This document shows, piece by piece, positions 1 through 64,000 of a stretch of DNA of 64,000 bases. Under the pieces are notes generated by a model. That model was not told where the DNA came from and did not search any database. It saw only the letters and a program-made list of their open reading frames with translations. The stretch spans positions 2,467 through 66,466 of the forward strand of contig JBAYES010000003.1 in assembly GCA_041667545.1 (NCBI GenBank), in the 5' to 3' direction. How positions within the stretch are numbered: position 1 is the first letter of the stretch; every line of letters begins with the position of its first letter. The position numbers were made by a program, and so were the translations under genes. The DNA comes from Candidatus Omnitrophota bacterium. Lineage in GTDB: Bacteria > Omnitrophota > Gorgyraeia > Tantalellales > Tantalellaceae.

Positions 1-1148
1 TACCAGCCCACACGGTTATACAGCTCAATCTGGCGACCGCCTTCACATTGTGCCTCGACCTGAATGCGTGCCTGTTTTAACGCTTCGTTGCCCGGCGGGT
101 GACCAAAATCCCTACGATACCGCATAGCAAAGCAGTTCCTAAACCGTGAACTGCTCGTCTGGCAAACCTCAAAATGCTTATCAAAAGGAAGGACAACATA
201 GGGGTTACCCTGCTGATCAGAAAAATATTCCGTGATGATTTCTTCGCAATCTCGGGTTATTATCTCGCCTTGAGTGAGCTTCTTTTGCTTAGGCGATTTT
301 GAATCGGTAAATTCATTCTGCGTGTCCTGAATCGCTTTATCGATAAGACTTTGACCATACGTCTTGCCATCACTAAAATGCTTCTCATCCCACTTAGAAC
401 GCATAAGACCGGACTGACGGAACAAAGAATCCATAGCCACCGAATTCTTGCCAGTCCAAAAAGCGAGTTTATTGCATAAAGCTAGATCCGCCTCTGACTG
501 GGAAGGATAATCGTCCTGCCATTTGCCTTCATACAATTTCAAGAAAACATCAGCGTCTTTGCTTTTTCTGATCCTGTTAAGGATAAATTTTATTTTCTTG
601 TTATCCGAGTCCAGACTTTCAAGATGTTCGTATAAGGCTTTGAGTTTATCGGGGCATTCCGTGATCGTATTATTACAACCATCAACTATGTCCCCAGTCG
701 TAATAAGGAATCTACTCCCCGAATACATCTCAACATTAAATGAGCTAAGCTTGCGATCTCGAGGAAGTACGCCTTTACAGATGATATGAATACCTGTTCC
801 GCTTACTGAATATTCTGTGTAGCTATTAATCTCGGATATTATTTCTTTAGCAAAAGGCGAGATAATGCCATCTGTGACGCAGTTATCAATATCTATGCCC
901 ACATACGGCAGATTGATAGCAAAGCCGATAGCGTCAAGATTATCCGCTCGCTTAATGACCTCATCAAATGAATGCCATGTTTTTGGATCATTACACCGGG
1001 CGTTTTTACCGGTCAAAACATCAACAGGTATCTTTTTATCCTTCTTGCCTTTTTGTGGTGTGAATTTGAAGCCTACCCAGATCGGCAGGTCTTTGAGAAC
1101 TTGAGGAATATTTTCCCTGTTCTTCTCTTTTCTTCTCTCTTTCTTCAT
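1..1148 (-). CDS. DNA primase, AEP Prim-Pol domain plus PriCT-1 C-terminal domain (phage/plasmid type), 3'-truncated by window edge
   Basis: Minus-strand translation from ATG at 1148-1146 (RBS GGAG 8 nt upstream) reads through to position 1 with no stop. Motifs VGIDIDNC (DxD), SGTGIHIICKG (sGxGxHxh) and PriCT-like ADLALCNKLAFWTGKN...LFRQSGLMRSKWDEK are present. The ORF is absent from the six-frame track only because its stop lies outside the window. Confidence 0.6.
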   Translation of the reverse strand, partial: MKKERRKEKNRENIPQVLKDLPIWVGFKFTPQKGKKDKKIPVDVLTGKNARCNDPKTWHSFDEVIKRADNLDAIGFAINLPYVGIDIDNCVTDGIISPFAKEIISEINSYTEYSVSGTGIHIICKGVLPRDRKLSSFNVEMYSGSRFLITTGDIVDGCNNTITECPDKLKALYEHLESLDSDNKKIKFILNRIRKSKDADVFLKLYEGKWQDDYPSQSEADLALCNKLAFWTGKNSVAMDSLFRQSGLMRSKWDEKHFSDGKTYGQSLIDKAIQDTQNEFTDSKSPKQKKLTQGEIITRDCEEIITEYFSDQQGNPYVVLPFDKHFEVCQTSSSRFRNCFAMRYRRDFGHPPGNEALKQARIQVEAQCEGGRQIELYNRVGW

Positions 1149-1150
1149 TT

Positions 1151-1498
1151 TTATGCTCCGTTCTGAAATATAAAGTCTTTAACCTTCCTGTAACATTGAA
1201 ATAACTGCTCCTCTTTGGAGTTATTAAAAAACTTATCCGCCAGCTTGCGTGTTTTCTCGGCATCACCAAAAAGAATTCGTTTCTGCCTGCCGGAACCGGA
1301 TAAGCCTTTCATGTCGCACCCCTGTGATACGAGGTACGTGGCTAAATAAATATTTCCCGCTTCAAAGTAATTTTCTTCCATAATTCTTTCCTTTTCTTTG
1401 CCTGGACTAGGTACATACAACTTTTTTTCTCGATTTGTTGCACCCATTTTCAGATATACGACGCGCCCCCGAAAACTGTCGGGATATATTTCCTTCAT
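1151..1498 (-). CDS. hypothetical protein, first gene of the primase operon (stop TAA 1151-1153 sits 3 nt before the primase ATG)
   Basis: 115-aa ORF tightly coupled to the downstream primase gene; no recognisable motif. Confidence 0.4.
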   Translation of the reverse strand: MKEIYPDSFRGRVVYLKMGATNREKKLYVPSPGKEKERIMEENYFEAGNIYLATYLVSQGCDMKGLSGSGRQKRILFGDAEKTRKLADKFFNNSKEEQLFQCYRKVKDFIFQNGA

Positions 1499-2228
1499 AG
1501 GGTATATACGACGTCTTTCTTAATTCTGTCCCCCCCATACATACAGATTTTCCTGCCAAAATGTCGCGCTTGATCTTGAACTTTTTGCCCCTCACTATAT
1601 ACATACAGATTTTTTCCAAAAAGTGTCCCCCCTTAGAGCGTATATACGTAAAAAATCTTCAAAATGTTGCAGGTGTTTTTAAAATTTTTCATCACCACCA
1701 CCCTCAAAACGTATATACGGAAAAATTTCTCAAAGTGTCTCACTCTTTTTTGCCTTTTTTCCAAAAACCTCTCCTTCAAAACATACATACGTCAAAATTC
1801 TTCAAAATGTTGCAGACTAAATTACAATTCTTGCTCCCACCGGGTACATACAACTTTTTTTGCCAAAGTGTCTCAGCCGTTCTAAATATACATTCCCCAT
1901 AATTCTCAAAAGTGTCGGGATTATTTTCTCCTCAAAGCGTATATACCGAGTTTTTCCAAAAAGTGTCGGAATTATTTTGCCCATATTCGTGTATTCAGGA
2001 TTTTTCCGAAAAGTGTCGGAATTATTTTCCCCCTATTAGTACATTCCGGTTTTTTCCGCAAAGTGTCGGAACTTTTTTTATTTTTTCTGCAACAAATCAG
2101 GAAAAAAAGTCGTATATACGTATTAGGGTGGGACACTTTCGCTAAAAAAACTGTATATACGCAGTAGTAGACAAATTATTTAAAGAAAATCCCGACACTT
2201 TTGGCATTTTTACGGAATATATATATAT
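1454..2228. repeat. Array of about 12 imperfect direct repeats plus 2 inverted copies. Unit is roughly cGTATATACg-(8-14 nt)-TTTTTCCaAAAAGTGTCgg. Iteron-like; candidate replication origin or recombinase/regulator binding array
   Basis: Units at about 1502, 1537, 1596, 1639, 1710, 1780, 1843, 1884, 1938, 1988, 2038 and 2109. The last three direct units are spaced exactly 50 bp. Inverted copies (GACACTTT...GTATATAC) lie at about 2130-2165 and 2191-2228. The array sits between the divergent primase operon and serine recombinase 1. Confidence 0.75.
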
Positions 2229-2235
2229 GGGGGTA

Positions 2236-2267
2236 TTAGCTTGACTTGTCCCAAGGAGTGTTATAGG
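2236..2267 (+). promoter_or_regulatory. putative promoter of serine recombinase 1 (TAGCTTGACTTG ... TTATAGG); the same motif recurs upstream of recombinase 2
   Basis: TTGACT at 2241-2246 and TTATAGG at 2261-2267. A near-identical TAGCTTGACTTGgg...TATTATAGGG lies at 44354-44383 upstream of the second recombinase. The -35/-10 spacing is short (14-15 nt), so exact promoter elements are uncertain. Confidence 0.35.
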
Positions 2268-2293
2268 GGTGTTGTATTAAGGAGGTTTGAAAA

Positions 2294-4096
2294 ATGAGTG
2301 CAGAGAAGAAAAGAAAAAAGTTCGTAATTTACACACGCTGTTCAACTGATGATCAGGCAAAAGGTGACTTCACCACGCTTGACGCACAGGCTCACCACTG
2401 CCGGAATATGCTTGAAGCGTTCGGTTATGAAATGGCTGATTTCGGTGATAAAGGTATTATTAACGATGACGGTTATTCAGGCAAAGACCTGAACCGCCCC
2501 GGAATCCAGTCAATCCTTAAAGACATACAATCCAAAAAGTCGTTTGACGGAATCATATTTTTTAGGCTTGATAGGCTCACCAGAAACCCTCGTGACCTTT
2601 ACGGCATGATCGATACCTTCAAGGCTGAAGATATAGCCTTTTTATCCGTCAGAGAGAATCTTGATAGCACAACAGCCATAGGCAGAGTTGTGATCGGCAT
2701 CATCGGCTTATTATCAGCCTTTGAGCGTGAACTTACAGGCGAACGTGTAAAAGCTTCAGCTATCGCAAGAGCAAGACAAGGAAAATGGGTAGCGGGTAAA
2801 CCGCCTTACGGATACATACAAGTCAAAGACGGTGAAAGATTATCAAACGGTAGACAACCACACAAAATTGAACTTGATAAAAACCTTGCTCCTCATTTTA
2901 AGATGATCTTTGAAATGGCGGCTGATAACCATTCGCTCTCAACTATCGGCAACGAACTTATCAAAAGAGAAGTCCCCACAGCAAACGGCAACCTCTGGCG
3001 TAAACAGACTATTGCTAAAATACTAAAGAATCCATTTTATAAAGGAATGATTTCATACTCAGGCGAGATAAATAAAGGCAATCACGAAGCAGTTGTAGAT
3101 GAAGAATTATGGAGTAAAGCAAACAAGATAATATCCGCAAGCCTACCCGGACACAGGTTCTTGAAAACAACTCTGGACTACAGCCATCTGTTAAAGGGCA
3201 TTCTGTTCTGCGGAAAATGTGGGAGTTATTTTGTATCAACACACGCCCGAGGCAAAATGGGCAATAAGTTTTATTATTACGAATGCAGTCGAGCAAGACA
3301 AAAACTCGGATGCGATACTAAGCGCATATCAGCAACATCATTTGACCGGGCGGTTATTGACTTTTTAGGCAGGGCGTCCGAAGACCAGAATATTATTGTA
3401 AAAGCTATCGGGAACGCTATTGAGCATTCATCAACACAACTCGATAAATACGATAAGGAAATCCGCCAGTTAAAAAAGAAACTCGACAAAGCCAAAGACT
3501 CTGCTGATAAACTGCTTAACCTTGCCATAGAAAAGGTTATCACCAAGGGACGGACTTATTCAGAAAAAATGGACACACTTGAAACCGAAATCACCGTTCT
3601 TGAAGATAAACTCGGAAAAGCCAAAGCCCGAAGGAAAGCCGCTGAGATGACCGCTAACTCGAACGAATACCTGCACGCAAACCTACAGCTTGCCATGAGA
3701 TACCTCGATCAAGCCCCTCCAGACGCCCAAATCGCCCTTTTAAAGGCACTTATCAAGATACTCAAGGTTTATGACGATCATGTGAAGATGGAAATGTTTA
3801 TAAACGAACCGAACGATGAACTTGTGCAGAACTTACCACTGAAAGAGCCCCAAAAACAACGAACCCCGCTCCTTCTTGAGGAACAGGGTTCGACTGAGCG
3901 TCAACAATGGCGGCTCAGCGGGAACTATAGACGAAAGTCACAACTCCAAGAAATACAACTACTTGTGAAACTTTACAAAAAGCGAAGTATGGGTGCTCTC
4001 ATCTCATTAGGTAAACCAATCGATACTTCCCGCCGTTACGATAAAGGTATTCTATCACGAAACCGCGTAAAAGCCACCGAAACCGTAGTTTTATAA
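2294..4096 (+). CDS. large serine recombinase (resolvase/invertase N-terminal catalytic domain plus recombinase and zinc-ribbon/coiled-coil C-terminal part)
   Basis: Shows the N-terminal serine recombinase signature (VIYTRCSTDDQ...RLDRLTRNPRD). Length is 600 aa. Cys-rich CGKCGSYF...YYYECS region and a long coiled-coil are present. Strong RBS GGAGG. About 70% identical by eye to the second copy at 44423-46090. Confidence 0.85.
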   Translation: MSAEKKRKKFVIYTRCSTDDQAKGDFTTLDAQAHHCRNMLEAFGYEMADFGDKGIINDDGYSGKDLNRPGIQSILKDIQSKKSFDGIIFFRLDRLTRNPRDLYGMIDTFKAEDIAFLSVRENLDSTTAIGRVVIGIIGLLSAFERELTGERVKASAIARARQGKWVAGKPPYGYIQVKDGERLSNGRQPHKIELDKNLAPHFKMIFEMAADNHSLSTIGNELIKREVPTANGNLWRKQTIAKILKNPFYKGMISYSGEINKGNHEAVVDEELWSKANKIISASLPGHRFLKTTLDYSHLLKGILFCGKCGSYFVSTHARGKMGNKFYYYECSRARQKLGCDTKRISATSFDRAVIDFLGRASEDQNIIVKAIGNAIEHSSTQLDKYDKEIRQLKKKLDKAKDSADKLLNLAIEKVITKGRTYSEKMDTLETEITVLEDKLGKAKARRKAAEMTANSNEYLHANLQLAMRYLDQAPPDAQIALLKALIKILKVYDDHVKMEMFINEPNDELVQNLPLKEPQKQRTPLLLEEQGSTERQQWRLSGNYRRKSQLQEIQLLVKLYKKRSMGALISLGKPIDTSRRYDKGILSRNRVKATETVVL

Positions 4097-4179
4097 TGGG
4101 CCCCGTCGCCTCACCTTTATCCCTCTTAGACACGTGGTACCAGCAAATCAGCTAATGTTGTAGGGGTTAGCATACCCTT

Positions 4180-5211
4180 CTACCAAAAGTTCTCTAACTC
4201 TTGTTTGGCACAAAATGCTTTATCAGCTTCGTCTTTGCTCGAATATGAGCCAAGTTTAAAATGAATAAAATGCTTCGATTTCTCATGAAGCTCAATTCCA
4301 ACAATTGACCACTTACGATCAGCTCTTTCGCACATTACTAAAATTGATGATTTATCCTTAAGGATTATAGACTCCAAGACTGTGAGCTTGGGACAAATAT
4401 CTTCATTATCACTATGCGCAAATATTGATCCAACCCTAATATTCTGAAAGTATTCCCCAAGAGGATCATTTCCAAAATCTTGAGGGCAACATGGAAAATA
4501 GGCGCCCGCTCGCCACATATATTGTGCACACCATGGTGTTAAGGCAAGATCTAAACCCGGTTCTCCAGCAAGACCAACTTCCCACTTTTGCAGAGGCTTA
4601 TAAACTCCCTTCCCAAAAGTGCTATTGCAATTGCTGTCACCAGTTAATCTTGCGGGCTTATTATCAGAATTTGCCCAAACAGACATTCGCATCTTACAGT
4701 TTTGTGCCTCCTCAGGCGTTACCGTTCGCATCCATGTAAAGTTCGGATCTCCTTGAAGATCATTTAGCATCGAAGGATTTTCAAGAAAAGCCTCAATACT
4801 ACCGCATAAATATTCAATCTTTTTCCGGGTCACTGGATTTTTAAGGGCATTCTCTAATCGAGTCAACCATCTCAGATTTTCAGGTCGATTATTCCTACAG
4901 TTTGTATCAATATGATCTACCACATGATTGGGGTCAGGCGACTCTCCGTGAAAAGCAGTGGCCACAATTCTATGAATGCGAACATTCGAAATATGCAAAT
5001 ATGGATTTGCTGAATTTTCCTTCCCGAACGTCCATTTATTATCGTTGGCGCGCGCACGCTTGCCGTTTACTTGATGCCGCAATACCGCACCGTTGTCCCG
5101 GACGGAATATTTTTCGTTTTTATAGACACAAGTCTTTTCTTCATTGAAATTATTTATATCAGCATTCGTCACGTTATTTCGCTCCTGATAGAAGTCTGCT
5201 TGTGTGTCCAA
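4180..5211 (-). CDS. HNH endonuclease domain protein (phage HNH_3-like N-terminal domain plus unknown C-terminal domain)
   Basis: Motif HISNVRIHRIVATAFHGESPDPNHVVDHIDTNCRNNRPENLRWLTRLEN. Confidence 0.55.
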   Translation of the reverse strand: MDTQADFYQERNNVTNADINNFNEEKTCVYKNEKYSVRDNGAVLRHQVNGKRARANDNKWTFGKENSANPYLHISNVRIHRIVATAFHGESPDPNHVVDHIDTNCRNNRPENLRWLTRLENALKNPVTRKKIEYLCGSIEAFLENPSMLNDLQGDPNFTWMRTVTPEEAQNCKMRMSVWANSDNKPARLTGDSNCNSTFGKGVYKPLQKWEVGLAGEPGLDLALTPWCAQYMWRAGAYFPCCPQDFGNDPLGEYFQNIRVGSIFAHSDNEDICPKLTVLESIILKDKSSILVMCERADRKWSIVGIELHEKSKHFIHFKLGSYSSKDEADKAFCAKQELENFW

Positions 5212-5441
5212 AATTCCACGTTCTAGTCAGTTTTCAGGTTAGTTTTCCGGCTTCTATCCTCTAACTATTCACCATCTTCCCATTTTGTCCGACAACAAGA
5301 CCCTGCAACCCCTGCTTTAGCACGCTTAACCCCAACCCGGATGCCTGTAGACACACAGCCATCATGAATACGCTTGATGTCGTTTGCCCACTTATCCATA
5401 TCCTCCAATTGAATTTCGTATATCCAAAAACTCCAACATGT

Positions 5442-6131
5442 CTACTCCCACCCGATCTCGCATGCAAGATATTCCCTGATAACAATTCGAATAGTTACCC
5501 CGCTACCCGTGAAAGCAAGATATCGATAGCGTTCAGGCTGAACGGTAATCCACAAAACCGAGCCGGGCTCATTCACAATTAAACGTTGCGAAGCACGGCT
5601 ACCCACCTCTGGGAATACCACAGGCCTTGGCACATCCTCAAAAGAATCCCTCTTCTCTGAGTCCATAGCAATAAATGGCGTACAAGTAAACCTAACTGGA
5701 TCACCCAATTGCGGCTCATTCAACTCATAAACCGCGTGTCCGCGCGCCAACTTCAATAGTACATTTTTAACACGAGGCAACTCGGCAGAGAACAATACTC
5801 CGTTATCTACTTCTTTTTGAGCCTGTTTGAATTTTGAAACCAGCGCAGGCTTTCTTTGTAAAATTGAACTGATTCTCTTTCGCTCAATAGCATTATAATC
5901 AATTGTTCCGCAAACAACGCATTCTATAAGACATGCTAAATACTCTTCATCAAGGGAGAAACTCTCATTACACGATTGGCACGCAAAGGCTACCGATAAA
6001 TTCGCAGGATAAGGTTTATCCAAAAAAACTTTGGAAGGAACGTGATCTCGCGTTTCTGTTCCTTTCCCGCAATGACAACAAAACCCGGACTGTCTTCTGT
6101 CTCCCAAATTCAACAACTGCTCCATTGGCAC
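5442..6131 (-). CDS. HNH nuclease (Cys-box CxxC...DH...CxxC)
   Basis: Motif CCHCGKGTETRDHVPSKVF...CQSCNESF. Last gene of the GHKL-containing co-directional cluster. Confidence 0.5.
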   Translation of the reverse strand: MPMEQLLNLGDRRQSGFCCHCGKGTETRDHVPSKVFLDKPYPANLSVAFACQSCNESFSLDEEYLACLIECVVCGTIDYNAIERKRISSILQRKPALVSKFKQAQKEVDNGVLFSAELPRVKNVLLKLARGHAVYELNEPQLGDPVRFTCTPFIAMDSEKRDSFEDVPRPVVFPEVGSRASQRLIVNEPGSVLWITVQPERYRYLAFTGSGVTIRIVIREYLACEIGWE

Positions 6132-6175
6132 AATCCTTCAATAATTGAATTTATCATCAGAACCATGTTTAAATT

Positions 6176-7819
6176 TTATGATAAAAGTGTTTTAATCCGA
6201 CCCTTAATATTCTCATAAACAGTGGTCAATTTTCTTTTGGCTTCATCCGTCAAGCGTGCAGTATGCATCAAAGCATCGCGTATCGGTTTATATTGCTTGG
6301 AATCGTTAGGAAGAGAATTTTGTCCTCCAGTCTTATCAACAAGATTCGCAAGACCCTGCATATCTAAATAACTTATATCGACATCTACGTGACGAATATC
6401 AATATTGATGCCACCTGCCACTTTATTTTGTGACTCTCTTCGCTTCCATTCATTAATATCCCTCTGTGCTTCCGGAGATATCGTAATATTTTTTTCGGTG
6501 ATGAATTTTCTGATTAAATTCTCCGAAATGAAACAATCAGCATAAGATGCAAAGTTAAAGGCCGCATCTCCGGCTAACTCATTTACCCAACCATCGACTT
6601 TCTTTTTATTTGTAGCTTCTTTGGGAAGCACAAAATCTTCCGTTACCGCATTGAATAATTCTTCAGCTTTTCTTTCTTTTGTAGATATTATTGCATTATC
6701 CGGATCCCCATCGTTGCGATGCTTCCTGCGCCAAGTATCCCAATCGTTAAGAATTCTTCCGATAACTTTGTCGCGGAGAAAATCCAAGAATTCTTTGTAT
6801 TTAGGATCATCGGCAACAATGCTTTCACGGCTACTGGTAAATCTATCCATTCCGTCGTCCAAATCATTAAAATGGATCTGCCCATATAAGTAGCTTTCCA
6901 CGACTCTAGCCGTCGGGATATGCTTAAGAATATCTCTTTCCCGCAATCTTCCATTGACAAAAAGATCCACCCCGACCCTTTCGTCCATGGTGATTATCTT
7001 CAAATCGCGAGGTTTTTCTACCGAGGCGATAAATCCCTTTATCCCGGCTTCTAATTTGAACTGACCGATCTCTTTCAGTTCGAAACTTTTGCATAACCTG
7101 TCGATATATGGGTCCCGGAGATCGTTTATTTTCCACAAGAACTGTGTACGTGAAGCCAGATCATCCAAACACTCATGAGTAACTAGTTCGTCTCCAATAT
7201 AAATCTTAAAATTGGGATCAATCAGGGAAAATCGAAAGTACAACGCAACGATCTTTTTAAGAAATGCCAAGCTGTGCTTTATTCCATCTTTTATATTTTC
7301 GAAATGAATAATAGTTCCCTGATCGTTATCCTTTGTGAACTGCGCAAAAGCGTCCAGCTTCACATCTCCTAGCTGGTATTCTTTCGGAGTCAAATCGTCT
7401 GTAATAGCCTTATCCAAACCAGAGTTGTCTATGACTCCTCCTATATAATCACCTCCAGCCTTCTTTGATATGACCGCGATTTTCTCAGCACAGGACAACA
7501 AAGCAAGCTTGCCTATACCCTTTCGCCCTATATAAGGCCTGTTTTTATGGGGCGATGAATGTCCGTCCCTCCTTTTGGAGTATCCTATTTTCAAAAACTT
7601 ATTCTGAAAATCATCAGCCGTCATTCCAATTCCATCGTCCTTAATAAGAAAGCGCCCGTTCTCTTTATCAATATAAATATACACGCTCTCCGCATTGGCA
7701 TCCCAAGCGTTCGATATAGCTTCCCCAAGCACAGTGGCAAAACTTCTGTACAAATTTCTCCCCAAATGATTTAGAACGCTTAGTGAAATCTCAAACGAAA
7801 ATTTGTTGGTTTTCTTCAT
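6176..7819 (-). CDS. GHKL-family ATPase (HATPase_c_3 / MORC-Hsp90-like)
   Basis: N-box EAISNAWDANA, G1 box DDGIGM and G2 box GRKGIGKLA. Confidence 0.65.
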   Translation of the reverse strand: MKKTNKFSFEISLSVLNHLGRNLYRSFATVLGEAISNAWDANAESVYIYIDKENGRFLIKDDGIGMTADDFQNKFLKIGYSKRRDGHSSPHKNRPYIGRKGIGKLALLSCAEKIAVISKKAGGDYIGGVIDNSGLDKAITDDLTPKEYQLGDVKLDAFAQFTKDNDQGTIIHFENIKDGIKHSLAFLKKIVALYFRFSLIDPNFKIYIGDELVTHECLDDLASRTQFLWKINDLRDPYIDRLCKSFELKEIGQFKLEAGIKGFIASVEKPRDLKIITMDERVGVDLFVNGRLRERDILKHIPTARVVESYLYGQIHFNDLDDGMDRFTSSRESIVADDPKYKEFLDFLRDKVIGRILNDWDTWRRKHRNDGDPDNAIISTKERKAEELFNAVTEDFVLPKEATNKKKVDGWVNELAGDAAFNFASYADCFISENLIRKFITEKNITISPEAQRDINEWKRRESQNKVAGGINIDIRHVDVDISYLDMQGLANLVDKTGGQNSLPNDSKQYKPIRDALMHTARLTDEAKRKLTTVYENIKGRIKTLLS

Positions 7820-7859
7820 GCTTACACCTTATTTTTTTGCGCAACTAACACAGTCGGAA

Positions 7860-9746
7860 TTATCCTGTAATCGTCACGTAGGTTTTTATCATACTGATAT
7901 TTTCCTTACGAGTTTTCTTCTCGTACCCAATCTTATCGCAAATATTCTCAATCTTTATTGCAAATTTATCGCAGTCGACCTTGGTCATCGACAAACCCTT
8001 GCTGGTGCGAACACTCGTATGCCATTCAGCATCCACATCAAGTGGTTTCTGAGGCCTGTGACCATGAATATTAAAAACTCTATGGTCTGTTCGCGTGATC
8101 CAACCAGCGCCAACTTCCGTCACCGCACCCCAAGAACCAGCCATGTCCTTACTGGTGACATAAATAACATAGATTTTTTCGGTTGAATAACTTTCGACGA
8201 AAAACTCCCTTAAATAATCCCAGACTGCTATGCCGTCTGGTATCCGGCTTATCTCATCGTCGCAATTCGTATAGATGATATCTTCGGAAGGAACCCGATT
8301 GAATAATAATAGGTTGTATATAATATCTGCCAAATCTTTATCCTCTTTGGTGTGGCATATAAGAATCCTTCTTTTCTGTGCATCAAGTTTTCTCTTTATG
8401 CCCACAATCGGGAGCAACTCATTCATTTCATCTTTGATAATTTTTTCTACTTTTTCCGGACTAATTTTCTCTGTTCGCCTCAATTCCTTTGTGATTTTCC
8501 TCGTTGCAATATTCGAAGTCTCCTTTTTATATCTTTCGACTAATACTCTCAGTTTCTTTTCCTTCTCGAGCTGTTCTCTCATTTTTTCTTTTTTCTTTTC
8601 ATCATCTTTATAGTTCGCATAAGCTGCTCTAATCGCAACAATATCAGGCAATAATTTCTTTGCGACGAACGAAATCACTTCTTGATATCTCGGGTCATCG
8701 GTTTTATACCCCTGCCGATTACTCAACGACATATCGGGCAATTCGGTTTCTTCAAATAAATCGATATGAAGTTGTCCAACCACATATACTTCCTGTAGCT
8801 TGTTCTTTCCTACGATCGGAAGTATGTTATATTCACCCAGCTTACTATTGGATAAGAGCGAAATAAAATTATCCGGAAAATCGTCCGTCTCCGCTTTTCT
8901 CCCTCTTGTAGTTTTATAAACTCCAATCCATCCTTTGATAATCAAATCATATTCTTTCTCTTCCCCAGTTTTATTTCTGAGCTTCATAAGCCTCTTTTCT
9001 TCATTACGAAACTGCAATAGTTCTTTTCCTTTCTTAAGATAATCGTTTTCGAAATATTTGCTCAAATAGTTAAAACCGGAGCCAATGATAATCAAACCTC
9101 CAAGCTCCTTGATCATCTCTCGATCAAAGCTATCAATGATCATTTCATTGTTGTCCTGAATAATATGTACTCGAAAACTTTTGTCGATGAGAGGAAAGAT
9201 CTTCAACAGGTTTCTCTTGATCGCATCAAAGGACTTGTTCAATCTATAGCTTGGGTCTTTCATTATTATTGAGGTGCCGTGCTTTCCAATTTTTTCGAAT
9301 TTTATGTCCTTTTCGCTCAAAGCCTCCAAAAGTCTATTAGCCGCGATATGTCTCGTAAGAATAAATCCCGACTTTTCCCCGGCCTTGACCGACATAACCC
9401 ATACGTTTTCGGAAATAGAAATAGCCGCTAGTTTTCCGATACCTTTCCTCCCAATTTTCCTGCGCCCGCTCCCCGTGTAGGCATCTTTTTGTGTCGTTCG
9501 AGTCTCTTCTGCTACATGCAAATATTTATTCGTATCTTCCGGATACCTCATTCCAACTCCATCATCTTCAACAATTATGGAATCGGATTTCGCTATTATA
9601 TATACATTTTTTGCATCAGCATCGTAGGCGTTTGCGATCAACTCAGCCAGAATGTAATAAACATTCGTATAGAGATGGGGCCCCAAAAAATCCAACAATT
9701 TTGGATCGAGTTCAAGCCTGTATTCGCGCTTTGATTGATCAACCAT
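7860..9746 (-). CDS. GHKL-family ATPase with a Lys/Glu-rich coiled-coil and a C-terminal TIR-like (DUF1863-like) domain
   Basis: N-terminal boxes ELIANAYDADA, DDGVGM and GRKGIGKLA. C-terminal segment ILICHTKEDKDLADIIYNLL...IYVIYVTSKDMAGSWGAVTEVGAGW resembles the TIR beta-A / alpha-E pattern. The start overlaps the stop of the upstream m5C methyltransferase by 8 nt. Confidence 0.55.
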   Translation of the reverse strand: MVDQSKREYRLELDPKLLDFLGPHLYTNVYYILAELIANAYDADAKNVYIIAKSDSIIVEDDGVGMRYPEDTNKYLHVAEETRTTQKDAYTGSGRRKIGRKGIGKLAAISISENVWVMSVKAGEKSGFILTRHIAANRLLEALSEKDIKFEKIGKHGTSIIMKDPSYRLNKSFDAIKRNLLKIFPLIDKSFRVHIIQDNNEMIIDSFDREMIKELGGLIIIGSGFNYLSKYFENDYLKKGKELLQFRNEEKRLMKLRNKTGEEKEYDLIIKGWIGVYKTTRGRKAETDDFPDNFISLLSNSKLGEYNILPIVGKNKLQEVYVVGQLHIDLFEETELPDMSLSNRQGYKTDDPRYQEVISFVAKKLLPDIVAIRAAYANYKDDEKKKEKMREQLEKEKKLRVLVERYKKETSNIATRKITKELRRTEKISPEKVEKIIKDEMNELLPIVGIKRKLDAQKRRILICHTKEDKDLADIIYNLLLFNRVPSEDIIYTNCDDEISRIPDGIAVWDYLREFFVESYSTEKIYVIYVTSKDMAGSWGAVTEVGAGWITRTDHRVFNIHGHRPQKPLDVDAEWHTSVRTSKGLSMTKVDCDKFAIKIENICDKIGYEKKTRKENISMIKTYVTITG

Positions 9747-10809
9747 GGTATTCCTTCATATGGCGGATGATGCTTCTTCCGATTATTTCTCCGAGCCTGA
9801 CAGGGACTGCATTGCCTATGTAAACTCCTATTTTTCTGAATGAAAATGGCGTTTTTCTATCCCAAAATTTATACTTGCGTGGGAAAGTCTGCAACATGGC
9901 TCCTTCTCGTAGGGATAACGCCCTATCTTGCTCGGGGTGGCCGAAGCGCCCTGTTCCGAAACTATAAAATTGAGTGGTTATCGTTGGGGAAGGACAATCC
10001 CATCTCATCCTTGAATAAACCGAACTGTAAGTCTCCCCCGACTCCTTTTGATGACACTGGGCCCGCAACCCTTCTTCCCAGTCCTTCCAACTCCCTCCCG
10101 GCTTAGACTTTCGTATTCTTTTAAGATTGATTTGTGTAAGCGTTGCGGAACGATGAAGAAAATCGTTTCTCGAAATCGTACCGGCGTCAATCAATTCGAG
10201 TTTACCAATGGTATCGGCAACCGTTTTATAGTTCTCGCGTTTACGCGTTGCTGGCAACAACTCTATTTTGCCCAGCTTTGATGCCAACAATACTAAACGA
10301 GTCCTGTTTTGCGGAATTCCATAGTCAGGACAAAAAACCGATTTCCATGACACGAAATACCCCTCATCTTTGATACCGCAGACAAAATCCTCGAAAACTT
10401 TGTACTTAGCCAGCTGTGGAACATTTTCCATAGAAATAATCGTTGGCTTTAGCTCTTTGACTAACTTCAGAAAATGATACAAAAGACCCCACTTTTCATC
10501 TTGGTCTCTTTCTTTATTTTTTTGTGTGTGCTTTGAAAAGGGTTGGCAAGGCGCACATCCGACCAAAATCTTCAGATTTGCCGATCCGTATAAGGCGTTA
10601 AGCTCCGTTGCTGTAAAATCTTTAATATTTTTAGCAATAAATTTTGCATCATTATTTTTCTCATATGCAAACTTGCAAGACTCATCCAGATCCACACCCG
10701 CCGAGACTGCAATCCCAGATTTAATCAATCCATGGGTCAACCCACCGACGCCGCAAAACAAATCAACGGCAACCGCCGATGTTGCTTTTTTATTATATTG
10801 ATTTCGCAT
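9739..10809 (-). CDS. dcm: DNA (cytosine-5)-methyltransferase
   Basis: Motifs DLFCGVGG (I), GCAPCQPFS (IV), ENV (VI), QNRTRLVL (VIII) and GNAVPV (X). Confidence 0.85.
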   Translation of the reverse strand: MRNQYNKKATSAVAVDLFCGVGGLTHGLIKSGIAVSAGVDLDESCKFAYEKNNDAKFIAKNIKDFTATELNALYGSANLKILVGCAPCQPFSKHTQKNKERDQDEKWGLLYHFLKLVKELKPTIISMENVPQLAKYKVFEDFVCGIKDEGYFVSWKSVFCPDYGIPQNRTRLVLLASKLGKIELLPATRKRENYKTVADTIGKLELIDAGTISRNDFLHRSATLTQINLKRIRKSKPGGSWKDWEEGLRAQCHQKESGETYSSVYSRMRWDCPSPTITTQFYSFGTGRFGHPEQDRALSLREGAMLQTFPRKYKFWDRKTPFSFRKIGVYIGNAVPVRLGEIIGRSIIRHMKEYHG

Positions 10810-10902
10810 TCCCCATCCTCTCCCAATTCAAGTCTTTCAGATCATGAAGCTGAAAAACACGTCCATAAAAATGAACCTCTGCAATTTTGCATCCCTATAT
10901 TT

Positions 10903-11454
10903 TCAAGAAACAGATCTGATTTTTTCCCGGACTCGCTCTGCAATAACATCAGCCTCTTTGAATAAATCCATGACTTTATTCTTTATTGAATCTAATCCCC
11001 CTATCTCGTCAGGGCAAACCTTTTTTATTTTTCCGTAGTCAACTTGAGCAGGAAGATATTTCTCAAAATACCGTTTAATGGCTTGAATTTTCAAAACAGC
11101 GTCAACGCCGTTTTTCTTTCTTAAAAAAACTTCCCAATCCCGGTTTCCTTTTTCAGAATTGCATTTTTTACAGCTTGGCAAAAGATTGCCGATTACATGG
11201 CCGTATCCGGAAAATTTGAGATCCTTTACTAGACCAAAAACGTGATCCCAAGTCTCCGCCTCTGTCCCACAATATACACATAACAAATCCTTCTCTGGAT
11301 CTTGACCGAGCAAGGCAACAGCTTCTTTGACTGTTTTAAGATCATACGAATCATTCGGAGCGATAGCGGAAGCGAAGGCATGATTTATCGTAGTCTGCCT
11401 TTTTTTCATTATTGAATACGGCTGTAAATGTGTCTTAATGCTCTCTATTTTCAT
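10903..11454 (-). CDS. HNH endonuclease
   Basis: Motif CVYCGTEAETWDHVFGLV...GNLLPSCKKCNSEKGNRDW. The start overlaps the Vsr stop. Confidence 0.55.
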   Translation of the reverse strand: MKIESIKTHLQPYSIMKKRQTTINHAFASAIAPNDSYDLKTVKEAVALLGQDPEKDLLCVYCGTEAETWDHVFGLVKDLKFSGYGHVIGNLLPSCKKCNSEKGNRDWEVFLRKKNGVDAVLKIQAIKRYFEKYLPAQVDYGKIKKVCPDEIGGLDSIKNKVMDLFKEADVIAERVREKIRSVS

Positions 11455-11849
11455 ACAACACCGGTAATTTTCTTCAAACTTTTATCCAAACTACGCTTTA
11501 TATCTTTTTCCCACAAACGGATTACCGTCCACCCCTCCCCCTTAAGCGCTTTGGTAACCTGCCTGTCTCTCTGCTTATTCCGGGCAATCTTCTGCTCCCA
11601 ATAACCACAGTTTGACTTCGGCATAATGCACCGGGTCCGGTGTCCATGCCAAAAATCCGAATCGACAAATACGACTACCCTTTTTCTCCGGAAAACAAAA
11701 TCCGGCTTGCCAGTAATCGTTTTTACATTCTTTGCAAAATATATCTTTTGCCTTCTCAGCTCTTTAGCAATCAAAAGCTCCGGCTGAGTTCCTTCAGACC
11801 GGATATTCTGCATATTTTTCCTGCGTTGTTCAGGCGTCAAGTTATCCAT
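11451..11849 (-). CDS. vsr: very-short-patch repair endonuclease
   Basis: Motifs TQPELLIAKELRRQKIYF...GKPDFVFRRKRVVVFVDSDFWHGH and GWTVIRLWE. Confidence 0.8.
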   Translation of the reverse strand: MDNLTPEQRRKNMQNIRSEGTQPELLIAKELRRQKIYFAKNVKTITGKPDFVFRRKRVVVFVDSDFWHGHRTRCIMPKSNCGYWEQKIARNKQRDRQVTKALKGEGWTVIRLWEKDIKRSLDKSLKKITGVV

Positions 11850-13739
11850 CTACCTGTCGACCTTATAAAAATTCTTTCCTTCCGGAAGTTTAATATTAGG
11901 TATCCACAACGGCTCGCCGTCCCATCCCTTGCCCTCCTCGCCGTTAATTCTATAAAGCGTAAGAACCGGCACATCCCTGACTGAATCTCCCAGCGACCGA
12001 TCAACCGGAGACAGCAACGTCCCGGTTCCTTTTGATATACTGCGGTCTCTCCTGACAATCAGCATTGCTTTATTATCCGCATGGCTCGCTTTCAGCGCCT
12101 TGATACAGTTCACGAAAGCCGTATTTGACCAGTCAGATTTGTCTTCACTCTCAAAATTCTCCAAAAGAGTAATAACCCCGTTAAGGGTGGTTTCATGCAT
12201 TCCCTCTCCAGAATACGGAGAAAGCATATCATCGACCTGCCTGACGTGTTTTCTTTTAGGAAAATTCGGGAAATAATTTACCCCGCCGACAATCACATCC
12301 ATCAGCTTGCTGTCTACCACATTCGATCTTGTCGGCTTAATCCCCGGGGGATAAAGAAGACTTATATCCTCAGTACTGGTACTGCTTATCTGGCCTATTA
12401 ACGCCCTGTTGCCACTGTTTAATTCTATAAAAAGCTTTAACAGCGACGGCGGAATAAAAAAACGCATCAAGTCAGGGTCCCGGTCGTATCCGAACATCCG
12501 GCAGTGTTGCCAAAATGTATCCGCCTGAGGCGCTTTTGCAGTTCGACAGTAGTAAACCGTATGGAGCGCGGGAAACGTAACGCCTCTTCCAAGACTGTTC
12601 CCGCCCACAATAATACTCATTCCTCTTGAACAGTCGACCTCGTTGCTTCCAATTGAATTCATAACAAAAATTTTTATCTGTTCCTCGTTTAGTTTCTTTT
12701 TGAGAAAATCGTGAATCTTATCAAAATCTATAGTCCCGGACTTTGTTTTTTGAAGATCTTCCCAAGACTCCTTGAGAAAATCCCCCATCTTATCTTCAGA
12801 TACAGCAAGAAGCATTTCGTTTAAATACTCTCCAAGTCTGCGGGCAATGCGAGTATGGTCTGCAATCCTGACACTCGGATGGACAAGAAAATTGCAAGCC
12901 TGCGCGCTTTTAGATAATAAAACGTGCGCCCCTGTCACTAAAAAAGTTAACAGCGACATCCGAAGACCTTCGGCAATAATCTTCCCTTCGTCTCTCAGCT
13001 CGTCTAATTCATTTTCCGGAGTAAGTCTGATACACGGCGAAGGCGGATCGCTGTAGAAAAAACTGCCGCCGAGATACCCGGGCCCGGGCGCGAAATAATG
13101 CACAAACGACGGCCTCCACCCTGTTGTTTTCGACTGAAGAAACAGCGACTGGGGCGTAGCCGTCACCTGAAGGTACATACTGCTGTTGGCCAGCTTCTTC
13201 ATTCCTTCCAAGTGACGGTTAATTGTGCTCTGCTGTTTTTTATTAATTTTTGTATTCAGGCTGGCGGCGTCTCCCTCATCATCAATGATAAACAACGGAC
13301 GGCCTTCACAGAACTTTGACGATGACAAATTGTCTTTCCAGCGCTTAAGAACTCTGTTGTTCTTTTTAATCACGATCATCACAGGCTTGCGGATTTTTGA
13401 CTCCATAAATTTAACATCATCGTCTTCCCCGCACACGATGAAAGTATCCAGCGCATGTTCCGCCCGTTTAAGCGTCTGCTCATGGAGATATACGTTATCC
13501 GTAGTAAGAAAAACAAAGATCGAGAAACCTTCATCAGCTGCGGCCGAAACAAGGCCCAGCACTTGACTTGTTTTCCCGCTTTGAACATTGCCGAGAAGCA
13601 GTCCTGTTAAATGATCACGGAATGAAAACGTTTTGATATGCTTTGGGATTAAGACATCAATAGTTTGCTTTATCGACGAGGAAATGCCGGGAGAGGCTGT
13701 TTCAATTTTCTTTAGGTAACTTTCAATGTGAATCCCCAT
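11850..13739 (-). CDS. Z1-domain P-loop NTPase, candidate N-protein of a CglI/NgoAVII-like ATP-dependent restriction system
   Basis: Walker A LLLGNVQSGKTSQVLGL (Z1 signature hhGxVQSGKT). Second Met (MGIHIE, 13739) is preferred as the start because it avoids a 65-nt overlap with the upstream PLD gene. Confidence 0.55.
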   Translation of the reverse strand: MGIHIESYLKKIETASPGISSSIKQTIDVLIPKHIKTFSFRDHLTGLLLGNVQSGKTSQVLGLVSAAADEGFSIFVFLTTDNVYLHEQTLKRAEHALDTFIVCGEDDDVKFMESKIRKPVMIVIKKNNRVLKRWKDNLSSSKFCEGRPLFIIDDEGDAASLNTKINKKQQSTINRHLEGMKKLANSSMYLQVTATPQSLFLQSKTTGWRPSFVHYFAPGPGYLGGSFFYSDPPSPCIRLTPENELDELRDEGKIIAEGLRMSLLTFLVTGAHVLLSKSAQACNFLVHPSVRIADHTRIARRLGEYLNEMLLAVSEDKMGDFLKESWEDLQKTKSGTIDFDKIHDFLKKKLNEEQIKIFVMNSIGSNEVDCSRGMSIIVGGNSLGRGVTFPALHTVYYCRTAKAPQADTFWQHCRMFGYDRDPDLMRFFIPPSLLKLFIELNSGNRALIGQISSTSTEDISLLYPPGIKPTRSNVVDSKLMDVIVGGVNYFPNFPKRKHVRQVDDMLSPYSGEGMHETTLNGVITLLENFESEDKSDWSNTAFVNCIKALKASHADNKAMLIVRRDRSISKGTGTLLSPVDRSLGDSVRDVPVLTLYRINGEEGKGWDGEPLWIPNIKLPEGKNFYKVDR

Positions 13740-14796
13740 TGCCCCTCCTGAAATCCAGTATCCATACGTCAGGTTTTGAAGTGGCAATCAGTTCAAAATT
13801 GTCCCTTCCGTAACGCCTGAGCGTGTCTGCTGTAACCGGTTCGCCGACCTTAAGGGCTCCGTTGTTCTCAAGACGTCCTTTTATCCATCGGCCTAAAATC
13901 TTTAGATCATCAGCCGATCGGAAATTCTTGCTGTAATCGCCACTGATTTTGCATCTAAATTTCCAACCGTCATCAGTATAGACCGTAATAATGCTCTCCC
14001 TGTCGGGATATCCTGCTTTAGGATATCCCAGCTGACCGGTGATATCGCTTGAAACGATTAATTCGACCTCATACCAATGCCTTGGCTTAACAAACCCTTT
14101 TCTATTTTCTCTCCCCTTGCCGAAGAATACATTCAAGTTACTGTGAGGGGCTTCCTCTGCACCTTTAATGGGAATCTTAAACGCTGTCGGCGTCCTGTCT
14201 AAAAGAACCGCCTGCAATTCTTCCTGCGAAGGCTTATCCACGCCTTCATGCCCGTCAAGAAGACTATTCTCGCTCTCAATAATCTTAGGCGTATATCCCT
14301 CCAGCGGGACGCTGGCTTCACGCGACAGACGAATAATAAAATCATTAATTTCCTTTACAGTGCTTTGTTCATCCAAAAGCAGATCTGCTTCATAGTGATT
14401 TTGGCTGTCGAGAATACTGCTTAAATTCGACGAACCTATCAGCCCGGCAAACGGATTTGTTTCTTTAAGAAAACTGTACACCTTTCCATGAAATTTAAAT
14501 GCATTGGCGACCATAACACCGCCGATTTTATTTCCGCGCAAATATTCATCGAGATATCTCGCGGCGTCAAACTGCGACCGGGTAAAACCATCAAATCCGT
14601 GCATGCCGATCACAATTTCCAAGAAAGATTTCTTATTCTCTTCAATGATTTTCTTAAGTTCAGCCAGCGCATCGGCAGAGATATACCCTGAAGCAATCCT
14701 GATGCCGTCGGCATTCTGAATTAAATCTTCAAAACACGTGATCGTATTCCTTTTAGAAAATCGTACCGGCGGGATATTGGATAAAAGTAATTCCAT
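13723..14796 (-). CDS. PLD-family (HKD) restriction endonuclease, NgoFVII/NgoAVII/CglI R-protein-like
   Basis: HKD motif AFKFHGKVYSF...GSSNLS. Directly follows and overlaps the m5C methyltransferase by 1 nt. Confidence 0.6.
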   Translation of the reverse strand: MELLLSNIPPVRFSKRNTITCFEDLIQNADGIRIASGYISADALAELKKIIEENKKSFLEIVIGMHGFDGFTRSQFDAARYLDEYLRGNKIGGVMVANAFKFHGKVYSFLKETNPFAGLIGSSNLSSILDSQNHYEADLLLDEQSTVKEINDFIIRLSREASVPLEGYTPKIIESENSLLDGHEGVDKPSQEELQAVLLDRTPTAFKIPIKGAEEAPHSNLNVFFGKGRENRKGFVKPRHWYEVELIVSSDITGQLGYPKAGYPDRESIITVYTDDGWKFRCKISGDYSKNFRSADDLKILGRWIKGRLENNGALKVGEPVTADTLRRYGRDNFELIATSKPDVWILDFRRGNGDSH

Positions 14797-15911
14797 TAGA
14801 GAGCTCCTGCTAAAGTCTGTTCTTCAATAATATGCTCCATACGCTTTTTGACAGGAATATCCTTAAATCTGCTGTAAACCTCTTGGAGATCTGTATTTTC
14901 ATAGTCTCCTGTAAAAAGCGGCATTAAAGCCTTTGCTAATTCTGCAACCCCCTGGGGAGGAACAGCATTTCCAATCTGACGCCTTACTTCGGCAACAGAA
15001 CCGACAAACTCAAAATCATCAGGGAATGACTGAAGTCTCGCCCGCTCACGGTTAGTCAAAGGTCTTGGATCCGGATAATGATATCCCCATGTCCCGCCCC
15101 CGCCAGCCGCAATAATCGTTTTGGCCGGTTCGTTTCTGCTGATACGGCGGTATACGTGACTGATCATTCCTTTAACATAATAAGGACTGTCTACAGGAAC
15201 ATTCGTGAAGTTGCCGCCTTCGGGAATAAGTTGAAGCATTTTTACCGTCTTTGCGGCAATGTTCATTCTCTCATTATTTAATTTAACTTTACCAGCGCCC
15301 TTTAAAGCCGCACCAGCTGTGATATAAGGTTTTTCTACCGAAGGTCCGTGCGTAGGCCGGGGATGGCAAAAATCGAACCCTGTATCGATGCGTATTCCTA
15401 CAATAAGAACGCGCTCTCTGAATTGAGGCACTCCATAGTCGGCGAAATTATACAGCTTAGGCTTAACTATATACCCCGGGCTGATTTTTTCAAAATCACT
15501 TACGATTTGCTCAATCGCCCTTCCGTTATTTGCCGTCAACAAGCCCTTTACATTCTCGGCAATAAAAGCTTTCGGTTTTTTTGCGTCGACAAAACGAAGA
15601 AAGCTTTTGTATAAATTCCCTCGTTCACCGTTAAGTCCCGGCCTTTTCCAAATCATCGAAAAATCCTGACATGGAAATCCTCCTAAAATTAAATCGCAGT
15701 CAGGAATTTTTTTGCTTTTAGGATTTACTTTCTCAATATCACCACAGTGCATAACACTGCCTAAATTCCTCTCATATGTGGCGGCTGCCCATTCGTTAAA
15801 ATCGTTTGCCCATACAACCTCATATCCCTGTTTGTGAAAACCAAGATCGAGCCCGCCGCATCCGGCAAACAAAGATATAATTTTCGGTACATAGCTTTTT
15901 GATTTCGTCAT
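14796..15911 (-). CDS. DNA (cytosine-5)-methyltransferase (M subunit of the PLD/Z1 restriction system)
   Basis: Motifs LFAGCGG (I), GGFPCQDFS (IV), ENV (VI), QFRERVLIVG (VIII) and GNAVPP (X). Confidence 0.85.
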   Translation of the reverse strand: MTKSKSYVPKIISLFAGCGGLDLGFHKQGYEVVWANDFNEWAAATYERNLGSVMHCGDIEKVNPKSKKIPDCDLILGGFPCQDFSMIWKRPGLNGERGNLYKSFLRFVDAKKPKAFIAENVKGLLTANNGRAIEQIVSDFEKISPGYIVKPKLYNFADYGVPQFRERVLIVGIRIDTGFDFCHPRPTHGPSVEKPYITAGAALKGAGKVKLNNERMNIAAKTVKMLQLIPEGGNFTNVPVDSPYYVKGMISHVYRRISRNEPAKTIIAAGGGGTWGYHYPDPRPLTNRERARLQSFPDDFEFVGSVAEVRRQIGNAVPPQGVAELAKALMPLFTGDYENTDLQEVYSRFKDIPVKKRMEHIIEEQTLAGAL

Positions 15912-15923
15912 TCATTGCTCCTG

Positions 15924-15956
15924 TCAAAAAAATAAACCGGCAGTTAATGCCGGTTT
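15924..15956 (-). terminator. rho-independent terminator (AAACCGGCA-gttaat-TGCCGGTTT then T-run on the minus strand)
   Basis: Perfect 9-bp stem, 6-nt loop. An A-run at 15924-15933 on the plus strand gives a T-run after the hairpin on the minus strand. Overlaps the stop of the small RHH gene. Confidence 0.6.
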
Positions 15957-16114
15957 CAATTTCTTTTTCTTTTCCATTCCTTCAAATCTTTTTCGATCAG
16001 TTCTCGTATAATTGATATAATAGAAGCATTCTTATTCTGCTTCTGCAGTTCAAGTGCCTTTTCCTTTAGAAAGAAATACTGCTCCTCGCTGATTTCTATT
16101 GTGGTCTTTTTCAT
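15956..16114 (-). CDS. small ribbon-helix-helix (CopG/Arc-like) regulator, candidate controller (C) protein of the R-M locus
   Basis: Start assumed at MKKTTIEISEEQYFFLKEKALE, giving a beta-strand followed by two helices. Sits directly upstream of the M-R-N operon. Confidence 0.45.
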   Translation of the reverse strand: MKKTTIEISEEQYFFLKEKALELQKQNKNASIISIIRELIEKDLKEWKRKRN

Positions 16115-16158
16115 TTTGGTTCCTTCTGTGGCAAGCATAAGTACACCGTCCCCCTGTT

Positions 16159-16192
16159 AACCTATATTGCTATATTTATAGCAATATAGGTT
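16159..16192. promoter_or_regulatory. perfect 16-bp-arm palindrome AACCTATATTGCTATA-tt-TATAGCAATATAGGTT, candidate operator (C-box-like) upstream of the RHH gene
   Basis: Perfect inverted repeat seen directly, 45-80 nt upstream of the RHH start on the minus strand. Confidence 0.6.
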
Positions 16193-16242
16193 ACGGATGT
16201 CAATTAGAAAGTCTTGAAAGGCCCATAAAAACAAAAACCTCC

Positions 16243-16290
16243 GCTGGTAATTTGCGCCAGCGAAGGTTTTGCTTTTTTAAAGTCCGGGAT
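16243..16290. terminator. bidirectional rho-independent terminator (GCTGG-taatttgcg-CCAGC with A- and T-runs on both sides)
   Basis: Hairpin flanked by aaaaacaaaaacc upstream and ggttttgctttttt downstream. Separates phage late-region genes from the R-M cargo. Confidence 0.5.
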
Positions 16291-16360
16291 TTATTCCTTC
16301 AAACTCGGGACTATTCATCGCTATATTTATATATCTAATGTATCACAAATCAAACAGAAA

Positions 16361-16693
16361 TCAATTTTTTTTTATCAATAGTAAGTTTGCTTTGAAATAC
16401 ACGTTGACCATCTCCGCGGCGAACTTCTGTTTGCCTCCGATATGCCAGTCGGTGTTCTGCTCCGGATCCAGATTCGACTTGTAGTCGTAGATCGTGAATA
16501 CAAGGCCGTTGATCCTGCCGACCCACTCGGCCTTGATCTTGCTGTCCGGCGAAGTGCCGAGCTGTGGCGCGCCGAAGACCCGAACGATATCCTCGTAACG
16601 CGTTCCTTCCGGCAGGTATCCCTGACAGCCGGTGCCGTCATGGGATACCCCGCCCATCTCAACCGTTAGTTCTATCTCAGCTTTAACTTTCAT
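16361..16693 (-). CDS. hypothetical phage protein
   Basis: 110-aa ORF. A GC-rich overlapping frame (16375-16662) is present, so the frame call is uncertain. Confidence 0.35.
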   Translation of the reverse strand: MKVKAEIELTVEMGGVSHDGTGCQGYLPEGTRYEDIVRVFGAPQLGTSPDSKIKAEWVGRINGLVFTIYDYKSNLDPEQNTDWHIGGKQKFAAEMVNVYFKANLLLIKKN

Positions 16694-17114
16694 TCTGCAC
16701 CTTCTTCTTTCCCCAGCCGGACTTCCATCGGGCTACCGCACCGGCCACGATCGCGTCTATTTCCTGTTGAGTGACACCCGCGGCAAGTGCCTTCATAAGC
16801 TCACTTTTATTAAGCACTCTGAAATTCTTGATGCCTCGATCTTTCGCTTTTAACATAAGAGAATGACGGCTTTCCTTGCCATCGGTCTTAACATCCCCGG
16901 ATCCCTTCTTTGTGATCTTCAATCTTTCACAAATCGCCTGAACCCCGCACTTTGAAATCGGGATTTTCTTGCCTTCCAACTTTGTCATAACTTCCTGCCT
17001 GAACTTGCTATTTGCGGGCCCGGCAAGCCGCCACACTTCACGTTCGCGATCACGATCATTTAAACTCACTAATTTTTCAATATACTCACTGACATTCATG
17101 GCATCCCCCTTCAT
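16683..17114 (-). CDS. hypothetical protein with C-terminal Rho_N/SAP-like helix pair
   Basis: Start chosen at MKGDAMNV (ATGA overlap with the upstream stop at 17111-17114). C-terminal segment NKSELMKALAAGVTQQEIDAIVAG. Confidence 0.35.
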   Translation of the reverse strand: MKGDAMNVSEYIEKLVSLNDRDREREVWRLAGPANSKFRQEVMTKLEGKKIPISKCGVQAICERLKITKKGSGDVKTDGKESRHSLMLKAKDRGIKNFRVLNKSELMKALAAGVTQQEIDAIVAGAVARWKSGWGKKKVQNES

Positions 17115-17377
17115 AATACCGATTCCTGTAATTTTCCGGTCATAACATCCATCATCTGGAAATGCGTAACGCCCGCATCCTTCCATTGCTGTTCGATCGT
17201 GATCGACCATTTGCCCAGCGGCATGACCCTCTGGATCTCCCTGAGTCGCAACTTTGCGGCCGGAAGATGATCGCGCATGCGGCCCGACACCGGAATGTTC
17301 TCGATGTACGTTTCCTCACCGCCGTTCCTGACGCTTATATACCGCGTCTTTTTTGCTGTCATATTCTCTTTAACCAT
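17111..17377 (-). CDS. hypothetical protein
   Basis: ORF only. Confidence 0.3.
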   Translation of the reverse strand: MVKENMTAKKTRYISVRNGGEETYIENIPVSGRMRDHLPAAKLRLREIQRVMPLGKWSITIEQQWKDAGVTHFQMMDVMTGKLQESVL

Positions 17378-17440
17378 AGAAATCCCCTCCTTTTGAGGGG
17401 TATAGGGCCATAATGTTTAATAGTTGGCAAGGCTTTTGTC

Positions 17441-17773
17441 TTAAAAATCTACCCGAACACCGGCTTTGGCCCCGACCCCTTTTCGGTCGTCGGATTCCGC
17501 GAAACCGTACCCCTCTACAAACGGATGTATCCCGATCCCGGGCTTCTTTTCTTCGCGTTTCTGATCGATCATAACCTGCGCGCCCGGCTGGGCGATGATA
17601 TGCGTCTCCTGTTTCGTAGTCTCTGTCGGCATAAAGAAAGCCTTATAGATCGTGAGCCCTATAAGCCCGATCGCCGCTATCCCGATCGCGTAGCGCGCGG
17701 TCTTGACCCACGGCAACCATTGAACGAAACTGCCTAAAAACTTGAGAATACTGAACCTTTCCTGATCCGCCAT
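17441..17773 (-). CDS. single-pass membrane protein (possible holin/spanin-like; no lysin identified nearby)
   Basis: TM segment YAIGIAAIGLIGLTIYKAFFM. Confidence 0.35.
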   Translation of the reverse strand: MADQERFSILKFLGSFVQWLPWVKTARYAIGIAAIGLIGLTIYKAFFMPTETTKQETHIIAQPGAQVMIDQKREEKKPGIGIHPFVEGYGFAESDDRKGVGAKAGVRVDF

Positions 17774-17979
17774 ATTCCACCATACCTTTTGGCCTATGCC
17801 GCGCCGTTTTCATCTTTGTCAGTAAACAGAAAAACAAAAGCTTTCAACTCTTTAGCAGTAAGTCCGCAGGTATTCTTTATCTTCGTAATCGCCGTTTTAA
17901 TGTCCTTTTTTGCCTGCGCCTTCTTTTTCAGTTTAACTACCTGCTCTTCGGCTATTAATCGTTTAACCATGATCTCCCC

Positions 17980-20900
17980 CTAATCCCAAGCAAGACTTAC
18001 TCCATGCAGTTTTACATCTTTGTTATTATGCGTTGTCAGCTTATATCTCACGTTATTATCCGCGCCCTGCCCGGACACATCAGCAACCGCATGCAAGATC
18101 CTTTTCCCTGTGCCGTAATCCCCTTCGTCTGAAAGATCCATATCTTCCCAAGTCGCTCCGTCATCACGCGAAACATATGCTTTTAAATCCGTATTAAGCG
18201 CGATACTCTCAACATCTTCTTCCTGCATAACTATACGCACGGTGTCCGGATTTTCTTCGGCTGGGAATTGAGCGCTTTTAAGTTCCATATTTTCAGGTGT
18301 GCCTTCATCGTATTCCGATGTAAGCGGAGTGAATGAAGCTGTATGCCTCGCTATGCCTTTAGAGATCCTGAGTTCATCCATACAACCCTTTAACCCGTAT
18401 CTTCTAGCGGAATAGGTTTCGTTACCGATCGTGACATTTGACGATGCCTGTATGTCGATCGCGCAGGTACCTGAATACACCAATGACCCGTTAATAAATA
18501 TGTGGAGCTGATTCGTTCCTGTCCCTGCCCGGCATACCTCTATGTGATACCATTCTCCGAAGATCAAAGGTAAAGTTGTCGTGTAATTCGTATCAACGAT
18601 ATACACCTGTATATAGTTTGTCGAAGTTTTACGAATCGTCCACGATACTCCGCCGCTATCGTAATTACTGACTAAAAAGTGTTCCGTCGCAGTTTCCAAT
18701 GGCTTATACCAGCAATCTATCGAGAAGTTGCCCGTCCCGAACTGGAAATCCGACCCGCCGGGTATTGTCAGATAATCGCTATTAGAAAACCCCTTATACA
18801 CCCCATCCCCAAAGACCGATACCCAGTCAAGCTTGGATGTACCTACACAAACAACACTGTACCCATTGGCACTCTCATCTATTATGATGCGATTTCGATA
18901 ATCTTCTGTAAATCGACAAACAACATCAGCATTGCGGGTTACCGTATGTCCGGTATTTCCATCATCGCTAAAAATGTTGCCGTTCGTATCATTAGGTGTA
19001 CCTTCAAAATGCATGAGTAGCTTGGTGTTTGAATCAGAAACAAAAGCTGTTGTCGGTGGTATAAAATTTGACGTATATCTCGCTGTGTTTGAGATCCTCA
19101 ATTCTCGCATCCACCCTTTACAGTTAGCTCCGCCACCACCCACTTCTCCAATTTTCACTAATAATGTTCCAGTAATATTTTTACTATTAGTTCCTGTAGC
19201 AGTAGCATTGCTCTGAACTCCGTTTATAAACATACGCAGATTACCGCTACTATCTCTGCATGTAGCAAAGTGATACCACATACCCGGGATCGGAGTAAAA
19301 CCTAACCCTTGATATTCAGTTGTGTTGAGATACGTATGAAACCCCGCAGTTCCGCCTCCATCATATATTGACATCCTGATCCCTGTTCCTGTTCCGCCAG
19401 AACCGATATCAACCATGCATGTGCCTCCTGCCGCCCCATCCCACTTAAAAAAACCCTCGATAGTGAAAGCCCCAGTTCCAAAATCCCAATCCGCATGGTC
19501 TGGTACTGAAAGCCAACAATCACTTGTTCCGTCAAAATATGCACTACTCCCTAAGGGATTATTTAAATCTTCAGGGGCATCGAAATTTAATAGCAGTAAA
19601 GTATTGGCGTCTGTCTCATACGGCAATGTCGGAGCTTCATTCTCTCGCACAGTATTCGAAATTCGAAAATATTTGATCCAGCTGTACGTGTGGCTGTTCG
19701 CGATGTTCTCACCGTACCTTAACGCCCCTATACCCACTTTCCCGGTCGGTGATACAGTAGTCGACGAGGTGCTTGATCCTACCAGTTTTTCGTTCAGGTA
19801 TATGCTGTAATTATTACCGTTTCTTATTATCCTTACGCGGTACCATGTGTTCTGGACTAAATACAATCCTGAAGCCGTGCAAAGTGAATACGTACCTCCC
19901 CACCCTATGCTTGAACTACTGATACTTAACCCTAAATATGACGAATCGCTGGTATAGTGAGTAAACGGATATCCTTGCGGCGTCTCGTGGAATAAGATCT
20001 CAAACTCTATTGTATAATTCGAGTTCCAGCATGTCGGCGTCCAGTCGATCTTTAAATAGTCCGAATCCCCGTCAAAGAAACCGGCTGTTTTGTTTAACCT
20101 GACAGGCATTAACGCGGCGTTATTGCTTGGTGTAACCGTTTGCCCGCTACTTGACACGTCAACAAAACCCGCGTCCGCGGAATAAAACTCAAGCCAAGAT
20201 AAATGCCCTTCGTCCGCTGTCTGTATCGATGAAAAACTGAATCTGTAATACCGATACGAGGTGCTGTTTGAAAATGAAAAGTATTTCCTCTCGCCCTGAC
20301 TCCAAGTGACCGACCGGGAATCAAGCGTGGCCCAGTTCGATCCGTCATTTGATCCTTGAAAAGTCCACGCATTGAATGTTCTGGCATAATAACTGTCGTT
20401 CTCTGATCCAAGACAATACCCTTTCAATACTTTCGTGATCCCGACACCGAAATCATATGTTAAGGTTTGGTTTGGGCCCTGATGAGCCTGATCTCCCCAA
20501 TAAGTCACTGAATTCTTGTCCAGAAGTTTGTCCGTATTGTACGCGCCTGACACGGTAAGTGAAGACGAAAAGTTACCCTGATACAAAATTTCTCCGGCCC
20601 CGTTAAAATGCATTAAGAGTTTCACATAACTATCCAACCCGCCTCCGCTTTTCAGCGGAGATACAACCCCATCATTAAGGGAATAATTGGAGCTTCCGCC
20701 TGAGTCTATTCCTGAACTATCCTCAAACGAATCCACTATGCCGTCGATCATGCCGAATTTTGATAAGCTTTCATTGCTGGCTATCTTGAAAAACGCGATC
20801 ATGATGTTGCCTTCGATACGATCGGCAAGTTTAAGCCTGCTGTTGACATATTTGATCGTGAAATCATCCACCGAATCACTCAAATCCGTTTCTTTGGGTA

Positions 20901-21399
20901 TCATATATAGCGGCCTTACATCCTGATATATGTACCCATCGTCCTCGTTGGCATCCTTGTCCTCAAAATTAACTATTTTTGTCATTGTCGTTCTGCAATA
21001 AACCGTGCATACGGCTATCGCCTCGTCCGGTAAGCCGCTCCATTTCGCTAAAGGCGTTATGTCTTCATCACCCGAAACCCACGCGAGATTCCCGGCACTA
21101 TTCAAGTACAGGATATCAATCCGGGCATATTCTGCCGGAGCAGTTATTCCCGGAGAATCCCCGCCTTCAAAAACGACGGGTTCTCCGTTACGGTGGATCT
21201 GGTTAAAATAATTTTCGACACTGCTGGAAGCCACATTCACTGTCATATCAGCCGTATCCTGCGCTCTTGCCCTTAACGCGGATACGTCTCCCTGAAATAA
21301 AGCGCTCAGCGCATTCCTGATATCGCTTGAAACCGGAGATCCGCCTGATACCGGTTTTGTGCTTTCGTTCCCTACCGCCGGAAATATAGCTTTTGCCAT
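17980..21399 (-). CDS. tail fibre / receptor-binding protein with discoidin (F5/8 type C)-like and concanavalin-A-like (LamG) lectin domains
   Basis: 1139 aa. Segment QTLTYDFGVGITKVLKGYCLGSENDSYYARTFNAWTFQGSNDGSNWATLD is discoidin-like. Repeated LamG-like segments are present. Position is immediately after the J-like gene. Confidence 0.55.
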   Translation of the reverse strand: MAKAIFPAVGNESTKPVSGGSPVSSDIRNALSALFQGDVSALRARAQDTADMTVNVASSSVENYFNQIHRNGEPVVFEGGDSPGITAPAEYARIDILYLNSAGNLAWVSGDEDITPLAKWSGLPDEAIAVCTVYCRTTMTKIVNFEDKDANEDDGYIYQDVRPLYMIPKETDLSDSVDDFTIKYVNSRLKLADRIEGNIMIAFFKIASNESLSKFGMIDGIVDSFEDSSGIDSGGSSNYSLNDGVVSPLKSGGGLDSYVKLLMHFNGAGEILYQGNFSSSLTVSGAYNTDKLLDKNSVTYWGDQAHQGPNQTLTYDFGVGITKVLKGYCLGSENDSYYARTFNAWTFQGSNDGSNWATLDSRSVTWSQGERKYFSFSNSTSYRYYRFSFSSIQTADEGHLSWLEFYSADAGFVDVSSSGQTVTPSNNAALMPVRLNKTAGFFDGDSDYLKIDWTPTCWNSNYTIEFEILFHETPQGYPFTHYTSDSSYLGLSISSSSIGWGGTYSLCTASGLYLVQNTWYRVRIIRNGNNYSIYLNEKLVGSSTSSTTVSPTGKVGIGALRYGENIANSHTYSWIKYFRISNTVRENEAPTLPYETDANTLLLLNFDAPEDLNNPLGSSAYFDGTSDCWLSVPDHADWDFGTGAFTIEGFFKWDGAAGGTCMVDIGSGGTGTGIRMSIYDGGGTAGFHTYLNTTEYQGLGFTPIPGMWYHFATCRDSSGNLRMFINGVQSNATATGTNSKNITGTLLVKIGEVGGGGANCKGWMRELRISNTARYTSNFIPPTTAFVSDSNTKLLMHFEGTPNDTNGNIFSDDGNTGHTVTRNADVVCRFTEDYRNRIIIDESANGYSVVCVGTSKLDWVSVFGDGVYKGFSNSDYLTIPGGSDFQFGTGNFSIDCWYKPLETATEHFLVSNYDSGGVSWTIRKTSTNYIQVYIVDTNYTTTLPLIFGEWYHIEVCRAGTGTNQLHIFINGSLVYSGTCAIDIQASSNVTIGNETYSARRYGLKGCMDELRISKGIARHTASFTPLTSEYDEGTPENMELKSAQFPAEENPDTVRIVMQEEDVESIALNTDLKAYVSRDDGATWEDMDLSDEGDYGTGKRILHAVADVSGQGADNNVRYKLTTHNNKDVKLHGVSLAWD

Positions 21400-21408
21400 A
21401 AAATCACC

Positions 21409-24400
21409 TCAATATCCTTTCGCGTAATAATTGATTTTCCCGGAAGCCTGCGCCATAGCGTTCGCCGGGTCTTTTAACCTCACATCGAATCCTGCCGGTA
21501 AGCTGTCCTGATCGACTTCAACCACATATGCCGATCCTGAACACACTACAAGCAGACCTTTAACCTTTATGAAATTATCGAAACTCACTGTCGTCCAGCC
21601 CTCACCCGATACGTCTATATCCAACCCTTCCTGCGTCCTGTCATCCACGTCGAACGTAACAAACAATCGATATAGCGCAAGCAGGTAACTCTCATTATTG
21701 CTTTTCATGATCAATTTAAATCTGAAATACCTGCCTGAGTACCTGCCTGTAGAGAAACTTTCCCAGTTATCCGGTTCCGGGTCCGTATCGGAATAAGCTA
21801 TATAGATCTGAACAGATCCACCGGTTTCGTTAAATATCCCTGTCTGTATAGCAATATTAGATTCCAGTATCCCGCCAAGATCGGATGCTTTTGAGATGTA
21901 TACGGCCTCGTCACCTTCCACTGGTTCATCCCACGTAACTCCCAATTCGTCCCAAAAAGCGGGATCAGTATCCCATTTCTGTTCGGCTTCAATCTGTATG
22001 CCTGTTCTGTAATATTCCTCAGAATATCCTTTCATCCATACACGTTCGGCCGGGCCCGTTAAAATACCACCGCTCAGATCATAGTCTTCGGATAAAACGA
22101 TATTCTGTTCGGGCACTCCGGTTACGTATAAACTGAAAATCGTCATCTCTTCCGAATAGTTCCCTGAAGTATCAACCGCTTTAATAGCGTAATGTTTCTG
22201 TCCGGAACTGACGGTAAGAAGATCGTATGATGAGCCGGTTATGTTTTCGGCGATGATCGTGCCAAGCGCCCAATCCGCGCCTGAAAAAGGAAGTTGCCTT
22301 AACTCATATCCCCTGAGATCCGGATCCATGACTTCTGTCCATGAAAAATGCAAATAGTCTCCGGCGAAGGAAACCGAGAAACCGCTGACATCACCCGGAG
22401 GCGCGCTTTTACCTTCAAGGACGATGTTGCCCTGCGGGCTGTCTCCGATACTGTTCTGCCCTCCGATATCCGATATCGACACAACCGCTACTTTTACACT
22501 ATCGCCTTCCAACAAATCACCCATTACGGTATGCTTTGTTCCCGTACTCGTTCCCCTCAAAGCCCAAGTCAATCCGCCGTCTTTCGATGTGAATATCCTT
22601 ACTCCCGCGAAATTCTTCAGGTCATACCCGGACACGTCCGGATTGTTCCATGAAACACCGATAGTGCTTTCTACCGTACCGTCACCCAAAACTTTTATTT
22701 CTTCATGTAGCTTTAAATCCGTAACGTTCGGAATATCCCCGGCAAATCCTGAATAGTTATTACTCGGAAGGACTACCGTGGAATCGTCATAAACTGCCTC
22801 ATCGTATTCGACTGCCGCGATCATCACTTCGTTTTTCGAATCTCTTTGCATCGATAACGCGCGGTAAGGTTTTACTACCTTATTGTTTTCACCAAAAGCA
22901 TAGGTATCGTATTCCCGCGGGGCTTCGCTGAACGGAGCTGATACCGAGATTTCTGAATATACTCCTTCACCATTTGAAACTGTCCGTTCCTCGATAACGC
23001 CGGAGGCGAACTGCACCCGGATCTTGTATGTCTTACCCGGTGCAACCGCCACCTCCCTGTCCAGCTTAACTAAAGATATCGTCGAACCGGACGATATCCT
23101 GCCTGAATACCCATATTGCGGCAGATCATGCGAAATACCCAGAATATCCGCGCTCTGAAGAGTTACGGCGTCTATCCCCGCTTTGAATTGGACGGAGCTG
23201 TTTATTATCCGGCTACGGTTCAGTATGTACCTGCCTTCTCTAATGGCATATGAGGTTCTTGTCGTTAAAAGCCTTATTCCCTGCTTACGTAACGGTTCTC
23301 CTTTTGATAAAGATTCTTCATTGATAACCGCGATAGTTTCGTTCTTATACCCTTTATCTTTATCCATATACTGAACTTCGATCACGTTGGGCATATCTTT
23401 GCGGGACTTCCATTCCTGAATAAACGAATTTTCTACTATCGATCCCATGCCGAACATTTGCACCATGCTGTCGGGCTTATCTATCTTGACCTTTATCTTT
23501 CCTTCCGAGAAAAATGCCATGCCCCTGAAAACCCCGCAGATCTGATTAACTAAGTCGAGCGCCCTTGATGTGCCGTCGATAACCGCGTCTATCCTGAACC
23601 GTTTCTCATAGTAAGTTGATCCATCGCTATCCGTGACCTCCAGTTTCTCCTCACAGTATCGCGACATCTCAAGATACAGATCATCATCGATATCTGCGCT
23701 TTCGATATATTCCCCTAACCCGTAGATATTGTTTGTTAATAGATCTTTCATGCAAAATACGGGATTCGCGGAATACATGTTTATATACGTTTCGCCGTCC
23801 CAAGAAAGTTCCGTATCGTCCGCCAATAACCTGTATTTTCCGGATACCTTGTCCCAGTAGTAGTCTTCCCACTCGACAACATCGTCCCCGTTCTTTATTT
23901 CCGGCACGCTGATCTTTTTGCCCTTCACAAGAGCCGTTATTGTGGGCGTGCTTCCCGAGATCTGATCGGTCGCCAGAAACCTCACTCCTAAAAGCGCCGT
24001 ATTCGGGTAAATCAGGTCATCTGTCGTAATTTCATCGATGCGCTGTAAATACATTTCATTGATATGTTTCGCGTTGTCACCGTCTTCGCTTGTTTTGGTT
24101 ACACGGATATCGTATTGCCCGGGAGCTAGTCCTTCTACCCTGTAAACCCGTTTAACGCTGGAACGCGTTTCTTCCGTTATCGACTCCTCCGCGAGTTCCG
24201 TCCATTCGGATGCCGCGTGAAGTTTGTAATCAACTTTGTATTTTGCCGTTTCAGAATAAACTCCGCCGTTATTACCCTGTTCATACAAACCGTATGGGAA
24301 ATTAAGCTGTACTTCTACCGCTTCAACTTCCACATCGGAAGTTGTATAAACGTACGGAGTATCAAAACTCAATTTCGCGCCGATATCAAAACTCTGGTGC

Positions 24401-25068
24401 AGGTCTTCGAACGCCGGGATTATCTCCTGATCATTCAGGCCATAGCGTTTATACACATCAACCCCGTAAAAATTCTCTATCGGATTATCGTTGATCTTTA
24501 TGCTCTCGATGCTGTCTATCTCACCGTTACATAAACCCAATAGAACATTGAGATAGTTCTTCTCTCCGTCGTTCCACACAAATTGATTTATGATATTACC
24601 GCCGCATCTATGCTCACCGTAGATGATCGGTATCGGCACGCTCACATCCGAAAGCGTGCGTATACCGTCCCACGCGTATGTCGGTGAACTGTCTTCGAAA
24701 GTATCTGTTCCGGTACTTCCGAAACTCGGCATTTTGGGTTTATTGGCCGCCTGAAGGGCGTAACTGACTCCCGCGATAGCGATCACGCCTATAAGCGCGG
24801 CATTACTCGCGAGGAATGAGAAGATAGCGACAACCGCGGCCCCTATTGCCGCTTTGATTTCATGTACTATAAGTATTTCGTCGCCGTCAGAAACCTGAAC
24901 GGTGTAATTATTTAACTTTTTTCCGTTATGGATTACCCCGCATCCTTGAGAAGAAAAACCTGAACAGTTCAAACAATCGGATACAGTCATACCGCCGGTA
25001 TAAACTATTTCGTTTGTCTGCCTGTTCTTCTTCTCCAAAACATTCGGGATATATACAACCCTTATCAT
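21409..25068 (-). CDS. fused tail assembly protein I (ubiquitin-like plus TM) / host specificity protein J (central tail fibre)
   Basis: N-terminus is gpI-like (IVYTGGMTVSD...GDEILIVHEIKAAIGAAVVAIF). Remainder is a 1100-aa J-like protein with FN3-type repeats. Position follows the K and L genes. Confidence 0.6.
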   Translation of the reverse strand: MIRVVYIPNVLEKKNRQTNEIVYTGGMTVSDCLNCSGFSSQGCGVIHNGKKLNNYTVQVSDGDEILIVHEIKAAIGAAVVAIFSFLASNAALIGVIAIAGVSYALQAANKPKMPSFGSTGTDTFEDSSPTYAWDGIRTLSDVSVPIPIIYGEHRCGGNIINQFVWNDGEKNYLNVLLGLCNGEIDSIESIKINDNPIENFYGVDVYKRYGLNDQEIIPAFEDLHQSFDIGAKLSFDTPYVYTTSDVEVEAVEVQLNFPYGLYEQGNNGGVYSETAKYKVDYKLHAASEWTELAEESITEETRSSVKRVYRVEGLAPGQYDIRVTKTSEDGDNAKHINEMYLQRIDEITTDDLIYPNTALLGVRFLATDQISGSTPTITALVKGKKISVPEIKNGDDVVEWEDYYWDKVSGKYRLLADDTELSWDGETYINMYSANPVFCMKDLLTNNIYGLGEYIESADIDDDLYLEMSRYCEEKLEVTDSDGSTYYEKRFRIDAVIDGTSRALDLVNQICGVFRGMAFFSEGKIKVKIDKPDSMVQMFGMGSIVENSFIQEWKSRKDMPNVIEVQYMDKDKGYKNETIAVINEESLSKGEPLRKQGIRLLTTRTSYAIREGRYILNRSRIINSSVQFKAGIDAVTLQSADILGISHDLPQYGYSGRISSGSTISLVKLDREVAVAPGKTYKIRVQFASGVIEERTVSNGEGVYSEISVSAPFSEAPREYDTYAFGENNKVVKPYRALSMQRDSKNEVMIAAVEYDEAVYDDSTVVLPSNNYSGFAGDIPNVTDLKLHEEIKVLGDGTVESTIGVSWNNPDVSGYDLKNFAGVRIFTSKDGGLTWALRGTSTGTKHTVMGDLLEGDSVKVAVVSISDIGGQNSIGDSPQGNIVLEGKSAPPGDVSGFSVSFAGDYLHFSWTEVMDPDLRGYELRQLPFSGADWALGTIIAENITGSSYDLLTVSSGQKHYAIKAVDTSGNYSEEMTIFSLYVTGVPEQNIVLSEDYDLSGGILTGPAERVWMKGYSEEYYRTGIQIEAEQKWDTDPAFWDELGVTWDEPVEGDEAVYISKASDLGGILESNIAIQTGIFNETGGSVQIYIAYSDTDPEPDNWESFSTGRYSGRYFRFKLIMKSNNESYLLALYRLFVTFDVDDRTQEGLDIDVSGEGWTTVSFDNFIKVKGLLVVCSGSAYVVEVDQDSLPAGFDVRLKDPANAMAQASGKINYYAKGY

Positions 25069-25478
25069 TTCGGCATCCTTTTCAATCTATAAAAACCGTG
25101 GATCTTTTGTTTCCATGTTTTATCGTTCAAACCTGAAACCACCGTACCCGCCCGGCACGTATGAATAAATTTATTGCCGCTAAGTATTACTCCCGCGTGA
25201 TCGCATATACCCTGTTTATTTTTGAATAGAACTCCGTCAAACTTTTCGGGGCTGGTTACTTCTTCCCATTCCTTATGGTAGTTTTCGATAAAGTAGTTAT
25301 TCCCGCCGCGCGGCCAGTCAGAAGGATATCTGTCCTCCGCTATATCGAACAGCTGATACCCCAGATCCTTATAAACGTTTTTCACTAGACCCCAGCAATC
25401 AAGTCCCGACATGCCGCGACCGCCGTGCCGGTACGGTACGCCTATATATTTCTCTATGATCATTTTTTCTGTCATCAT
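25065..25478 (-). CDS. tail assembly protein K-like NlpC/P60 peptidase
   Basis: Catalytic triad context GLDCWGLV...DHAGVIL...FIH. Confidence 0.6.
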   Translation of the reverse strand: MMTEKMIIEKYIGVPYRHGGRGMSGLDCWGLVKNVYKDLGYQLFDIAEDRYPSDWPRGGNNYFIENYHKEWEEVTSPEKFDGVLFKNKQGICDHAGVILSGNKFIHTCRAGTVVSGLNDKTWKQKIHGFYRLKRMPK

Positions 25479-26089
25479 CTGACAAATATCCTTGATGTCG
25501 GTATCGAGGGAAACCCACCAAACCGTAACGTATTATTTAACGCGCGGCATCTCTGCAAAGTTTTATTGCATTCCGTCTCCGGCCCCGTATAGCCGCACTC
25601 TTCGCTTTTAAATTTCCATGAACAATAATTGCGGGAATAAGTTCTCCCGGGCAGGTTAAGCGATAACACATCGAATTTTCCGGTAAGCTCAAAAACGGCG
25701 TCTTGCTGGTTGGCCTGATAACTGTCTATGTAATAAACGTCCTCAATATAAGCATCCGTATCGTCTAATTTATCCGCGAATACTAATTTGATAGTGACCT
25801 TGAGGCCCCTAAGGTCATACACCATTAAATACGATTGTATAAGCCTCGACACATTGCCCAAAGTCACTTTAACCGCGTTTATACTTCCCTGCGCGTTATC
25901 TCCTATAAAATCACATCTTACAGGGAATCTGGTGTACTCCACACCGGCATAGGTGATATTTTCATCGTAATCGCAGAAATTCAGGTTCTCACCCACCGCG
26001 CCCGTATAATCGTGTATTGTAAAAAGAAGTATGGGCCTATTCGCCTGTTTTGATTTCTCGTTTATGAACCCGTCGCCTGACGATCTCAT
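25475..26089 (-). CDS. minor tail protein L (lambda gpL-like, C-terminal Cys cluster)
   Basis: Gene order M-L-K-I-J. C-terminal cluster CSWKFKSEECGYTGPETECNKTLQRC. Confidence 0.55.
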   Translation of the reverse strand: MRSSGDGFINEKSKQANRPILLFTIHDYTGAVGENLNFCDYDENITYAGVEYTRFPVRCDFIGDNAQGSINAVKVTLGNVSRLIQSYLMVYDLRGLKVTIKLVFADKLDDTDAYIEDVYYIDSYQANQQDAVFELTGKFDVLSLNLPGRTYSRNYCSWKFKSEECGYTGPETECNKTLQRCRALNNTLRFGGFPSIPTSRIFVR

Positions 26090-26427
26090 TATTTAACCTC
26101 CACAAAAGTGAACGAACAGTCGTATATACCCGGCGCCTTGTTCGAAAAAACAAAATTATCGTTATCAAACCTGACGGAATATTCAATACTGTCGTTGGGA
26201 TTTACCCAATCGAACTCTTCGTAAGCACCTTTGCGGGCGGCATAAAACGCCTTGATACTATTTAATTCCGAGAGGGTTCTATTGTGAAACTGTAATGTCC
26301 ACTTCCTGATCGGAGTATTTCGCTTAGACCGGCGCTGTTCCACGCCATTCTCAAATTTAGTGATCAGCGTTTCGAATTCGATGTTTTCTTCAAAAACGAA
26401 ATCAGGTAATATCTCAAATGCCGCCAC
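26089..26427 (-). CDS. minor tail protein M (lambda gpM-like)
   Basis: 112 aa, immediately downstream of the tape measure gene. Confidence 0.5.
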   Translation of the reverse strand: MAAFEILPDFVFEENIEFETLITKFENGVEQRRSKRNTPIRKWTLQFHNRTLSELNSIKAFYAARKGAYEEFDWVNPNDSIEYSVRFDNDNFVFSNKAPGIYDCSFTFVEVK

Positions 26428-26439
26428 GTTGCCTCCTCG

Positions 26440-28101
26440 TTACGCGTACTGCCTTAACGCTTTTCTGAAATTGCCGTTAGTCTCCAGCTCTTTCGCTACC
26501 GCGTCAGATAGGGTTCTTCTATTACGCCACACATCCTGAGCGTCCCACGCTTGTATAACCTGATTCACGTTTACCGTAATATTCGTTCCCGAGAAGCCTT
26601 CCCCTCTATTAATAGCCCGCAGATTATCGGATCCGCCGATATTCCTCATGCCCCGCCTTGAAAGTATCCCTTCTCCTGTTTGCGCTATTATTGGAACTTC
26701 ATCCGGAGCTAATCCCTGATGCGCTCTGATAATGCCGCCGTTATGGTACTTTCTGACAACACCGCCTGAATGAAATATTTGTCCGACAGGGATACCGAAT
26801 ATTGATCCGCCCGCTCCAGCCAACGCGCTGAACATTTTTATAAGCAATATTTTCGCTATGATATTCGATATCATCTGGAGCATCGCTCGCGTGAATTCGC
26901 TGAATATATCTTTGACACTTTTCAATTCGCCGGTAAACACCTGAAAGAAAAACTGGCTGAACGCGTTTTGCATATTACGCGCTGATTGTTTAGCGAATTC
27001 TTCCATCGCGTTAAATGAGCTATTTATATTTTTTGCTTGTTTAACAACTTGACCGGCGACATTTTTCAGAACTTCAGATGTCTTCGTTCCGGAATCTCTC
27101 ACTTTGGCAAATACCAGTTCGTACTGTTCCACCGCCTTTTGAGCACTATCCATTGATGCTAACTCGAAAGCCTCTCTATTTATATTCATGCTCTCAGATA
27201 GCCGCTGGATAGCCTCACTGGCTCCTCTATATGTTTCTCCCAAGGTACCGGGCAACTTACTTAAGAGATCATAAAACTTTTGCAATGGAACAAGTAACTT
27301 CTGGAATACGATTATTCCTATTTCCATTAACTTGAAAAACCCGGAATATACCTGTTCCAGAAATCCCTGAAAAAGCCCCAGTACATGCCATAATGCCTGA
27401 CCTACCTGAACGGAAAAGTCAGCCCATCCGGCTTTTAGTTTCTGCATTTTCTCCAAGTTTGTCATTGTTGATGTATCTATCTGCTTGAGTATTTTCTCTC
27501 CTGCCTCAAGCGTCGCGTTTAAAAACGCTTGTTTCCTTTCATGCTCAGTCAGATCCTTAACAGATTTTCCGACACTTGCGGCATACTTTTCGTACGCGTC
27601 ACCAGCGCTCACTATAATCCCCAAATTATCAAGAACAAGTTTTGACTGCCTGCCGACACCGATCGCTATACTCTCAAACATAAACCCGACATCTTTTCCA
27701 AACGCTCTTGCCGATGCTCTTGCGATCTCCATCATTTTCGATAATTTATCCGGATCGATACCCAATATCATCGCCTGTGAAGCTTTTTCCATTATTTGCG
27801 CTGTAGACATCGTTTCCCCTGACATCCGGCGTAAATCCTGTACCATTTTATCCGCGCTTACTCCAAGTGACGTTGCCAGGTTGCTGAACGCCTGCTTTTG
27901 CTGTTCGGCTTTAGCGCCCATTTCCATAAGATCCCATGCTTTACGAAGCGCCATAATGCTTGCCGTAATAGCGGCGGTTATACCAAGCCAGTTCTTTTTC
28001 CATGAATTCGCGAATCTCTGCAGGTTGCCGCGCACGCCTTCAAGACGTTTTGTCGCTTCATCCCGCAAACGCAATATGATCGAGAGTTCTTTATTTGTCA
28101 T
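26440..28101 (-). CDS. tail tape measure protein
   Basis: 553 aa, helical and Ala/Gln-rich. Follows the G/GT chaperone pair. Confidence 0.7.
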   Translation of the reverse strand: MTNKELSIILRLRDEATKRLEGVRGNLQRFANSWKKNWLGITAAITASIMALRKAWDLMEMGAKAEQQKQAFSNLATSLGVSADKMVQDLRRMSGETMSTAQIMEKASQAMILGIDPDKLSKMMEIARASARAFGKDVGFMFESIAIGVGRQSKLVLDNLGIIVSAGDAYEKYAASVGKSVKDLTEHERKQAFLNATLEAGEKILKQIDTSTMTNLEKMQKLKAGWADFSVQVGQALWHVLGLFQGFLEQVYSGFFKLMEIGIIVFQKLLVPLQKFYDLLSKLPGTLGETYRGASEAIQRLSESMNINREAFELASMDSAQKAVEQYELVFAKVRDSGTKTSEVLKNVAGQVVKQAKNINSSFNAMEEFAKQSARNMQNAFSQFFFQVFTGELKSVKDIFSEFTRAMLQMISNIIAKILLIKMFSALAGAGGSIFGIPVGQIFHSGGVVRKYHNGGIIRAHQGLAPDEVPIIAQTGEGILSRRGMRNIGGSDNLRAINRGEGFSGTNITVNVNQVIQAWDAQDVWRNRRTLSDAVAKELETNGNFRKALRQYA

Positions 28102-28421
28102 GTCTTGAACCTTTCAATTCTTTTCTGCCTGTCCGTCTCGATTGACTGTAGTTCCTTTTCGATTACTTCAAACGCGTCGATCATCTTGGCTGACTGGTCT
28201 ATCCATCCGCCCGCGTTCGGCAGATACCCCTCTTTATAAAACTGAAATGCCCTTAAAAAGTTCGCCGACTGTCTTGTGACGATCTTAAAAGGGCATCCTC
28301 TATACTCTGTTCCGTTAAGCTCCCAGACTTCCTGCCCGGGTACGTCATATTCACATTGGATCTTTCTCCCGCTTAAACAGTTTCGGCAGTTCACGGTGAG
28401 GCCGCCCAGATGAACCGCCAC
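28098..28421 (-). CDS. tail assembly chaperone T-extension (expressed as G-T fusion by -1 frameshift)
   Basis: Slippery A-AAA-AAC heptamer at about 28429-28436 (minus strand) at the end of the G gene. The -1 frame reads ...KKLIVAVHLGGLTVNC, matching this ORF. Confidence 0.6.
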   Translation of the reverse strand: MAVHLGGLTVNCRNCLSGRKIQCEYDVPGQEVWELNGTEYRGCPFKIVTRQSANFLRAFQFYKEGYLPNAGGWIDQSAKMIDAFEVIEKELQSIETDRQKRIERFKT

Positions 28422-28423
28422 GA

Positions 28424-28849
28424 TCAGTTTTTTTGCTCACCCTCCGACAGTTTCGATTCGTTCAAAATTACTTCGGCAAGTTCCTGCCTGAGTTCGTTCG
28501 GGAACATTGCAATGATCCTATCCGGAACGACATTTCTCATCTTGCCCGCATAATGAATCGTATCGAACTTTAGCTCAACCGGCTTTTTCGTCTCCGGATC
28601 CAGAAAATTCACAAGACCCTTAAGTCCAAACTTGATCGCCGTGATCTGCCTCTTGTTCCAATTAAGCCTGACCTTGGCCTTATCGTTGGGATTGGTCGAA
28701 CTCATCTCATAGGTACTACTTTCGTCATCCACTTCCGCTCGCAAAACCGGATCCAATAGACCGATATGAAACACGCTCGGGTTCTCTTTGTCCGGATCGA
28801 GTTTTGACACGTATTCACGTGTCGCGTTTACATCAATTCCTGTCAGCAT
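28424..28849 (-). CDS. tail assembly chaperone G
   Basis: Position between major tail and tape measure. Slippery site at its 3' end. Confidence 0.6.
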   Translation of the reverse strand: MLTGIDVNATREYVSKLDPDKENPSVFHIGLLDPVLRAEVDDESSTYEMSSTNPNDKAKVRLNWNKRQITAIKFGLKGLVNFLDPETKKPVELKFDTIHYAGKMRNVVPDRIIAMFPNELRQELAEVILNESKLSEGEQKN

Positions 28850-28864
28850 GAATATCCCTCCTGT

Positions 28865-30016
28865 TTATAAAAGTAATATCGCCAGTTCATCATCTCCCGG
28901 ATCCATCGAACCGGTAAGATCAAACGACGTCTGCGCGAGTTGTATGCCTTCGCGGTCGCCGTCATCTACTTTGTTGTAAACGATACCGGGCGCGTAAAAC
29001 CTGAACTTGTTTCCCTCGGTTTCGCCATAAGCCAGATCGAGGACCATGGGCGTGTTACCGAACCATTTTGAGAAGAAATCATGCGCCGCGACCGGCACCA
29101 TCTCCGGATTAAAAGAACCCTGCATATCCCGGCCGGTAATCATGTACGACAGAATCCCTTTTGAATCGTCGATCTTGTCTTTTGAAGCAAGCGTGTTTGA
29201 TACGTCGATTTCGATCTCTCCGACATTAAGCGAAACACCGTCGCAGGACATGACCGCGTTTAAAAGCACAGGCGGCACCGTACTATCGAAGCTAATACCG
29301 GAAAACATCGGCGTATCAGTAACACCGTTTTCAACTCCTTTAAAGCTGAAATCAAGCGTTGCCGGTTCACCAATCTTGAAGTTGTATTTGACCGTTCCGC
29401 GGCATCCTTTAAGAAGCTTTGCCACACCGTCTTCATACAAGCCCATGCTCAGTGAAACAACTGAACTGCTTATGGGTTTGATCTCAAAACCCGCGCTCGC
29501 GGGATCCGATGAAGCGGTTGCGGTTGCCCCGGAAATAGAGCCGGTTAACGTGTCTCCGGATTCTAACGTTCCGGTTAAAGCTACATAATAGAGCGTTGTG
29601 GTGCCGGTCGTTGTCTTTATAACTACCCTGCCGGTCGCCTCCGATGTGCCGCCTGTCACTACTTCTCCGTGAAGATAGGGCCCTCCGCTAATCGCGCCGA
29701 TCGATATTTTCTTAAGCGCGTTCGACTGAAAACCGCAGGCCCTGACGAGACTCATCCATTCCGGCTCAACACTTATAGATCCTGATCCTTTAAGCTCAAT
29801 ACTGAAATCGAGCCCTGCCGAACGTTTACCGGCGAGTTTTCCCATCTTAGTAAGCGAGGCGCGTACCGGATCGCGCTGATACATCTGCGGATCATAGCTT
29901 GCTTTTGGTGAAAATTTCACCATAATACCCGCGTCGGCCGCCAAAAGTGTTTCCGCCACACCTTCAACCGACTCTATTTTTGCCGCAAGCTGGCGTTTTC
30001 TCATAAGCATTGACAT
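28865..30016 (-). CDS. major tail (tube) protein, with possible Ig-like insertion
   Basis: Position in lambda-like order; Thr/Gly-rich middle segment. Confidence 0.5.
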   Translation of the reverse strand: MSMLMRKRQLAAKIESVEGVAETLLAADAGIMVKFSPKASYDPQMYQRDPVRASLTKMGKLAGKRSAGLDFSIELKGSGSISVEPEWMSLVRACGFQSNALKKISIGAISGGPYLHGEVVTGGTSEATGRVVIKTTTGTTTLYYVALTGTLESGDTLTGSISGATATASSDPASAGFEIKPISSSVVSLSMGLYEDGVAKLLKGCRGTVKYNFKIGEPATLDFSFKGVENGVTDTPMFSGISFDSTVPPVLLNAVMSCDGVSLNVGEIEIDVSNTLASKDKIDDSKGILSYMITGRDMQGSFNPEMVPVAAHDFFSKWFGNTPMVLDLAYGETEGNKFRFYAPGIVYNKVDDGDREGIQLAQTSFDLTGSMDPGDDELAILLL

Positions 30017-30029
30017 CGAAATACCTCCT

Positions 30030-30497
30030 TTAATTCTTTGCTGTTGGATCCGACCTTAAATGGCGGTATCTTATCCTGAGTTCCATAATGATCCCGGCAT
30101 ACGGCTGTGCTTCTGTGGTCTCAAAGGGTGTTGTCCCTAAAATATCAGTATCGACAGCGTCTCCGCCGCGGGTAGGATCAGCCAGAATAGCTTTTTTTAT
30201 ATCGCCCTGGAGTCTATTCAAATATGTATCGGTCGGAACAGTGTCATTCTCATCGGCTACAAAAAATACGTCCAGATACACCGCTAACAAACATTCTTCG
30301 AAAGGATGCGGTGAGCTTGATTCTTCTTCATCACCCGGGCTGATAACAACCATCGGCATATCTACCATACGATTGCCGTGCATCGACCAACGCTGGACGG
30401 TCTCGGTAGTAAAATCGAAGTTGTATCCGTTATCGATAGTCACACCTTCAAGTACAGTCTTGATATTCTGTAATATCCGCTCTCTAACCGTTTCCAT
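30030..30497 (-). CDS. tail completion / terminator protein (gpU/Z-position)
   Basis: Position only. Confidence 0.35.
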   Translation of the reverse strand: METVRERILQNIKTVLEGVTIDNGYNFDFTTETVQRWSMHGNRMVDMPMVVISPGDEEESSSPHPFEECLLAVYLDVFFVADENDTVPTDTYLNRLQGDIKKAILADPTRGGDAVDTDILGTTPFETTEAQPYAGIIMELRIRYRHLRSDPTAKN

Positions 30498-31138
30498 CAG
30501 ATCTTCCTCAATGCCTTTTCGATAGATTTATTTAAAATATCTATCCGGTAATTCACAAGGCCGTCCCATGTCCGGTAAAAGCCAAGTCGCGGTTTTATCC
30601 GAACTTGTCGTTTTAAAACGTAAAGCGGGAGTATCTTCTCTGATCCCCTTTTTATCCGGGCAAGAAAAGTTTTACCTTTGGATTTAATCCAAATCGGACG
30701 AACATTCTTCAATTCTTTGGGACGTTTGTAACGAGCTCTCAACTTGCCAGACGGCGTAAACATTTCCGTTCGCGCCGATAGCGGTACCGCAAGACGCTTG
30801 CCGCCGGGATCCCTGACCGTTCCTCCGGTTTCATGCAGTTTGGCGATCTTCGATTCCGAAAACACCTCTATCCCCATGCCTTCAATCTCCGGAGCGACAA
30901 AAAATACCCGTTTGAACGTGCCGAAAAGACCGTGACCTGACGCGCCTCGCACGCCCGGGGGGCCCTGCAACTGCTGTTGCCTGAACCTCTTTAAGAACCC
31001 TTTGCCGATACGATCCAGCCCGTCCGCCAGCTCGAATTTAAGAACGCGTGGCGCGATCTTGAGCGCTCTCTCGAGCGCTCTTGTATCTATCTCTGTCGTT
31101 AACTGAACCATACCTACCACCCCACCATTAAATGCCAC
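30497..31138 (-). CDS. head-tail joining / neck protein (hypothetical)
   Basis: Position only. Confidence 0.3.
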   Translation of the reverse strand: MAFNGGVVGMVQLTTEIDTRALERALKIAPRVLKFELADGLDRIGKGFLKRFRQQQLQGPPGVRGASGHGLFGTFKRVFFVAPEIEGMGIEVFSESKIAKLHETGGTVRDPGGKRLAVPLSARTEMFTPSGKLRARYKRPKELKNVRPIWIKSKGKTFLARIKRGSEKILPLYVLKRQVRIKPRLGFYRTWDGLVNYRIDILNKSIEKALRKI

Positions 31139-31455
31139 AGACCTTCATCCCTGCTGGTAACCTCATTGATTCGCGCTTCTTGCTCTATATCTTCCGAATC
31201 TTTAAGCCATACCCGGTCGTCCTTTTTGTTTATAGCGGTAACACCTTGTTGCGCGTCGTTTGCGATGTATACTTCGGCCTGCCTTTTGAGCGACCGGTAC
31301 ACGTTTTCTTCGGCCGGTGAAAGTTCATATCTAACAACAACGGCTTTAATCACCCTCGAAACCGTTCCCGATAAATACGTGATCTCCTCCGCGAATTCTT
31401 CAGAGTTCAAAAACACCGACGCGCCGTCTTTCTGTATTTGTTCTTTTAAACTCAT
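31114..31455 (-). CDS. head completion protein (hypothetical)
   Basis: Position only. Confidence 0.3.
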   Translation of the reverse strand: MSLKEQIQKDGASVFLNSEEFAEEITYLSGTVSRVIKAVVVRYELSPAEENVYRSLKRQAEVYIANDAQQGVTAINKKDDRVWLKDSEDIEQEARINEVTSRDEGLWHLMVGW

Positions 31456-31808
31456 TTGTCAAATGACCTCACAAGATAAAACGCTAAACTGACAAGCCCT
31501 CCGCCGACACTGATCACAGAGATATAAAAAATGCCTTGCTTGAATTTACCCGCCCATTCGGAACTGTCTTTGACCAGCGGCATAAACTCATCCATCTTGT
31601 CTTTAATCTGCGCGATAGTTTTTGACAGCCCGTTATCAATACGGTCTTTGATGTGTTTAACGTCGCCTGAAAGTTCCGTAAACCGTATATCGCCTTCACG
31701 GAGTTTCTCCTCGTGTTCCCTTAATTGCGCGCGAATATAGTCGCCGCTTTTATCAAGCGCTTCACGTTTTTCTTTACATGTTTCTTTTGTTATAAAATCC
31801 GAACTCAT
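31452..31808 (-). CDS. small C-terminally membrane-anchored protein (hypothetical)
   Basis: C-terminal TM segment ISVISVGGGLVSLAFYLV. Confidence 0.3.
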   Translation of the reverse strand: MSSDFITKETCKEKREALDKSGDYIRAQLREHEEKLREGDIRFTELSGDVKHIKDRIDNGLSKTIAQIKDKMDEFMPLVKDSSEWAGKFKQGIFYISVISVGGGLVSLAFYLVRSFDK

Positions 31809-31853
31809 TCGGCCCCTCGTGTAAAAAGAGGGGGCATTTAGCCCCCTCTCAGT

Positions 31854-32813
31854 TTAGGCAATCTTCAAGAGATGAGCGAAATACGGATCGATAACCATCT
31901 CATCCACATGCTGTCGCACGCGGAAGATATCGCTTCGTATCTCCTCTGCCCTGTACTGCTCGACAACCGCGTTCTCCGGGCTATCCGACACCCAAAGAAA
32001 AGTCCTGCCAAGCCCGGGCTGTGAAAGATCCTGCCCGTCGGACATCACCAGCGCGAGAAGAGCGTATGTATCGCTCCAGATGTCGCCGCTGACAAAGGGT
32101 TTTCCCTCTTTGGCAGTATTGCGTATCGCTTTACCTTCGAAGATGTACTTGATCCCGAAGAGATCCGCCAGAGCCGTACGTACTTCTTCGTCGGTAGGCC
32201 GCGCCGTATACTTGATGAGATCGATGATCTCGGTATTCGACTTTAGCCGCTCGATGTTTGTTGAGCTCAATACCAAAGCGTTCGGCATGATCCCGCAGTT
32301 CGCGCGCACCTTCGCCTTGGCGTCCCTAACCTGCTTGACGGCTTTTGTCGCAATGTCCGACCAAGGGTTCGCCGCGTAATCCGTATAGAGCGGCGATCCC
32401 GTAAAGACGCTTGTATCGAACAATAGATCCGCGATACGCTTTTCCTGCGCCTGCAGTACCCGGCGTGTCGTGATCTTGGTCGTTACAAGTTCCGCGTCGA
32501 AATCACTGGCGTACATCGACCGTTCGCTGTCGTCGAGCGCGCCTTCAAGCCCGTGTTCCTGACAGTTGTACGATTTGTCCTTCGCGCTGAACCCGTCACG
32601 GTTGTAATTGCCGCGTGTCGCGCGTTTCGTATCAGCGTCCCGGGTGATACTTTCCCTTGTGATCGCGGGGAAAACAGATTTTTGTTTCTGTGTCCTGAAT
32701 ATCGGCAGAACCTTCGTGCCGATAAACTCGTTCTCCTGATCAACATATTCCATAACAGCTACCCCAAGATCCATTCTCGGCGTTGCTCTTGTTCCTGAAT
32801 ATTCAACTCCCAT
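31854..32813 (-). CDS. major capsid protein, lambda gpE family
   Basis: 319 aa. Follows the decoration protein and protease, as in the lambda head module. Confidence 0.6.
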   Translation of the reverse strand: MGVEYSGTRATPRMDLGVAVMEYVDQENEFIGTKVLPIFRTQKQKSVFPAITRESITRDADTKRATRGNYNRDGFSAKDKSYNCQEHGLEGALDDSERSMYASDFDAELVTTKITTRRVLQAQEKRIADLLFDTSVFTGSPLYTDYAANPWSDIATKAVKQVRDAKAKVRANCGIMPNALVLSSTNIERLKSNTEIIDLIKYTARPTDEEVRTALADLFGIKYIFEGKAIRNTAKEGKPFVSGDIWSDTYALLALVMSDGQDLSQPGLGRTFLWVSDSPENAVVEQYRAEEIRSDIFRVRQHVDEMVIDPYFAHLLKIA

Positions 32814-32829
32814 GGCTTATCCTCCTCGT

Positions 32830-33573
32830 TTAGCTTATTTTTATTACCGTTACAAAAACGTCGAAACTTGCTTCGGCGCTTGCCAAGACTTTTAACGCGG
32901 AACCGGCTTCCAGTTCATCCGTCTCAGCGATTATCGTCCCGCCGGGAACGATAGTATCATCGGCTGTTCCCTTAGCTTTATTCGCGGTGATATCGTTGGG
33001 CGTGGTTTCACCGTCCTGCAACTTGATGTTCGCGGCGGTCGTGTCTCTTGAAATCAGTTGCCAGTCCACTATTTTGCATTTGAACGGCATTGACTCCACT
33101 ATTGCGACTGCCGTTGTAGCATCGGTGATACCGGTTTTGGCGAACACGACCGGAATAGCCCCGTTGTCATTCTCCGGAACTACGGCTACACTTGCGCCGT
33201 CGATATACGATGCTACCCCGTTATTGAACACCCCCTCGATGATCTCACCATCCGCGCTGGCGGCTTCTAACGCCGTCCCTATGGCGCTTCCTACTGCAGT
33301 ATCGGCAACTTTTCCGTCGTTTGCCCCGTACAGCGTCGCCCCGACCGCGAAAGCTTCTCCCGCGCTCAGCTTAAACGTTCTGCCCGCGGACTTTAGTGCC
33401 ACCGTGACAAAATCGTTCTGCAACGTTTTTGCCGCGGTAACACCGATGAAATCTTCACCCGCATCAGCATATTCAACCTGAGTTCCGCTTCCCGCGCTTA
33501 ACTTAACCCGGCGGTATGCCTCAAGATCCTCTCCCGCAACAAACGCTTTTAATCCTAAATTTTCCTGTGACAT
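32830..33573 (-). CDS. head decoration protein (DUF2190-like N-terminus plus Ig-like C-terminal part)
   Basis: Ala/Gly/Thr-rich; position between protease and major capsid protein. Confidence 0.45.
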   Translation of the reverse strand: MSQENLGLKAFVAGEDLEAYRRVKLSAGSGTQVEYADAGEDFIGVTAAKTLQNDFVTVALKSAGRTFKLSAGEAFAVGATLYGANDGKVADTAVGSAIGTALEAASADGEIIEGVFNNGVASYIDGASVAVVPENDNGAIPVVFAKTGITDATTAVAIVESMPFKCKIVDWQLISRDTTAANIKLQDGETTPNDITANKAKGTADDTIVPGGTIIAETDELEAGSALKVLASAEASFDVFVTVIKIS

Positions 33574-33584
33574 CTTGCTCCTCC

Positions 33585-34646
33585 TTATTTTTTTTGAGCG
33601 GTTGCCTTGAGCGCCTCTGTCATGCTTCCGCCGTGTTCTTTCTGATATACCCCCGCGCGTTCCAGATGTGTCATCTGTTTCTTGGCCGGTTCTTCTTCAT
33701 CGTCCGGGCCCAATGGCGGGATGGACGCTTTCTGCAGACCCTCGAGCTGTTTATCCTGAAACTTGATAACCGCGTTCTCGAAAGTCGATCCGTTCTCGAT
33801 CGCTTCAACGGCAAGGTCGCCCATGTCTTTGAACACTTTCGATTTCTTCAAGATCGATAACGCCCGTTCGCGCTCTTTGCTTTCACCTTCTTCAACTCCA
33901 AGCGCGTAAATAGAGTTGTAAAGGCCGGAATGTTCCTCCTTAAGTTTCTCTAACGTAATTTCATCTGGCATTTTCTTTTCCTCCTTGTTTTTGTTTGAAC
34001 CATACCTTTCCAAAAACGAGATGACCTTTTCAACCGATTCGGGCTGGCTTAAAAATCTGTCCAAAAAAGACGTCATCTCCGCTGACGGCCGGACGCTCTC
34101 CGAAAAGAACGGTATCCCGAAAAGGCCGTTATTTGCCGCTGGATCATCGACAACATCCACCGACATGAGTTTCTTGACACGGATAAAAGGCGGTAAGTCT
34201 TCGCCGTCTTTGGTTTTCTCTTCGCGGAACTCCTCATCCCAGTGGACAACCATCGAAGAACCGAACGCGTCAGGGTCGCTCTCGGCAAGATTCATGACAT
34301 AACCGGCAAGGTCCCCGTCCGGTGTTTCATGCGCGGTCGAATCGATATGCAGGTCCGCACGGACAATATCGCCGTCACGCCTGAATTGTTTTGCCCTGCC
34401 CAAGAAAGTCCCGAGCGCGGTATTTGACATGTTCGGATGACCGAACCTCGATTTGACTCCGGATCTAACCTTGTTGCCCAGCTCAACAACCGAATCAAGC
34501 GCTATGTCATCGAACTCACCCCTTTCGTCATGAGTCACCCCTTTGGTTACAACAGCGAACCCTTCAATAATTTCTTCTTTGCGGTTAACGCGCACACCTC
34601 CGCCCCGCGCGATATCAGCTCTGAAATAAATATTTTTATTTGCCAT
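33585..34646 (-). CDS. prohead protease / scaffold protein (gpC position)
   Basis: Position after portal; acidic C-terminal scaffold-like half. Confidence 0.45.
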   Translation of the reverse strand: MANKNIYFRADIARGGGVRVNRKEEIIEGFAVVTKGVTHDERGEFDDIALDSVVELGNKVRSGVKSRFGHPNMSNTALGTFLGRAKQFRRDGDIVRADLHIDSTAHETPDGDLAGYVMNLAESDPDAFGSSMVVHWDEEFREEKTKDGEDLPPFIRVKKLMSVDVVDDPAANNGLFGIPFFSESVRPSAEMTSFLDRFLSQPESVEKVISFLERYGSNKNKEEKKMPDEITLEKLKEEHSGLYNSIYALGVEEGESKERERALSILKKSKVFKDMGDLAVEAIENGSTFENAVIKFQDKQLEGLQKASIPPLGPDDEEEPAKKQMTHLERAGVYQKEHGGSMTEALKATAQKK

Positions 34647-34684
34647 TTCTCACCTCTTTTAAATCGTTTATTGATATGTCCAGC

Positions 34685-36295
34685 TCAATCGGCATCGACA
34701 TCCGGCTTCGTGTCTCCATTAGGATCCTCTTCGTTTTCTTCGCCGGTGTTTTTCTGCTTTTCTTTTGCTTTGTTTTCATCTTTAACCTCAAGTCCGAGTT
34801 TTTTCATCTTTTCCTGCTCACGCTTACGCTGTTCAAAACTCTCTTCCCAATCTTTGCCGTCCTGCGCGTATAGATCCGAATACGTCACGATGCCGTTTCT
34901 TAAACCCACCTCGGCGGCCTGTGCTTCTTTAAGCGGATCTACCCATTCCCAGCCCGGGGCGATCCATGACGCGCCTGCCCAGCGTTGTCTTTTTTCATAA
35001 AATGTTCCTGAAGATATTTCTCGTTTTAGATATGCTTCTTCCAATAACATGTCCCAGACCGGCTGGCAGAATTTCTGCGCCAGCCATTCCTGACGCATCC
35101 TGAAATACCGCCGCGCTTCCAAAAGAGCCGCCCGCGCGCTTGAGTAATTTGTTTTCGAGAAATCCTTGGCCACAAGTTCATACGGAAGGCCTAAGGCCGC
35201 GGAGATGGCCTTAAGGATGCGGTCAACAAATGGTTCGAAACTCGATCCCGGACGCTGGGGATTAAACGACGTGATGCTTTCACCCGGCATAAGGTGCTTG
35301 ATCATGCCCGGCTCAAGACTTTCTATGAATTGCCCGGCCGTATTCTTTTCATAAACACCGCTTGAAGATATATCCATGGACGCTTCTGAAGTAATAAAAA
35401 GAGAGAAGCACGCGGCGATCCTCGCGGCCACGAGTTCGGCTTCCGCGTACTCCCCAAGATCTTTGAAATATGCAAGTACAGGCGCGAAGAACGGCACCCC
35501 GCGCGTCTGGCCCGAGCGCAAAACATAGTAGAGATGAAATACGTTGCGTCTGCCGTACTCGTTAAACGCCGGTATCTCTAAATAGTCCTTTTCTCCGCTC
35601 TTAGCAAAACGTATATCCCCGGGATGCGTTTTCTGAATGAAATATGAAACTGCCTCACCTTTTTCTCCTATGCGCACGCCGGATCGGATCGATTTATCCC
35701 CTCTTTTATCCGGCGGGGTATCCAATCTGTCAGACTCAATGATCTGTAATGCCGTTTTGTACGGCCGCGCCGGATCATCAATCAACATCGGTACGATCAA
35801 TGCTTCGCCGTTCTCCAATATTTGCCGGTCGACAAGCTGTTGTATCTCATAGAAATCCATACGCCTGCCCGCGTCAGCGTATGGTACCCACCTTTTCCAT
35901 ACCCGTTCCGCGTCTTTCTGAAATCTCCCTGCCGCCTCTTCGTCTATTTCAAGCTCTTCTTTATCAATTCGGGACTGCGGGCGAATGCCCGATCCGACCA
36001 CATTCACGGTCATGGTTGAAGTAATACCTGAAGCATGCGCGTCGTTACGGTTTAAATCACGGCTCCGTTCGCGTATGTCTTTAAGCTCCGGCAGTAAGTC
36101 AGCGTCGGCAGAACCGCCGCCCGGGATCCAAGACGACCTGAGCCGGTCGCGGGAAGCGCCCCTGTATGAGCTAAATGATCTTGTAACTTTTATAGCCTCG
36201 CGATACATACGCCTTTTAAGTCCCGCGCGCGGGGAGAAGAATGAAACAATGCCGTCTAAACTGTTGGATAATTTTTCGGTTAATGGTGTTTTCAT
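34685..36295 (-). CDS. portal protein, lambda gpB family
   Basis: 536 aa with an acidic C-terminus. Follows the gpW-like gene and the gpA-type terminase. Confidence 0.65.
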   Translation of the reverse strand: MKTPLTEKLSNSLDGIVSFFSPRAGLKRRMYREAIKVTRSFSSYRGASRDRLRSSWIPGGGSADADLLPELKDIRERSRDLNRNDAHASGITSTMTVNVVGSGIRPQSRIDKEELEIDEEAAGRFQKDAERVWKRWVPYADAGRRMDFYEIQQLVDRQILENGEALIVPMLIDDPARPYKTALQIIESDRLDTPPDKRGDKSIRSGVRIGEKGEAVSYFIQKTHPGDIRFAKSGEKDYLEIPAFNEYGRRNVFHLYYVLRSGQTRGVPFFAPVLAYFKDLGEYAEAELVAARIAACFSLFITSEASMDISSSGVYEKNTAGQFIESLEPGMIKHLMPGESITSFNPQRPGSSFEPFVDRILKAISAALGLPYELVAKDFSKTNYSSARAALLEARRYFRMRQEWLAQKFCQPVWDMLLEEAYLKREISSGTFYEKRQRWAGASWIAPGWEWVDPLKEAQAAEVGLRNGIVTYSDLYAQDGKDWEESFEQRKREQEKMKKLGLEVKDENKAKEKQKNTGEENEEDPNGDTKPDVDAD

Positions 36296-36507
36296 GACGG
36301 CCTCCCGAAGGAAGCGTATGTGGTTGTCCCGCCGGATCCCGCTATCTCACGACGCAATTGATCACGCCATTTTATGAGCCCCGGCAGTTCCGAACGCTGA
36401 ACGGTCCGCCCGGCAATCGAATACGATTGAACAGCGCCATTATTTATGAAAGTGTTAATGGCGATCTCAACGTTTTCGAGCATTTCTTGTTTTGTGGGTG
36501 CGGCCAT
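36292..36507 (-). CDS. head-tail joining protein W (gpW-like)
   Basis: 71 aa. Segment QEMLENVEIAINTFINNGAVQSYSIAGRTVQRSELPGLIKWRDQLRREIA matches the gpW pattern. Overlaps the portal start. Confidence 0.55.
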   Translation of the reverse strand: MAAPTKQEMLENVEIAINTFINNGAVQSYSIAGRTVQRSELPGLIKWRDQLRREIAGSGGTTTYASFGRPS

Positions 36508-36525
36508 TGTTCTCCTTAAAAGCCC

Positions 36526-36605
36526 AATAAAAAAGCCCGTTCCAGCTGGTGCACCAGAACGAGCTTTTTAAAATCTATTGGGCGCTAAAACGGTGATCAG
36601 CCGTT
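36526..36605. terminator. two hairpins with flanking A/T runs (36526-36570 bidirectional; 36580-36605 AACGG-tgatcag-CCGTT plus T-run) upstream of the DUF4238 gene
   Basis: Stems read directly from the sequence. They would insulate the opposite-strand DUF4238 gene from late transcription. Confidence 0.4.
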
Positions 36606-36687
36606 TAGCTTTTTATCTTCTACAAGTATGATATAATTAATTCGATTTTTCAATGGGGTCGATACTACAAAATAGTACGAGGATAAA

Positions 36688-37737
36688 ATGGCCGAATATA
36701 AGAAACAACATTATGTCCCAAGGTGCTACTTGAGATTTTTTTCAAATGACCAAACAAATAAATTAATCAATTTATACAACATAAAGAACAATCGCTGTAT
36801 TAACAACGCTCCCCTAAATGACCAATGCTATGAAAAATACTATTATGGCAAAAACCCAGAACAGGAAAAAAGGTTGTCAAAAATTGAAAGCGCGGCTACA
36901 TCTGCAATAGAAAACATCCTTAAAAATGGACGCTTGCCGAAAGTAAACAGTGAACAACATCTCGCATTGATTCTTTTTATTTTATTACAAACAGCCCGAA
37001 CCCCCTCTGCGGAATCGGATTCCATTTGTTCGTTTACTTCTCTCATAAAAGAACTGCTTATTTACGGAAATCCACAACATAAAAAGGCGATTAAAGAAGC
37101 AACAATAAGAATGTCAAACATGCCGTCAATAAATGTTGCTTCCGCCATCAGATCAATGTTCTTATTGTTTGATTTAAAATACAAACTCTTTAGAAACCGT
37201 TCCCATGAAGGTTTTATAACTTCAGACCATCCCGCTGTAAAATATAATTTTTTATACGAAAAGAGGAAAAACCATTTAACAAAAACAGGCTTTGCTACTC
37301 GTGGTCTTCAAATATTCATACCCATTTCTTCTCGATACTGCTTGATGTTTTATGATGGCACTTCTTATAAATTTGGTTTTCTGCGGCAAGATACTATAGA
37401 TGTAACAAAGCCGGAAACCGTAGACTCAATAAATTGTTTGCAACTGATAAATCGACCAAAAAATATTTATTTTGACAACATGGTTTCGTCGTCTTATGTT
37501 CAAAATATAGTTTCATCTAATCAAGGGTTGTTGGCTGACAGCAAATTTACTCTTAAAAAACACCCACAAGGTTTCTATCTTCATGAACAAACCAAAGATT
37601 TTAATCTTAAAATCCCTACCATCAGGATTATTCCCAATGCGCGTAAAGCAATAAAGACGTCTGATATACGTAACCCAGAATTATTACGACTCAATAATAT
37701 GCTTTTTGATAACGTTGACAAGCAAAACAAAAAATAG
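36688..37737 (+). CDS. DUF4238-family protein (anti-phage Rst_DUF4238-like); opposite-strand moron inserted between terminase and portal genes
   Basis: N-terminal signature KKQHYVPRCYLRFF. Gene is visibly AT-rich relative to flanking phage genes. Has its own TATAAT (36626-36631) and GAGGA RBS. It is the only plus-strand gene in the late operon. Confidence 0.6.
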   Translation: MAEYKKQHYVPRCYLRFFSNDQTNKLINLYNIKNNRCINNAPLNDQCYEKYYYGKNPEQEKRLSKIESAATSAIENILKNGRLPKVNSEQHLALILFILLQTARTPSAESDSICSFTSLIKELLIYGNPQHKKAIKEATIRMSNMPSINVASAIRSMFLLFDLKYKLFRNRSHEGFITSDHPAVKYNFLYEKRKNHLTKTGFATRGLQIFIPISSRYCLMFYDGTSYKFGFLRQDTIDVTKPETVDSINCLQLINRPKNIYFDNMVSSSYVQNIVSSNQGLLADSKFTLKKHPQGFYLHEQTKDFNLKIPTIRIIPNARKAIKTSDIRNPELLRLNNMLFDNVDKQNKK

Positions 37738-37749
37738 GCTTTTCCTGTT

Positions 37750-38007
37750 TTATCCCTCAGTTTCTACACTTTTAAACTTCTTCCCACACCCACGACACAC
37801 ATGATATCGTACCGGCAGTCGGCTCACATAGCATCGAACATCTTTGCTTTGGCATTTCGGGCAACGTAACGGGATAAACGTAACTCCGCACTGATCATCG
37901 TCTGCCGGAGTGGTCTCTTTTACAGGCTCATCTTCTTTAATCCAATTTTTGTATCTTTTTATCCATCGCCCCATTAAATCCACGATCCCTTTGTTTTGCG
38001 GAGCCAA
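37750..38007 (-). CDS. small zinc-ribbon protein (CxxC...CxxC)
   Basis: Motifs CPKCQSKDVRCY...CRGCGKKF. Overlaps the TerL 3' end. Confidence 0.4.
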   Translation of the reverse strand: MAPQNKGIVDLMGRWIKRYKNWIKEDEPVKETTPADDDQCGVTFIPLRCPKCQSKDVRCYVSRLPVRYHVCRGCGKKFKSVETEG

Positions 38008-39818
38008 CTCTCACGGTTCTGATCTTCCGTAACGACCTTATGAACACGCGGCGCGTTCTCCCGCCGCATGTTAAGGGCCCTTATAATATCCGCGGCCGCG
38101 AGCGCGTACACTTCGGCGTCCAGATAGTGATTAGCCGCGGATTCCTTCTTTTTCTGCCAGACCTCTTTGGCTTTGCCGGTTGTTCGGTTACGGACAAGTA
38201 CTTTATGCTCTGAAGTAAACTGCGCAAGATACTCATCACCGGGATTCCTGAAGATATGCCACTTACCCGGATTCTGCGACGTAACAAGGCGGTTCATCTT
38301 GTCTTTATACTGAGTGACGTTCAGATTCCAAAGCACAAGCCCTCCTGAAATGACCGCACCTGTACGTGAATTGATATCAATCTTGTTCGCCCTGTAGAAC
38401 CGGCCGCCGGTAATGTCCTCAAGCCCTTTGATCGCCTTTGCCTTATCCGGCCATTCGCGGCAAAAACGATACACCTCGTCCGTCCGGAAACCCGAATCGA
38501 CACATGTCATGTAAACGCCCAAAGCCTCGCCTGACCTTACCCGGCTGTATTCTGTTTTAAATATACTCTCGATGATATCTTCCCAATATTCAACCCTGTC
38601 GGCCCGGATAAGCCACGACTCTTCGTAATAACCCCAACCGCGAATAACGTAATAGAAATGATCTTTCTGCACATCAACACCGGCCGTCAGCACCAAGACC
38701 TCATCAGGAACAACGCACTGATCATAATCACGCGCAAGATTCCGCACCTTATCGACTGTTGTCTCCTCAATCTTCTCCTCCCAGACCTCGGCAAGCCAAG
38801 AATTAACGAAATTCATCAAAAGCTCAACGTAGTCTTTTGATTTCATAAATTCAGCCGCTATATCGCTCCACGTGAGCCACGGTGAATATAGCGAACTTAC
38901 CCAAAAGCCGCGGTTACGATTATGCCCATTTTTATCTGCTATCCATTCACCTGCTATCATCATTTTTTGTTTATGAATATCATCTATACGCTTTTTACAG
39001 TGGATGCATTCATACCAAGCAAGCCGGTTATTCTTGATCTGTTCGGCTGATGTTTCTTCTTTCGGCCATTTGATCTGTCCGAAAACAAATACCTGCCTTT
39101 TCCCGCAATGCGGACACGGCACATAAAACCTGCGTTGGTCGGATTTATCGTATTCGCGGAAGATGTATCCCTCGCGCGTGGTGGGTGTGGAAACTTTAAC
39201 CGTTTTTTTGTTCCAAAAGGTTTTCTGTCTCTCAGAAGCCAGCTTGATAGGATCCGCTTCCCGGCCCGAAAACTTCGGGTATTTGTCTACCTCGTCCAAA
39301 AAAAGATACCGGATCGGCCGCGAGGCAAGGTCCGCAGGGCTATTCGAACCGGCAAAATAAAGTATCATTCTGTCGAAATGATATTCGAGTTTTGTAATGT
39401 CATCGGCATTTGCCGGGATATAACGGTTTAAGACCGGCGAGCACTCTATCATCGGCCGGACGCGGTTATATGACACGCTTTTTGCGTCATCCGCGCGCGG
39501 TGAAACCATCAGTGTCGGCCCCGGATCCTGATCGATAATAAACCCAAGCATGTTATACATCGATTCAGTTTTTCCGACCTGTGACGCCGCCATGACCGTT
39601 ATCTCATCAACATATGGATCCGTAAACGCGTCCATGATCCCCTTAAGATATGGCGTGCGCGCTGTCGACCACTGGCCCGGCTCCGCTGACGTTTTCACAT
39701 CAAGCCGCCGGAATTGATCCGCCCATTCGCTCACTGTTATCTTGGCGGGTAATACCCACTCAACGGCCCCGTACGGTACAACTGTCTTAAGTATTTCTCT
39801 TCCCAGTTTTATTGGCAT
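37974..39818 (-). CDS. terL: terminase large subunit, lambda gpA family
   Basis: 614 aa. Walker-like AASQVGKTE and the gpA-type zinc finger CPHCGKRQ...CIHCKKR. Confidence 0.75.
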   Translation of the reverse strand: MPIKLGREILKTVVPYGAVEWVLPAKITVSEWADQFRRLDVKTSAEPGQWSTARTPYLKGIMDAFTDPYVDEITVMAASQVGKTESMYNMLGFIIDQDPGPTLMVSPRADDAKSVSYNRVRPMIECSPVLNRYIPANADDITKLEYHFDRMILYFAGSNSPADLASRPIRYLFLDEVDKYPKFSGREADPIKLASERQKTFWNKKTVKVSTPTTREGYIFREYDKSDQRRFYVPCPHCGKRQVFVFGQIKWPKEETSAEQIKNNRLAWYECIHCKKRIDDIHKQKMMIAGEWIADKNGHNRNRGFWVSSLYSPWLTWSDIAAEFMKSKDYVELLMNFVNSWLAEVWEEKIEETTVDKVRNLARDYDQCVVPDEVLVLTAGVDVQKDHFYYVIRGWGYYEESWLIRADRVEYWEDIIESIFKTEYSRVRSGEALGVYMTCVDSGFRTDEVYRFCREWPDKAKAIKGLEDITGGRFYRANKIDINSRTGAVISGGLVLWNLNVTQYKDKMNRLVTSQNPGKWHIFRNPGDEYLAQFTSEHKVLVRNRTTGKAKEVWQKKKESAANHYLDAEVYALAAADIIRALNMRRENAPRVHKVVTEDQNRESWLRKTKGSWI

Positions 39819-40413
39819 TCTGTTTCCCCGCGAATTGGTCGATTATGTACCTTATTTCCTGATCCAGAATTTCACACACAACCTTCGGATCCTGCTGATA
39901 AAGCTTCGGCGCGATATGTTTCGGCAACCTTAAAAATCCGGCTTTAATGCCCCTGATCTGATTCTTCACGATGGATACGTGATCTTCGAACGGTATAACC
40001 TCGCCTTCTTTCTGTTTTAGTTCTATCTCGCTTAGTTTCGCGCGATTCTTCCGGTATTCCTTGTCCCAATAGTCCTTGCCGTTGTCCTCTTCCGATCCCT
40101 GCTTCTTGTAAAACCATTTGAAAACATCCCCGACCTTAAACCGCGCGATCTCCCCGGACGCGTCCCTGAATACCGGCATACCCTGCTGAACATACCGCCT
40201 GATCATCCGCGGGGATTTCTCGAGATACACACATAAGGTCGGCAGATCTACCGTTCCATCGATGACTCCTGTGTGCCGCTGTTCCGATTTCTCGAACTCC
40301 TCAAGCTCTTTGAGTTCTTTCGACGACAGCGACCCGCGGCCCAGCTTTTCGACAATGGCGATATAACGTTTCTTCTTGGCAATATCAACAAGGTTGCGGT
40401 TCTTTTCATCCAT
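39787..40413 (-). CDS. terS: terminase small subunit (Nu1-like wHTH)
   Basis: Overlaps the TerL start. HTH segment LPTLCVYLEKSPRMIRRYVQQGMPV. Confidence 0.5.
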   Translation of the reverse strand: MDEKNRNLVDIAKKKRYIAIVEKLGRGSLSSKELKELEEFEKSEQRHTGVIDGTVDLPTLCVYLEKSPRMIRRYVQQGMPVFRDASGEIARFKVGDVFKWFYKKQGSEEDNGKDYWDKEYRKNRAKLSEIELKQKEGEVIPFEDHVSIVKNQIRGIKAGFLRLPKHIAPKLYQQDPKVVCEILDQEIRYIIDQFAGKQNANKTGKRNT

Positions 40414-41710
40414 TACTTTCCCTTATAGCTTTTTTGCCTGTAAATTCCTCCCAGCGTTTCACCGCCACATCACAGAAGACCGGCTCGATCTCCATGGCGA
40501 AAACCCTCCGGTTCAGCCTCTCCCCCGCGATAATTTGCGATCCCGAACCGGAAAACGGTTCATAACAAACATCCCCGGGCACAGTATGAACCCGCATAGG
40601 TATGGCAAAAACCTCGGTCGGCTTTACGGTCGGATGATCAAGTCCCGGATTGCGTTTCTTCCCTTCCCAGTCCAGTTCCCATACGTCGGTATGATATTCC
40701 GGCGTTTCGGGATCTCCCGTTCTTAAAAATCCAACCGTCCATACAGTTCCGATCGCCTTATTTTTTGGCTTATAATCCGGCTTATTCCCTTTCACCCACA
40801 TCAAAAGACACGGCTCATGCCGCCACGAATAAAACGAATAAGTCAAAATGACGCATGGTTTGACCCAGACAATCTCCTGATGAATCAGAATCCCGATCTC
40901 CTTGCAAAGGCCCTCGATATCAGAACGCCGCTTTGAGGCGTGCCACATATAAAGTGCGGTCTTTTCTTTGATGAATCCAAGGCCCACGGTCAAAAACTTG
41001 CGCATGAAATCCACCGCGTCCGGAATGTCGATCTCGTGATAGACGTTCGACCAGTCCCGGCCGCCGTTAGGCCTGTCGGCTCCGGTATAGTCTACGCAAT
41101 ACGGCGGATCCGTGGCGAACAAACTTGCTTTGTGGCCGTCCATAAGCCGTGCGACATCAGTCTCGCTGGTAGAATCCCCGCACAAAAGCCGGTGATCGCC
41201 CAAAATCCATAAATCGCCTTTTTGGGTAATAGTTTCTTTTGGCGGCTCCGGGATATCATCCGGAAGGGTCTTTCCGCTTCCCAAATTTTCCACGCCCATA
41301 TCCCCGACACTTTCCCGTAAACTCTGAAGACGCAGATTGAGATAGTCATCCGCCGCCTCTTTTCGCAACTTTTCCAAAAGCGGGATAAGCGCGGCCGTCC
41401 ACTGTCCGGCGATCTCGCTATTATTAAGCGTCACGTTCATCGCCTGCTCTTGGATCTCGTCAAGATCGACCATAATAGCCGAAACCGTTTCCACACCGTC
41501 CGATTGCAATACCTTGTACCGCTGATGCCCGGAAACAATCCTCATGTTCCGCTTATTAACGATTAAAAGATCCACATACCCAAACTTCTCCAGACTGTGT
41601 CTGAGACCCGCGTAAGCCTGCTCTGTTATCTCGCGGGGGTTGTACGGTGCTGGACTTAAATCCGCTACCCTGACTTCACTAATTTCCGGTTTAACATTGA
41701 TTTTTGCCAC
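40406..41710 (-). CDS. ParB-like nuclease domain fused to DNA methyltransferase (N6-A/N4-C beta class)
   Basis: ParB/Srx N-terminus (LLIVNKRNMRIVSGHQRYKV). Methyltransferase motifs DPPY (LFATDPPYCVDY) and FSGSGS (YEPFSGSGSQ). Confidence 0.7.
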   Translation of the reverse strand: MAKINVKPEISEVRVADLSPAPYNPREITEQAYAGLRHSLEKFGYVDLLIVNKRNMRIVSGHQRYKVLQSDGVETVSAIMVDLDEIQEQAMNVTLNNSEIAGQWTAALIPLLEKLRKEAADDYLNLRLQSLRESVGDMGVENLGSGKTLPDDIPEPPKETITQKGDLWILGDHRLLCGDSTSETDVARLMDGHKASLFATDPPYCVDYTGADRPNGGRDWSNVYHEIDIPDAVDFMRKFLTVGLGFIKEKTALYMWHASKRRSDIEGLCKEIGILIHQEIVWVKPCVILTYSFYSWRHEPCLLMWVKGNKPDYKPKNKAIGTVWTVGFLRTGDPETPEYHTDVWELDWEGKKRNPGLDHPTVKPTEVFAIPMRVHTVPGDVCYEPFSGSGSQIIAGERLNRRVFAMEIEPVFCDVAVKRWEEFTGKKAIRESNG

Positions 41711-42135
41711 GATTTTCTCCTTTTTTATGTGCCTTCATGTCCATCAAAAAGCCCTTTTTAAATCCTATCTAAACTTGTTTTTGCGGCATCTATTCGCCTA
41801 TTTCCCAATAAAAACGGTCATTTCCGTCATTTTTATGATAAACATTTAAAATCTCAAAAGTGATGGACATGGACATCGTTTTTTAAACCTGTAATCACTG
41901 AAGGCTCGCGCCTCGCCCGACCCTCACCCGACACCCCCTTCCAAGGACCCGTAAACCTTCTTTTAAACACAAACCCCGAGTTATCCACAAATCCACAACC
42001 TCTACTACTAATTTTTGATAGTTATCTCTTGTTATTATCTTTTGTTAGGGTGACACCCTTGTCACTACTTCTGGTGACACCGGTGTCACCACTCCGGTGA
42101 CAGGGCTGTCACCGGTGACATCAGTGTCACTACTT
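41711..42135. repeat. candidate replication origin: four GTGACA-N4-TGTCAC palindromes (42050-42065, 42074-42089, 42097-42112, 42115-42130) plus an AT-rich segment flanked by inverted repeat CATGTCCATC / GATGGACATG (41738-41747 / 41862-41871)
   Basis: Palindromes read directly. They lie in the 3' end of the wHTH gene (encoding a VTGDSPVTGVVTPVSP tail) and continue into an AT-rich intergenic region. Layout parallels lambda ori (iterons plus AT-rich region inside or at the initiator gene). Confidence 0.5.
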
Positions 42136-42479
42136 GATTGTGGATAACTTTTCACCCCGGCGATATTGAGTAATTTATAAATGTTCGGCTTCCCCTTCTT
42201 TCGTTCTATCGCAATAACCTTCAAAAGCTCCAATCGTTTAACCGCGCGCATAATTGTCCGTCTGGATACTCCGCAATGATATGCCAGCGTAGTAACAGAC
42301 GGAAAACAGTCTTGCGCCTTATAATTAGCGTAATAACAAAGCCATGAATAAACAGCAACGCCCATGGTACCGGCGCCTTCCGAGATAAGCCTTAATGCCG
42401 CCTTATCTATCCAAAGGAATTTGCCGTCGCGCAGATCCCTGATGTCGAACTTTTCGTTTCCCATGGAAAACCTTTTCAA
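42045..42479 (-). CDS. winged-helix DNA-binding protein, candidate replication initiator (O-like N-terminal domain)
   Basis: Segment FPSVTTLAYHCGVSRRTIMRAVKRLELLKVI; iterons lie in its 3' end. Confidence 0.45.
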   Translation of the reverse strand: MKRFSMGNEKFDIRDLRDGKFLWIDKAALRLISEGAGTMGVAVYSWLCYYANYKAQDCFPSVTTLAYHCGVSRRTIMRAVKRLELLKVIAIERKKGKPNIYKLLNIAGVKSYPQSSSDTDVTGDSPVTGVVTPVSPEVVTRVSP

Positions 42480-42724
42480 TATGAAATAACCTCATACCAA
42501 GCCATGTTGCCTTTGAGGTTCCGCCGGATGCATTCTTCTTTGTCGATCTTCCTCACGATGCCTTGCAAAACAAAATCCCTGATCGTCCTCTCGGCGCGCA
42601 AATAATAATTATTGGTGCCGAAAGATATGACCTCGGCCTTTGAAAAGGTCTTGGTTTGCCTGCACCAGCGTAATAGCCGTTCTTCTTTTGATAAAAATTT
42701 ATCTGTCTGCTCAATCATTTTCAC
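42476..42724 (-). CDS. hypothetical protein
   Basis: ORF only. Confidence 0.3.
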   Translation of the reverse strand: MKMIEQTDKFLSKEERLLRWCRQTKTFSKAEVISFGTNNYYLRAERTIRDFVLQGIVRKIDKEECIRRNLKGNMAWYEVISY

Positions 42725-42736
42725 CTCCTCGTCAAT

Positions 42737-43054
42737 TCATCTGGCCCAGCTGATCCAGCCCCACAAAGCCAAGAAAAAGTACACAACAAACAGAAATGAC
42801 TGAGCGTATAAACGTTTCCGGAAATCGATCACTGCCCATGAGGCGTTCGTAAACATCCATACCAGAAACCCGGCCGGATCTTTATTCACGTTTAACACAA
42901 CCCCAAAAATAGACAGGCCCGCGAGCATCCACATCACCAGCTCTTTGAACTCTTTCGCATCCTTGCCGAACGGCCGGTTGGCTTCGATGAGCCTGCGCCG
43001 GTTGTACCAGCTCAACTTTCTGTATACGCTCTTCCATCCCTTATTAACTTTCAT
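42737..43054 (-). CDS. small membrane protein (3 TM), start assumed at MKVNKG
   Basis: Hydrophobic segments. The longer ORF (to 43174) overlaps the upstream gene by 130 nt. Confidence 0.3.
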   Translation of the reverse strand: MKVNKGWKSVYRKLSWYNRRRLIEANRPFGKDAKEFKELVMWMLAGLSIFGVVLNVNKDPAGFLVWMFTNASWAVIDFRKRLYAQSFLFVVYFFLALWGWISWAR

Positions 43055-43334
43055 CGGGCCTTCCCTCCTTCCTCTTGGGTACTCTTTCAACGATAAATAA
43101 TTCTTCGCCGATTTCTTCGGTAGCGCATTCGGTAAACACGCTCGCAAGAAGCGCTCCCACATCGTCGGTAACATGAATGATCACGCGGTGGCCGGACATA
43201 AGAAACGAACCGTCCATCTTTACCCGGGCTTTTCCGAAAACACCGCGCGCCGCTCGCACAGCCGATTCCATCTGTTCCTGAATCAGCTGTTTATCGATCC
43301 TTTCATCAAATTCGAACTTATACACGAACTCCAT
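43044..43334 (-). CDS. hypothetical protein
   Basis: ORF only. Confidence 0.3.
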   Translation of the reverse strand: MEFVYKFEFDERIDKQLIQEQMESAVRAARGVFGKARVKMDGSFLMSGHRVIIHVTDDVGALLASVFTECATEEIGEELFIVERVPKRKEGRPDES

Positions 43335-43352
43335 GTAATTCCTCCTCTCTGA

Positions 43353-43886
43353 TCACCTCAGATACTCTTCAAGCCCTACTTTTCTAAATACTTCACGAAT
43401 TCGTTTGATCTCATCCTGAAGGGTAGTCCGCGGGATATTCATTACGTCTCCGACCTTCACCTGACTCATCCCTTCCGACAAATACCGGCATATCTGCTTC
43501 TGCCTGAAAGAAAGGTTGGCCGTTGCTTTCGACATCGCCTCAGGAAGATCCGCCGCCGTTATTTTTATCGTTGTCTGTTCTTCAACCATCAGTATTCTCT
43601 CCTTCGTGCTGATCATTTTTTCGTCATCATCCATCGCGTCAAGCGATTCACTCTCATATGAAACTCTTCGTTTATTCGCGGCTCTTCTGCGTATAAGATC
43701 GGCTATTTTGTTACGTGTGACCCTGTTAAGGAATGTGCGCTCGGATGCCCCTGACTCGGAACGATACTGCTCTTTCATGAAAAACCAATGAATCAAACAT
43801 TCCTGCAAAAGATCTTCAATTCCTTCTTTCCGAAGACTCGCGTAGTCGCGTTGCGCGCCCTTGACAGAACAAAGAATCTCCCGCAA
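43353..43886 (-). CDS. sigma-70 family (ECF-like) sigma factor, candidate late-gene activator
   Basis: Region 2-like LIHWFFMKEQ...FLNRVTRNKIADLIRRR. Region 4 HTH LSFRQKQICRYLSEGMSQVKVGDVMNIPRTTLQDEIKRIR. Confidence 0.6.
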   Translation of the reverse strand: MREILCSVKGAQRDYASLRKEGIEDLLQECLIHWFFMKEQYRSESGASERTFLNRVTRNKIADLIRRRAANKRRVSYESESLDAMDDDEKMISTKERILMVEEQTTIKITAADLPEAMSKATANLSFRQKQICRYLSEGMSQVKVGDVMNIPRTTLQDEIKRIREVFRKVGLEEYLR

Positions 43887-43982
43887 TTCCCACTCCTGAA
43901 ATAATCCGCGATAGTTTTGACTAATTCGGACACCTCTTTTCTTGAAGGCGTCCGAAAAGTTTTTTTATACGTATCCGAATTA

Positions 43983-44195
43983 TTAATATCTTTTCCTTGT
44001 AAGCGGTTTGCATCCCGATAATTCATCTGGCGTCGGCTCTCTTTTTAATATTCCTGTTAGCACCGCTTTCACGGCCTCAAAGATTCTTTGATTCTGTTTC
44101 CTCCGCTCCTCGCCTTCTAAAGGCTTGTCCGGATAAACAAGAACGAATCCTTTTTTGAACCGCTTTCCTAAGTTTGAATTTTGCCGGTCGCCCAT
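43983..44195 (-). CDS. hypothetical protein
   Basis: ORF only. Confidence 0.3.
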   Translation of the reverse strand: MGDRQNSNLGKRFKKGFVLVYPDKPLEGEERRKQNQRIFEAVKAVLTGILKREPTPDELSGCKPLTRKRY

Positions 44196-44214
44196 AATGC
44201 TCCTCTATTAGCTA

Positions 44215-44298
44215 CATACGCAGACTTTCCGAAACCTGCCGGAAAAAAGTTTTAAATTGAAAATATTTCCGTCACCCTGCCGGAAATCTGCGTATATA
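44215..44298. repeat. inverted repeat ACATACGCAGACTTTCCG ... CGGAAATCTGCGTATAT with internal direct repeat CCTGCCGGAAA x2; arms resemble the TACATACAGATTTTCC iteron family at 1454-2228
   Basis: Read directly from the sequence. Lies about 60 nt upstream of the conserved recombinase promoter motif. Confidence 0.6.
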
Positions 44299-44422
44299 GA
44301 TAGAAAGCAAGCATCTGTGATCCCCGACCTTAAGCACCCTAAGCCCTTGTTATAGCTTGACTTGGGATGCCTTCTATTATAGGGTTGGGTCGCATTGCGA
44401 AAAACGAATTCGAAAGGATGTT

Positions 44423-46150
<1,728 letters not shown>

Positions 46151-46165
46151 GCATTTCTAAGTTAC

Positions 46166-47320
46166 TTAATCTGAAGGACTTACGTGTAACAACTGTTTCT
46201 CTAACAATTCGATAGAACCCTGTGGTGCTTGTTTGGTGCTTATAATCGTCTCCATCATACTCCCCAAGGTGTCTACGGACTTAGCTTTATGCCCTTGGGA
46301 TAGATGGGAATACCTCATTGTCATCTTTATGTCCTTATGCCCCATCAGTTCCTTTACAGTCATAAGGTCTACCCCGTTCATCACAAGGTGACTTGCGAAG
46401 GTATGTCGTAGGTCATGCCAACGACAATGTGTGATTTTAGCACATCTTATCGCTTTTGAGAAGATTTTATCTACATTTTTAGGGAAGACTATTTCTGTAT
46501 CGTAATGTTCTCGTAAGTTAATAAGTTCCCTCTTTACTACTGCGTTCATAGGACACATTTTAGGCTCATTGTTTTTTGTCTTATGAACATATATGATGTT
46601 GTTCCTAAGGTCTATATCAGACCACTTCAGCCGCATCATCTCACCTCGTCTCATACCAGTGTTAAGTGCCGTAAGTACTGCTGCCTTGAGGTATGGGTCA
46701 CATACTTGTAATAACCGTGCTATTTCCTCTCTCTCCAAGTAACGGACTTTAACATTGTTCTCTCTAAGATGTTTTATAGTATCAAGAGGGTTCTTTTCAG
46801 CATAACCCCATTCGATAGCTTTTTTAAAGGCGGTCTTCATTATAGTGAGATATCGGTTCACCGTGGATGGTTCAATGCCTTCCTGAAGTTTGTGCTTCTT
46901 AAAATCTTCTATATCATAAGGTTTGATTTCATCAAGGTATTTACCCCTGCCTAGTACATCCGCGGCTGATGTAAGCCTTTGTACATCGTCTTTCCAAGAG
47001 GATTTGTTGGGTTTGGAGTATGTTTCGAGGAATAGGGTTATAAAGTCTATGAGTTTAATGCGTTTTACTTTGCTTTTATCGAGGAATTTCCCTTCGGCTA
47101 TTTCTGTTTTCCGTTTGGCAAGTACTGTTTCAGCGAGTTTCTTGTTGGGTCCTATAGTTTCCCGTGTCTGTCTACCATCCACATAGTAAGATATGCACCA
47201 AATACCCTTTCTATCTTTTCTTTGGTAGACTCCTTTCATTGTTCCCTCCCTTACCCTGACGCCAAAGCCTCCAACACCATAACAGTAAACTTCCAATAGA
47301 CCTGTCTTCTTCTCTGGCAT
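46166..47320 (-). CDS. tyrosine recombinase / phage integrase
   Basis: C-terminal catalytic region contains ...RWHDLRHTFASHLVMNGVDLMTVKELMGHKDIKMTMRYSHL (R...HxxR...Y). Has an N-terminal SAM-like domain. Confidence 0.85.
   Translation of the reverse strand: MPEKKTGLLEVYCYGVGGFGVRVREGTMKGVYQRKDRKGIWCISYYVDGRQTRETIGPNKKLAETVLAKRKTEIAEGKFLDKSKVKRIKLIDFITLFLETYSKPNKSSWKDDVQRLTSAADVLGRGKYLDEIKPYDIEDFKKHKLQEGIEPSTVNRYLTIMKTAFKKAIEWGYAEKNPLDTIKHLRENNVKVRYLEREEIARLLQVCDPYLKAAVLTALNTGMRRGEMMRLKWSDIDLRNNIIYVHKTKNNEPKMCPMNAVVKRELINLREHYDTEIVFPKNVDKIFSKAIRCAKITHCRWHDLRHTFASHLVMNGVDLMTVKELMGHKDIKMTMRYSHLSQGHKAKSVDTLGSMMETIISTKQAPQGSIELLEKQLLHVSPSD
46224..46248. repeat. 25-bp direct repeat GGTGCTTgTTTGGTGCTTAtAATcg inside the int 3' coding end; partner at 55886-55910
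   Basis: Left copy is ggtgcttgtttggtgcttataatcg; right copy is ggtgcttatttggtgcttagaatac. Confidence 0.6.
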
Positions 47321-47423
47321 CTTTTTCTAATAGCTTCTTGTCCTCCGCTGAAACTCGGAAATTCATCTGCTTATCTTTACTCACAACCCCTCCTTTATAT
47401 TGTATAGCATAAGCTATACATTG

Positions 47424-47630
47424 TCAACCCCGTGCTAATGATTTCTCTTTATCACTATACACGGGAACAGAGTGGGTTTCAAGCCATTCATTTATCTTGT
47501 TCCTGTCGAACCTTACCAACCTCCCAACCTTGATATAGGGTATTTTCCGCTGGCTAATCCACGAGTAAATAGTGTTAACTGATACTCCCAGTATCTCTGC
47601 CAGTTCGTGGATGTTTAAGCGTTTTTCCAT
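47424..47630 (-). CDS. AlpA/Xis-family excisionase-like HTH protein
   Basis: Segment LNIHELAEILGVSVNTIYSWISQRKIPYIKVGRLVRFDRNKINEWLE. Confidence 0.65.
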   Translation of the reverse strand: MEKRLNIHELAEILGVSVNTIYSWISQRKIPYIKVGRLVRFDRNKINEWLETHSVPVYSDKEKSLARG

Positions 47631-47659
47631 CTTAAATGTTCCTTCTGCGGCACATTGAC

Positions 47660-48277
47660 TTACCTTTTCCTTTCAATAAATTTCTCAGATGGTGCCTCTT
47701 TTTCAAACTTCTCCGCTATCTTCATCATCCCACCCGCTAATACATCCCGCATACCTCTATACTGCTGCGACAACTTCGCCTTTGCTGGTGTTCTGAGCCA
47801 CTTGTTCTTGAGTTTCTTTTCAAGTTTACCAAGCTTCTGCATAGGCTTCAGATACCACTCCCAGACCATATCCCCTCGGCTCAACTGGCTCATATAGTAC
47901 AGCCCGTGACAATGCCTACACAGGTACTTATCCCTACCTTCTGGGCAGTACAGTGTCTTCACTTGCCGATGGCACCTGTTGCAGAGGAAATACAGCATCA
48001 CCCCGCCAAAATAACATCGCTTGGGATTGAAAAATAACTTATCCTTAACTTCATAGAGCTGTTTTGTCGTTCTGTTTATGAAACTTGCCGTGATATGTAC
48101 AGGCTGGGCAAAGTACAGTTCATTACTTCCCATTTGAGTTTTCGCCTTGATATCCTGCACAGTTACCTTAGCACTATATTCAATCACCCTGCCCACCGTT
48201 ATCTCCTTAATCTCAAAGTTAATTATTCTTTTCTTCGGGGTTTTCTTGAGTTTCTTCTGGTTTATCAACTTCCTCAA
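47660..48277 (-). CDS. hypothetical Cys-rich (zinc-finger) protein
   Basis: Motifs CNRCHRQ...CRHCHG. Confidence 0.3.
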   Translation of the reverse strand: MRKLINQKKLKKTPKKRIINFEIKEITVGRVIEYSAKVTVQDIKAKTQMGSNELYFAQPVHITASFINRTTKQLYEVKDKLFFNPKRCYFGGVMLYFLCNRCHRQVKTLYCPEGRDKYLCRHCHGLYYMSQLSRGDMVWEWYLKPMQKLGKLEKKLKNKWLRTPAKAKLSQQYRGMRDVLAGGMMKIAEKFEKEAPSEKFIERKR

Positions 48278-48557
48278 AGATAGCTTTTCTCACCTTTTTC
48301 CCATCCCTTTTAAGATGGACGTAGAGTCGCCTTCTATACCTAAACCATCCCATAGCGGAATCTAACTCCTCTTCATCACAGTCAAACTCTTCTTTCCAAA
48401 CTTTACGAGTCTCGGGGAGTTTCAACTGCTGCTCGATAATTAACATATCCTCTTCAGTGAGTCCCCTTTCCCGTTTGTACAGCTCCAACAACCCCATAAT
48501 GTAAATAACCTCTTGTGATTTGCACCCTATCCTGAATATTTTGATTACGCTTTCCAT
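48219..48557 (-). CDS. hypothetical acidic protein
   Basis: ORF only. Confidence 0.3.
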   Translation of the reverse strand: MESVIKIFRIGCKSQEVIYIMGLLELYKRERGLTEEDMLIIEQQLKLPETRKVWKEEFDCDEEELDSAMGWFRYRRRLYVHLKRDGKKVRKAIFEEVDKPEETQENPEEKNN

Positions 48558-49024
48558 TTGGACCTCCTCCCGTTATAGACCTTGCGACCTACAACGTGCT
48601 TTGCAGGGGGCGTTGTTTTCGGACTGCCCCCACGTCCGCTCTCACTTCCAAGCTCCCCTGTTACGAGAAACACGGCAGAGAGGTAGGTTAACTAACTACC
48701 GCTTCTTCCTGAAGCAACGACACATACTCGAGTTCATCGCAAAAGGGACATTTAACGGGAAATGCCTCCTCTGCCTTGATTCCAACTGGAGTATCTTCAC
48801 CAAGCAGATAAAAACTGTTCTCGCACTCAAAACACTGAACTTTCCGATACTTACTCATACTACTTCCTCCTTTTTGCGTTTAGCCTTCCATCCCACCATT
48901 CGTTCATCATTGCCCCTATTATAGAGGGGGCAAGTGAATGAACAGAAACAATGCAAGTGTTCATAGCCTTGAAATAAGCAAACAGTCCTTTTGAACGGTA
49001 TTTCCTATATAAAATCGTATCTGT

Positions 49025-50062
49025 TCACTTCTGTTCACTTTCCATCTCAAATAGATGAACAGAACCATCGTTTAACTGTTCAACAACGTCCTGAACAGTT
49101 GAGTCCTTTATTCCCCATACTGCTGCCTTGCCGTTCTTCCCTTTTTTCTCAAAGATGGTGGTGTTTGCGAGTAGGATTCGTTTTACCTTCTCTTTACTCA
49201 TCTTTGTGTTAGCAACAAGCTCCTTCACTGTTTTATCCCCCGAGTCCAAACTTGCTCTGATACTTTCAATACCCACATCACCTTTATCACCATCGAGCAA
49301 CTCAATCCCTACAATTGCTTTTCCCGATTTGATTGAACGATAGAAGATATCTTGACGGTCTTGATACTTGTAGAAGCACCTAATATGAACGGCATCCTTC
49401 TTTTTGTTAAATTCAAGCCCTAGAAGAAAATCCCAAGCCGCATCTAAATCAGCCGACCCACTAAGCCAAGTTGCAGAATTTTCCTTGTTCCGACCTTCAT
49501 TTTTGACACAATGATGAATTATCACCATAGTTATGTCATTTTCCCGCTGGATACGTTTCAACCCGTCAATAACTGGTCCTGTGGCGGAATTACTGTTAAT
49601 ATCCCTCCCCCCGACAATTCGTAGTAGGGGGTCGATAAACACTATCAGGGGCATTTCTTTCGGGTCCATATCCAAGATTTGTTTCACGTCCGCCTCAAGT
49701 CGAGAGATGTCTTCTGGGAATCTCATGGATTTTGCACTACTTAAAAGTAAACCTCTCCCCAATTCCCCTCCCGATAAATTCAACAACCCTTCTGCAACCT
49801 TATAATCCATTTCATCGAGGTTAATCATCAAAACCTTAGCTCGTTTAGCAGCATATCTACCAAGAACTTTTCCACCGTTTATTACCTTCACCCCAATCAC
49901 CCTACTGAGTAAACTCTTGCCACCGTGAGGAGAACTGTTCCCTTTTGGGGGACCTGCAATGAACCCAAAACCTTTTTGCAATAAATCTTCAATCACCCAT
50001 TCCTCTTCTCTCTTCTCAATATCATTTGCATCACGAAACCCGAATCCTTTTATTTTTTCCAT
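49025..50062 (-). CDS. RecA-fold ATPase, AAA_25/RepA-DnaB-like (island replication/primase-associated helicase loader)
   Basis: Walker A-like GFIAGPPKGNSSPHGGKSLL. Walker B-like LMINLDE / VIIHH. Confidence 0.45.
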   Translation of the reverse strand: MEKIKGFGFRDANDIEKREEEWVIEDLLQKGFGFIAGPPKGNSSPHGGKSLLSRVIGVKVINGGKVLGRYAAKRAKVLMINLDEMDYKVAEGLLNLSGGELGRGLLLSSAKSMRFPEDISRLEADVKQILDMDPKEMPLIVFIDPLLRIVGGRDINSNSATGPVIDGLKRIQRENDITMVIIHHCVKNEGRNKENSATWLSGSADLDAAWDFLLGLEFNKKKDAVHIRCFYKYQDRQDIFYRSIKSGKAIVGIELLDGDKGDVGIESIRASLDSGDKTVKELVANTKMSKEKVKRILLANTTIFEKKGKNGKAAVWGIKDSTVQDVVEQLNDGSVHLFEMESEQK

Positions 50063-50084
50063 ATCCGCTCCATAAGTATAACTA

Positions 50085-50348
50085 TCACTTGTTCCTAAAA
50101 ATTATGTCCTTGAAATCCCGAACCGCTCGGGTAAATTCACGGGCATTAACCATCGCCTTCCCAGACCAATAAGAACTGGACAACTCCTCACACTCCCCCC
50201 TATTCTCGAAAACGAAATAGAAGTCCCCGTTCCCGTTAGGTTCGACTCTTAGGAAGTCCATACCTGCCGCTTCCAAGAAGGCGGCTTCCATCAAATCTTT
50301 TGTTTTTGTTTCATTTCTATTCATAGTTCCCTCCATAATTTCAGTCAA
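50085..50348 (-). CDS. hypothetical protein
   Basis: ORF only. Confidence 0.3.
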   Translation of the reverse strand: MTEIMEGTMNRNETKTKDLMEAAFLEAAGMDFLRVEPNGNGDFYFVFENRGECEELSSSYWSGKAMVNAREFTRAVRDFKDIIFRNK

Positions 50349-50381
50349 CGTTTACTGTAATTGAATATGCAAAAAAACTCT

Positions 50382-51017
50382 CTATTCCTTAGTTATTGCT
50401 TGAACCCACTGCTCTACTAAAACAGGCATTGTAATTTTACCGTCTTTAGCTCGGGAAAGATTCTTCTTTAAATACTCTACCCCACTCTCCTCAAATTTTT
50501 TCTTGTAAGAAGCGTTCAAATTCATTAAAGACAATATCGCAGCTTGTTCTAAATCAAATGAACTTCTATCTCTTCCTCCCTGAGAATAAACTTTATAAAA
50601 TGCATTGTAGGTTTGCTTTACCCAAGCCGTAAAAAGATTGAAGTGCTGCTGCCCGTACATCTGCTGAAATTTTGGCAGTTTAAACTTATCTCCTAATATC
50701 TTAATTTCTTCTAGAGTAAAACCAAGATAATTCTGCAAGAAATAATAAACCGCTAAATCTTTTAAAATGGTTTTGGGATAATATTTACATTTATCATAGG
50801 GAATACGTTCTGGAGGTGGTAACAATCCTAACTTCCGATAATAGTTAAGAGTTCTCCACGTGAGAGAAAGTCCATATTTCTTGCCCTGTTCAACAAAATC
50901 AGTAAGCGGCAGTAGTATTGTGTCGGGATATGTTTCCTCTTGCGACTTGATTTTCATATTCATCTCCTTTAAATATTCACTCAACGTATAGTGTAAGTGT
51001 ATCATAAAAACCAACAC
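50382..51017 (-). CDS. MerR-like HTH protein (hypothetical regulator)
   Basis: Segment LSLTWRTLNYYRKLGLLPPPER. Confidence 0.35.
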   Translation of the reverse strand: MLVFMIHLHYTLSEYLKEMNMKIKSQEETYPDTILLPLTDFVEQGKKYGLSLTWRTLNYYRKLGLLPPPERIPYDKCKYYPKTILKDLAVYYFLQNYLGFTLEEIKILGDKFKLPKFQQMYGQQHFNLFTAWVKQTYNAFYKVYSQGGRDRSSFDLEQAAILSLMNLNASYKKKFEESGVEYLKKNLSRAKDGKITMPVLVEQWVQAITKE

Positions 51018-51115
51018 TTGTCAAGTTCAGTAACTTTTTATATGCCGCTTTTTTTAGATAATGTTATTGGTTTTGCCATGCGATTTTGGAACAACGGAGT
51101 TTCGTTGTGGGAGAA

Positions 51116-52393
51116 TTATCTTGCCAACCGCTTGAGTTCTCTATACTCTTCTTTGGAGGTTCTCCACCCTTTCTCATATGTGAATTTCACTGTCTGGGTT
51201 TCACCCCCCACACTTAAACTAACAGCAACCTCCTCACCCCCAACAAGATAGAATGGCATTACAACGTCAAATGTACCGCTAAAAATAGCCCCAGGCTCCA
51301 ACGTAACTTTTTCTATATATCTGTCATTAAGAAACCTTATAGCTTTCCCCCTCTTTTCTTCCATAGCACTCGGGGAAGCACCAACCAAATCTGCAAAAGG
51401 TTCAAACAAAGCACCTATCAATCCAAATCTTTCCGAGGTGCTTCTAGCATCTTTAACATTTCTTTCCCCAAGTTTAAATGCAGCATCCATTACTTCTCTT
51501 TTAGACATCACATAACACGTTTTCCCCTCAACCGTAACTTTAATGTGGCTGGGGTCGAATTCGATAGGTATTTCTGACTCATTAGTTCCTGAAATAATTA
51601 TGGCAAGCCTTTGATTCTCAAGCTGGACTTGAACGACATAATCCAATCCAGATATGTTGCCCCCGTTTGTGGTGGGTCTATAATACTGTCTATCCAAGTC
51701 TAGGGGTTTGAGAAATTCCTGAGTGAATATTTCTCGTCTTGAGAACCTATGTTTTTTTCTTTCATTCCTCACAAGTGCTGGTGTTATCATTTTATCCTTA
51801 ACAAGATTGTAGATAATACCGTCAACATACGAAAGTAAATCCTTGCGAGAAACGGTTGAATATCCCAGACCTGACCATATCAGATTTTGGGTATTGGTAT
51901 CATATATGCTAACAATGACTCCTATCACGTACTCTGGGACATAGTATCCACCTGATACTGTAGTTGTCGTAGTCGCAGTACCAGTCGTATCACTATTGGA
52001 AGTTGCATTAAAATTTATAAAGCTGCCCGTTCCAAAAGCCATTCCAGAAATATTTGAAGAGGTATCTGCTGAATAAGTAGTAGTTGAATATGCAGACGGA
52101 GGGATGTATCTTTGTCGAACATCATCAAAAATTAATGCCGTTACTACCAAATCCGCTTCCTCCATACTATCAACGTACTCGTACCCTTCTCTCTTTAGAT
52201 GAAAGGACAGATTCTGCAATACATATATTTCCCTTAAAAACTCGGGGGTATCAGGCATACGAGAACTTATAACTGTGAAAGTCTTATAATCCATCAGGCT
52301 CGAGTTCCCCTCGGAAACTAAGATTGGTGATGCCTGTACAGAATTCGATGCTAAAAAGCACAACACCACTGTCAGCACTATAATCTTCTTCAT
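51116..52393 (-). CDS. secreted protein with N-terminal signal peptide (start assumed at MKKIIVLTVV)
   Basis: Signal peptide MKKIIVLTVVLCFLASNSVQA. Ser/Thr-rich middle segment. Confidence 0.45.
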   Translation of the reverse strand: MKKIIVLTVVLCFLASNSVQASPILVSEGNSSLMDYKTFTVISSRMPDTPEFLREIYVLQNLSFHLKREGYEYVDSMEEADLVVTALIFDDVRQRYIPPSAYSTTTYSADTSSNISGMAFGTGSFINFNATSNSDTTGTATTTTTVSGGYYVPEYVIGVIVSIYDTNTQNLIWSGLGYSTVSRKDLLSYVDGIIYNLVKDKMITPALVRNERKKHRFSRREIFTQEFLKPLDLDRQYYRPTTNGGNISGLDYVVQVQLENQRLAIIISGTNESEIPIEFDPSHIKVTVEGKTCYVMSKREVMDAAFKLGERNVKDARSTSERFGLIGALFEPFADLVGASPSAMEEKRGKAIRFLNDRYIEKVTLEPGAIFSGTFDVVMPFYLVGGEEVAVSLSVGGETQTVKFTYEKGWRTSKEEYRELKRLAR

Positions 52394-52780
52394 TCCTTCT
52401 CCTCTTATACTCAAACAAATTATTTAGTCACCGTCATCATAGCCCCGATTAAAGCCCCTAAGACTGTGCTGATGATTGGATTACTTGTCATGGGGCAAGT
52501 GCCAGCAACACATTTACCGTAATATCCTATAGCAAAACCGATACCGCCGCCTATAATTATTCCGAGTATGGTTTTAATCATTGTTATTCCTCACCACTAA
52601 ACAATTGTAAGAAAGGGCTTTTCTTTGTTTCTTCAGTAGATACATCAGACACATTGGACATTACTTTGGATTGTTCACTGCAAGTTGCTAATAGACCCAG
52701 CACCCCGAGAATAACTACTAGCCAAAAAATCACACTAGGTCTTGCAGTTAACTCATCTGAAATAGAGTAGCGTTTTTTAC

Positions 52781-53056
52781 TCATTCCTTCTCCCTTAAAG
52801 TTCTAATAGCCCAGATTATGAATCTTGCGATGAGGTATACAAAATATAGGACAATACCCGCCCAAAAACTCCACGTCATAATCAGCTCACCTTGACTCTG
52901 TGCCGTTTGGATTTGGTTGCGACTAATACCCCATAAATAAGACCACGATTCAGGCTTCATATATGCATACAGCCCCATGCCGATAAAAGTACATATGCTC
53001 CCAAGAAAAGCTAAAATGACCAACCCTTCCCTTGCTATGATTTTTCTAATGTTCAT
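52781..53056 (-). CDS. small membrane protein (2 TM)
   Basis: Hydrophobic segments. Confidence 0.35.
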   Translation of the reverse strand: MNIRKIIAREGLVILAFLGSICTFIGMGLYAYMKPESWSYLWGISRNQIQTAQSQGELIMTWSFWAGIVLYFVYLIARFIIWAIRTLREKE

Positions 53057-53289
53057 TTTGCCTCAGGTATTCTTTTTAGTGGAGATATCGGAAGTGTTTG
53101 CTTCCAATCTCCGTTCCCATATGTATCGCTCTCGATGATACCCCTTACAATATTAAGCCTGTAAGTGACTGTACCATCTTCAGAAACATACAACTTATAT
53201 TTGGGGACAACTCTTTCTCCTATTGCCAGTAGCATAAATCCAATTAGCAACAAAAGCAGTACCACTTGCGAAAACATTTTCCAACCCAT
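53053..53289 (-). CDS. small membrane/secreted protein
   Basis: N-terminal TM/signal segment VVLLLLLIGFMLLAIG. Confidence 0.35.
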   Translation of the reverse strand: MGWKMFSQVVLLLLLIGFMLLAIGERVVPKYKLYVSEDGTVTYRLNIVRGIIESDTYGNGDWKQTLPISPLKRIPEAK

Positions 53290-54108
53290 AACAACCTCGC
53301 TTGTTAACTATGCTTCCTCTAATTAGGGAAAAAGCACAACATAATTATATATCCCAGGATAGCGGTAATCCCAAGAAATGTCATTGCTTCCCGAGCATCT
53401 TCACCAAAAATAAATCCTATTTTCTTGGCTACCTTCGGAAAAAGCAACATAAAGAGTCCAGCAACTGCCCCCGAGATAACAAAAGGCAAAATACTTAACC
53501 ACATCTAAACCTCACCTCTTCTTTTTCCCAACCTTCAACTTCAAAGCCAACTGCTGCTTCCGTTCTCTCTGCAGGCGGGATATGTCTTTTTGACGTCTGG
53601 TTATTGTGTGCTTGGTCATTATTAAAAATTACAACCCTATCATATTTAACAAGGCAAAGATGCCCGCTCCTATAACTACGCCAATTAGTATCTTCCATAC
53701 ATCACTTAATTTTTTATCTACCCCTACCCTTTCTAATTGCGAAATGATTAAACACGCTAGAATGAACGCTATTACAATCTTCATTATGACTCACCTCACA
53801 TTCATTGAGTATGTTTCCCCTATTTCACAAGGTCAGACACTTCACCGTCCCCCACCTGTTCCTTATTGTCGAACATAGACCCTTTTTACCTCGGGACAAT
53901 TATCACCCGTATAGACCCAAGAGCCATCCATATCAAATAAATACCGTACACAATAAGAGTCAGGTAAATTATTGTTCCTATGACCTTTCCTGTTATCTCA
54001 CATATCTTTTTGTTACTGAAAATCAGGACAAACACGGACAATATCGCAACTACCCAAGTCCAGTCCATTCCCTTCACTCTCCACCGATTTATACCAAGCT
54101 TGATTAAA

Positions 54109-54471
54109 TTACCCCTTAAGGATAAATAGAACAACCGCAACAAGCAACAATACCACTATAAGCCACAATCGCAGAGGTATGCGTAGAGCGATAAAAGCAA
54201 CAATTAGCGATGGTAACCAGCCCAGCCCTAACCCAAAGAGAAAACCGTATGTTGCCACACAGTATATATAACATCCCAAGAACACCGCACAAGCAACTGC
54301 GACTCTACTAAAATTACCTACACTCTCCCAAAAATAAAACTCGTCTATGGAATTATCAACTAACGGAATACCTTCCCCATCGTCTCCCACTAAACTCCCT
54401 CCACAATCCAAACATACACCCCAGCTATCATCGTATTCTTTTCCGCATTTTGGACATTTTCTCACAAACAC
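54109..54471 (-). CDS. zinc-ribbon plus 2-TM membrane protein
   Basis: Motifs CPKCGKEY...CLDCGG followed by hydrophobic helices. Confidence 0.4.
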   Translation of the reverse strand: MFVRKCPKCGKEYDDSWGVCLDCGGSLVGDDGEGIPLVDNSIDEFYFWESVGNFSRVAVACAVFLGCYIYCVATYGFLFGLGLGWLPSLIVAFIALRIPLRLWLIVVLLLVAVVLFILKG

Positions 54472-54485
54472 CTCACACCCCTTCT

Positions 54486-55046
54486 CTACTTTAAAACTTT
54501 GAATGACATTACAGCGTTTTCTATCTTTGAAATATTTTCATAAAACCCTCTCTCGCTTGAAGTACAAGTTATTCTATAGAGAACACTCCCTCTTCGAATA
54601 TAGTAATATCGATGTTTAATTTTAACGCTTCGGGTTGCTTGGTCTAAGTTAGTAAATGTTATATATTTTGCAGGCACTCCTCCAACAATAATCTCCCCCC
54701 TATCCACCAAATTAAAATTAGGATAAATCCCAGGAGCTTGTTGAAAAAAAGCTTTCAGATATTCTTCTATATAATTTTTCCCCTTTGCTTCTATACGACT
54801 AATAATAAAATTGTCTATGAAACCATCAATTCTATTCCCTTCTGGTGCAGCAAACGCTATTCCTTTCCCTCCCCCACCTACTTCAATATCTTGAACTATC
54901 CAATCTAATGGGTAATCGATTTGGAAATTCATTTTTGGATTTCTATATACCTGTGTAGAGCTATCAGCAAAACAAATACCATTTATTAAAATTAGGGTAA
55001 TAAAAATAATCAAACTATGTCTCTTCACTTTTTTCTCCTTATTCAA
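54486..55046 (-). CDS. secreted protein with signal peptide
   Basis: Signal-like segment LIIFITLILINGICFADSS. Confidence 0.4.
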   Translation of the reverse strand: MNKEKKVKRHSLIIFITLILINGICFADSSTQVYRNPKMNFQIDYPLDWIVQDIEVGGGGKGIAFAAPEGNRIDGFIDNFIISRIEAKGKNYIEEYLKAFFQQAPGIYPNFNLVDRGEIIVGGVPAKYITFTNLDQATRSVKIKHRYYYIRRGSVLYRITCTSSERGFYENISKIENAVMSFKVLK

Positions 55047-55278
55047 ACAAAAAAGGCAACCTCCCTCACCTCGAGAAAGATTGCCTTAAATAAATAACAA
55101 GAGTCTATGCACCATCGCACCCCTTATTAGCTGTATCATCGTGACGATACGTCATTATAGCCCTTCAACGGGCATTCCTCAAGGATTTAGTGTCGTTCCA
55201 GACACAGACCCCTCCGAGACCCACCTCTAGGGGGGATTTTTATATTACCTCGGCATTAAAGATTAAATAAACGACCGT

Positions 55279-55587
55279 TTGTTTATTTGCACCCCTCAAC
55301 ACCGTCAGTATACTTGTTGTATGGCTAAGTCTCCTGATTTTATTACGAAGAATAATCTCGATTGGCTTTACAATTTTATCAATTGGTCTGTTGCCTCTGC
55401 TATTCTTCTCTTTATCTTTTGCCTAATAGACTACTTTTGGGGAAAAGACCCTATAACCGTTAAACAAGGTATCCTTATAATGCTTATAGGCACTCCAGTT
55501 TTAGGTCTTTTTCATGTCTTAAGGATAATCATTTGGAACAATATGATTAAAGCTTGGAAACGCAGTAAAGCAGACCCTTCAGATTAG
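55279..55587 (+). CDS. small membrane protein (2 TM)
   Basis: Hydrophobic segments. Confidence 0.35.
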   Translation: MFICTPQHRQYTCCMAKSPDFITKNNLDWLYNFINWSVASAILLFIFCLIDYFWGKDPITVKQGILIMLIGTPVLGLFHVLRIIIWNNMIKAWKRSKADPSD

Positions 55588-55885
55588 TAAATAAACGAAC
55601 GATTATTTATTTGATAACATCACAGTTTATGGGTAGGTGCTAACTACAGGGGAGAATTTCTTACTTTCTGGGGGGTTGCCCCCTTGCGGAGTAGGTTGTA
55701 TCGCTGGGAGTGGGGCTACGGTAGCCTACAGAAGAAATAACAGCATTTCTAATACGATACTTGGATAGTCCTGCCTTACCCTAAAAACCCAAATTCATAA
55801 AAAAATACGCGAGATATGTGAGACCGATACCAAAACTATGACGGTGGCACCCACCCCCACAGGCGACTTAGGTCGGGGCGGCTCT

Positions 55886-55910
55886 TGGTGCTTATTTGGT
55901 GCTTAGAATA
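55886..55910. repeat. 25-bp direct repeat, right copy (noncoding), 128 bp inside the right tRNA-fragment repeat
   Basis: Seen directly in the sequence. Confidence 0.6.
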
Positions 55911-56037
55911 CCGCCAGAGAGGGTTTGATAGGGGCGAATTGGTACAAATAGAGCCAAATTGGGTTATCTAATGTTTATAGGGGGTTCAGCGTATAGTGCA
56001 GTGTTTTCGGGGGTTACGGAGAATCAGCCTGTTCGTC

Positions 56038-56078
56038 TTAGCAAACCGTTGCCTTCAGCCAGCTCAGCCACCTCTCCG
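56038..56078. repeat. 41-bp direct repeat, right copy (displaced partial tRNA-Ser 5' half); candidate att site
   Basis: Identical to 46111-46151; the flanking sequence diverges immediately outside. Confidence 0.8.
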
Positions 56079-56425
56079 TTCTTCTTCGCCCTACAACCCT
56101 TTAACTACTGGTAGGGCTTCGAAGGAACTATCATATGTTCCTGCGAAGCTGTACCAGCGGTCCTACTTGTTTTCCGGCGAAGCAGAACACCTCTCCTCAC
56201 CATATCGCAACTATTTCTACAAATCGCCCCATGGAGCTATGGCGATAAAACCTACAGCTTTGGATTTTAGCATACTTTAACGTATTTGAGAAGTATTTCT
56301 GAAAACCCCCGAATTGACTCACATTAAATGTTACCGAAGGCAGAAGAAAATTGAATCGTTGACTCAAAATTAATGTTACCGAAGAATACACCCTCTATAT
56401 GATTCTGGGCATAAAACAACTTGTG

Positions 56426-59400
56426 TTAAAGTGAACGGTCTATCGCTTCCCAGGCGGCGCGTTGATTAGCGATATCCTGCCATTCTGCCAGCTGGATCGT
56501 TATAACGCTCCCGGGAGCGAAAAGACGCTTAATTATGTCCCTGGGGTCCTCTTCCCCGTCCAGCATAGCGGTAAGAAGGTAAAGAAGACCGCGGTAGTTA
56601 TTTTCGTCCTGTTTAGCCTCGGATGAAAGCCTGTCATACTCCAGCATATTGAACCCAAGCCCGAAAAGTGAAACAAGATCGGGGTCTTCTCCCGAGTCAA
56701 TTATCTGGAACACTATTCTCTCATCTTGCAGAGAAACCATCCGGCCGTCTATCTCTTCATATTTGAGAAATTTTTCTGCGCTTTCGGGCACCATTATAAC
56801 GGCGCGGCCGACCCAGTCTTTGTTCTCAGGAAGGTCAAGAGCTGATATACAGCTATCTACAGCCTCTCCTATGACCCGGGGAAGATCATGTTCGGTATAA
56901 AATTCCTTTATGTCCGACCGCGCGAAAAGTTTATACGGGAACTGGCCGAGATTCTTTATTATGCGCTGTATGTGTCCTCTTGCTCCGTTAACTCTCCCCA
57001 CCTGGACTACCTGACTCACAACGTTAAAATGCCCGGTCTTATGGTAATTCGACATCCCTTCCACCATACATCCTGTCCGCAGGGCCATGCGAAATTCAGC
57101 TCGCCTCTCTATCGGCTGCTTCTTGATCTCCGCTTTAATACGAGAAATACCCTCAATGCCGCCGCTCTTTTTTATGCTGTCCAACATTCCCCCAGTAAGG
57201 GCCAGGCGATCGAGCCTCTCCGCTTCAAATAGCGGGAGCAGACCATCCAGAGGCCCTTCGAGTCTCGGGGCGGCCCGGTTCGCAATGTGAGTTTGAAGTC
57301 CGGACGGGTCCATATCATTGAAAACTCCGGGTTCTTCTATACGATATATACCTGTACCCCTCACCGTACTTGTCCCCGGATAAACTATATCGGGCTCTTT
57401 TGCTTTCTCGTCGGATACCAGTATATCTTCAGTAGGCTCCGTAATAAGTATGGCGCCTTCTTCGGCTATGGAAAATATGTTGGAAAGCGCTATAAAGTTC
57501 CTTATCCGAGGTTCCTTTGCCTTTTCTTGAGCATCACGGCCGACTACCCTCGAATAATAAGATGTCAGGTAATACACATTACGGAAAAAGATAAAATCGG
57601 CTGTCCTCCCATAATTTTCAAAAGCGTCTTTCCGCACCTCCGCCATCCCTTCTCTGTCAAGAACATTGACCCTGCACGGTTTTATTGTAAGGCTTTCTAA
57701 TCCGTGCTCTGTTAGAGGAGAAAGGGCTTCTGTGAACTTATGCCCTCTTGCCGCCCCGTCGGATATCGGGATCAGGCTCTGATCCGCCTCCATAGCGTAA
57801 GCGACGACCGACCAGTCCGATCTTTTCTCCCCAGATTTATCGAGTTCTTTAAGAAACATTGCGAGAGTCTCCCTAAGCTCAACAGGCTCCCTGCCTATGC
57901 CAATAAAATGTAGCACTATCCGTTTCTGAAGGTTCGGATCGTTTTTCGTCCTAAGTATGAATTCCCTCAATTCGGATGAGAGTTTCTCTTTCTGGGCGGC
58001 CAATCTCATGTCCACTCCGTGGTCCGGAAGCCCGTACGCGAAGGCCATAGCCCCGGGATTGTAGCTGAGAAGGCGGTCGGCAAGATAAGCATCTTTCGCA
58101 TCTTCCAGGCCCAGATCTCTCAAATGACCTCTAAGCGCGCCTATCTCTTGCGGGGCTCGACCTTTAAGAACGGTTATTTCGATCTCGTCGGGTGAGGTTT
58201 CCGCGGAGCCGGGCGTCAAGTCCGTACTGGGAGAGACTATTTCTGTTTTTTCAGGCTTTCCTTCCGACGCGGGAGGTGCCATTGTTTTGGCTCCGGCAGG
58301 TACGGGCTTATCCGACAAAACGGGATCCTCCGCGGGAGTACCATGATATCTTTCTATTCTTGTATCAGCTCCGAAACCAGTCACATATAGGGGATCGGGG
58401 TCGCCCGCCATTACCCCGATAGGATTGACAAACTGATCTGTCCCCGTACGGGTCTCCTTTCCAGCTATAAAAGCTTCATTTACAGGTTCACCTTCTCTGT
58501 CCTGGGCATTTATCAGCTTAAGGGGATTATCCAATATCTTTCTCAAAAAGTCAGTTTCGCGCTTGTCCGTTACGTTAAGCGCTACAAATTTCTTGCCGTC
58601 CTCTCTTGCCCATTTAGCGAACAGGTTGTACGTGTTCTCTATTATCCGCCGGTGTTTCTCCCTGTCTTTGTCTTTGGCGGACAGAGAGACGATCTGCCTG
58701 TCTATGGCTTTAAACTTAGTATCCTGCTGAGAAGAAGAAAGCGCGATAGGATTCGCCCAGCCTATGCGTTCTTCTTCGATATATATGTCGTATTTCCCCG
58801 TCCTTTCCGGGTCGGCCTTCATAGTTATGGTCCCGTACCGGTTTTGCGGCGACAGATCCCTGAAAGTTACGCTTACAAATTTGTCATTATCGTGGATATA
58901 TCTCTCGATAAGATTGCCGCTTTTATCAACGACAAAATGCCTGTGACCATGCTTATCCCTTATGGTCAAGTGCCCCGGGAACTCAATACCGGGCCGGTTG
59001 ACCGAGATCTCAAGTTCCGTTTTCTCTATCCGGGAAAGCCTTTTCAGAATCCTTTCACTCACTTTGCCATCCGTTGTGAACAATCGTTTAAGATAGAACT
59101 TCACGATACTTTCTTTAATGCCGGGGAATATCTCTGTCAGTGAGGCGGGATTTAGGGTTTCTCGAAGGACAGCGAATGTCCCGTAAGCGAAGACCGCGGC
59201 GGTAATGAACATAATAACCGCTCCGGCCAGCATAAGCCCCATACCTCCACTTGCGCCCATCTCCGCTATGGCCTTCCCGGTTAAAAATAACGCCGGCCCG
59301 GCGGCGGAATAGAGTACGGGAACCCGCATCGTCTGCTCTTCGCTAACGACCGGCCTTACCAGAGCGGGTTCGGAAATTATCTTTTTGAGCGTACCCTCTT

Positions 59401-64000: not shown

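Follow-up and report, generated by a model that had tools for sequence, protein, structure and literature searches.

The repeat array between a primase operon and a large serine recombinase gene, near the left end of the 64-kb DNA stretch analysed here (the window), is probably a set of 16 tandem copies of a promoter for a phage sigma factor, carried by a primase-encoding element that is itself sigma-less. This prediction was made by sequence comparison. We favour a promoter over a non-directional site because the repeated unit is directional, with two boxes held at a constant distance of ~16 nt and a T-tract directly behind the first, and because copies are placed at leader length before start codons. 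Phage-sigma promoters are known, as are signals of the helper type on satellite-like elements, and the array would be a variant of these.

The array occupies positions 1411-2222 and consists of 16 bipartite 29-nt units spanning 812 nt. The register of the unit is constant: the box GTAYATAC (8 nt) is followed by a spacer, 13-14 nt long according to where the limits of the second box are drawn, and then by AAARTGTY. Read in the promoter sense, this is GACAC-TTT, 13 nt, GTATATAC. The features at this end of the window are listed below; element 1 denotes the integrative element to which the array belongs.

3..1148, - strand: PrimPol-helicase gene, N-terminal 382 codons, cut by the window start (PF22763, phrog_1829)
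1154..1381, - strand: gene for a small DUF5659 protein, first in the replication operon (Pfam PF18903, E = 8.2e-6)
1411..2067, - strand: 13 leftward promoter-like units, toward DUF5659-PrimPol; the - strand reads (y)(s)GACAc-TTT, 13 nt, GTATrTAC
1411-1439, 1452-1480, 1502-1530, 1537-1565, 1599-1627, 1640-1668, 1711-1739: cores of leftward units 1-7, from box 1 to box 2 on the + strand
1783-1811, 1844-1872, 1888-1916, 1939-1967, 1989-2017, 2039-2067: cores of leftward units 8-13, from box 1 to box 2 on the + strand
2091-2119, 2132-2160, 2194-2222, + strand: three rightward (inverted) promoter-like units, toward LSR1
2238..2277, + strand: conserved sigma-70-like element AGCTTGACTTG..TGTTATAGGGGTGTTGT, before LSR1
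2294..4096, + strand: large serine recombinase gene LSR1 (Resolvase, Recombinase and Zn_ribbon_recom domains)
3880..3913, + strand: right end of element 1, half of an attachment site (GAACAGGGTTCGACTGAGCGTCAACAATGGCGG) that ends at the crossover

A sequence-only reading of the window had described about 12 direct and two inverted repeats starting at 1454. The array itself is real and far beyond chance, but the count is 13 and three, and the start lies at 1411. Nine of the 11 window matches to AAAGTGTC fall within 1620-2201 (1.9 expected over the whole window). The composite pattern GACACTTT-N13-GTATATAC, allowing up to three mismatches, matched 14 times, always within 1452-2222 and against 0.32 expected; these matches comprise 13 units and one off-register match. 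A weight matrix built from the array units recovered 16 of 16. The next-best matches of the matrix in the 64-kb window were 44208-44245 (+; 17.1) and 44266-44303 (-; 16.1). These are the two inverted units that precede the second recombinase gene, so the link that had been claimed between the two loci holds.

Neighbouring units lie 35-72 nt apart. The final four direct units follow each other at 51, 50 and 50 nt, in agreement with the three repeats noted earlier at a spacing of 50 bp. The direct and inverted sets are joined by a T-rich stretch of 23 nt (2068-2090), and the -35-like boxes of the rightward units face those of the leftward set, the same back-to-back divergent layout as in the phage pairs described below. 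The ATG of the DUF5659 gene (1381) lies 29 nt beyond the end of the proximal leftward unit; we take this codon as the real start since homology begins there. Open reading frames within the array (e.g. 1561-1902 on the + strand and 1407-1619 on the - strand) were rejected as repeat artefacts. The 50-nt repeats retain remnants of a leader, e.g. ATGGGCAAA, the nine bases with which the small gene opens in several phage loci. The array therefore seems to have arisen by tandem duplication of promoter plus leader. Arrays of 12-13 + 3 units are also carried by two independent contigs (L052 and L054), so the array in the window is no assembly artefact.

The divergent flanks that had been proposed, a primase operon and a serine recombinase, were confirmed by domain matches, with PrimPol-DUF5659 on the - strand and LSR1 on the + strand. 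The PrimPol fragment matched the NrS-1 polymerase helix-bundle domain PF22763 (E = 1.6e-28) and the DNA primase family phrog_1829 (E = 6e-80), and a full-length relative in locus L002 has 787 aa. DUF5659 is found directly 5' of PrimPol in most related PrimPol loci that have upstream sequence; a PDB sequence search, PHROGs and NCBIfam gave nothing useful for this protein. LSR1 shares 63% identity over residues 5-540 with LSR2, the recombinase encoded at 44 kb. The sigma-70-like element AGCTTGACTTG..TGTTATAGGGGTGTTGT recurs before LSR2, in L013 and, in L059, in front of a recombinase with 24% identity.

Related recombinase genes all share ..GAACAGGGTTCGACTGAGCGTCAACAATGGCGG and diverge immediately afterwards; what follows is mostly a tRNA 3' end. 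In six aligned recombinase 3' ends, divergence begins after TGGCGG, and blastn similarity to three relatives (L001, L002 and L003) ends at window position 3913 (..CAACAATGGCGG|). The 3' end of the recombinase gene thus contains the attachment site. Element 1 therefore comprises window positions 1-3913, extends left beyond the window and ends inside the LSR1 open reading frame. The units themselves had come into question as recombinase attachment sites because the pair in L004 forms a 60-nt palindrome, but were ruled out: the crossover lies in the recombinase 3' end, and the sequence there is unrelated.

Relatives of element 1 measure about 6.1-6.9 kb as whole elements and encode a Xis-like HTH_17 protein, a 223-aa protein (no match in Pfam, PHROGs or NCBIfam), a 787-aa PrimPol-helicase, DUF5659 and the recombinase, together with the array. 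Protein-family matches revealed no virion structural genes in these relatives, and no sigma homologue was found in them. The close relatives occur in Candidatus Omnitrophota MAGs, some of which are labelled Planctomycetia. Small, integrative, with an integrase and replication genes of its own and without structural genes, element 1 has the make-up of a phage satellite. We infer satellite status rather than assert it, since no capsid-remodelling or packaging genes were recognised, and describe element 1 as a sigma-less, satellite-like integrative element. The only clue to a helper phage is the promoter type and recombinase family common to the element and a family of temperate phages.

The pair of units at 44.2 kb lies in a prophage that carries lambda-type terminase and portal genes. 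Its control region contains the following features.

43353..43886, - strand: phage-encoded ECF-like sigma factor of the sigma-70 family (TIGR02937, phrog_1740, Sigma70_r2)
43983..44195, - strand: conserved 70-aa gene (MG..), preceding the sigma gene
44212..44240, - strand: promoter-like unit toward the small-gene/sigma operon; the last box ends 16 nt before the ATG at 44195
44270..44298, + strand: partner unit, toward LSR2
44423..46090, + strand: LSR2, recombinase gene of the prophage, which is integrated in tRNA-Ser; the open reading frame runs into tRNA-Ser 46058-46150

The two units stand back to back between LSR2 and the divergent 70-aa gene, with the sigma gene next. The sigma protein scored 49.4 bits with NCBIfam TIGR02937 (cutoff 42.9) and matched phrog_1740 (E = 1.7e-13) and Sigma70_r2, while the 70-aa protein had no match in Pfam, PHROGs or NCBIfam. 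A search of the prophage (10-46 kb) for the unit returned the 44.2-kb pair only, so the motif is confined there to the recombinase/sigma control region. The -35 variant of this sigma module (CGTCAC / CGGCAG) is different from that of the array; no sigma matching the array is therefore visible in the window.

Using an alignment of four prophage-type sigma proteins, we retrieved 38 phage loci (275 kb) from IMG/VR, and the unit was present in about 30 related temperate-phage loci, 12-19 nt ahead of the small-gene/sigma operon's ribosome-binding site and initiation codon. Homologues of the 70-aa gene were found by tblastn directly upstream of sigma in nearly all phage loci. Every locus inspected had a divergent pair of units before the small gene, with one arm ending 12-22 nt before the start codon of this gene and the other directed toward the recombinase. 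A copy of the unit thus stood upstream of the small-gene/sigma operon in all of them, as expected of an autoregulated sigma. In ~24 loci, a further unit in promoter sense comes right after the sigma stop codon; a GGAGG ribosome-binding site stands 5-8 nt beyond this unit, ahead of the start codon of the next gene. Across the 38 loci, a loose bipartite pattern matched 50 times, compared with 4.55±1.36 in dinucleotide shuffles, and for 41 of the 50 matches a Shine-Dalgarno sequence and a start codon lay no more than 22 nt downstream in sense (0.2±0.4 in shuffles).

Each phage clade has boxes of its own, and any one phage has the same boxes in its two to three copies of the unit; the spacers drift. 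The -35-like variants across phage clades include CCGACA, TGTGACA, CGCGACA, GGGAAC, CGGCAC, CGTCAC and GGGTCA, and the -10-like variants include GGAATGTAC, CGATATACA, CTGTATGTA, CGTCGTATA, CCGTATAGAGC and TCGTATGTAG. Shared ancestry or gene conversion could account for part of this covariation. The register is constant in the 16 array units and in 33 non-redundant phage units; information content peaked at GACAcTTT and GTATaTAC and the spacer was poorly conserved.

Within the array, the variants are mixed, both in the -35-like box (GACAC, GACAG, GACAT, GCAACA) and in the -10-like box (GTATATAC, GTATGTAC, GAATGTAC, GAATACAC), and several match different phage clades. One phage clade has the recombinases most similar to LSR1 (72%), and it is this clade that the units lying nearest LSR1 (1888-2067 and 2194-2222) match; other units have different box variants.

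These properties are those of promoters read by ECF sigma factors. Two boxes at a fixed spacing, within the 14-17 nt expected, were found in all 16 array units and in the 33 phage units, and at both the phage and the PrimPol loci the units lie upstream of genes, in sense and at promoter distance. Sites of B. subtilis sigma-W have the form tGAAACnTTTt ... CGTA, the spacer being 14-17 nt long (PMC5758882). They share with the unit two short boxes, a fixed spacer of ~15-17 nt, a T-tract immediately downstream of the -35 box and a -10 box similar to CGTA. Unlike in sigma-W sites, the -35 box of the unit is GACAC instead of GAAAC and varies by phage clade. As in ECF systems, a copy of the unit precedes the operon of the sigma gene itself, and the sigma is of ECF size (177-192 aa). 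In contrast to ECF systems, the sigma is phage-encoded, a 70-aa gene comes before it and no recognisable anti-sigma after it, and the promoter is present 16-fold in element 1.

We propose that the unit is an ECF-type promoter, with a GACAC -35-like box and T-tract, ~16 nt and a -10-like (C)GTATATAC, and that it is probably read by RNA polymerase with a small sigma from a temperate-phage family of Candidatus Omnitrophota. Reading by the neighbouring phage sigma is suggested by adjacency, by autoregulatory placement and by clade-specific covariation. In the phages, the first of the two to three copies would drive the small-gene/sigma operon, so that the sigma would be autoregulated; the copy just after the sigma gene would drive the next operon, and the copy back to back with the first would serve the serine recombinase. 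In element 1, the promoter would have been amplified to 13 copies for the replication operon and three for the recombinase. The element would remain silent until a matching sigma appeared, e.g. from an induced or infecting helper phage, and its replication and recombination genes would then be strongly expressed. For this scheme we infer both dependence on a helper phage and a benefit of amplification. The earlier suggestion that the repeats control recombinase expression survives in so far as the units are promoter-like; however, both divergent operons are served, and most units point toward the primase operon.

Copy number varies widely among elements with a related primase. A scan of IMG/VR with a single PrimPol protein found nothing, and an alignment-based metagenome scan gave 80 PrimPol loci. 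In the scanned loci, units were confined to the region 288-1650 nt upstream of PrimPol, where those nearer the gene always faced the operon and the more distant ones always faced away from it. The number of units toward PrimPol was 13 (window and L052), 12 (L054), 9, 8, 6, 4, 3, 2, 1 or 0. Two loci (L080 and L003) had one to two units despite a recombinase 92% identical to LSR1; a single unit was present in L063, L064, L080 and L096, and no repeats were found upstream of the PrimPol operon in L061, L069, L070, L079 and L084. Four loci (L058, L059, L060 and L078) encode their own sigma directly upstream, in the order sigma, one unit, DUF5659, PrimPol. Unit counts thus are 1 in PrimPol elements with their own sigma and reach 13 in sigma-less ones. 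The 70-aa gene is missing from array-bearing elements, with the exception of L067.

The sequence-only reading had likened the array to a P4-like iteron origin for the primase. The units would then be binding or priming sites of the PrimPol-helicase and form the replication origin of the element, as in P4 ori/crr or PICI, which we now consider very improbable. It is true that the repeats are close together near an initiator gene (16 units in 812 nt, upstream of DUF5659-PrimPol), many of them direct and followed by an inverted set, and that the array is slightly GC-poorer than its flanks (0.383 vs 0.41-0.43). NrS-1 polymerase, moreover, depends on an 8-nt template recognition sequence, which occurs once per strand of the phage genome and is the proposed origin (PMC7102993). 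However, the units stand at gene starts in ~30 phage loci in which tblastn found no PrimPol or DUF5659 within the locus stretches searched. Several PrimPol elements, i.e. the five loci named above, have no upstream units and four others a single copy, and unit variants track phage/sigma clades, not PrimPol clades.

A different set of repeats does co-vary with the PrimPol clade. In every full-length PrimPol element checked, including elements without a promoter array, 10-13 nnnTCACA repeats (9-mers) cluster around the stop codon at the 3' end of the PrimPol gene. Typical offsets from the stop are -80, -68, -57, -38, +7, +37, +49, +92, +101, ~+160, +203 and +212, with the cluster shifted as a block in two loci, and the typical orientations (- - - - - + + - - + + +) define two opposed sets. 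The variable part of the repeat is ACGTTCACA or ACGGTCACA in the clade of the window and CTGCTCACA or ATCCTCACA elsewhere. The cluster looks as cognate iterons would and is likely the better origin candidate; in element 1 we would expect it immediately to the left of window position 1. In view of the cluster and of the phage-locus data, the upstream array is unlikely to act as an origin. The array boxes may still have a secondary role in priming, given that enzymes of the NrS-1 type rely on an 8-nt signal in the template. The origin of pRN1 lies downstream of orf904 (PMC4234260), and PICI origins contain two iteron sets (PMC6092414); similarly, the putative origin formed by the nnnTCACA cluster would lie downstream of the initiator gene and contain two opposed iteron sets. 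The predicted operon of the small DUF5659 gene and PrimPol also resembles the co-transcribed pair orf56-orf904 of pRN1. Unlike in PICI and P4 origins, the array upstream is not the iteron cluster, and the cluster of element 1 falls outside the window.

Two further explanations concern the protein that recognises the units. They might bind a regulator other than a sigma factor (a repressor, the 70-aa protein, DUF5659 or the recombinase) over ordinary promoters, an arrangement in which the array would buffer the repression of both divergent operons or make it sharper. We think this unlikely. Units do occur in divergent control regions, often as inverted pairs like operators, and a DNA-binding regulator overlapping a promoter would be expected to show similar placement; clade-specific covariation suits any DNA-binding protein that co-evolves with its sites, in the phages the 70-aa gene always lies alongside, and in several units the -35-like box lies within a small palindrome, TTCCG..CGGAA. 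Against this, single units are strictly directional and keep a fixed short distance to a ribosome-binding site and start codon, the unit right after the sigma gene has no partner, and two boxes with a fixed ~16-nt spacer and a T-tract represent the layout of an ECF promoter. The recombinase attachment site is unlike the unit, and no repressor-like gene was recognised in the array-bearing elements, from which (except L067) the 70-aa gene is also absent. An improbable alternative is that the units are promoters read by the host (by sigma-70 or a host ECF sigma) and the array a by-product of slippage or unequal recombination, duplicated neutrally and without selected function. The very unstable copy number among relatives is consistent with this, as are the final four direct units, a recent 50-nt tandem duplication with leader remnants, and xxGACA, 18 nt, TATATA is a weak sigma-70-like layout. 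However, a scan with the sigma-70 consensus gave three promoter-like matches against 3.1 expected and none of them was an array unit, and the -10-like box is missing the conserved final T. The boxes are kept while the spacers drift, diverged arrays of 12-13 units persist on independent contigs, and constitutive host-driven expression of PrimPol would be odd for an integrated element.

If the units are promoters for a phage sigma, as we favour, their amplification might serve a higher output, the capture of a scarce sigma supplied in trans, the use of several sigma specificities or the titration of a helper sigma; each of these is possible. The spacing of 35-72 nt is shorter than the footprint of RNA polymerase, so the units cannot all be occupied simultaneously. 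This spacing and the differing -35 variant of the co-resident prophage speak against a simple additive effect of the promoters. To our knowledge, there is little precedent for arrays of more than ten tandem promoters. It is also conceivable, if doubtful, that the array is a DNA decoy and multi-specificity sensor that answers to the sigmas of several helper lineages and titrates the helper sigma holoenzyme. The replicated array would draw this holoenzyme away from the two to three promoters of the helper, which would amount to interference by promoter mimicry. The unit counts in elements with and without their own sigma fit the decoy idea and are no proof of it.

Late promoters of satellite P4 share activator sites with the late promoters of P2 and respond to P2 Ogr. 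Like P4, element 1 is small and integrative, encodes an integrase and a primase-helicase of its own and carries transcription signals of the helper-phage type, and coupling of its expression to a helper is possible. In contrast to the P4/P2 case, the signal here would be a sigma-type promoter and not an activator site, and it is tandemly amplified. Promoters of other phage sigma factors have been described for phiEco32 gp36 (tAATGTAtA) and for gp47 of phage 7-11 (GTAAtg-16-aCTA) (PMC8948821). The AATGTA core of phiEco32 resembles the unit variant GGAATGTAC, and here, too, we propose that a phage sigma would redirect host RNA polymerase to a few promoters just upstream of operons. Unlike phiEco32 and 7-11, which are lytic and use these promoters for middle and late transcription, the phages studied here have the sigma module beside the integrase of a temperate phage, and a sigma-less element also carries the promoters. 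Compared by make-up, element 1 further resembles the PLE satellite of Vibrio cholerae, which is likewise small and integrative, uses a large serine recombinase and encodes a replication initiator of its own (PMC9410903, PMC9638900). PLE differs in that its induction relies on a phage protein acting on the recombinase and not on promoter mimicry.

The proposed reading would define the regulatory module of a so far undescribed temperate-phage family in Candidatus Omnitrophota, with the order recombinase, divergent promoter pair, small gene, sigma, promoter and next operon. We know of hardly any experimental genetics in this phylum. Small PrimPol elements would borrow the phage promoter, a sigma-based version of the helper-satellite coupling of P2 and P4. 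Thirteen plus three tandem copies of a sigma-dependent promoter would be unusual, and copy number may set expression, helper range or sigma titration. Repeats beside a primase gene then need not mark an origin, the origin-like iterons being located at the other end of that gene.

A scan of window positions 1-5000 against Rfam found no RNA family (E <= 1), and blastn of positions 1-4200 against phage records gave a single irrelevant match of 116 nt. Three + strand terminator-like hairpins overlap -35-like boxes of the array; these are probably incidental palindromes.

Around the PrimPol stop codon, the PrimPol loci share a conserved cluster of nnnTCACA 9-mers, present in 10-13 copies at fixed offsets and arranged in two opposed sets. 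The PrimPol clade and the variable part of these repeats co-vary. The cluster is likely where replication of the PrimPol elements truly starts, as their origin; in the window's own PrimPol element the corresponding region falls to the left of the window start. Among the related loci from other contigs it was located as follows.

L002:2452-2751, nnnTCACA cluster
L080:7328-7573, nnnTCACA cluster
L052-L083, corresponding region, nnnTCACA cluster

A second conserved element, consisting of AGCTTGACT.., approximately 13 nt and TGTTATAGGGGTGTTGT, was found upstream of every recombinase gene seen, and it is kept even before a recombinase family with only 24% identity. Its sequence may represent a host sigma-70 extended -10 promoter with a conserved leader.

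Window 2238-2277, upstream of LSR1 (serine recombinase of the PrimPol element)
Window 44354-44390, upstream of LSR2 (serine recombinase of the prophage)
L013:3095-3135, reverse complement, same element
L059:1745-1790, reverse complement, same element

The spacers that separate the 50-nt repeat units (window 1968-1996, - strand) retain traces of a leader and a start codon (GAATACACGAAT-ATGGGCAAAATAA). In several phage loci, the small gene preceding the sigma factor gene likewise begins with the nine bases ATGGGCAAA. The sigma gene itself has, at several loci, a hairpin (GAGACACC..GGTGTCTC) that overlaps both its ribosome-binding site and its start codon, which suggests that sigma translation is controlled via this structure. 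In L059, five tandem copies of a structured element of ~110 nt, each with the GAGACACC..GGTGTCTC hairpin, lie upstream of sigma.

L059:2050-2760, sigma-start hairpin
L012:7945-7985, sigma-start hairpin
L004:5112-5160, reverse complement, sigma-start hairpin
Window ~43921-43955, sigma-start hairpin

Both serine recombinase ORFs, LSR1 and LSR2, cross an attachment junction (window 3880-3913 and 46030-46063, respectively). Homology between recombinase copies stops after ..CAACAATGGCGG, and the last 20-60 codons therefore derive from flanking DNA. The flank supplying the 3' codons of LSR2 is a tRNA-Ser gene (46058-46150); the integration sites of LSR1 and L002 are non-tRNA. The 5' part of this tRNA-Ser (46111-46151) has a second copy at 56038-56078, and a putative tyrosine integrase ORF of 384 aa (46166-47320) adjoins the tRNA. 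The duplication and the neighbouring integrase-like ORF suggest a third integrated island at ~46.15-56.0 kb, and the region would thus hold several mobile elements. An ORF of 2510 aa (56426-63958, - strand) occupies the window's right end.

A defence-like block (4180-10809) separates the PrimPol element from the structural genes of the prophage.

4180-5211, HNH endonuclease
6176-7819, GHKL-ATPase protein matching PADLOC REase_II models
7860-9746, GHKL-ATPase protein matching PADLOC REase_II models and also spbK
9739-10809, C5 cytosine methyltransferase

The portal and terminase genes of the prophage are separated by a patch of low GC (0.37) with a DUF4238 gene (36688-37737) on the opposite strand. 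This gene, for which PADLOC gave no match, has the look of an accessory gene that was inserted there.

Follow-up and report, generated by a model that had tools for sequence, protein, structure and literature searches.

The locus consists of four minus-strand genes that are co-directional and tightly packed in the open reading frame list of the window, by which we mean the whole 64,000-nt stretch of DNA analysed. The methylase gene overlaps the 628-aa gene by 8 nt, a 40-nt gap lies between the 628-aa and 547-aa genes, and a 44-nt gap between the 547-aa and 229-aa genes; the original prediction had the same genes, overlap and first gap, and gave the second as 45 nt. The features are as follows.

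9739–10809, minus strand: m5C DNA methyltransferase, 356 aa (PF00145, TIGR00675 dcm)
7860–9746, minus strand: GHKL protein A, 628 aa, paraMORC4-like (HATPase_c_3), with GHKL ATPase, possibly S5-like middle, charged and probably helical linker, and C-terminal TIR domain by homology
8595–9746, minus strand: A residues 1–384, GHKL and middle module, from motifs; common to BbrUII/HgiDII enzymes
8385–8594, minus strand: A residues 385–454, Lys/Glu-rich linker, from sequence composition
7863–8384, minus strand: A residues 455–628, SpbK-type TIR domain, from the PADLOC spbK model and the 9phb alignment
6176–7819, minus strand: GHKL protein B, 547 aa (HATPase_c_3)
6179–6709, minus strand: B residues 371–547, family-specific domain, probably all-helical, from invariant columns
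5442–6131, minus strand: Zn-ribbon HNH-like protein, 229 aa from a GTG start (227 aa in the public annotation, which begins at Met3), from a conserved Cys/His/Asp/Asn motif

Prophage genes encoding a terminase, portal, major head protein, tape measure and tail protein J lie at 18–40 kb of the window, and the locus sits among the accessory genes at one end of a lambda-like prophage in an Omnitrophota bacterium; both the prophage-cargo setting and the defence-type character first proposed for it hold. PADLOC returned only two kinds of named-system match here, generic Type II restriction–modification (R-M) parts and SpbK. Thoeris and other TIR signalling systems have a partner effector that reads the signal; by contrast, the ten proteins from 4.2 to 15.9 kb gave no PADLOC or Pfam match to such a partner (ThsA-like SIR2, SLOG or Macro).

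The 356-aa protein, correctly called as an m5C methyltransferase from the outset, matches PF00145 DNA_methylase (E = 4.5e-57) as well as TIGR00675 dcm, and is the self-marking component of the locus. It is 88% identical to a methylase at another locus, L013, where the partner is a bona fide BbrUII/HgiDII enzyme, and among the methylases that accompany A, B or BbrUII-type proteins the variable region (residues 181–295) is conserved equally with the catalytic core. The methylases paired with A, with B and with true BbrUII-type enzymes are a single family. M.HgiDII, from the same class of systems, methylates GTCGAC (PMC5867850); the window shows no avoidance of this site (8 observed against 10.6 expected).

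Two GHKL ATPases had also been predicted, and both proteins match HATPase_c_3 (A, E = 1.5e-18; B, E = 2.3e-20) with intact ATP-binding N-box, G1 and G2 motifs that are invariant within each family; in A, as read from the window, these are E35/N39/D42, D61–G65 and G99–K105. A and B share 27% identity, confined to their N-terminal ~360 aa. Each matches REBASE-derived PADLOC REase_II models, and each aligns with the N-terminal 60% of the NCBIfam model NF050001 (BbrUII/HgiDII; model length 659), scoring far under its curated cut-off of 550 bits: A at 215.6 bits (residues 9–419, model positions 1–396) and B at 296.8 bits (residues 7–370, model positions 1–367). The 659-aa L013 protein, used as a positive control, scored 804.9 bits over positions 1–659, as a full-length member does. 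Direct alignment of A with this BbrUII-type enzyme covers residues 8–365 only (32% identity), and residues 190–400 of A are conserved and homologous to the equivalent region of BbrUII-type proteins, with no match to an S5 profile. Judged by these alignments, A and B keep the ~360-aa ATPase/clamp engine of the BbrUII/HgiDII enzymes and have exchanged the C-terminal effector, the family's C-terminal ~260 aa being missing from both, with a TIR domain in A and an unrelated, probably helical domain in B. R.HgiDII, a Type II enzyme of the GHKL type, was catalogued in 2008 by Orlowski and Bujnicki with four other REBASE subfamilies of GHKL-type enzymes (PMC2441816). The window resembles HgiDII/BbrUII R-M systems in having an m5C methylase followed directly by a GHKL-type protein, and differs from them in placing two GHKL genes on one methylase.

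The A family comprises 2,659 homologues of conserved length in many phyla, spread patchily across them at 54–88% identity. Beyond a segment (residues 385–454) whose composition suggests that it is probably a helical coiled coil, the C-terminus of A matches the PADLOC SpbK model (E = 2.4e-16); phmmer aligns A with SpbK in the PDB (9phb; E = 7.4e-5), and the A-family profile matches the same entry with E = 4.3e-14. Residues E544, G546 and W549 of A align with E192, G194 and W197 of SpbK, and W539, E544, G546, A547 and W549 are invariant across the A family; the codon of the catalytic Glu, E544, lies at 8115–8117. On this homology, the 628-aa ATPase ends in a genuine TIR domain related to the SpbK NADase, and the original call of a TIR-like C-terminus stands. 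The activity of SpbK requires TIR self-association, and the G194R and W197A mutants were made in the same NADase study (PMC12847820). A loop of the domain reads H-T-K-E-D in the window (A-family consensus S-H-T-x-x-D-K-D, with Gln for His in some members) and H-S-S-K-D in SpbK, compared with Hx[ST]xD as published for the loop that follows the first TIR strand of the paraMORC4 proteins.

These paraMORC4 proteins, described by Iyer, Abhiman and Aravind in 2008, are GHKL–TIR fusions adjoining Dcm/Vsr, for whose TIR domain a nuclease or ligand-binding role was proposed (PMC2292703). A is likened to them by this published description: both have a GHKL module ahead of a middle region, of S5 type in paraMORC4 and possibly so in A, a C-terminal TIR domain, Dcm/Vsr R-M neighbourhoods and a sporadic, laterally mobile distribution. 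The link to an NADase, through SpbK, is newer than the 2008 paper. SpbK itself, the TIR NADase of Bacillus subtilis ICEBs1 that acts by abortive infection against SPbeta, shares the catalytic Glu and neighbouring Gly and Trp with A but binds the phage portal protein YonE through a small N-terminal domain and has neither ATPase nor methylase, whereas in A a methylase-gated GHKL ATPase is the proposed sensor. The layout of A as one polypeptide, with the GHKL ATPase at the N-terminus, then a clamp-like middle and a C-terminal effector, recurs in Shedu type I-D (paraMORC3), in which the effector is a DUF4263 PD-(D/E)xK nuclease and a methylase partner is not required; Vibrio cholerae VcSduA of this type needs its ATPase and nuclease residues for phage protection (PMC12137116). 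Profile searches found no DUF4263 PD-(D/E)xK nuclease in A or B, and a phage protein annotated as ParaMORC3 is 27% identical to A in the N-terminal module only.

The literature we searched contained no experiments on GHKL–TIR proteins. We infer a mechanism in which A probably depletes NAD+ on meeting unmethylated DNA. Alternatively, A may be a genuine Type II restriction enzyme that cuts DNA, with the TIR fold either serving as its nuclease or binding DNA or nucleotides, and with no NAD+ depletion. Its gene position and N-terminal engine are those of the experimentally known R.HgiDII and BbrUII, it matches the REase_II models, and for TIR domains of this clade Iyer et al. had proposed that they act as nucleases (PMC2292703). 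We nevertheless consider DNA cleavage by A unlikely: in sequence the domain is closely homologous to the SpbK NADase, its catalytic Glu and the Gly and Trp beside it do not vary within the family, and no bacterial TIR DNase was found in the literature searched.

The C-terminal domain of B carries an invariant R514-x4-H519-T520 (R514 and H519 at codons 6278–6280 and 6263–6265), which corresponds to an Rx4-6H motif with both residues invariant in 34 sequences. It matches no Pfam, PDB or PADLOC family, HEPN families included; a single weak Csx1/Csm6 match (E = 0.006) occurs in one member of the B family. The AlphaFold2 model of the domain contains helices only, at a mean pLDDT of 56, too poor for a fold search. 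The domain is known from only 244 representative clusters, and among the 150 matches listed every full-length protein (~550–590 aa) has it C-terminally, the others being shorter proteins. B itself is full length, with all invariant residues intact, and is 100% identical to a protein from a Candidatus Omnitrophota metagenome-assembled genome. Its C-terminal domain is possibly an effector; that this would be a HEPN-like RNase is a guess. A possible analogue is the paraMORC–Ymh(HEPN) fusions, considered with the PrrC/RloC-type RNases that guard R-M systems (Anantharaman et al. 2013, PMC3710099), with which B shares a GHKL engine, a probably helical C-terminal domain with Rx4H and an R-M neighbourhood, but the B C-terminus has no profile match to Ymh or other HEPN families.

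The 229-aa protein had been called an HNH nuclease, which the evidence bears out only in part. In favour of that call, its motif CxxC..DH..N..CxxCN is conserved (C18, C21, D29, H30, N44, C51, C54 and N55 invariant or at least 90% conserved), its model (mean pLDDT 92.4) contains a beta-beta-alpha element at residues 27–57, with strands 27–30 and 47–50 and helix 52–57 each above pLDDT 90, and Pfam HNH_5 weakly matches 21 of 33 family members (best E = 7.2e-4). Against it, the window protein itself matches no HNH model even at E = 10, and fold searches gave nothing significant; the remainder of the protein is modelled as an alpha+beta domain with no recognized fold match.

The two GHKL families have distinct genomic habits. 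Among 80 B loci, Dcm is present in 79, directly upstream of B in 61 of 65, and Vsr immediately follows B in 42 of 68, giving Dcm–B–Vsr as the canonical context; A is present in only one of the 80. A occurs as Dcm–A–Vsr or Dcm–A in WOR-3, Treponema socranskii, Listeria monocytogenes and three viral contigs; over nine independent contexts outside the window, Dcm is adjacent in eight and Vsr in five, and one A locus (L004/L005) has Vsr and lacks an adjacent Dcm. Each family thus normally forms its own Dcm–GHKL(–Vsr) cassette. Compound arrangements also occur. The closest relative, L254, on an independent metagenome contig, has the same four-gene order as the window at 67–96% identity, so that A, B and the 229-aa protein may to some degree be functionally coupled. 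L096 reads Dcm–A–Vsr–B, and L013 reads Dcm–BbrUII type–Vsr–B–229 aa, the BbrUII-type enzyme and Vsr occupying the place of the TIR protein after the 88%-identical methylase. Different genes can occupy the slot after the methylase, and B can sit in a stack after another GHKL gene.

We consider it decidedly unlikely that the four genes form an obligate system, in which A and B would hetero-oligomerize, the HNH protein would supply a nuclease arm and the TIR domain a second effector, and a single methylase would gate them all. GHKL ATPases do dimerize through their N-terminal domains, and the tight co-directional packing, the order repeated in L254 and the joint presence of B and the 229-aa gene in L013 all speak for such a system. 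Three observations argue against it. First, B has its own Dcm in all but one of the 80 loci, and of these 80 a single one contains A and none the 229-aa gene. Second, A is accompanied only by Dcm in Treponema, Listeria and WOR-3. Third, a GHKL gene neighbours the 229-aa gene in only 7–10 of 80 reference genomes, and in 47 neither Dcm, Vsr nor GHKL lies nearby; it is a defence-island gene in its own right that in this lineage happens to lie behind B, and no fixed part of a cassette. The single, unrecognized four-gene system of the original prediction is not supported, because both ATPases match the BbrUII/HgiDII models and have their own cassettes elsewhere. Nor was the combination unrecognized, since a GHKL–TIR fusion beside Dcm/Vsr already appears in the very paper which that prediction cited (PMC2292703); what survives is that PADLOC assigns no named system beyond the generic R-M parts and SpbK, and that the TIR call stands, with the ATPases belonging to a described family.

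Decay or accidental juxtaposition, with B and the 229-aa gene as remnants of a neighbouring cassette whose methylase was lost and with B silent or tolerated under the remaining one, is highly unlikely, even though B ordinarily has Dcm directly upstream, partial systems accumulate in defence islands and no promoter or terminator signal marks unit boundaries at the locus. B keeps its full length and every invariant residue, and a methylase-less B follows another GHKL gene in three arrangements (the window and L254, L096 and L013); methylase sharing is the simpler reading, because selection would act against a toxic B that lacked protection. Least credible of all is a repair role, in which the GHKL proteins, as MutL relatives frequently followed by Vsr in the B loci, would be MutL-like Vsr partners processing T:G mismatches from 5-methylcytosine deamination: no Vsr belongs to the window cassette, repair leaves no place for a TIR or other swapped effector domain, and the patchy cross-phylum spread, carriage on prophages and viral contigs and membership of a restriction-enzyme superfamily point to a conflict system.

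On balance, we lean towards reading the locus as a composite of effector-swapped, stacked R-M-like 'paraMORC' modules with one methylase in common. The methylase would mark host and prophage DNA at a single short site, perhaps GTCGAC, the site of M.HgiDII. With ATP, the GHKL engine would dimerize and clamp or load onto DNA that lacks the mark. Clustering of A on unmarked DNA would gather its TIR domains and, as in SpbK filaments, switch on NAD+ hydrolysis, aborting the infection. B would answer to the same mark through another effector of a different kind, perhaps an RNase, and one methylase would therefore license two independent toxic outputs.

A system of this kind is not a new four-gene system, because it was already predicted in 2008 and is widespread. 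More tentatively, Dcm with a GHKL–TIR protein may constitute R-M without DNA cutting, in which detection of unmethylated foreign DNA leads to NAD+ depletion and one methylase family licenses effectors that can be interchanged and stacked on a shared ATPase sensor. If so, methylation-based discrimination of self from non-self would be wired to abortive infection, and the effectors carried by the common sensor would include a nuclease (BbrUII/HgiDII), a TIR domain (A) and a helical domain (B).

The original prediction described an uncharacterised defence operon, and its four genes are present exactly where it placed them, on the minus strand, with Pfam domains that identify a methyltransferase followed by two GHKL ATPases:

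9739-10809, minus strand: m5C methyltransferase (Dcm), 356 aa; Pfam DNA_methylase, E 4.5e-57
7860-9746, minus strand: GHKL protein A, 628 aa; HATPase_c_3, E 1.5e-18
6176-7819, minus strand: GHKL protein B, 547 aa; HATPase_c_3, E 2.3e-20
5442-6131, minus strand: gene of the 229-aa protein, GTG start; public annotation begins two codons later (227 aa)

The methylase and A genes overlap by 8 nt and 40 nt separate A from B, as claimed; the last gap is 44 nt rather than 45 nt. For B (547 aa) and the 227-aa product, a Candidatus Omnitrophota MAG encodes proteins of 100% identity on a 79,433-bp contig. Megablast with 5200-11000 as query had no match among phages, plasmids or E. coli genomes. A promoter and terminator scan of 4-16.5 kb gave the same counts as shuffled sequence, so transcription units cannot be delimited there. 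The predicted prophage setting holds, as judged from structural genes running from terminase gpA through tail J:

37974-39818: terminase gpA
34685-36295: lambda-type portal
31854-32813: major head
26440-28101: tape measure
21409-25068: tail J
17980-21399: lectin-bearing tail protein

Several other features of the window were recorded. Two more HNH proteins flank the four genes: a 183-aa HNH protein with weak PtuB/PDC-M01B similarity (10903-11454), lying between Vsr and a second Dcm, and a 343-aa HNH_3 homing-endonuclease-like protein (4180-5211) downstream of the 229-aa gene. Just upstream of a large serine recombinase gene (2294-4096), about ten degenerate direct repeats of 44-60 nt (1410-2087; core GTATATAC ... 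AAAGTGTC), spaced by about 50 or 71 nt, may represent iterons or an array to which the recombinase or a regulator binds. Inside the prophage, a ParB N-terminal domain is fused to an N6/N4 DNA methyltransferase (40406-41710), the third methylase in the window. A second large serine recombinase gene (44357-46090) runs at its 3′ end into a tRNA-Ser(gct) (46058-46150, minus strand), and a 48-nt stretch over the 5′ part of the tRNA recurs at 56038-56085 with 94% identity; the two copies are probably an att pair around a low-GC element of about 10 kb beside the prophage. A 2510-aa open reading frame occupies 56426-63958 on the minus strand.

A and B share an ATPase engine and differ in what follows it. 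Their identity (27%) is confined to the first ~360 residues of each, and the N-box, G1 and G2 ATP-binding motifs are intact and invariant in the alignments of both families. The N-terminal part of each resembles the BbrUII/HgiDII restriction enzymes: of the 659 positions of NF050001, the NCBIfam equivalog ‘BbrUII/HgiDII family restriction enzyme’ (cut-off 550 bits), A matches 1-396 (216 bits) and B matches 1-367 (297 bits), and there the likeness ends. REBASE-derived PADLOC REase_II models match the same N-terminal part of both.

The C-terminus of A was predicted to be TIR-like, and by sequence this reading is correct. Pfam, at E values up to 10, matches neither residues 441-628 nor the isolated middle region, and the domain is detectable instead through SpbK models: residues 386-558 score against the PADLOC SpbK model (E 2.4e-16), phmmer with A finds the solved SpbK chain 9phb (E 7.4e-5), and a profile of 19 A-family members matches that chain with E 4.3e-14. 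That profile alignment puts E192, G194 and W197 of SpbK opposite E544, G546 and W549 of A. Within the A family, W539, E544, G546, A547 and W549 do not vary. SpbK is an NADase that needs self-association of its TIR domain for activity, and its study includes mutants at the positions of E192, G194 and W197 (PMC12847820). One rival reading gives the TIR of A a nuclease or ligand-binding role; the catalytic-residue columns aligned here are those of an NADase.

The C-terminus of B (residues 371-547) is of another kind. It carries an invariant R514-x4-H519-T520 that resembles a HEPN motif, and one B-family member has a single weak Csx1/Csm6 match (E 0.006). No match was found in Pfam (E up to 10), the PDB or the PADLOC families, and AlphaFold2 predicts helices alone, with a mean pLDDT of 56. 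HEPN was therefore not confirmed and is kept as a hypothesis. Across 1.84 billion representatives, searched exhaustively with a profile, the domain turned up in just 244 clusters; among the 150 matches listed, every full-length one (~550-590 aa) has it C-terminally, and shorter matches are possible fragments. Because full-length matches have the domain at the C-terminus of ~550-aa proteins, with other architectures not found in that search, we rejected the idea that it is a promiscuous effector module.

Several other loci bear on how these modules are combined. First, the independent metagenome contig L254 has the same four-gene order as the window, with identities of 92% (partial Dcm), 87-96% (A), 93-94% (B) and 67% (229-aa protein). 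Second, the locus L096 reads Dcm-A-Vsr-B. Third, the contig L013 carries a Dcm 88% identical to that of the window, a 659-aa GHKL protein, Vsr, B (90%) and a 229-aa homologue (81%); the 659-aa protein is a full-length BbrUII/HgiDII family member (804.9 bits). Comparison of L013 with the window indicates a conserved frame in which the position following the methylase is taken by either a true BbrUII-type enzyme with Vsr or the TIR protein. B can likewise take second place in such a locus, with no methylase belonging to it. In L013 the arrangement lies at 2861-8684, B and the 229-aa gene following in the order seen in the window. Inspection by eye shows, in the C-terminus of its BbrUII-type enzyme, a D...E-L-K motif (RFDIKYK...IIIELKR) suggestive of a PD-(D/E)xK nuclease, for which Pfam gives no match.

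Each ATPase family also travels with a methylase on its own. A has at least 2659 homologues of near-constant length and 54-88% identity, in WOR-3, ANME-1 archaea, Actinomycetota, Patescibacteria, Endomicrobium, Treponema socranskii, Kiritimatiellales and Clostridiales; such a distribution is that of a laterally mobile cassette. Its arrangements include Dcm-A-Vsr in WOR-3, Dcm-A flanked by housekeeping genes in T. socranskii, Vsr-A lacking Dcm within a defence island of an actinobacterium, and Dcm-A-Vsr, A-Vsr-Dcm and A-Dcm on three viral contigs. Listeria monocytogenes FDAARGOS_57 has Dcm (55% identity) followed by A (47%), an unannotated two-gene cassette at about 1,893,257-1,896,252 of NZ_CP030101.1 (4940-7935 of the extracted locus L256), a 2.9-Mb record filed as ‘plasmid’ that is evidently the chromosome; this strain is a cultured, tractable host for the GHKL-TIR family. 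Around B, in 80 metagenome loci, Dcm is present in 79 (immediately upstream, in the same direction, in 61 of the 65 with enough sequence), Vsr lies directly downstream in 42 of 68, and A is present in one.

The 229-aa gene occurs in none of these 80 loci. Anchoring on its own family in 80 reference genomes, we found a Dcm cluster nearby in 27, Vsr in 16-19, a DISARM-like helicase/DUF1998/PLD trio in 8-9 and a GHKL gene in just 7-10; 47 of the 80 have no Dcm, Vsr or GHKL nearby. These counts identify a defence-island gene enriched near m5C systems, outside the GHKL cassettes. A 269-aa gene downstream of B at another locus, L006, was considered as a homologue and is unrelated. An obligate four-gene complex, an unlikely rival reading, has in its favour the gene order repeated in L254; the same genes are separable in the B loci and the reference genomes. 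Against decaying juxtaposition, another unlikely alternative, stands a full-length B that keeps the invariant residues of its family.

The claim that the 229-aa protein is an HNH nuclease stands in part. Its family conserves C18-x2-C21, D29-H30, N44 and C51-x2-C54-N55, and 21 of 33 members give weak HNH_5 matches (best E 7.2e-4); the protein of the window itself matches no HNH model. A predicted structure (pLDDT 92.4, pTM 0.90) places the conserved residues on two strands (27-30 and 47-50) and a helix (52-57), a beta-beta-alpha arrangement. Foldseek against the PDB gave nothing significant (best E 0.14), nor did BFVD, with two short HNH matches (probability 0.85 and 0.60, E 0.18-0.55). We regard the protein as a putative Zn-ribbon HNH-like module, followed by a domain (residues 80-229) without a recognisable relative.

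Methylases partnering A, B or BbrUII-type proteins have 53-88% identity to that of the window. Conservation of their variable, target-recognition region (residues 181-295) equals that of the catalytic core (0.90 versus 0.87, 0.74 versus 0.77 and 0.55 versus 0.51), which suggests a common or very similar target. M.HgiDII methylates GTCGAC (PMC5867850); M.BbrUII is an N6-adenine methylase according to one source (PMC5829577) and a 5mC methylase homologous to M.HgiDII according to another (PMC5867850). Avoidance of GTCGAC was uninformative as a pointer to specificity: with 8 sites in the window against 10.6 expected, the motif is not depleted and remains a guess.

The four-gene combination had been thought unrecognised, and here the original prediction fares less well than on genes, coordinates and domains: its interpretation is partly supported and the locus is less novel than it supposed. 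Iyer, Abhiman and Aravind defined paraMORC1-5 in Dcm/Vsr restriction-modification neighbourhoods and stated that the paraMORC4 extension is a TIR domain (PMC2292703), in the very paper that the prediction cited; A resembles paraMORC4 in both respects. R.HgiDII, a Type II enzyme, joins a GHKL domain at its N-terminus to an unassigned C-terminus, and in four more REBASE subfamilies the GHKL N-terminus is followed by other C-termini (PMC2441816). Proteins in which paraMORC is fused to HEPN domains of the Ymh type have been suggested to be analogues of PrrC/RloC (PMC3710099). The paraMORC3 fusion of GHKL with a DUF4263 nuclease is now Shedu type I-D, and VcSduA protects against phage with both ATPase and nuclease residues required (PMC12137116). 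The searched literature held no experimental study of GHKL-TIR or paraMORC4. Thoeris-like and other named systems were rejected because their partner genes are absent. The locus, with its two stacked effectors, is thus a member of a kind computationally predicted in 2008, which REBASE-type models partly capture; the function of the TIR form is putative.

This analysis establishes which domains are present, that the modules are separable, that the effector is swapped while the gene frame is kept, that the methylases belong to one family and that the catalytic residues are conserved. The mechanism we propose is that the methylase would mark self DNA and the GHKL engine would dimerise with ATP and load onto unmarked DNA; clustering of A could then switch on its TIR NADase, as SpbK filaments do, leading to abortive infection, and B may supply a second output from the same mark. 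A MutL-like repair role, the least likely of the alternatives, would suit GHKL proteins beside Vsr; a TIR or other exchanged effector domain does not fit with repair.

GHKL (paraMORC) proteins lie beside cytosine methylases in thousands of instances across bacteria, archaea and phages, including cultured species such as L. monocytogenes and T. socranskii, and experimental support is limited to their nuclease versions. Annotation pipelines and REBASE-derived models label proteins of the A and B types Type II restriction enzymes, possibly wrongly where the family carries the TIR or the helical domain. Should the proposed mechanism hold for the TIR version, epigenetic self-marking would be linked to NAD+-depleting abortive infection, from which it is usually treated separately, and the restriction-enzyme effector would be swappable, or doubled, behind one methylase. 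The locus offers a testable entry to this possible link between methylation-based discrimination and NAD+ depletion.

What the first reader, a model, noticed from the sequence alone, without database searches (positions are those of the whole stretch)
36526..37737. DUF4238 gene inserted antisense inside the late structural operon between terminase and portal
It is the only plus-strand gene in 22 kb of minus-strand late genes and is markedly AT-rich. It has its own canonical TATAAT and RBS and is shielded upstream by two hairpin terminators. The N-terminus carries the DUF4238 signature (HYVPRCYLRFF). DUF4238 proteins have been reported as single-gene anti-phage systems in phage/satellite hotspots (Rst_DUF4238), so this looks like a defence moron that the prophage carries against competing phages. 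It sits in an unusual location that must tolerate late read-through transcription in antisense.
Basis: partly seen in the sequence, partly recalled or inferred. Interest (0 to 1): 0.65.

Follow-up and report, generated by a model that had tools for sequence, protein, structure and literature searches.

The report
DUF4238 cargo gene in prophage hotspot
A real, well-conserved DUF4238 gene sits backwards between the terminase and portal genes of a prophage, at a site where related phages carry nothing or swap in other defence-like genes; it is a likely but unproven anti-phage gene, and only a distant relative of the one DUF4238 protein shown to block a phage.

Summary
ORF 36688-37737 (+), 349 aa, matches Pfam DUF4238 (134 bits). 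It is the only sizeable plus-strand gene in about 27.8 kb of minus-strand phage genes. Its GC is 0.34 against 0.49-0.53 in its neighbours.

- **A cargo hotspot.** The gene lies between a small zinc-ribbon gene after the terminase and a gpW-like gene before the portal. Of 81 distinct junctions in related phages, 70 are empty (about 188 nt) and 11 are occupied. Backwards cargo includes DUF4238, a TIR-like protein, an HNH/SEC-C protein and a membrane protein. All are AT-rich.
- **The hairpins are not its shield.** They belong to a conserved promoter-like, hairpin and terminator leader upstream of gpW. This leader is also present at empty sites.
- **The promoter is real by consensus.** An extended -10 (TGATATAAT) occurs at 7 of 7 junctions whose first cargo gene is backwards, and at 0 of 70 empty ones.
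- **Distant from the validated protein.** It shares about 17-21% identity with E. coli Rst_DUF4238 and does not hit PADLOC's DUF4238 model. It does share the core motifs.
- **No mechanism yet.** The confident predicted fold (pLDDT 93) has no PDB match.

Verdict: a probable lysogen-expressed anti-phage cargo gene, and a new member of a known kind.

The parts
36688..37737 (+). DUF4238-family protein gene, 349 aa; the sole ORF of the inserted segment
   Evidence: ORF list. Pfam PF14022 at 134 bits. AlphaFold2 model with pLDDT 93. dN/dS 0.066 against L002. GC 0.34.
36678..37749 (.). Segment absent from empty-site relatives: the ORF plus 10 nt upstream (holding the RBS) and 12 nt downstream
   Evidence: blastn homology to empty-site and other-cargo relatives stops at 36677 on the gpW side and at 37752-37772 on the Zn-ribbon side.
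36629..37637 (+). NOTE: only 36629-36637 is meant here (the end value is a typing error). Extended -10 promoter element TGATATAAT facing the DUF4238 gene
   Evidence: Sequence. TGnTATAAT is present at 7 of 7 junctions whose first cargo gene is backwards, at 0 of 70 empty junctions and at 0 of 4 junctions with same-direction cargo. It is also present in partial loci L089, L114, L127 and L142.
36679..36683 (+). Shine-Dalgarno GAGGA, 4 nt before the ATG
   Evidence: Sequence. It lies in the 10-nt stretch that is unique to this locus.
36657..36677 (-). Conserved element TACTAttttGTAGTAtCGACC: a dyad TACTA-N5-TAGTA followed by GTAACGACC. It lies just upstream of the -35-like hexamer of the late-direction promoter and within the 5' leader of the DUF4238 transcript
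   Evidence: Single occurrence in the window. Conserved across relatives. The core GTAACGACC-N3-TTG recurs at other gene junctions in related contigs.
36625..36653 (-). Late-direction sigma-70-like promoter (TTGAAA-17-CATACT, 9 of 12 matches). It is weaker by consensus here than in empty-site relatives, and its -10 region abuts the plus-strand TGATATAAT
   Evidence: A promoter-like pair scoring 8-10 of 12 sits at a fixed position, -141 to -161 from the gpW ATG, in nearly all empty-site relatives.
36588..36606 (.). Small conserved hairpin (AAACGGTGATCAGCCGTTT)
   Evidence: RNAalifold predicts 5 pairs, all with compensatory changes among 31 relatives.
36523..36582 (-). Large conserved hairpin with an intrinsic-terminator shape on the late-gene strand (GC-rich stem, then TTTTTTATTGGG). 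It ends about 15 nt before the gpW RBS. An A-run on its other side makes it potentially bidirectional
   Evidence: Fold energy -43 kcal/mol for the 118-nt leader, z = -5.5. A hairpin of -20 kcal/mol or stronger plus a run of at least 5 T occurs in 54 of 59 distinct relatives, with several different stem sequences.
37750..37974 (-). Conserved 74-aa four-cysteine Zn-ribbon gene. Its ATG overlaps the terL stop codon (TAATG). Its stop codon marks the other edge of the cargo site
   Evidence: Present in nearly all relatives. Only generic Zn-ribbon Pfam hits.
36292..36507 (-). gpW-like head-tail connector gene, the first gene after the leader
   Evidence: PHROG 5774 and PHROG 118, head-tail joining/adaptor. 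Conserved in relatives.

Best explanation
The gene encodes a functional single-protein DUF4238-family accessory ('cargo') gene of a temperate phage. The source record assigns the contig to a Candidatus Omnitrophota MAG. The gene occupies a family-wide variable site at the boundary between the packaging block (terS-terL-Zn-ribbon) and the head block (gpW-portal and onward).

**Expression (inferred).** It is transcribed backwards relative to the late genes from a resident sigma-70 extended -10 promoter (TGATATAAT). That promoter exists only at junctions with backwards cargo. It abuts the -10 region of a conserved promoter-like element that faces the head genes. The most likely timing is therefore in the lysogen, when the late genes are silent. 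Its transcript has no terminator of its own and runs antisense into the Zn-ribbon and terminase genes.

**Function (inferred).** The most likely function is protection of the lysogen against other phages, acting as one self-contained protein. Three lines support this: remote homology to the E. coli P2-hotspot DUF4238 protein that blocks T7, shared core motifs, and defence-like genes at the same site in relatives.

**Chemistry.** Unknown. The pattern of invariant polar residues (H8, Y53, E67, R104, S179/D180, N187, D223, Y227, N249, R328) in a confidently predicted alpha/beta fold with a helical insert suggests an enzyme rather than a scaffold.

**Shown versus inferred.** Shown: gene, family, insertion boundaries, hotspot, association of the promoter element with cargo, and purifying selection. 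Inferred: promoter activity, timing of expression, and anti-phage function.
For: - **Family membership.** Pfam DUF4238 at 134 bits.
- **Motifs shared with the validated protein.** Over 216 hhalign columns (probability 97.9%), the N-terminal H-[YF]-x-x-x-x-Y-L-x-x-F, the E and R in the helical part, and F-I-T-S-D-x-P all align with E. coli TA007 DUF4238. That protein is reported to give strong resistance to T7 (PMC9122126).
- **Single-gene insert.** The unique segment is 36678-37749.
- **Hotspot.** 70 empty and 11 occupied junctions among 81.
- **Backwards cargo in relatives.** DUF4238 in three lineages (window, L002, L089); a 199-aa membrane protein (L022, L117, L134); TIR-like PF08937, the family named for ThsB structures 6lhy and 9b7d (L127); HNH plus SEC-C (L130). 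All have GC 0.29-0.36.
- **Promoter element.** Antisense TGnTATAAT at 7 of 7 junctions with backwards cargo against 0 of 74 others.
- **Selection.** dN/dS 0.066.
- **Other temperate-phage settings.** The one BFVD structural match is Stenotrophomonas phage Smp131, which I recall to be P2-like. In an Oscillospiraceae phage the gene lies between the serine recombinase and an excisionase-like gene.
- **Architectural analogue.** P2's lysogenic-conversion genes orf30 and fun(Z) lie backwards between a late-operon terminator and the next activator-dependent late promoter.
Against: - No experiment exists for this protein or its subfamily.
- PADLOC's DUF4238-Pers model does not detect it. PHROGs and NCBIfam give nothing.
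- Identity to the validated protein is only 17-21%.
- The fold has no PDB match, so no mechanism can be read from structure.
- Hotspot cargo is not exclusively defence-like. Same-direction cargo in more distant relatives includes a diversity-generating retroelement, LamG-like proteins and Kelch-like proteins.
- Genomic contexts of other homologues are mixed, some among housekeeping genes.
- Promoter activity and timing rest on consensus matches only.
- The host's sigma-70 specificity is assumed to be like that of model bacteria.
Confidence: 0.6

Rival explanations
1. It is a cargo gene that benefits the phage or lysogen in some way other than anti-phage defence. Examples would be host metabolism or surface modification, a lysogeny-maintenance (addiction) function, or counter-defence during infection. 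On this reading, DUF4238 proteins are a broad enzyme family of which only one branch is antiviral.
For: - Homology to the validated protein is remote, and the PADLOC model does not detect it.
- Some homologues sit among housekeeping genes (L084).
- Hotspot cargo in relatives also includes non-defence items such as a DGR and lectin-like proteins.
Against: - Core motifs are shared with the validated anti-T7 protein.
- The backwards-cargo set driven by the same promoter element is dominated by defence-like domains: TIR-like, and HNH plus SEC-C.
- The non-defence-like cargo is in the same direction as the late genes, in more distant relatives that lack the conserved leader.
Confidence: 0.2
2. The gene is expressed during lytic growth rather than in the lysogen. 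It would be driven by read-out from the phage's own regulatory element (the conserved dyad/GTAACGACC element, perhaps with the phage-encoded ECF-type sigma factor at 43353-43886). It would act in the producing cell, for example to exclude co-infecting phages or satellites late in infection.
For: - The DUF4238 leader contains the conserved phage element (36657-36677).
- The phage encodes its own sigma factor.
- The same element recurs at other gene junctions in related contigs.
Against: - In all other loci examined, that element is oriented with the late genes, not against them.
- The only cargo-specific feature is the sigma-70-type extended -10 on the opposite strand.
- Backwards orientation within a late block is typical of lysogen-expressed conversion genes such as P2 fun(Z) and orf30.
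Confidence: 0.12
3. It is a recently acquired, selfish or decaying passenger with no current function.
For: - Strong compositional contrast.
- No terminator of its own.
Against: - It is full length and identical in length (349 aa) to the copies in two other phage lineages at the same site.
- pN is 0.117 against pS 0.69, giving dN/dS 0.066.
- 14 residues are invariant across 62 homologues.
- It has diverged about as much as the flanking terL and portal genes between the window and L002: 78% against 71-72%.
Confidence: 0.04

Closest known systems
Rst_DUF4238 (PADLOC 'DUF4238-Pers'): the single-gene system from the E. coli TA007 P2-like prophage hotspot, which protects against T7 (Rousset et al. 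2022, PMC9122126)
   Same: - Same Pfam family, PF14022.
- Single gene with no partner.
- Carried by a temperate phage in a small variable hotspot between conserved phage genes.
- AT-rich.
- Shared N-terminal H-x-x-x-x-x-Y-L-x-x-F motif and central F-I-T-S-D-x-P motif.
   Different: - Only 17-21% identity.
- Not detected by the PADLOC model that scores the E. coli protein at 718 bits.
- 349 aa against 309 aa, with an extra C-terminal region beyond the Pfam domain.
- Different phage family (lambda-type gpA terminase and portal, not P2-type), different hotspot (terminase/portal junction, not next to cos) and different host phylum.
- No phenotype known.
Phage P2 lysogenic-conversion genes orf30 and fun(Z), with old and tin, in the P2 annotation AF063097
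   Same: - Non-essential genes placed backwards between the end of one late operon and the activator-site-plus-promoter of the next. This is the arrangement seen here between the Zn-ribbon gene and the gpW leader.
- fun(Z), tin and old block other phages.
   Different: - The proteins are unrelated.
- In P2 the upstream late operon has an annotated terminator before the backwards gene. Here none is seen between the Zn-ribbon gene and the cargo.
- The P2 late activator Ogr is known. Here the Zn-ribbon protein's likeness to Ogr is inconclusive.
Classical 'morons' of lambdoid phages: a promoter-gene-terminator unit inserted between genes that are adjacent in related phages (own knowledge: Juhala/Hendrix concept)
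   Same: - Inserted between genes that are adjacent in 70 of 81 relatives.
- Distinct base composition.
- Promoter element of its own.
   Different: - No terminator of its own.
- The promoter lies in the resident conserved intergenic region rather than inside the unique insert.
- The ORF is fused almost directly, 5-22 nt, to that region in each lineage.
Thoeris ThsB-type TIR-like proteins (PF08937) and other small prophage-borne defence cargo
   Same: A TIR-like PF08937 gene occupies the same site, in the same orientation and under the same promoter element, in relative L127.
   Different: This concerns the site, not the DUF4238 protein itself. No ThsA-like partner was identified in L127.

Membership tests
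Pfam PF14022 (DUF4238) | Score above the curated gathering threshold of the family HMM | tested here: met
   134.3 bits against a cut-off of 27, E=7e-39, residues 6-263 on profile positions 1-278 of 281. All 120 listed homologues carry PF14022.
Pfam PF14022 (DUF4238) | Conserved N-terminal H-[YF]-[VL]-x-x-x-Y-L-x-x-F motif and central F-I-T-S-D-x-P motif | tested here: met
   H8, P11, S179 and P182 are invariant. Y14, L15, F18, F176, I177, T178 and D180 are at least 90% conserved across 62 homologues. The same motifs align with the E. coli protein.
Rst_DUF4238 / PADLOC DUF4238-Pers defence system | Hit to the system's own HMM (PADLOC PDLC03000) | tested here: not met
   No hit at E<=1 for the window protein. 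The positive control, E. coli TA007 protein, scores 718 bits. Only 9 of 62 subfamily members hit, best E 1.4e-7.
Rst_DUF4238 / PADLOC DUF4238-Pers defence system | Hit to the DefenseFinder Rst_DUF4238 HMM | not testable with these tools
   The DefenseFinder models are not among the libraries offered.
Rst_DUF4238 / PADLOC DUF4238-Pers defence system | Single-gene system with no obligate partner | tested here: met
   The segment absent from relatives (36678-37749) holds one ORF only. The same is true in L002 and L089.
Rst_DUF4238 / PADLOC DUF4238-Pers defence system | Located in a variable hotspot of a temperate phage or satellite | tested here: met
   70 empty and 11 occupied junctions with varied cargo. 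It is a different hotspot and phage family from P2.
Rst_DUF4238 / PADLOC DUF4238-Pers defence system | Confers resistance to phage infection | not testable with these tools
   This needs an experiment. Only the E. coli protein has been tested, against T7 (PMC9122126).
Moron (promoter-gene-terminator insert) | Inserted between two genes that are adjacent in related phages | tested here: met
   The Zn-ribbon and gpW genes are about 188 nt apart in 70 of 81 distinct junctions.
Moron (promoter-gene-terminator insert) | Own promoter | tested here: inconclusive
   The extended -10 TGATATAAT is perfectly associated with backwards cargo: 7 of 7 against 0 of 74. It lies in the resident intergenic region, and its activity is untested.
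Moron (promoter-gene-terminator insert) | Own terminator downstream | tested here: not met
   Only 12 nt separate its stop codon from the converging Zn-ribbon gene's stop. No significant hairpin folds in 37700-37800 (z = -1.2), and the scan finds no terminator there.
Moron (promoter-gene-terminator insert) | Base composition different from the surrounding phage genes | tested here: met
   GC 0.340 against 0.49-0.53, the lowest 1-kb stretch in the window.

The most novel reading that the evidence does not exclude
The Zn-ribbon/gpW junction of this phage family is a dedicated cargo-expression site. Diverse AT-rich one- or two-gene defence candidates (DUF4238, TIR-like, HNH/SEC-C, a membrane protein) are swapped precisely between the Zn-ribbon stop codon and a conserved late-gene control element. 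Occupied sites carry a remodelled, two-faced -10 region (ATGATATAAT). One strand of it drives the cargo. The other strand overlaps the -10 of the head-gene promoter. Cargo expression in the lysogen and head-gene expression in lytic growth would then be mutually exclusive at one RNA-polymerase binding site. On this reading the DUF4238 branch found here is a new antiviral enzyme class with a fold not yet seen in the PDB.
Probability: 0.3. Interest if true: 0.6.

Novelty: new member of a known kind. Interest (0 to 1): 0.45.

Why it matters
**For defence-gene discovery.** If it is antiviral, this gene would extend DUF4238-type defence from enterobacterial P2-like prophages to phages assigned to the candidate phylum Omnitrophota. 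It belongs to a sequence branch that PADLOC's model does not detect. The junction could then be mined for further candidates: its flanks are conserved, its boundaries are exact to the nucleotide, and its cargo is short.

**For phage biology.** The conserved leader upstream of gpW leaves no room for another promoter after the terminator. Head-gene expression in this family therefore seems to need terminator read-through. The cargo promoter is built into that same control region.

**For protein science.** DUF4238 is a confidently predicted fold with no solved relative and a clear set of invariant polar residues. That makes it a reasonable target for structure and mechanism work.

Tried and rejected
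**Searches that found nothing**
- PADLOC, PHROGs and NCBIfam scans of the protein gave no hits.
- blastn (distant mode) of the 7.5-kb region against GenBank phages gave one trivial terminase hit. tblastn of the protein gave one phage only.
- Foldseek against the PDB found nothing at E<=0.001. A profile search of PDB sequences found nothing.
- Rfam found nothing meaningful in 36200-38100.

**Analyses that fell short**
- RNAalifold recovered only the small hairpin. Insertions and deletions in the alignment broke the large one, so I judged it by folding each sequence on its own and by eye.

**Ideas tested and dropped**
- The Zn-ribbon protein as an Ogr/Delta-type late activator acting on the adjacent dyad. 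A shared RYHxC motif is visible, but hhalign probability is 7.7% and only 2 of 27 members weakly hit Pfam Ogr_Delta. Left as inconclusive.
- The conserved GGTCGTTAC/dyad element as a promoter firing toward the cargo. In other loci with this element the genes run the opposite way, so it is oriented with the late genes.
- The whole upstream region arriving with the gene. Rejected, because it is homologous to empty-site relatives up to 11 nt from the ATG.
- A codon-adaptation index against the late genes was uninformative: 0.71 against 0.72-0.79 for the neighbours.
Full report
**1. What is there**

The window holds a long run of minus-strand phage genes from 16361 to 44196. Within it are:
- a small terminase subunit at 39787-40413 (PHROG 57);
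- a gpA-type large terminase at 37974-39818, and a lambda-family portal at 34685-36295;
- a gpW-like head-tail connector at 36292-36507.

ORF 36688-37737 on the plus strand (349 aa) fills the only large gap in that run, 36508-37749. It matches Pfam DUF4238 at 134 bits. Its GC is 0.340, against 0.49-0.53 for its neighbours, and this is the lowest 1-kb GC of the window. The identical protein is on record as 'MAG: DUF4238 domain-containing protein [Candidatus Omnitrophota bacterium]' on a 79-kb contig.

**2. The site is a family-wide cargo hotspot**

I gathered related loci in two ways. A search of IMG/VR with the terminase gave 76 loci. An exact-motif scan of viral and metagenome contigs gave 53 more. 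After removing duplicates, 81 distinct junctions contain both the small Zn-ribbon gene that follows terL and the gpW-like gene.

- Seventy junctions are empty. The two genes lie a median of 188 nt apart.
- Eleven junctions are occupied.

DUF4238 occurs at exactly this place and in this orientation in two further lineages:
- L002, 78% identical, from NCBI assembly GCA_043955465.1;
- L089, 74% identical.

Other backwards cargo at the same site:
- a 199-aa membrane protein in L022, L117 and L134;
- a TIR-like protein followed by two small ORFs in L127. All its listed homologues carry PF08937, several are named 'TIR domain-containing protein', and it weakly matches ThsB structures;
- a 587-aa protein in L130 whose homologues carry HNH (PF01844) and SEC-C (PF02810);
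- a 185-aa protein in L146 that looks NYN-like to me. This was not tested.

All of these are AT-rich, with GC 0.29-0.36.

Cargo running in the same direction as the late genes is found in L027 and in more distant relatives:
- L027 and L072 carry WYL-like proteins. In L072 no gpW-like gene was found within the locus.
- L060 and L069 carry LamG-like secreted proteins, and L061 carries a Kelch-like protein.
- L075 carries a diversity-generating retroelement, with an Mtd-type target protein and a reverse transcriptase.

That is not what is seen: most relatives carry nothing there.

**3. Where the insert begins and ends**

blastn of the window against empty-site relatives (L067, L015, L012, L009) and against relatives with other cargo (L022, L027) shows two break points. 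Homology resumes at window position 36677 on the gpW side. It stops at 37752-37772 on the Zn-ribbon side. The locus-specific segment is therefore 36678-37749: the ORF plus 10 nt upstream (which hold the GAGGA) and 12 nt downstream.

In L002 the ATG follows the conserved region after 4 nt. In L089 the distance is 10 nt, and in L022 it is 22 nt. The cargo ORFs are thus joined almost directly to a resident, conserved intergenic region.

Relative to the phages with the closest terL (90% identity), the Zn-ribbon gene is also of a different subtype. It is 48% identical to those, but 63-71% identical to L002, L022 and L027. Exchange between phages therefore probably moved the Zn-ribbon gene, the cargo and part of the intergenic region together. 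Cargo was then swapped within that subtype.

**4. What the hairpins and the 'promoter region' are**

Read in the direction of the late genes, the conserved intergenic region has these elements in order:
1. A dyad, TACTA-N5-TAGTA, followed by ACGACC.
2. A sigma-70-like pair, TTGnnA, then 16-17 nt, then TAnnAT. It sits at a fixed distance, -141 to -161 from the gpW ATG, and scores 8-10 of 12 matches in nearly all empty-site loci.
3. A small hairpin. All five predicted pairs show compensatory changes.
4. CCCAAT.
5. A large GC-rich hairpin followed by TTTTTTATTGGG. A hairpin of -20 kcal/mol or stronger with a run of at least 5 T occurs in 54 of 59 distinct sequences. Several quite different stem sequences are used.
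6. The RBS and ATG of gpW, about 15-20 nt further on.

The two hairpins are therefore parts of the phage's own head-gene leader, and they are present whether or not there is cargo. They have the shape of an intrinsic terminator on the late-gene strand. No room is left for another promoter between the terminator and gpW. Head-gene expression should therefore require read-through or antitermination. This is an inference, and it resembles the lambda pR'/tR' arrangement (own knowledge).

The A-run on the other side of the large hairpin makes it potentially bidirectional. A T-run after the small hairpin on the plus strand appears, by eye, to be limited to cargo-bearing loci (not counted).

**5. The cargo promoter**

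On the strand that reads toward the cargo, TGnTATAAT lies about 45 nt upstream of the cargo start. In the window it is TGATATAAT at 36629-36637. Its distribution is as follows:
- present at 7 of 7 complete junctions whose first cargo gene is backwards (window, L002, L022, L117, L130, L134, L146);
- absent from 70 of 70 empty junctions;
- absent from 4 of 4 junctions with same-direction cargo.

It is also present in the partial loci L089, L114, L127 and L142. There is no -35 match, which is usual for extended -10 promoters (own knowledge).

In occupied sites this element overlaps or abuts the -10 of the late-direction promoter. In L089, for example, ATGATATAAT carries TATAAT on one strand and TATCAT on the other. 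In the window the late-direction promoter is weaker by consensus, TTGAAA-17-CATACT. I infer a resident cargo promoter that competes for space with the head-gene promoter. This has not been tested.

No convincing terminator follows the DUF4238 gene. Its transcript should therefore run antisense into the Zn-ribbon and terminase genes. That is harmless in a lysogen but would conflict with late transcription during lytic growth.

**6. The protein**

Among 62 homologues, 14 residues are invariant: H8, P11, Y53, E67, R104, S179, P182, N187, G206, P212, D223, Y227, N249 and R328. The AlphaFold2 model is confident, with pLDDT 93 and pTM 0.91. It shows an N-terminal beta unit, a helical insert at residues 57-160, and a beta-rich core that carries the FITSDxP motif.

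Structural and sequence comparisons gave the following:
- Foldseek finds no PDB match at E<=0.001, and a profile search finds no PDB sequence relative.
- The single significant hit in the viral structure library is an uncharacterised protein of Stenotrophomonas phage Smp131, E=9e-7. I recall Smp131 to be P2-like (own knowledge).

The copy in L002 differs at 69% of synonymous sites but only 12% of non-synonymous sites, giving dN/dS 0.066. The gene is therefore maintained by selection. It has diverged about as far as the flanking terL and portal genes, yet has stayed AT-rich in both lineages.

**7. Relation to the known DUF4238 defence gene**

Rousset et al. (PMC9122126) cloned a single DUF4238 gene from the P2-like hotspot of E. 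coli TA007. They report strong resistance to T7 and an unknown molecular function. A later review still lists Rst_DUF4238 among systems with no clear domain assignment (10.1101/2024.10.26.620412).

I took the TA007 protein sequence from their Table S2 and compared it with the window protein:
- The TA007 protein scores 718 bits on PADLOC's DUF4238-Pers model. The window protein gives no hit at E<=1.
- Only 9 of 62 members of the window protein's subfamily hit that model.
- BLASTP gives 21% identity over 113 residues, E=0.003.
- Profile comparison gives 97.9% probability over 216 columns at 17% identity, with the N-terminal and FITSDxP motifs aligned.

The window protein is therefore a member of the Pfam family and a remote homologue of the validated protein. 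It is not a member of the defence family as PADLOC defines it.

**8. Other contexts of the family**

- In an Oscillospiraceae phage, a 32%-identical homologue lies between the serine recombinase and an excisionase-like gene.
- The 59%-identical homologue (L004) lies next to a Schlafen AlbA_2/HATPase_c_4 protein in an AT-rich contig.
- Others lie near integrases and a PD-(D/E)XK protein (L086), near a KAP NTPase (L087), or among housekeeping genes (L084).

This fits a mobile single-gene accessory element but does not prove defence.

**9. Verdict**

The gene is real, selected and foreign in composition. It sits in a precisely bounded hotspot with a promoter element found only where backwards cargo is present. 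The best reading is a lysogen-expressed, single-protein anti-phage gene, with confidence about 0.6. The main rival is a non-defence accessory role.

It is a new member of a known kind (prophage hotspot cargo; DUF4238 family), not a new kind of system. Interest is moderate. The value lies in three things: the newly defined hotspot, a DUF4238 branch that PADLOC's model does not detect, and a fold with no solved relative.

The closest architectural analogue is P2. Its conversion genes orf30 and fun(Z) lie backwards between a late-operon terminator and the next activator-dependent late promoter.

Noticed in passing
window 36508-36677 (minus strand); the same region in L008-L083 and L095-L147: A conserved leader lies upstream of gpW: a dyad plus GTAACGACC, a sigma-70-like -35/-10 pair, a small covarying hairpin, CCCAAT, and a large terminator-shaped hairpin ending about 15-20 nt before the gpW RBS. 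It is found in 54 of 59 distinct relatives. It implies that head-gene expression needs terminator read-through or antitermination. There is no Rfam match.
   Followed up: partly
window 37750-37974 (-): A 74-aa four-cysteine Zn-ribbon gene is conserved in almost every relative, and its ATG overlaps the terL stop codon (TAATG). It shares an RYHxC motif with P2 Ogr and lies next to a dyad upstream of a promoter-like element. Homology to Ogr/Delta is not supported statistically: hhalign probability 7.7%, and 2 of 27 members give weak Pfam hits.
   Followed up: partly
L116, L118, L131, L136, L139-L141, L145 (motif positions listed): The core GTAACGACC-N3-TTG(N3)AAGATT of the junction element recurs, sometimes as two tandem copies about 72-80 nt apart. 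It lies in other intergenic regions of related contigs and is oriented with the genes. It may be a family-specific promoter or regulator site. Only one copy is found in this window.
   Followed up: partly
window 43353-43886 (-): The phage encodes an ECF-type sigma-70 family factor (TIGR02937, Sigma70_r2). It lies upstream of the late block and may direct middle or late transcription.
   Followed up: no
[not shown]
   Followed up: no
window 2294-4096 (+), 44357-46090 (+), 46166-47320 (-): Two large serine recombinases and one tyrosine integrase are present. The prophage ends and which enzyme integrates it were not determined.
   Followed up: no
L075:4731-8518: A diversity-generating retroelement (an Mtd second-domain target protein and an RVT_1 reverse transcriptase) occupies the same terminase/portal junction in a distant relative (terL 53% identical), in the same direction as the late genes.
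   Followed up: partly
L127:1023-2291; L130:645-2408; L146:1234-1791; L022:8069-8668 with L117 and L134: Other backwards cargo sits under the same TGnTATAAT element: a TIR-like PF08937 protein followed by 160-aa and 67-aa ORFs; a rare 587-aa HNH plus SEC-C protein (only 16 homologues found); a 185-aa protein that looks NYN-like (untested); and a 199-aa membrane protein with no family match.
   Followed up: partly
window 36688-37737 compared with L002:2070-3119: The DUF4238 gene keeps a GC of 0.32-0.34 in both lineages even though synonymous sites are nearly saturated (pS 0.69). The flanking genes have GC 0.44-0.50. The AT-richness is therefore maintained rather than being a mark of recent arrival.
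   Followed up: partly
window 17980-21399 (-) and 56426-63958 (-): A 1139-aa tail-region protein carries three LamG-like domains and an F5/8 type C domain, and is a likely receptor-binding protein. A 2510-aa ORF lies outside the phage block and was not examined.
   Followed up: no

Follow-up and report, generated by a model that had tools for sequence, protein, structure and literature searches.

A palindrome array written into a winged-helix gene is the probable replication origin of a lambda-like prophage of Omnitrophota

In a 64-kb stretch of Candidatus Omnitrophota DNA (hereafter the window), four perfect GTGACA-N4-TGTCAC palindromes of 16 bp each span positions 42050-42130, within the last 85 nt of a gene for a small winged-helix protein. 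A reading made from the sequence alone had proposed that they form a lambda-type origin of replication written into the initiator's own gene. We asked whether the array is an origin, how much of the surrounding DNA belongs to it, and how it compares with known designs. We conclude that the ~170-bp segment 41979-42149 is probably (at a probability of roughly 0.7) the origin used for vegetative replication by a lambda-like temperate prophage, with the mechanism and the derivation of its short initiator gene that are proposed below. Its function as an origin we infer from its anatomy, from selection at the DNA level, from homology of the N-terminal part of the protein and from the lack of other replication genes in the prophage. 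The features discussed are the following.

42045-42464, minus strand: short-form initiator-like gene, 139 aa, start codon ATG at 42464
42139-42147, minus strand: predicted DnaA box 1, TTATCCACA, 8 nt from the first palindrome in gene order; encodes part of S-Y-P-Q
42050-42065, 42074-42089, 42097-42112 and 42115-42130: palindromes, all exact matches to GTGACA-N4-TGTCAC
41998-42047: candidate DNA-unwinding element, AT-rich, ~25% GC, between the array and box 2
41981-41989, plus strand: predicted DnaA box 2, TTATCCACA, with an adjacent box-like AAATCCACA (7 of 9) at 41989-41997
41894-41951: GC-rich element of 58 nt, with the core CGCGCCTCGCCCGACCC at 41907-41923
41730-41878: AT-rich stretch bracketed by inverted repeats, with tandem ATGTCC units (TGATGGACATGGACATCG) at 41861-41878 and a facing inverted pair at 41730-41746

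The four sites were found exactly where the sequence-only reading had placed them, in the 3' end of the winged-helix gene, compared with 0.00 expected from shuffles. Taken by coordinate, their starts are 24, 23 and 18 nt apart, in agreement with the 18-24 bp first noted; along the gene, their order runs from 42115-42130 through 42097-42112 and 42074-42089 to 42050-42065. The core of the motif is GTGAC-N6-GTCAC, with half-site centres 11 bp apart, and a search of the whole 64 kb with this core, allowing one mismatch, returned the same four sites only. Likewise, when 87 related loci were scanned along with as much as 6 kb of DNA on each side, all exact core matches fell within the array. We propose that the array comprises initiator-binding sites, and its adjacency to the gene, together with the family of the protein, suggests that the gene's own product binds them.

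The gene had been credited with a 144-aa product starting at a TTG at 42479. We instead place the start at the ATG at 42464, giving 139 aa, because homologues begin MGNEK and a 139-aa protein 100% identical to it (P0001, from an Omnitrophota MAG) is on record. Residues ~15-102 form a winged helix-turn-helix (wHTH) domain, and residues 103-139 a disordered tail that is the translated origin, the palindromes being read into the protein end SSSDTDVTGDSPVTGVVTPVSPEVVTRVSP just before the stop codon; an AF2 model of the 139-aa protein shows a single wHTH with pLDDT 80-95 and a tail below 50. The ORF matches Pfam HTH_36 (E 6.8e-14) and has no Pfam match to Rep_3, and its PHROG matches, restricted to the N-terminal ~100 positions, are to replication-initiation, O-like and DnaD-like loader families (best phrog_270, E 5.6e-13; O-like phrog_391, 1e-8, and phrog_678, 6.5e-8). 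Searches of phages and plasmids with tblastn gave relatives at no more than 41% identity, one annotated as an O-like replication initiation protein and the others as 'hypothetical' or 'HTH', and blastn of the region against cultured phages gave no match. Pfam, PHROG and, for the long form described below, BFVD agree in assigning the N-terminal domain to the O-like or HTH_36 type of wHTH found in lambda-type initiators.

Folds of this kind raise the alternative that the protein is a transcription regulator and the palindromes its operators, through which the protein would regulate its own gene, place a roadblock where the early operon ends or control the late operon from a distance. Foldseek against the PDB returned generic wHTH neighbours, with the small dimeric repressors ArsR, CodY and MarR best (E ~0.01, best 0.014) and Fur also present, as well as one weak full-length alignment to primosomal DnaB (5wtn), and therefore initiator and repressor are not separable by fold; profile searches of PDB sequences with the family and with the C-terminal domain of the long form found no match. 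Sub-threshold Pfam matches to GntR and to Crp-type HTH domains also favor a regulator, as does the position of the site, with the early genes (a sigma-like gene among them) on one side and the late packaging operon on the other. However, the families matched above threshold are replication initiators, the likeness to ArsR and MarR is generic, and the sites do not adjoin promoters as those of a wHTH repressor would: no palindrome lies at any promoter, all being in a coding 3' end or a linker and none in the flanks of the 87 loci. Operators would also leave unexplained the flanking DnaA boxes and the conserved, easily melted spacer. In addition, the distance to the late operon shifts by ~320 nt between the two forms of the gene, whereas the array, the AT-rich stretch and the boxes keep their internal spacing. 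We consider the operator explanation quite unlikely.

The two forms of the gene emerged from a comparison of 103 related loci, of which 66 unique relatives were used for offsets and 87 loci for motif location. Among loci whose gene could be read, about half encode a long form with an extra C-terminal domain, and in these the array therefore lies mid-gene, in a disordered linker between the wHTH and the C-terminal domain, as in lambda O. A model of the long form has the wHTH and a helical domain on either side of a disordered linker in which the palindromes lie, and the model's matches in BFVD (55 at E <= 1e-3) are two-domain phage initiators, including 'replication protein O' of phage Min27; in the C-terminal domain the model rests on a shallow alignment, since the alignment of that domain gave 2 matches only as a protein query. 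The domain has no Pfam, PHROG or PDB match. It was absent by tblastn from the rest of the window and from 42 short-form loci, and a split gene with this domain encoded elsewhere was rejected on that result. In the window, the gene stops right after palindrome 4, with no C-terminal domain beyond it. Both forms have identical half-sites and the recognition-helix motif SRRTIMR.

These comparisons indicate that the short form in the window derives from a two-domain O-like initiator by deletion of ~320 nt for the C-terminal helical domain, with the ~170-bp core kept. Placement at the gene end had been counted as a difference from lambda; the array does lie at the 3' end here, but by way of this deletion and not as another design. 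For the idea of palindromes written into the initiator's own gene the comparative evidence is strong, the long forms carrying them mid-gene as lambda O does.

The relatives also bear on what is conserved within the array. Palindrome offsets of 0/18/41/65 are conserved in the 66 unique relatives, and four-fold degenerate third positions in the half-sites measure 0-0.37 bits, against a mean of 1.56 bits (minimum 1.11) at 17 four-fold sites of the wHTH domain; third positions within N4 measure 0.83-1.84 bits. Palindromes 1 and 2 are read as (S/G)D-x-x-VT and palindromes 3 and 4 as VT-x-VS, which means that one DNA motif is read in two frames. In one relative (L026) the gene ends before the array, yet the array, now non-coding, is kept along with the AT-rich stretch and the box. 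Judging from these patterns, it is the DNA and not the peptide that is under selection at the array, which bears out the earlier suggestion that the repeats constrain the protein tail. Several dyad repeats within an initiator gene, selected as DNA, are shared with lambda-type origins.

We accordingly give almost no credence to the opposite account, in which the repeats were selected as protein or RNA, either for a function of the V-T/S-P tail or as four hairpins that terminate the mRNA or make it more stable. Nearly every short form does have the tail, and each palindrome could form a 6-bp hairpin, one of which scored as terminator-like. However, synonymous sites are frozen where the peptide varies, the frame changes within the array, the array persists untranslated in L026, and disorder is predicted for the tail and linker. 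Departures from palindrome pairing are uncompensated in 147 cases (112 broken and 35 G-U-only) versus 10 compensated, and selection for a hairpin or cruciform was rejected on these counts. Selection at the protein or RNA level thus appears already largely refuted, and we propose that translation of the origin yields the repetitive, disordered tail as a by-product. Covariation of the recognition helix with the half-site was not shown in this family, which is too uniform. As a single hint of specificity, relative L092 has VSVRTVRR with GGACA/TGTCC-like sites.

The array is flanked by two perfect DnaA boxes (TTATCCACA, a consensus that may not be that of Omnitrophota), and the 64 kb has no others. 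A count of two is not significant alone, being reached by 13/100 shuffles, and the case for DnaA therefore rests on position and conservation. Together, boxes 1 and 2 form a 12-nt perfect inverted repeat (41979-41990 and 42138-42149). The upstream box is found in 60/66 unique relatives, at an offset of -17 in one orientation or of -14 in the opposite one, the latter encoding PVDK, and it flips between clades; the third position of the Pro codon CCA in box 1 is invariant in 37/37 sequences. The downstream box, TGTG(G/A/C)ATAA at offset +139 to +147, is found in 56/66 relatives and is non-coding in short forms, while in long forms it codes for the L-W-I with which the C-terminal domain begins. 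Short forms keep the two boxes better than long forms do (upstream 32/32, downstream 30/32). By position and conservation, these predicted sites match the part played by DnaA boxes beside Rep sites in iteron-plasmid origins. The sequence-only reading had missed them, along with the unstable 50 bp beside the array and the long form of the gene; its core idea of a lambda-type design stands, with flanking boxes of a kind that oriLambda does not use.

The DNA between the array and box 2 is the candidate unwinding element, and of the AT-rich DNA described earlier it is the portion relevant to the origin. At the scale of 40-50 bp, no duplex within 41650-42250 is less stable than 41998-42047, which is among the least stable 0.03-0.1% of windows in the 64 kb, an easily melted AT-rich tract beside the repeats such as a lambda-type origin has. 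It includes two tandem 13-mers within 42022-42047, TTATCTCTTGTTA (42022-42034) and TTATCTTTTGTTA (42035-42047), the second of which includes the stop codon. In short forms, the DNA that runs from palindrome 4 to box 2 is non-coding and has 87% pairwise identity, versus 61% at four-fold sites. Taken together, the alignments show purifying selection at the DNA level on the half-sites, the boxes and the AT-rich spacer.

Further from the gene, the locus changes character. The 334-bp intergenic region, earlier described as ~330 bp of AT-rich DNA, is heterogeneous: it is AT-rich at 41998-42047 and at 41747-41860 (~30% GC), but not at 41894-41951, where 100-nt windows reach 53-56% GC. This GC-rich element is near-invariant in 60 unique sequences of both forms, at an offset from palindrome 1 of +196 to +210 in most short forms and of +513 to +538 in most long forms. 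Rfam gave no match at the element, and only a chance miRNA match in 41000-44500. We take the element to mark the outer boundary of the origin and regard it as a candidate cos site or late regulatory site. Beyond it, the inverted repeat thought to bracket part of the origin is real and one base longer than the 10 bp described, with 11-bp arms CATGTCCATCA (41736-41746) and TGATGGACATG (41861-41871) lying 114 nt apart. The stretch between the arms is better left out of the origin, from which the conserved 58-nt element separates it, and it adjoins the late operon upstream. The inverted pair at 41730-41746 precedes the ribosome-binding site of the ParB-methyltransferase gene, a sigma70-like match lies at 41857-41829 on the minus strand, and most relatives conserve the tandem unit GATGTC(C/A)ATGTC(C/A)AT, with the second arm restricted to the window (WIN), L009, L018 and L019. 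The whole of 41730-41878 is probably a promoter or regulatory region of the late operon.

This side of the locus also bears on whether the palindromes could be a packaging signal (cos or pac) for the small terminase subunit, located upstream of the terminase genes as in lambda. DNA just upstream of packaging genes is also where late regulators and cos or pac sites are located, which counts against an origin. The array lies ~340 nt upstream of the ParB-methyltransferase/TerS/TerL operon and is adjoined by the conserved GC-rich element, and the prophage has a TerL of the GpA type with a lambda-like portal and tail fibre J. We judge a packaging role for the array very unlikely, as the palindromes lie inside a gene of an initiator family, in long forms within the interdomain linker exactly as in oriLambda, and cos or pac sites are characterised by neither DnaA boxes nor an unwinding element. 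Better cos candidates are the GC-rich element and the downstream ATGTCC repeats, both separate from the array. A test for cos from contig termini was set aside: near the GC-rich element, ends vary between 34 and 59 nt beyond its core and define no terminus, and none falls in the palindromes.

The setting of the segment is that of a prophage, integrated beside a tRNA-Ser gene by a serine recombinase, with the gene order integrase, sigma-like gene, small ORFs, initiator-like gene, ParB-methyltransferase, TerS and TerL. The gene next downstream of the initiator-like gene combines ParB-N with an N6/N4 methyltransferase, and upstream lie the small ORFs and the gene for the sigma-like protein. TerL is of the lambda GpA type (phrog_15, E 1e-194), and the portal (gpB-type) and tail fibre J are lambda-like. 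A search for helicase, loader, primase and polymerase found no other replication gene in the prophage, and the relatives' loci have no helicase or loader gene either; in particular, no P-like or DnaC-like loader gene lies beside the initiator, where a lambda-type phage would have one. GC skew and cumulative skew show no switch, the profile being monotonic, and are uninformative because gene orientation dominates it. A search of the literature on Omnitrophota prophages or replication origins found nothing relevant.

In lambda O, the C-terminal domain is the part that recruits the helicase loader. The window protein does not have this domain, and its complete initiator function is therefore not assured. 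One alternative follows, in which the segment is an origin and the short protein an origin-binding module that is not self-sufficient and depends on, or competes with, a co-resident long-form prophage, in the manner of a satellite or of incompatibility. Half-sites and SRRTIMR are common to short and long forms, the C-terminal domain is absent from the window and the short-form loci, and both forms occur in one genome in Ca. Velamenicoccus archaeovorus LiM (where the short L013 and the long L019 are separated by 48 kb) and in JAMWCB01 (L010 and L021). However, several large-contig assemblies (those with L011, L012, L014 and L015) yielded the short form only, an observation weakened by the incompleteness of MAGs. 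The short form is also strongly conserved, and its dN/dS of 0.046 (at dS 0.88) indicates that it is functional and under purifying selection. Finally, the faithful retention of both boxes in short forms fits a DnaA-assisted autonomous origin and therefore speaks against dependence on a helper. We consider such dependence or interference unlikely.

A bolder proposal, which we hold as doubtful, is that a wHTH of ~100 residues without a helicase-recruiting domain is the sole replication function of the phage, either acting autonomously via DnaA or occupying origins parasitically or competitively. If the autonomous variant were true, the protein would fire the origin purely by handing over to host DnaA at the flanking boxes; if the parasitic or competitive variant were true, this would be natural origin-level interference between prophages with common half-sites.

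Set beside known systems, the probable origin is close in layout to oriLambda, which consists of iterons and an AT-rich tract in the middle of gene O (PMC7466680). Shared with it are the N-terminal wHTH of O-like or HTH_36 type, the four dyad-symmetric sites in the initiator's own coding sequence with an AT-rich tract immediately beside them and, in long-form relatives, an array located mid-gene in the linker before the C-terminal domain; like phage lambda, the element is temperate and has a GpA terminase, a gpB-type portal and a gpJ-like fibre. Unlike oriLambda, the motif is the 16-bp GTGACA-N4-TGTCAC and not a 19-bp iteron, perfect-match DnaA boxes lie on both sides, and the C-terminal domain is deleted in the window, so that the origin is the 3' end of the gene and runs past the stop codon. 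Further differences from lambda are that a ParB-methyltransferase gene follows the initiator in place of a P-like loader gene and that the host belongs to the phylum Omnitrophota.

Iteron plasmids such as P1 (oriR), pSC101, F and RK2 (oriV) combine Rep, DnaA boxes and an unwinding element, and the P1 origin has DnaA-box arrays at both ends (PMC4980987). The segment is likewise a composite of initiator sites, DnaA boxes and an AT-rich unwinding element with 13-mers, and its flanking boxes match P1 oriR most closely; the parallel would extend to a winged-helix initiator that opens the duplex and delivers the helicase jointly with DnaA. However, its sites are palindromes and its protein has a single wHTH, and we found neither the direct iterons nor the Rep of Rep_3/RepE type, with two winged helices and binding as monomers, of the plasmids. 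Plasmid origins also lie outside the rep coding sequence, unlike the present one, and the element here integrates by a serine recombinase and packages like a phage.

The replisome organisers and DnaD-like initiators of Gram-positive phages (SPP1 G38P with oriL, and the rep genes of lactococcal and streptococcal phages) also have origins inside their own gene. The PHROG matches to 'DnaD-like helicase loader' and 'replication initiation protein' recall them, as do the repeated sites within the initiator gene and the adjoining AT-rich stretch. Beside the initiator gene, such phages have a gene for a helicase, for a loader or for both, and their repeats are usually direct and not palindromic; here there is no helicase or loader gene and the repeats are palindromic. 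To our knowledge, flanking DnaA boxes are not a described feature of SPP1-type origins. In sum, the element is a recognisable variant of a known design and not a new kind of element and, with its predicted flanking DnaA boxes, is by analogy a hybrid with the Rep-plus-DnaA logic of iteron plasmids.

We propose the following mechanism for the lambda-like origin. Dimers of the 139-aa winged-helix protein would bind the four GTGAC-N6-GTCAC palindromes in the 3' coding end of their own gene, and the resulting nucleoprotein array would strain the adjacent 50-bp AT-rich stretch with its two 13-mers. Host DnaA, bound at both flanking boxes, would help to open the duplex and recruit the host helicase. 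The short form would have arisen by loss of the ~320 nt for the C-terminal helical domain, leaving the origin core intact. Binding of the palindromes by the protein, use of DnaA, unwinding at this site and sufficiency of the short form are each predictions of this model.

If correct, this would be a first and testable origin model for temperate phages of Omnitrophota, a phylum for which metagenomes are nearly the only source, and it supplies a defined 170-bp core together with a 139-aa candidate binding protein. The locus also offers a clean example of dual coding, in which a cis-element dictates the tail of a protein, is read in two frames, freezes synonymous sites and survives untranslated. 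The natural deletion series from the long form through the short form to L026 suggests that the core of an origin can persist after its initiator has lost the C-terminal half, and it prompts the question of what portion of an O-type initiator is required in the presence of DnaA boxes. The conserved core may serve as a seed for vector design in uncultivated bacteria and as a marker for detecting prophage induction by read depth.

A sequence-only reading had proposed a lambda-type replication origin at 41711-42479, and its core idea is supported with corrected boundaries: we regard the segment as a prophage replication origin with a probability of about 0.7, with the AT-rich inverted-repeat part lying outside it. 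So read, it is a lambda-O-type origin with plasmid-like predicted DnaA boxes, in a derived version with the initiator reduced to its DNA-binding domain. Searching for GTGACA-N4-TGTCAC with zero mismatches returned four sites (0.00 expected from shuffles), and the core GTGAC-N6-GTCAC with one mismatch allowed returned the same four sites only in the 64 kb. The palindromes do sit in the 3' end of a winged-helix gene, within the final 85 nt of a minus-strand ORF; the gene itself, first placed at 42045-42479, ends its 5' side at an ATG closer in, because homologues open with MGNEK and a recorded 139-aa protein of a Candidatus Omnitrophota MAG is identical to it. The anatomy of the region is as follows, with palindromes and boxes numbered in gene order and the boxes predicted from a consensus that may not be that of Omnitrophota.

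42045-42464, minus strand: initiator-like gene, 139 aa, ATG start
42115-130, 42097-112, 42074-89 and 42050-65: exact GTGACA-N4-TGTCAC palindromes 1 to 4, from pattern matching
42139-47 (minus strand, box 1) and 41981-89 (plus strand, box 2): predicted perfect DnaA boxes TTATCCACA, the window's only two perfect copies
41989-97: box-like copy, 7-of-9 match, adjoining box 2
Between box 2 and the array, inside the least stable stretch: tandem 13-mers TTATCTCTTGTTA and TTATCTTTTGTTA
41894-41951: GC-rich element CGGGTCCTTGGAAGGGGGTGTCGGGTGAGGGTCGGGCGAGGCGCGAGCCTTCAGTGAT (gene orientation), 58 nt, downstream of the initiator gene and origin
41736-46 and 41861-71: inverted repeat CATGTCCATCA / TGATGGACATG

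In gene direction, about 170 bp thus hold a box, 8 nt, four palindromes, the stop codon, the AT-rich 13-mers and the box or boxes beyond. Half-site centres are 11 bp apart, approximately one helical turn, and the predicted boxes flanking the array, one per side, make up a perfect inverted repeat of 12 nt. Of the whole neighbourhood, the 40-50 bp between box 2 and the palindromes are the least stable, and they fall in the lowest 0.03-0.1% of windows across the 64 kb.

The N-terminal family assignment of the protein is clear. Pfam identifies HTH_36 (E 6.8e-14), and matches to PHROGs (best E 5.6e-13) are confined to the N-terminal ~100 positions of families ~300 residues long, whose annotations are replication initiation protein, O-like initiator and DnaD-like helicase loader. 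The protein is under strong purifying selection (dN/dS 0.046 at dS 0.88), and AlphaFold predicts a confident winged helix for residues ~15-102 and disorder for 103-139. Since Foldseek matched this model in the PDB to generic small winged-helix repressors only (E ~0.01), the fold alone does not tell an initiator from a repressor. That the palindromes are operators of a repressor is nevertheless improbable: across 87 loci no site lies near any promoter, and the origin keeps its internal spacing even as its distance from the late operon differs by ~320 nt.

To compare related loci, 103 were gathered from viral contigs, genomes and metagenomes, nearly all of them Omnitrophota and two of them in the closed genome of Ca. 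Velamenicoccus archaeovorus. The short form of the gene (139-148 aa, ~43 loci) is the window's type; the long form (~245-275 aa, ~44 loci) has an additional C-terminal domain and carries the palindromes mid-gene. Its AlphaFold model consists of the winged helix, a disordered, palindrome-encoded linker (103-155) and a confident helical domain, and aligns in BFVD with two-domain phage initiators over most of their length (55 matches at E <= 1e-3), among them entries called replication initiator and the "replication protein O" of lambdoid phage Min27. The long form thereby resembles oriLambda, whose iterons and AT-rich tract lie in the middle of gene O (PMC7466680).

The layout is conserved in 66 unique sequences, with palindromes at offsets 0, 18, 41 and 65 from palindrome 1, an upstream DnaA-type box at -17, or at -14 in the opposite orientation (60/66), and a downstream one at +139 to +147 (56/66). 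In one clade the upstream box translates as SYPQ, in the other, flipped, as PVDK; the downstream box supplies L-W-I codons where the C-terminal domain of long forms begins, and in short forms it lies outside the coding sequence. The GC-rich landmark sits at +513 to +538 in the majority of long forms and at +196 to +210 in the majority of short forms, with array and box offsets unchanged; the short form is therefore a long form from which ~320 nt coding for the C-terminal part were deleted without damage to the origin core. Neither the window nor 42 short-form loci encode the missing domain at any other place.

The array is constrained as DNA. Third-position entropy averages 1.56 bits (minimum 1.11) at 17 conserved four-fold degenerate sites of the winged-helix domain, compared to 0-0.37 bits at four-fold sites within half-sites and 0.83-1.84 bits at third positions of the N4 spacers; the sole exception to the frozen half-site positions is the final base of palindrome 4's left half. 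Two reading frames are used for one DNA motif, which translates as (S/G)D-x-x-VT in palindromes 1-2 and VT-x-VS in palindromes 3-4. In L026, a relative with a third gene form (JAQURK010000014.1, 6300-6480; P0049, 114 aa), a stop codon precedes the array, and array, AT-rich stretch and predicted DnaA box are retained in non-coding DNA. Between palindrome 4 and box 2, the non-coding DNA of short forms shows 87% pairwise identity, versus 61% at the same sequences' four-fold sites. Departures from the palindromes are seldom compensated (112 broken and 35 G-U-only versus 10 compensated) and therefore indicate constraint on sequence, not hairpin formation. These comparisons argue that selection acts at the DNA level on the array. 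The frozen synonymous sites, the untranslated L026 array and the uncompensated departures largely exclude the peptide and RNA hairpins as the target of selection.

The most divergent relative (L092, 3260-3520) has the recognition helix VSVRTVRR in place of VSRRTIMR, and repeats that look like GGACA-N4-TGTCC instead of GTGACA-N4-TGTCAC, a single hint of protein/site co-variation.

Downstream of the initiator gene, the 330 bp of AT-rich DNA seen from sequence alone resolve into AT-rich tracts at 41998-42047 (50 bp) and 41747-41860, interrupted by the GC-rich block; the inverted repeat is real, and the part it brackets is read as upstream of the late operon. The GC-rich element is near-invariant (core GGGTCGGGCGAGGCGCG) across 60 unique sequences, short and long forms alike, and has no Rfam match. 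It is followed by an A-run and tandem GATGTC(C/A)ATGTC(C/A)AT; a second, inverted ATGTCC pair precedes the methyltransferase ribosome-binding site in only a subset of relatives, including the window. The block is best read as the late-operon upstream control region, possibly cos, and the GC-rich element may be either the cos site of the GpA-type terminase or a site of late regulation. It is highly improbable that the palindromes are themselves the packaging signal: this element and the ATGTCC repeats are better candidates, and contigs ending nearby share no defined terminus.

The region sits in a temperate prophage of lambda-like type. On the minus strand, small ORFs and a sigma-like protein lead through an 82-aa ORF to the initiator-like gene, followed by a ParB-N/methyltransferase fusion, TerS, a GpA-type TerL, portal, scaffold, major head protein, tape measure and a gpJ-like fibre. 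The prophage, like relatives of either form, has no recognisable helicase, loader, primase or polymerase gene. Between portal and TerL, a DUF4238 gene (36688-37737) on the opposite strand breaks the common direction of the structural operon and resembles a moron-type insertion. The ORF at 42737-43174 overlaps a 96-aa ORF (43044-43334), and its C-terminal 60 residues score above the Pfam cutoff of the PnuC family of NMN transporters (E 1.1e-6); the product is probably a membrane protein of ~105 aa that starts at an internal ATG, and in relatives an ORF of 105 aa occupies the equivalent position. Further features lie around tRNA-Ser(gct) (46058-46150, minus strand).

44357-46090, plus strand: large serine recombinase adjoining tRNA-Ser
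46166-47320: tyrosine integrase of the island
49025-50062: AAA_25 protein of the island
50382-51017: MerR-type protein of the island

The recombinase ORF extends 33 nt into the tRNA 3' end, so the phage attachment site probably lies within tRNA-Ser, with integration rebuilding the 3' end, an arrangement unusual for a serine recombinase. The tRNA 5' half (46111-46151) is repeated exactly, over 42 nt, at 56038-56078, bracketing a ~9.9-kb integrative island on the other side; a single tRNA gene is therefore flanked by two different mobile elements. A 2510-aa ORF (56426-63958) is without Pfam match; a 2026 preprint describes very long proteins as an Omnitrophota trait.

In the mechanism we propose, dimers of the winged-helix protein, the presumed binding protein, would occupy the four palindromes, and the occupied array would stress the neighbouring 13-mer region. 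Host DnaA on the flanking boxes would bind, aid opening and deliver the host helicase, and early-operon transcription would pass through the site, as in lambda. This role for DnaA follows the pattern of Rep-plus-DnaA iteron plasmids such as P1, which has box arrays at both origin ends (PMC4980987).

Two genomes hold both forms with identical half-sites: JAMWCB01 (L010 and L021) and NZ_CP019384.1 (L013 and L019), the latter pair 48 kb apart on the closed chromosome of Ca. Velamenicoccus archaeovorus LiM. This coexistence on shared half-sites would suit a short form that binds the origin without initiating, depending on or competing with a co-resident long-form prophage, which we consider unlikely; under the preferred reading as an origin, we infer that the short form suffices alone for initiation. 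Half-sites shared within one genome raise the possibility of cross-talk between origins.
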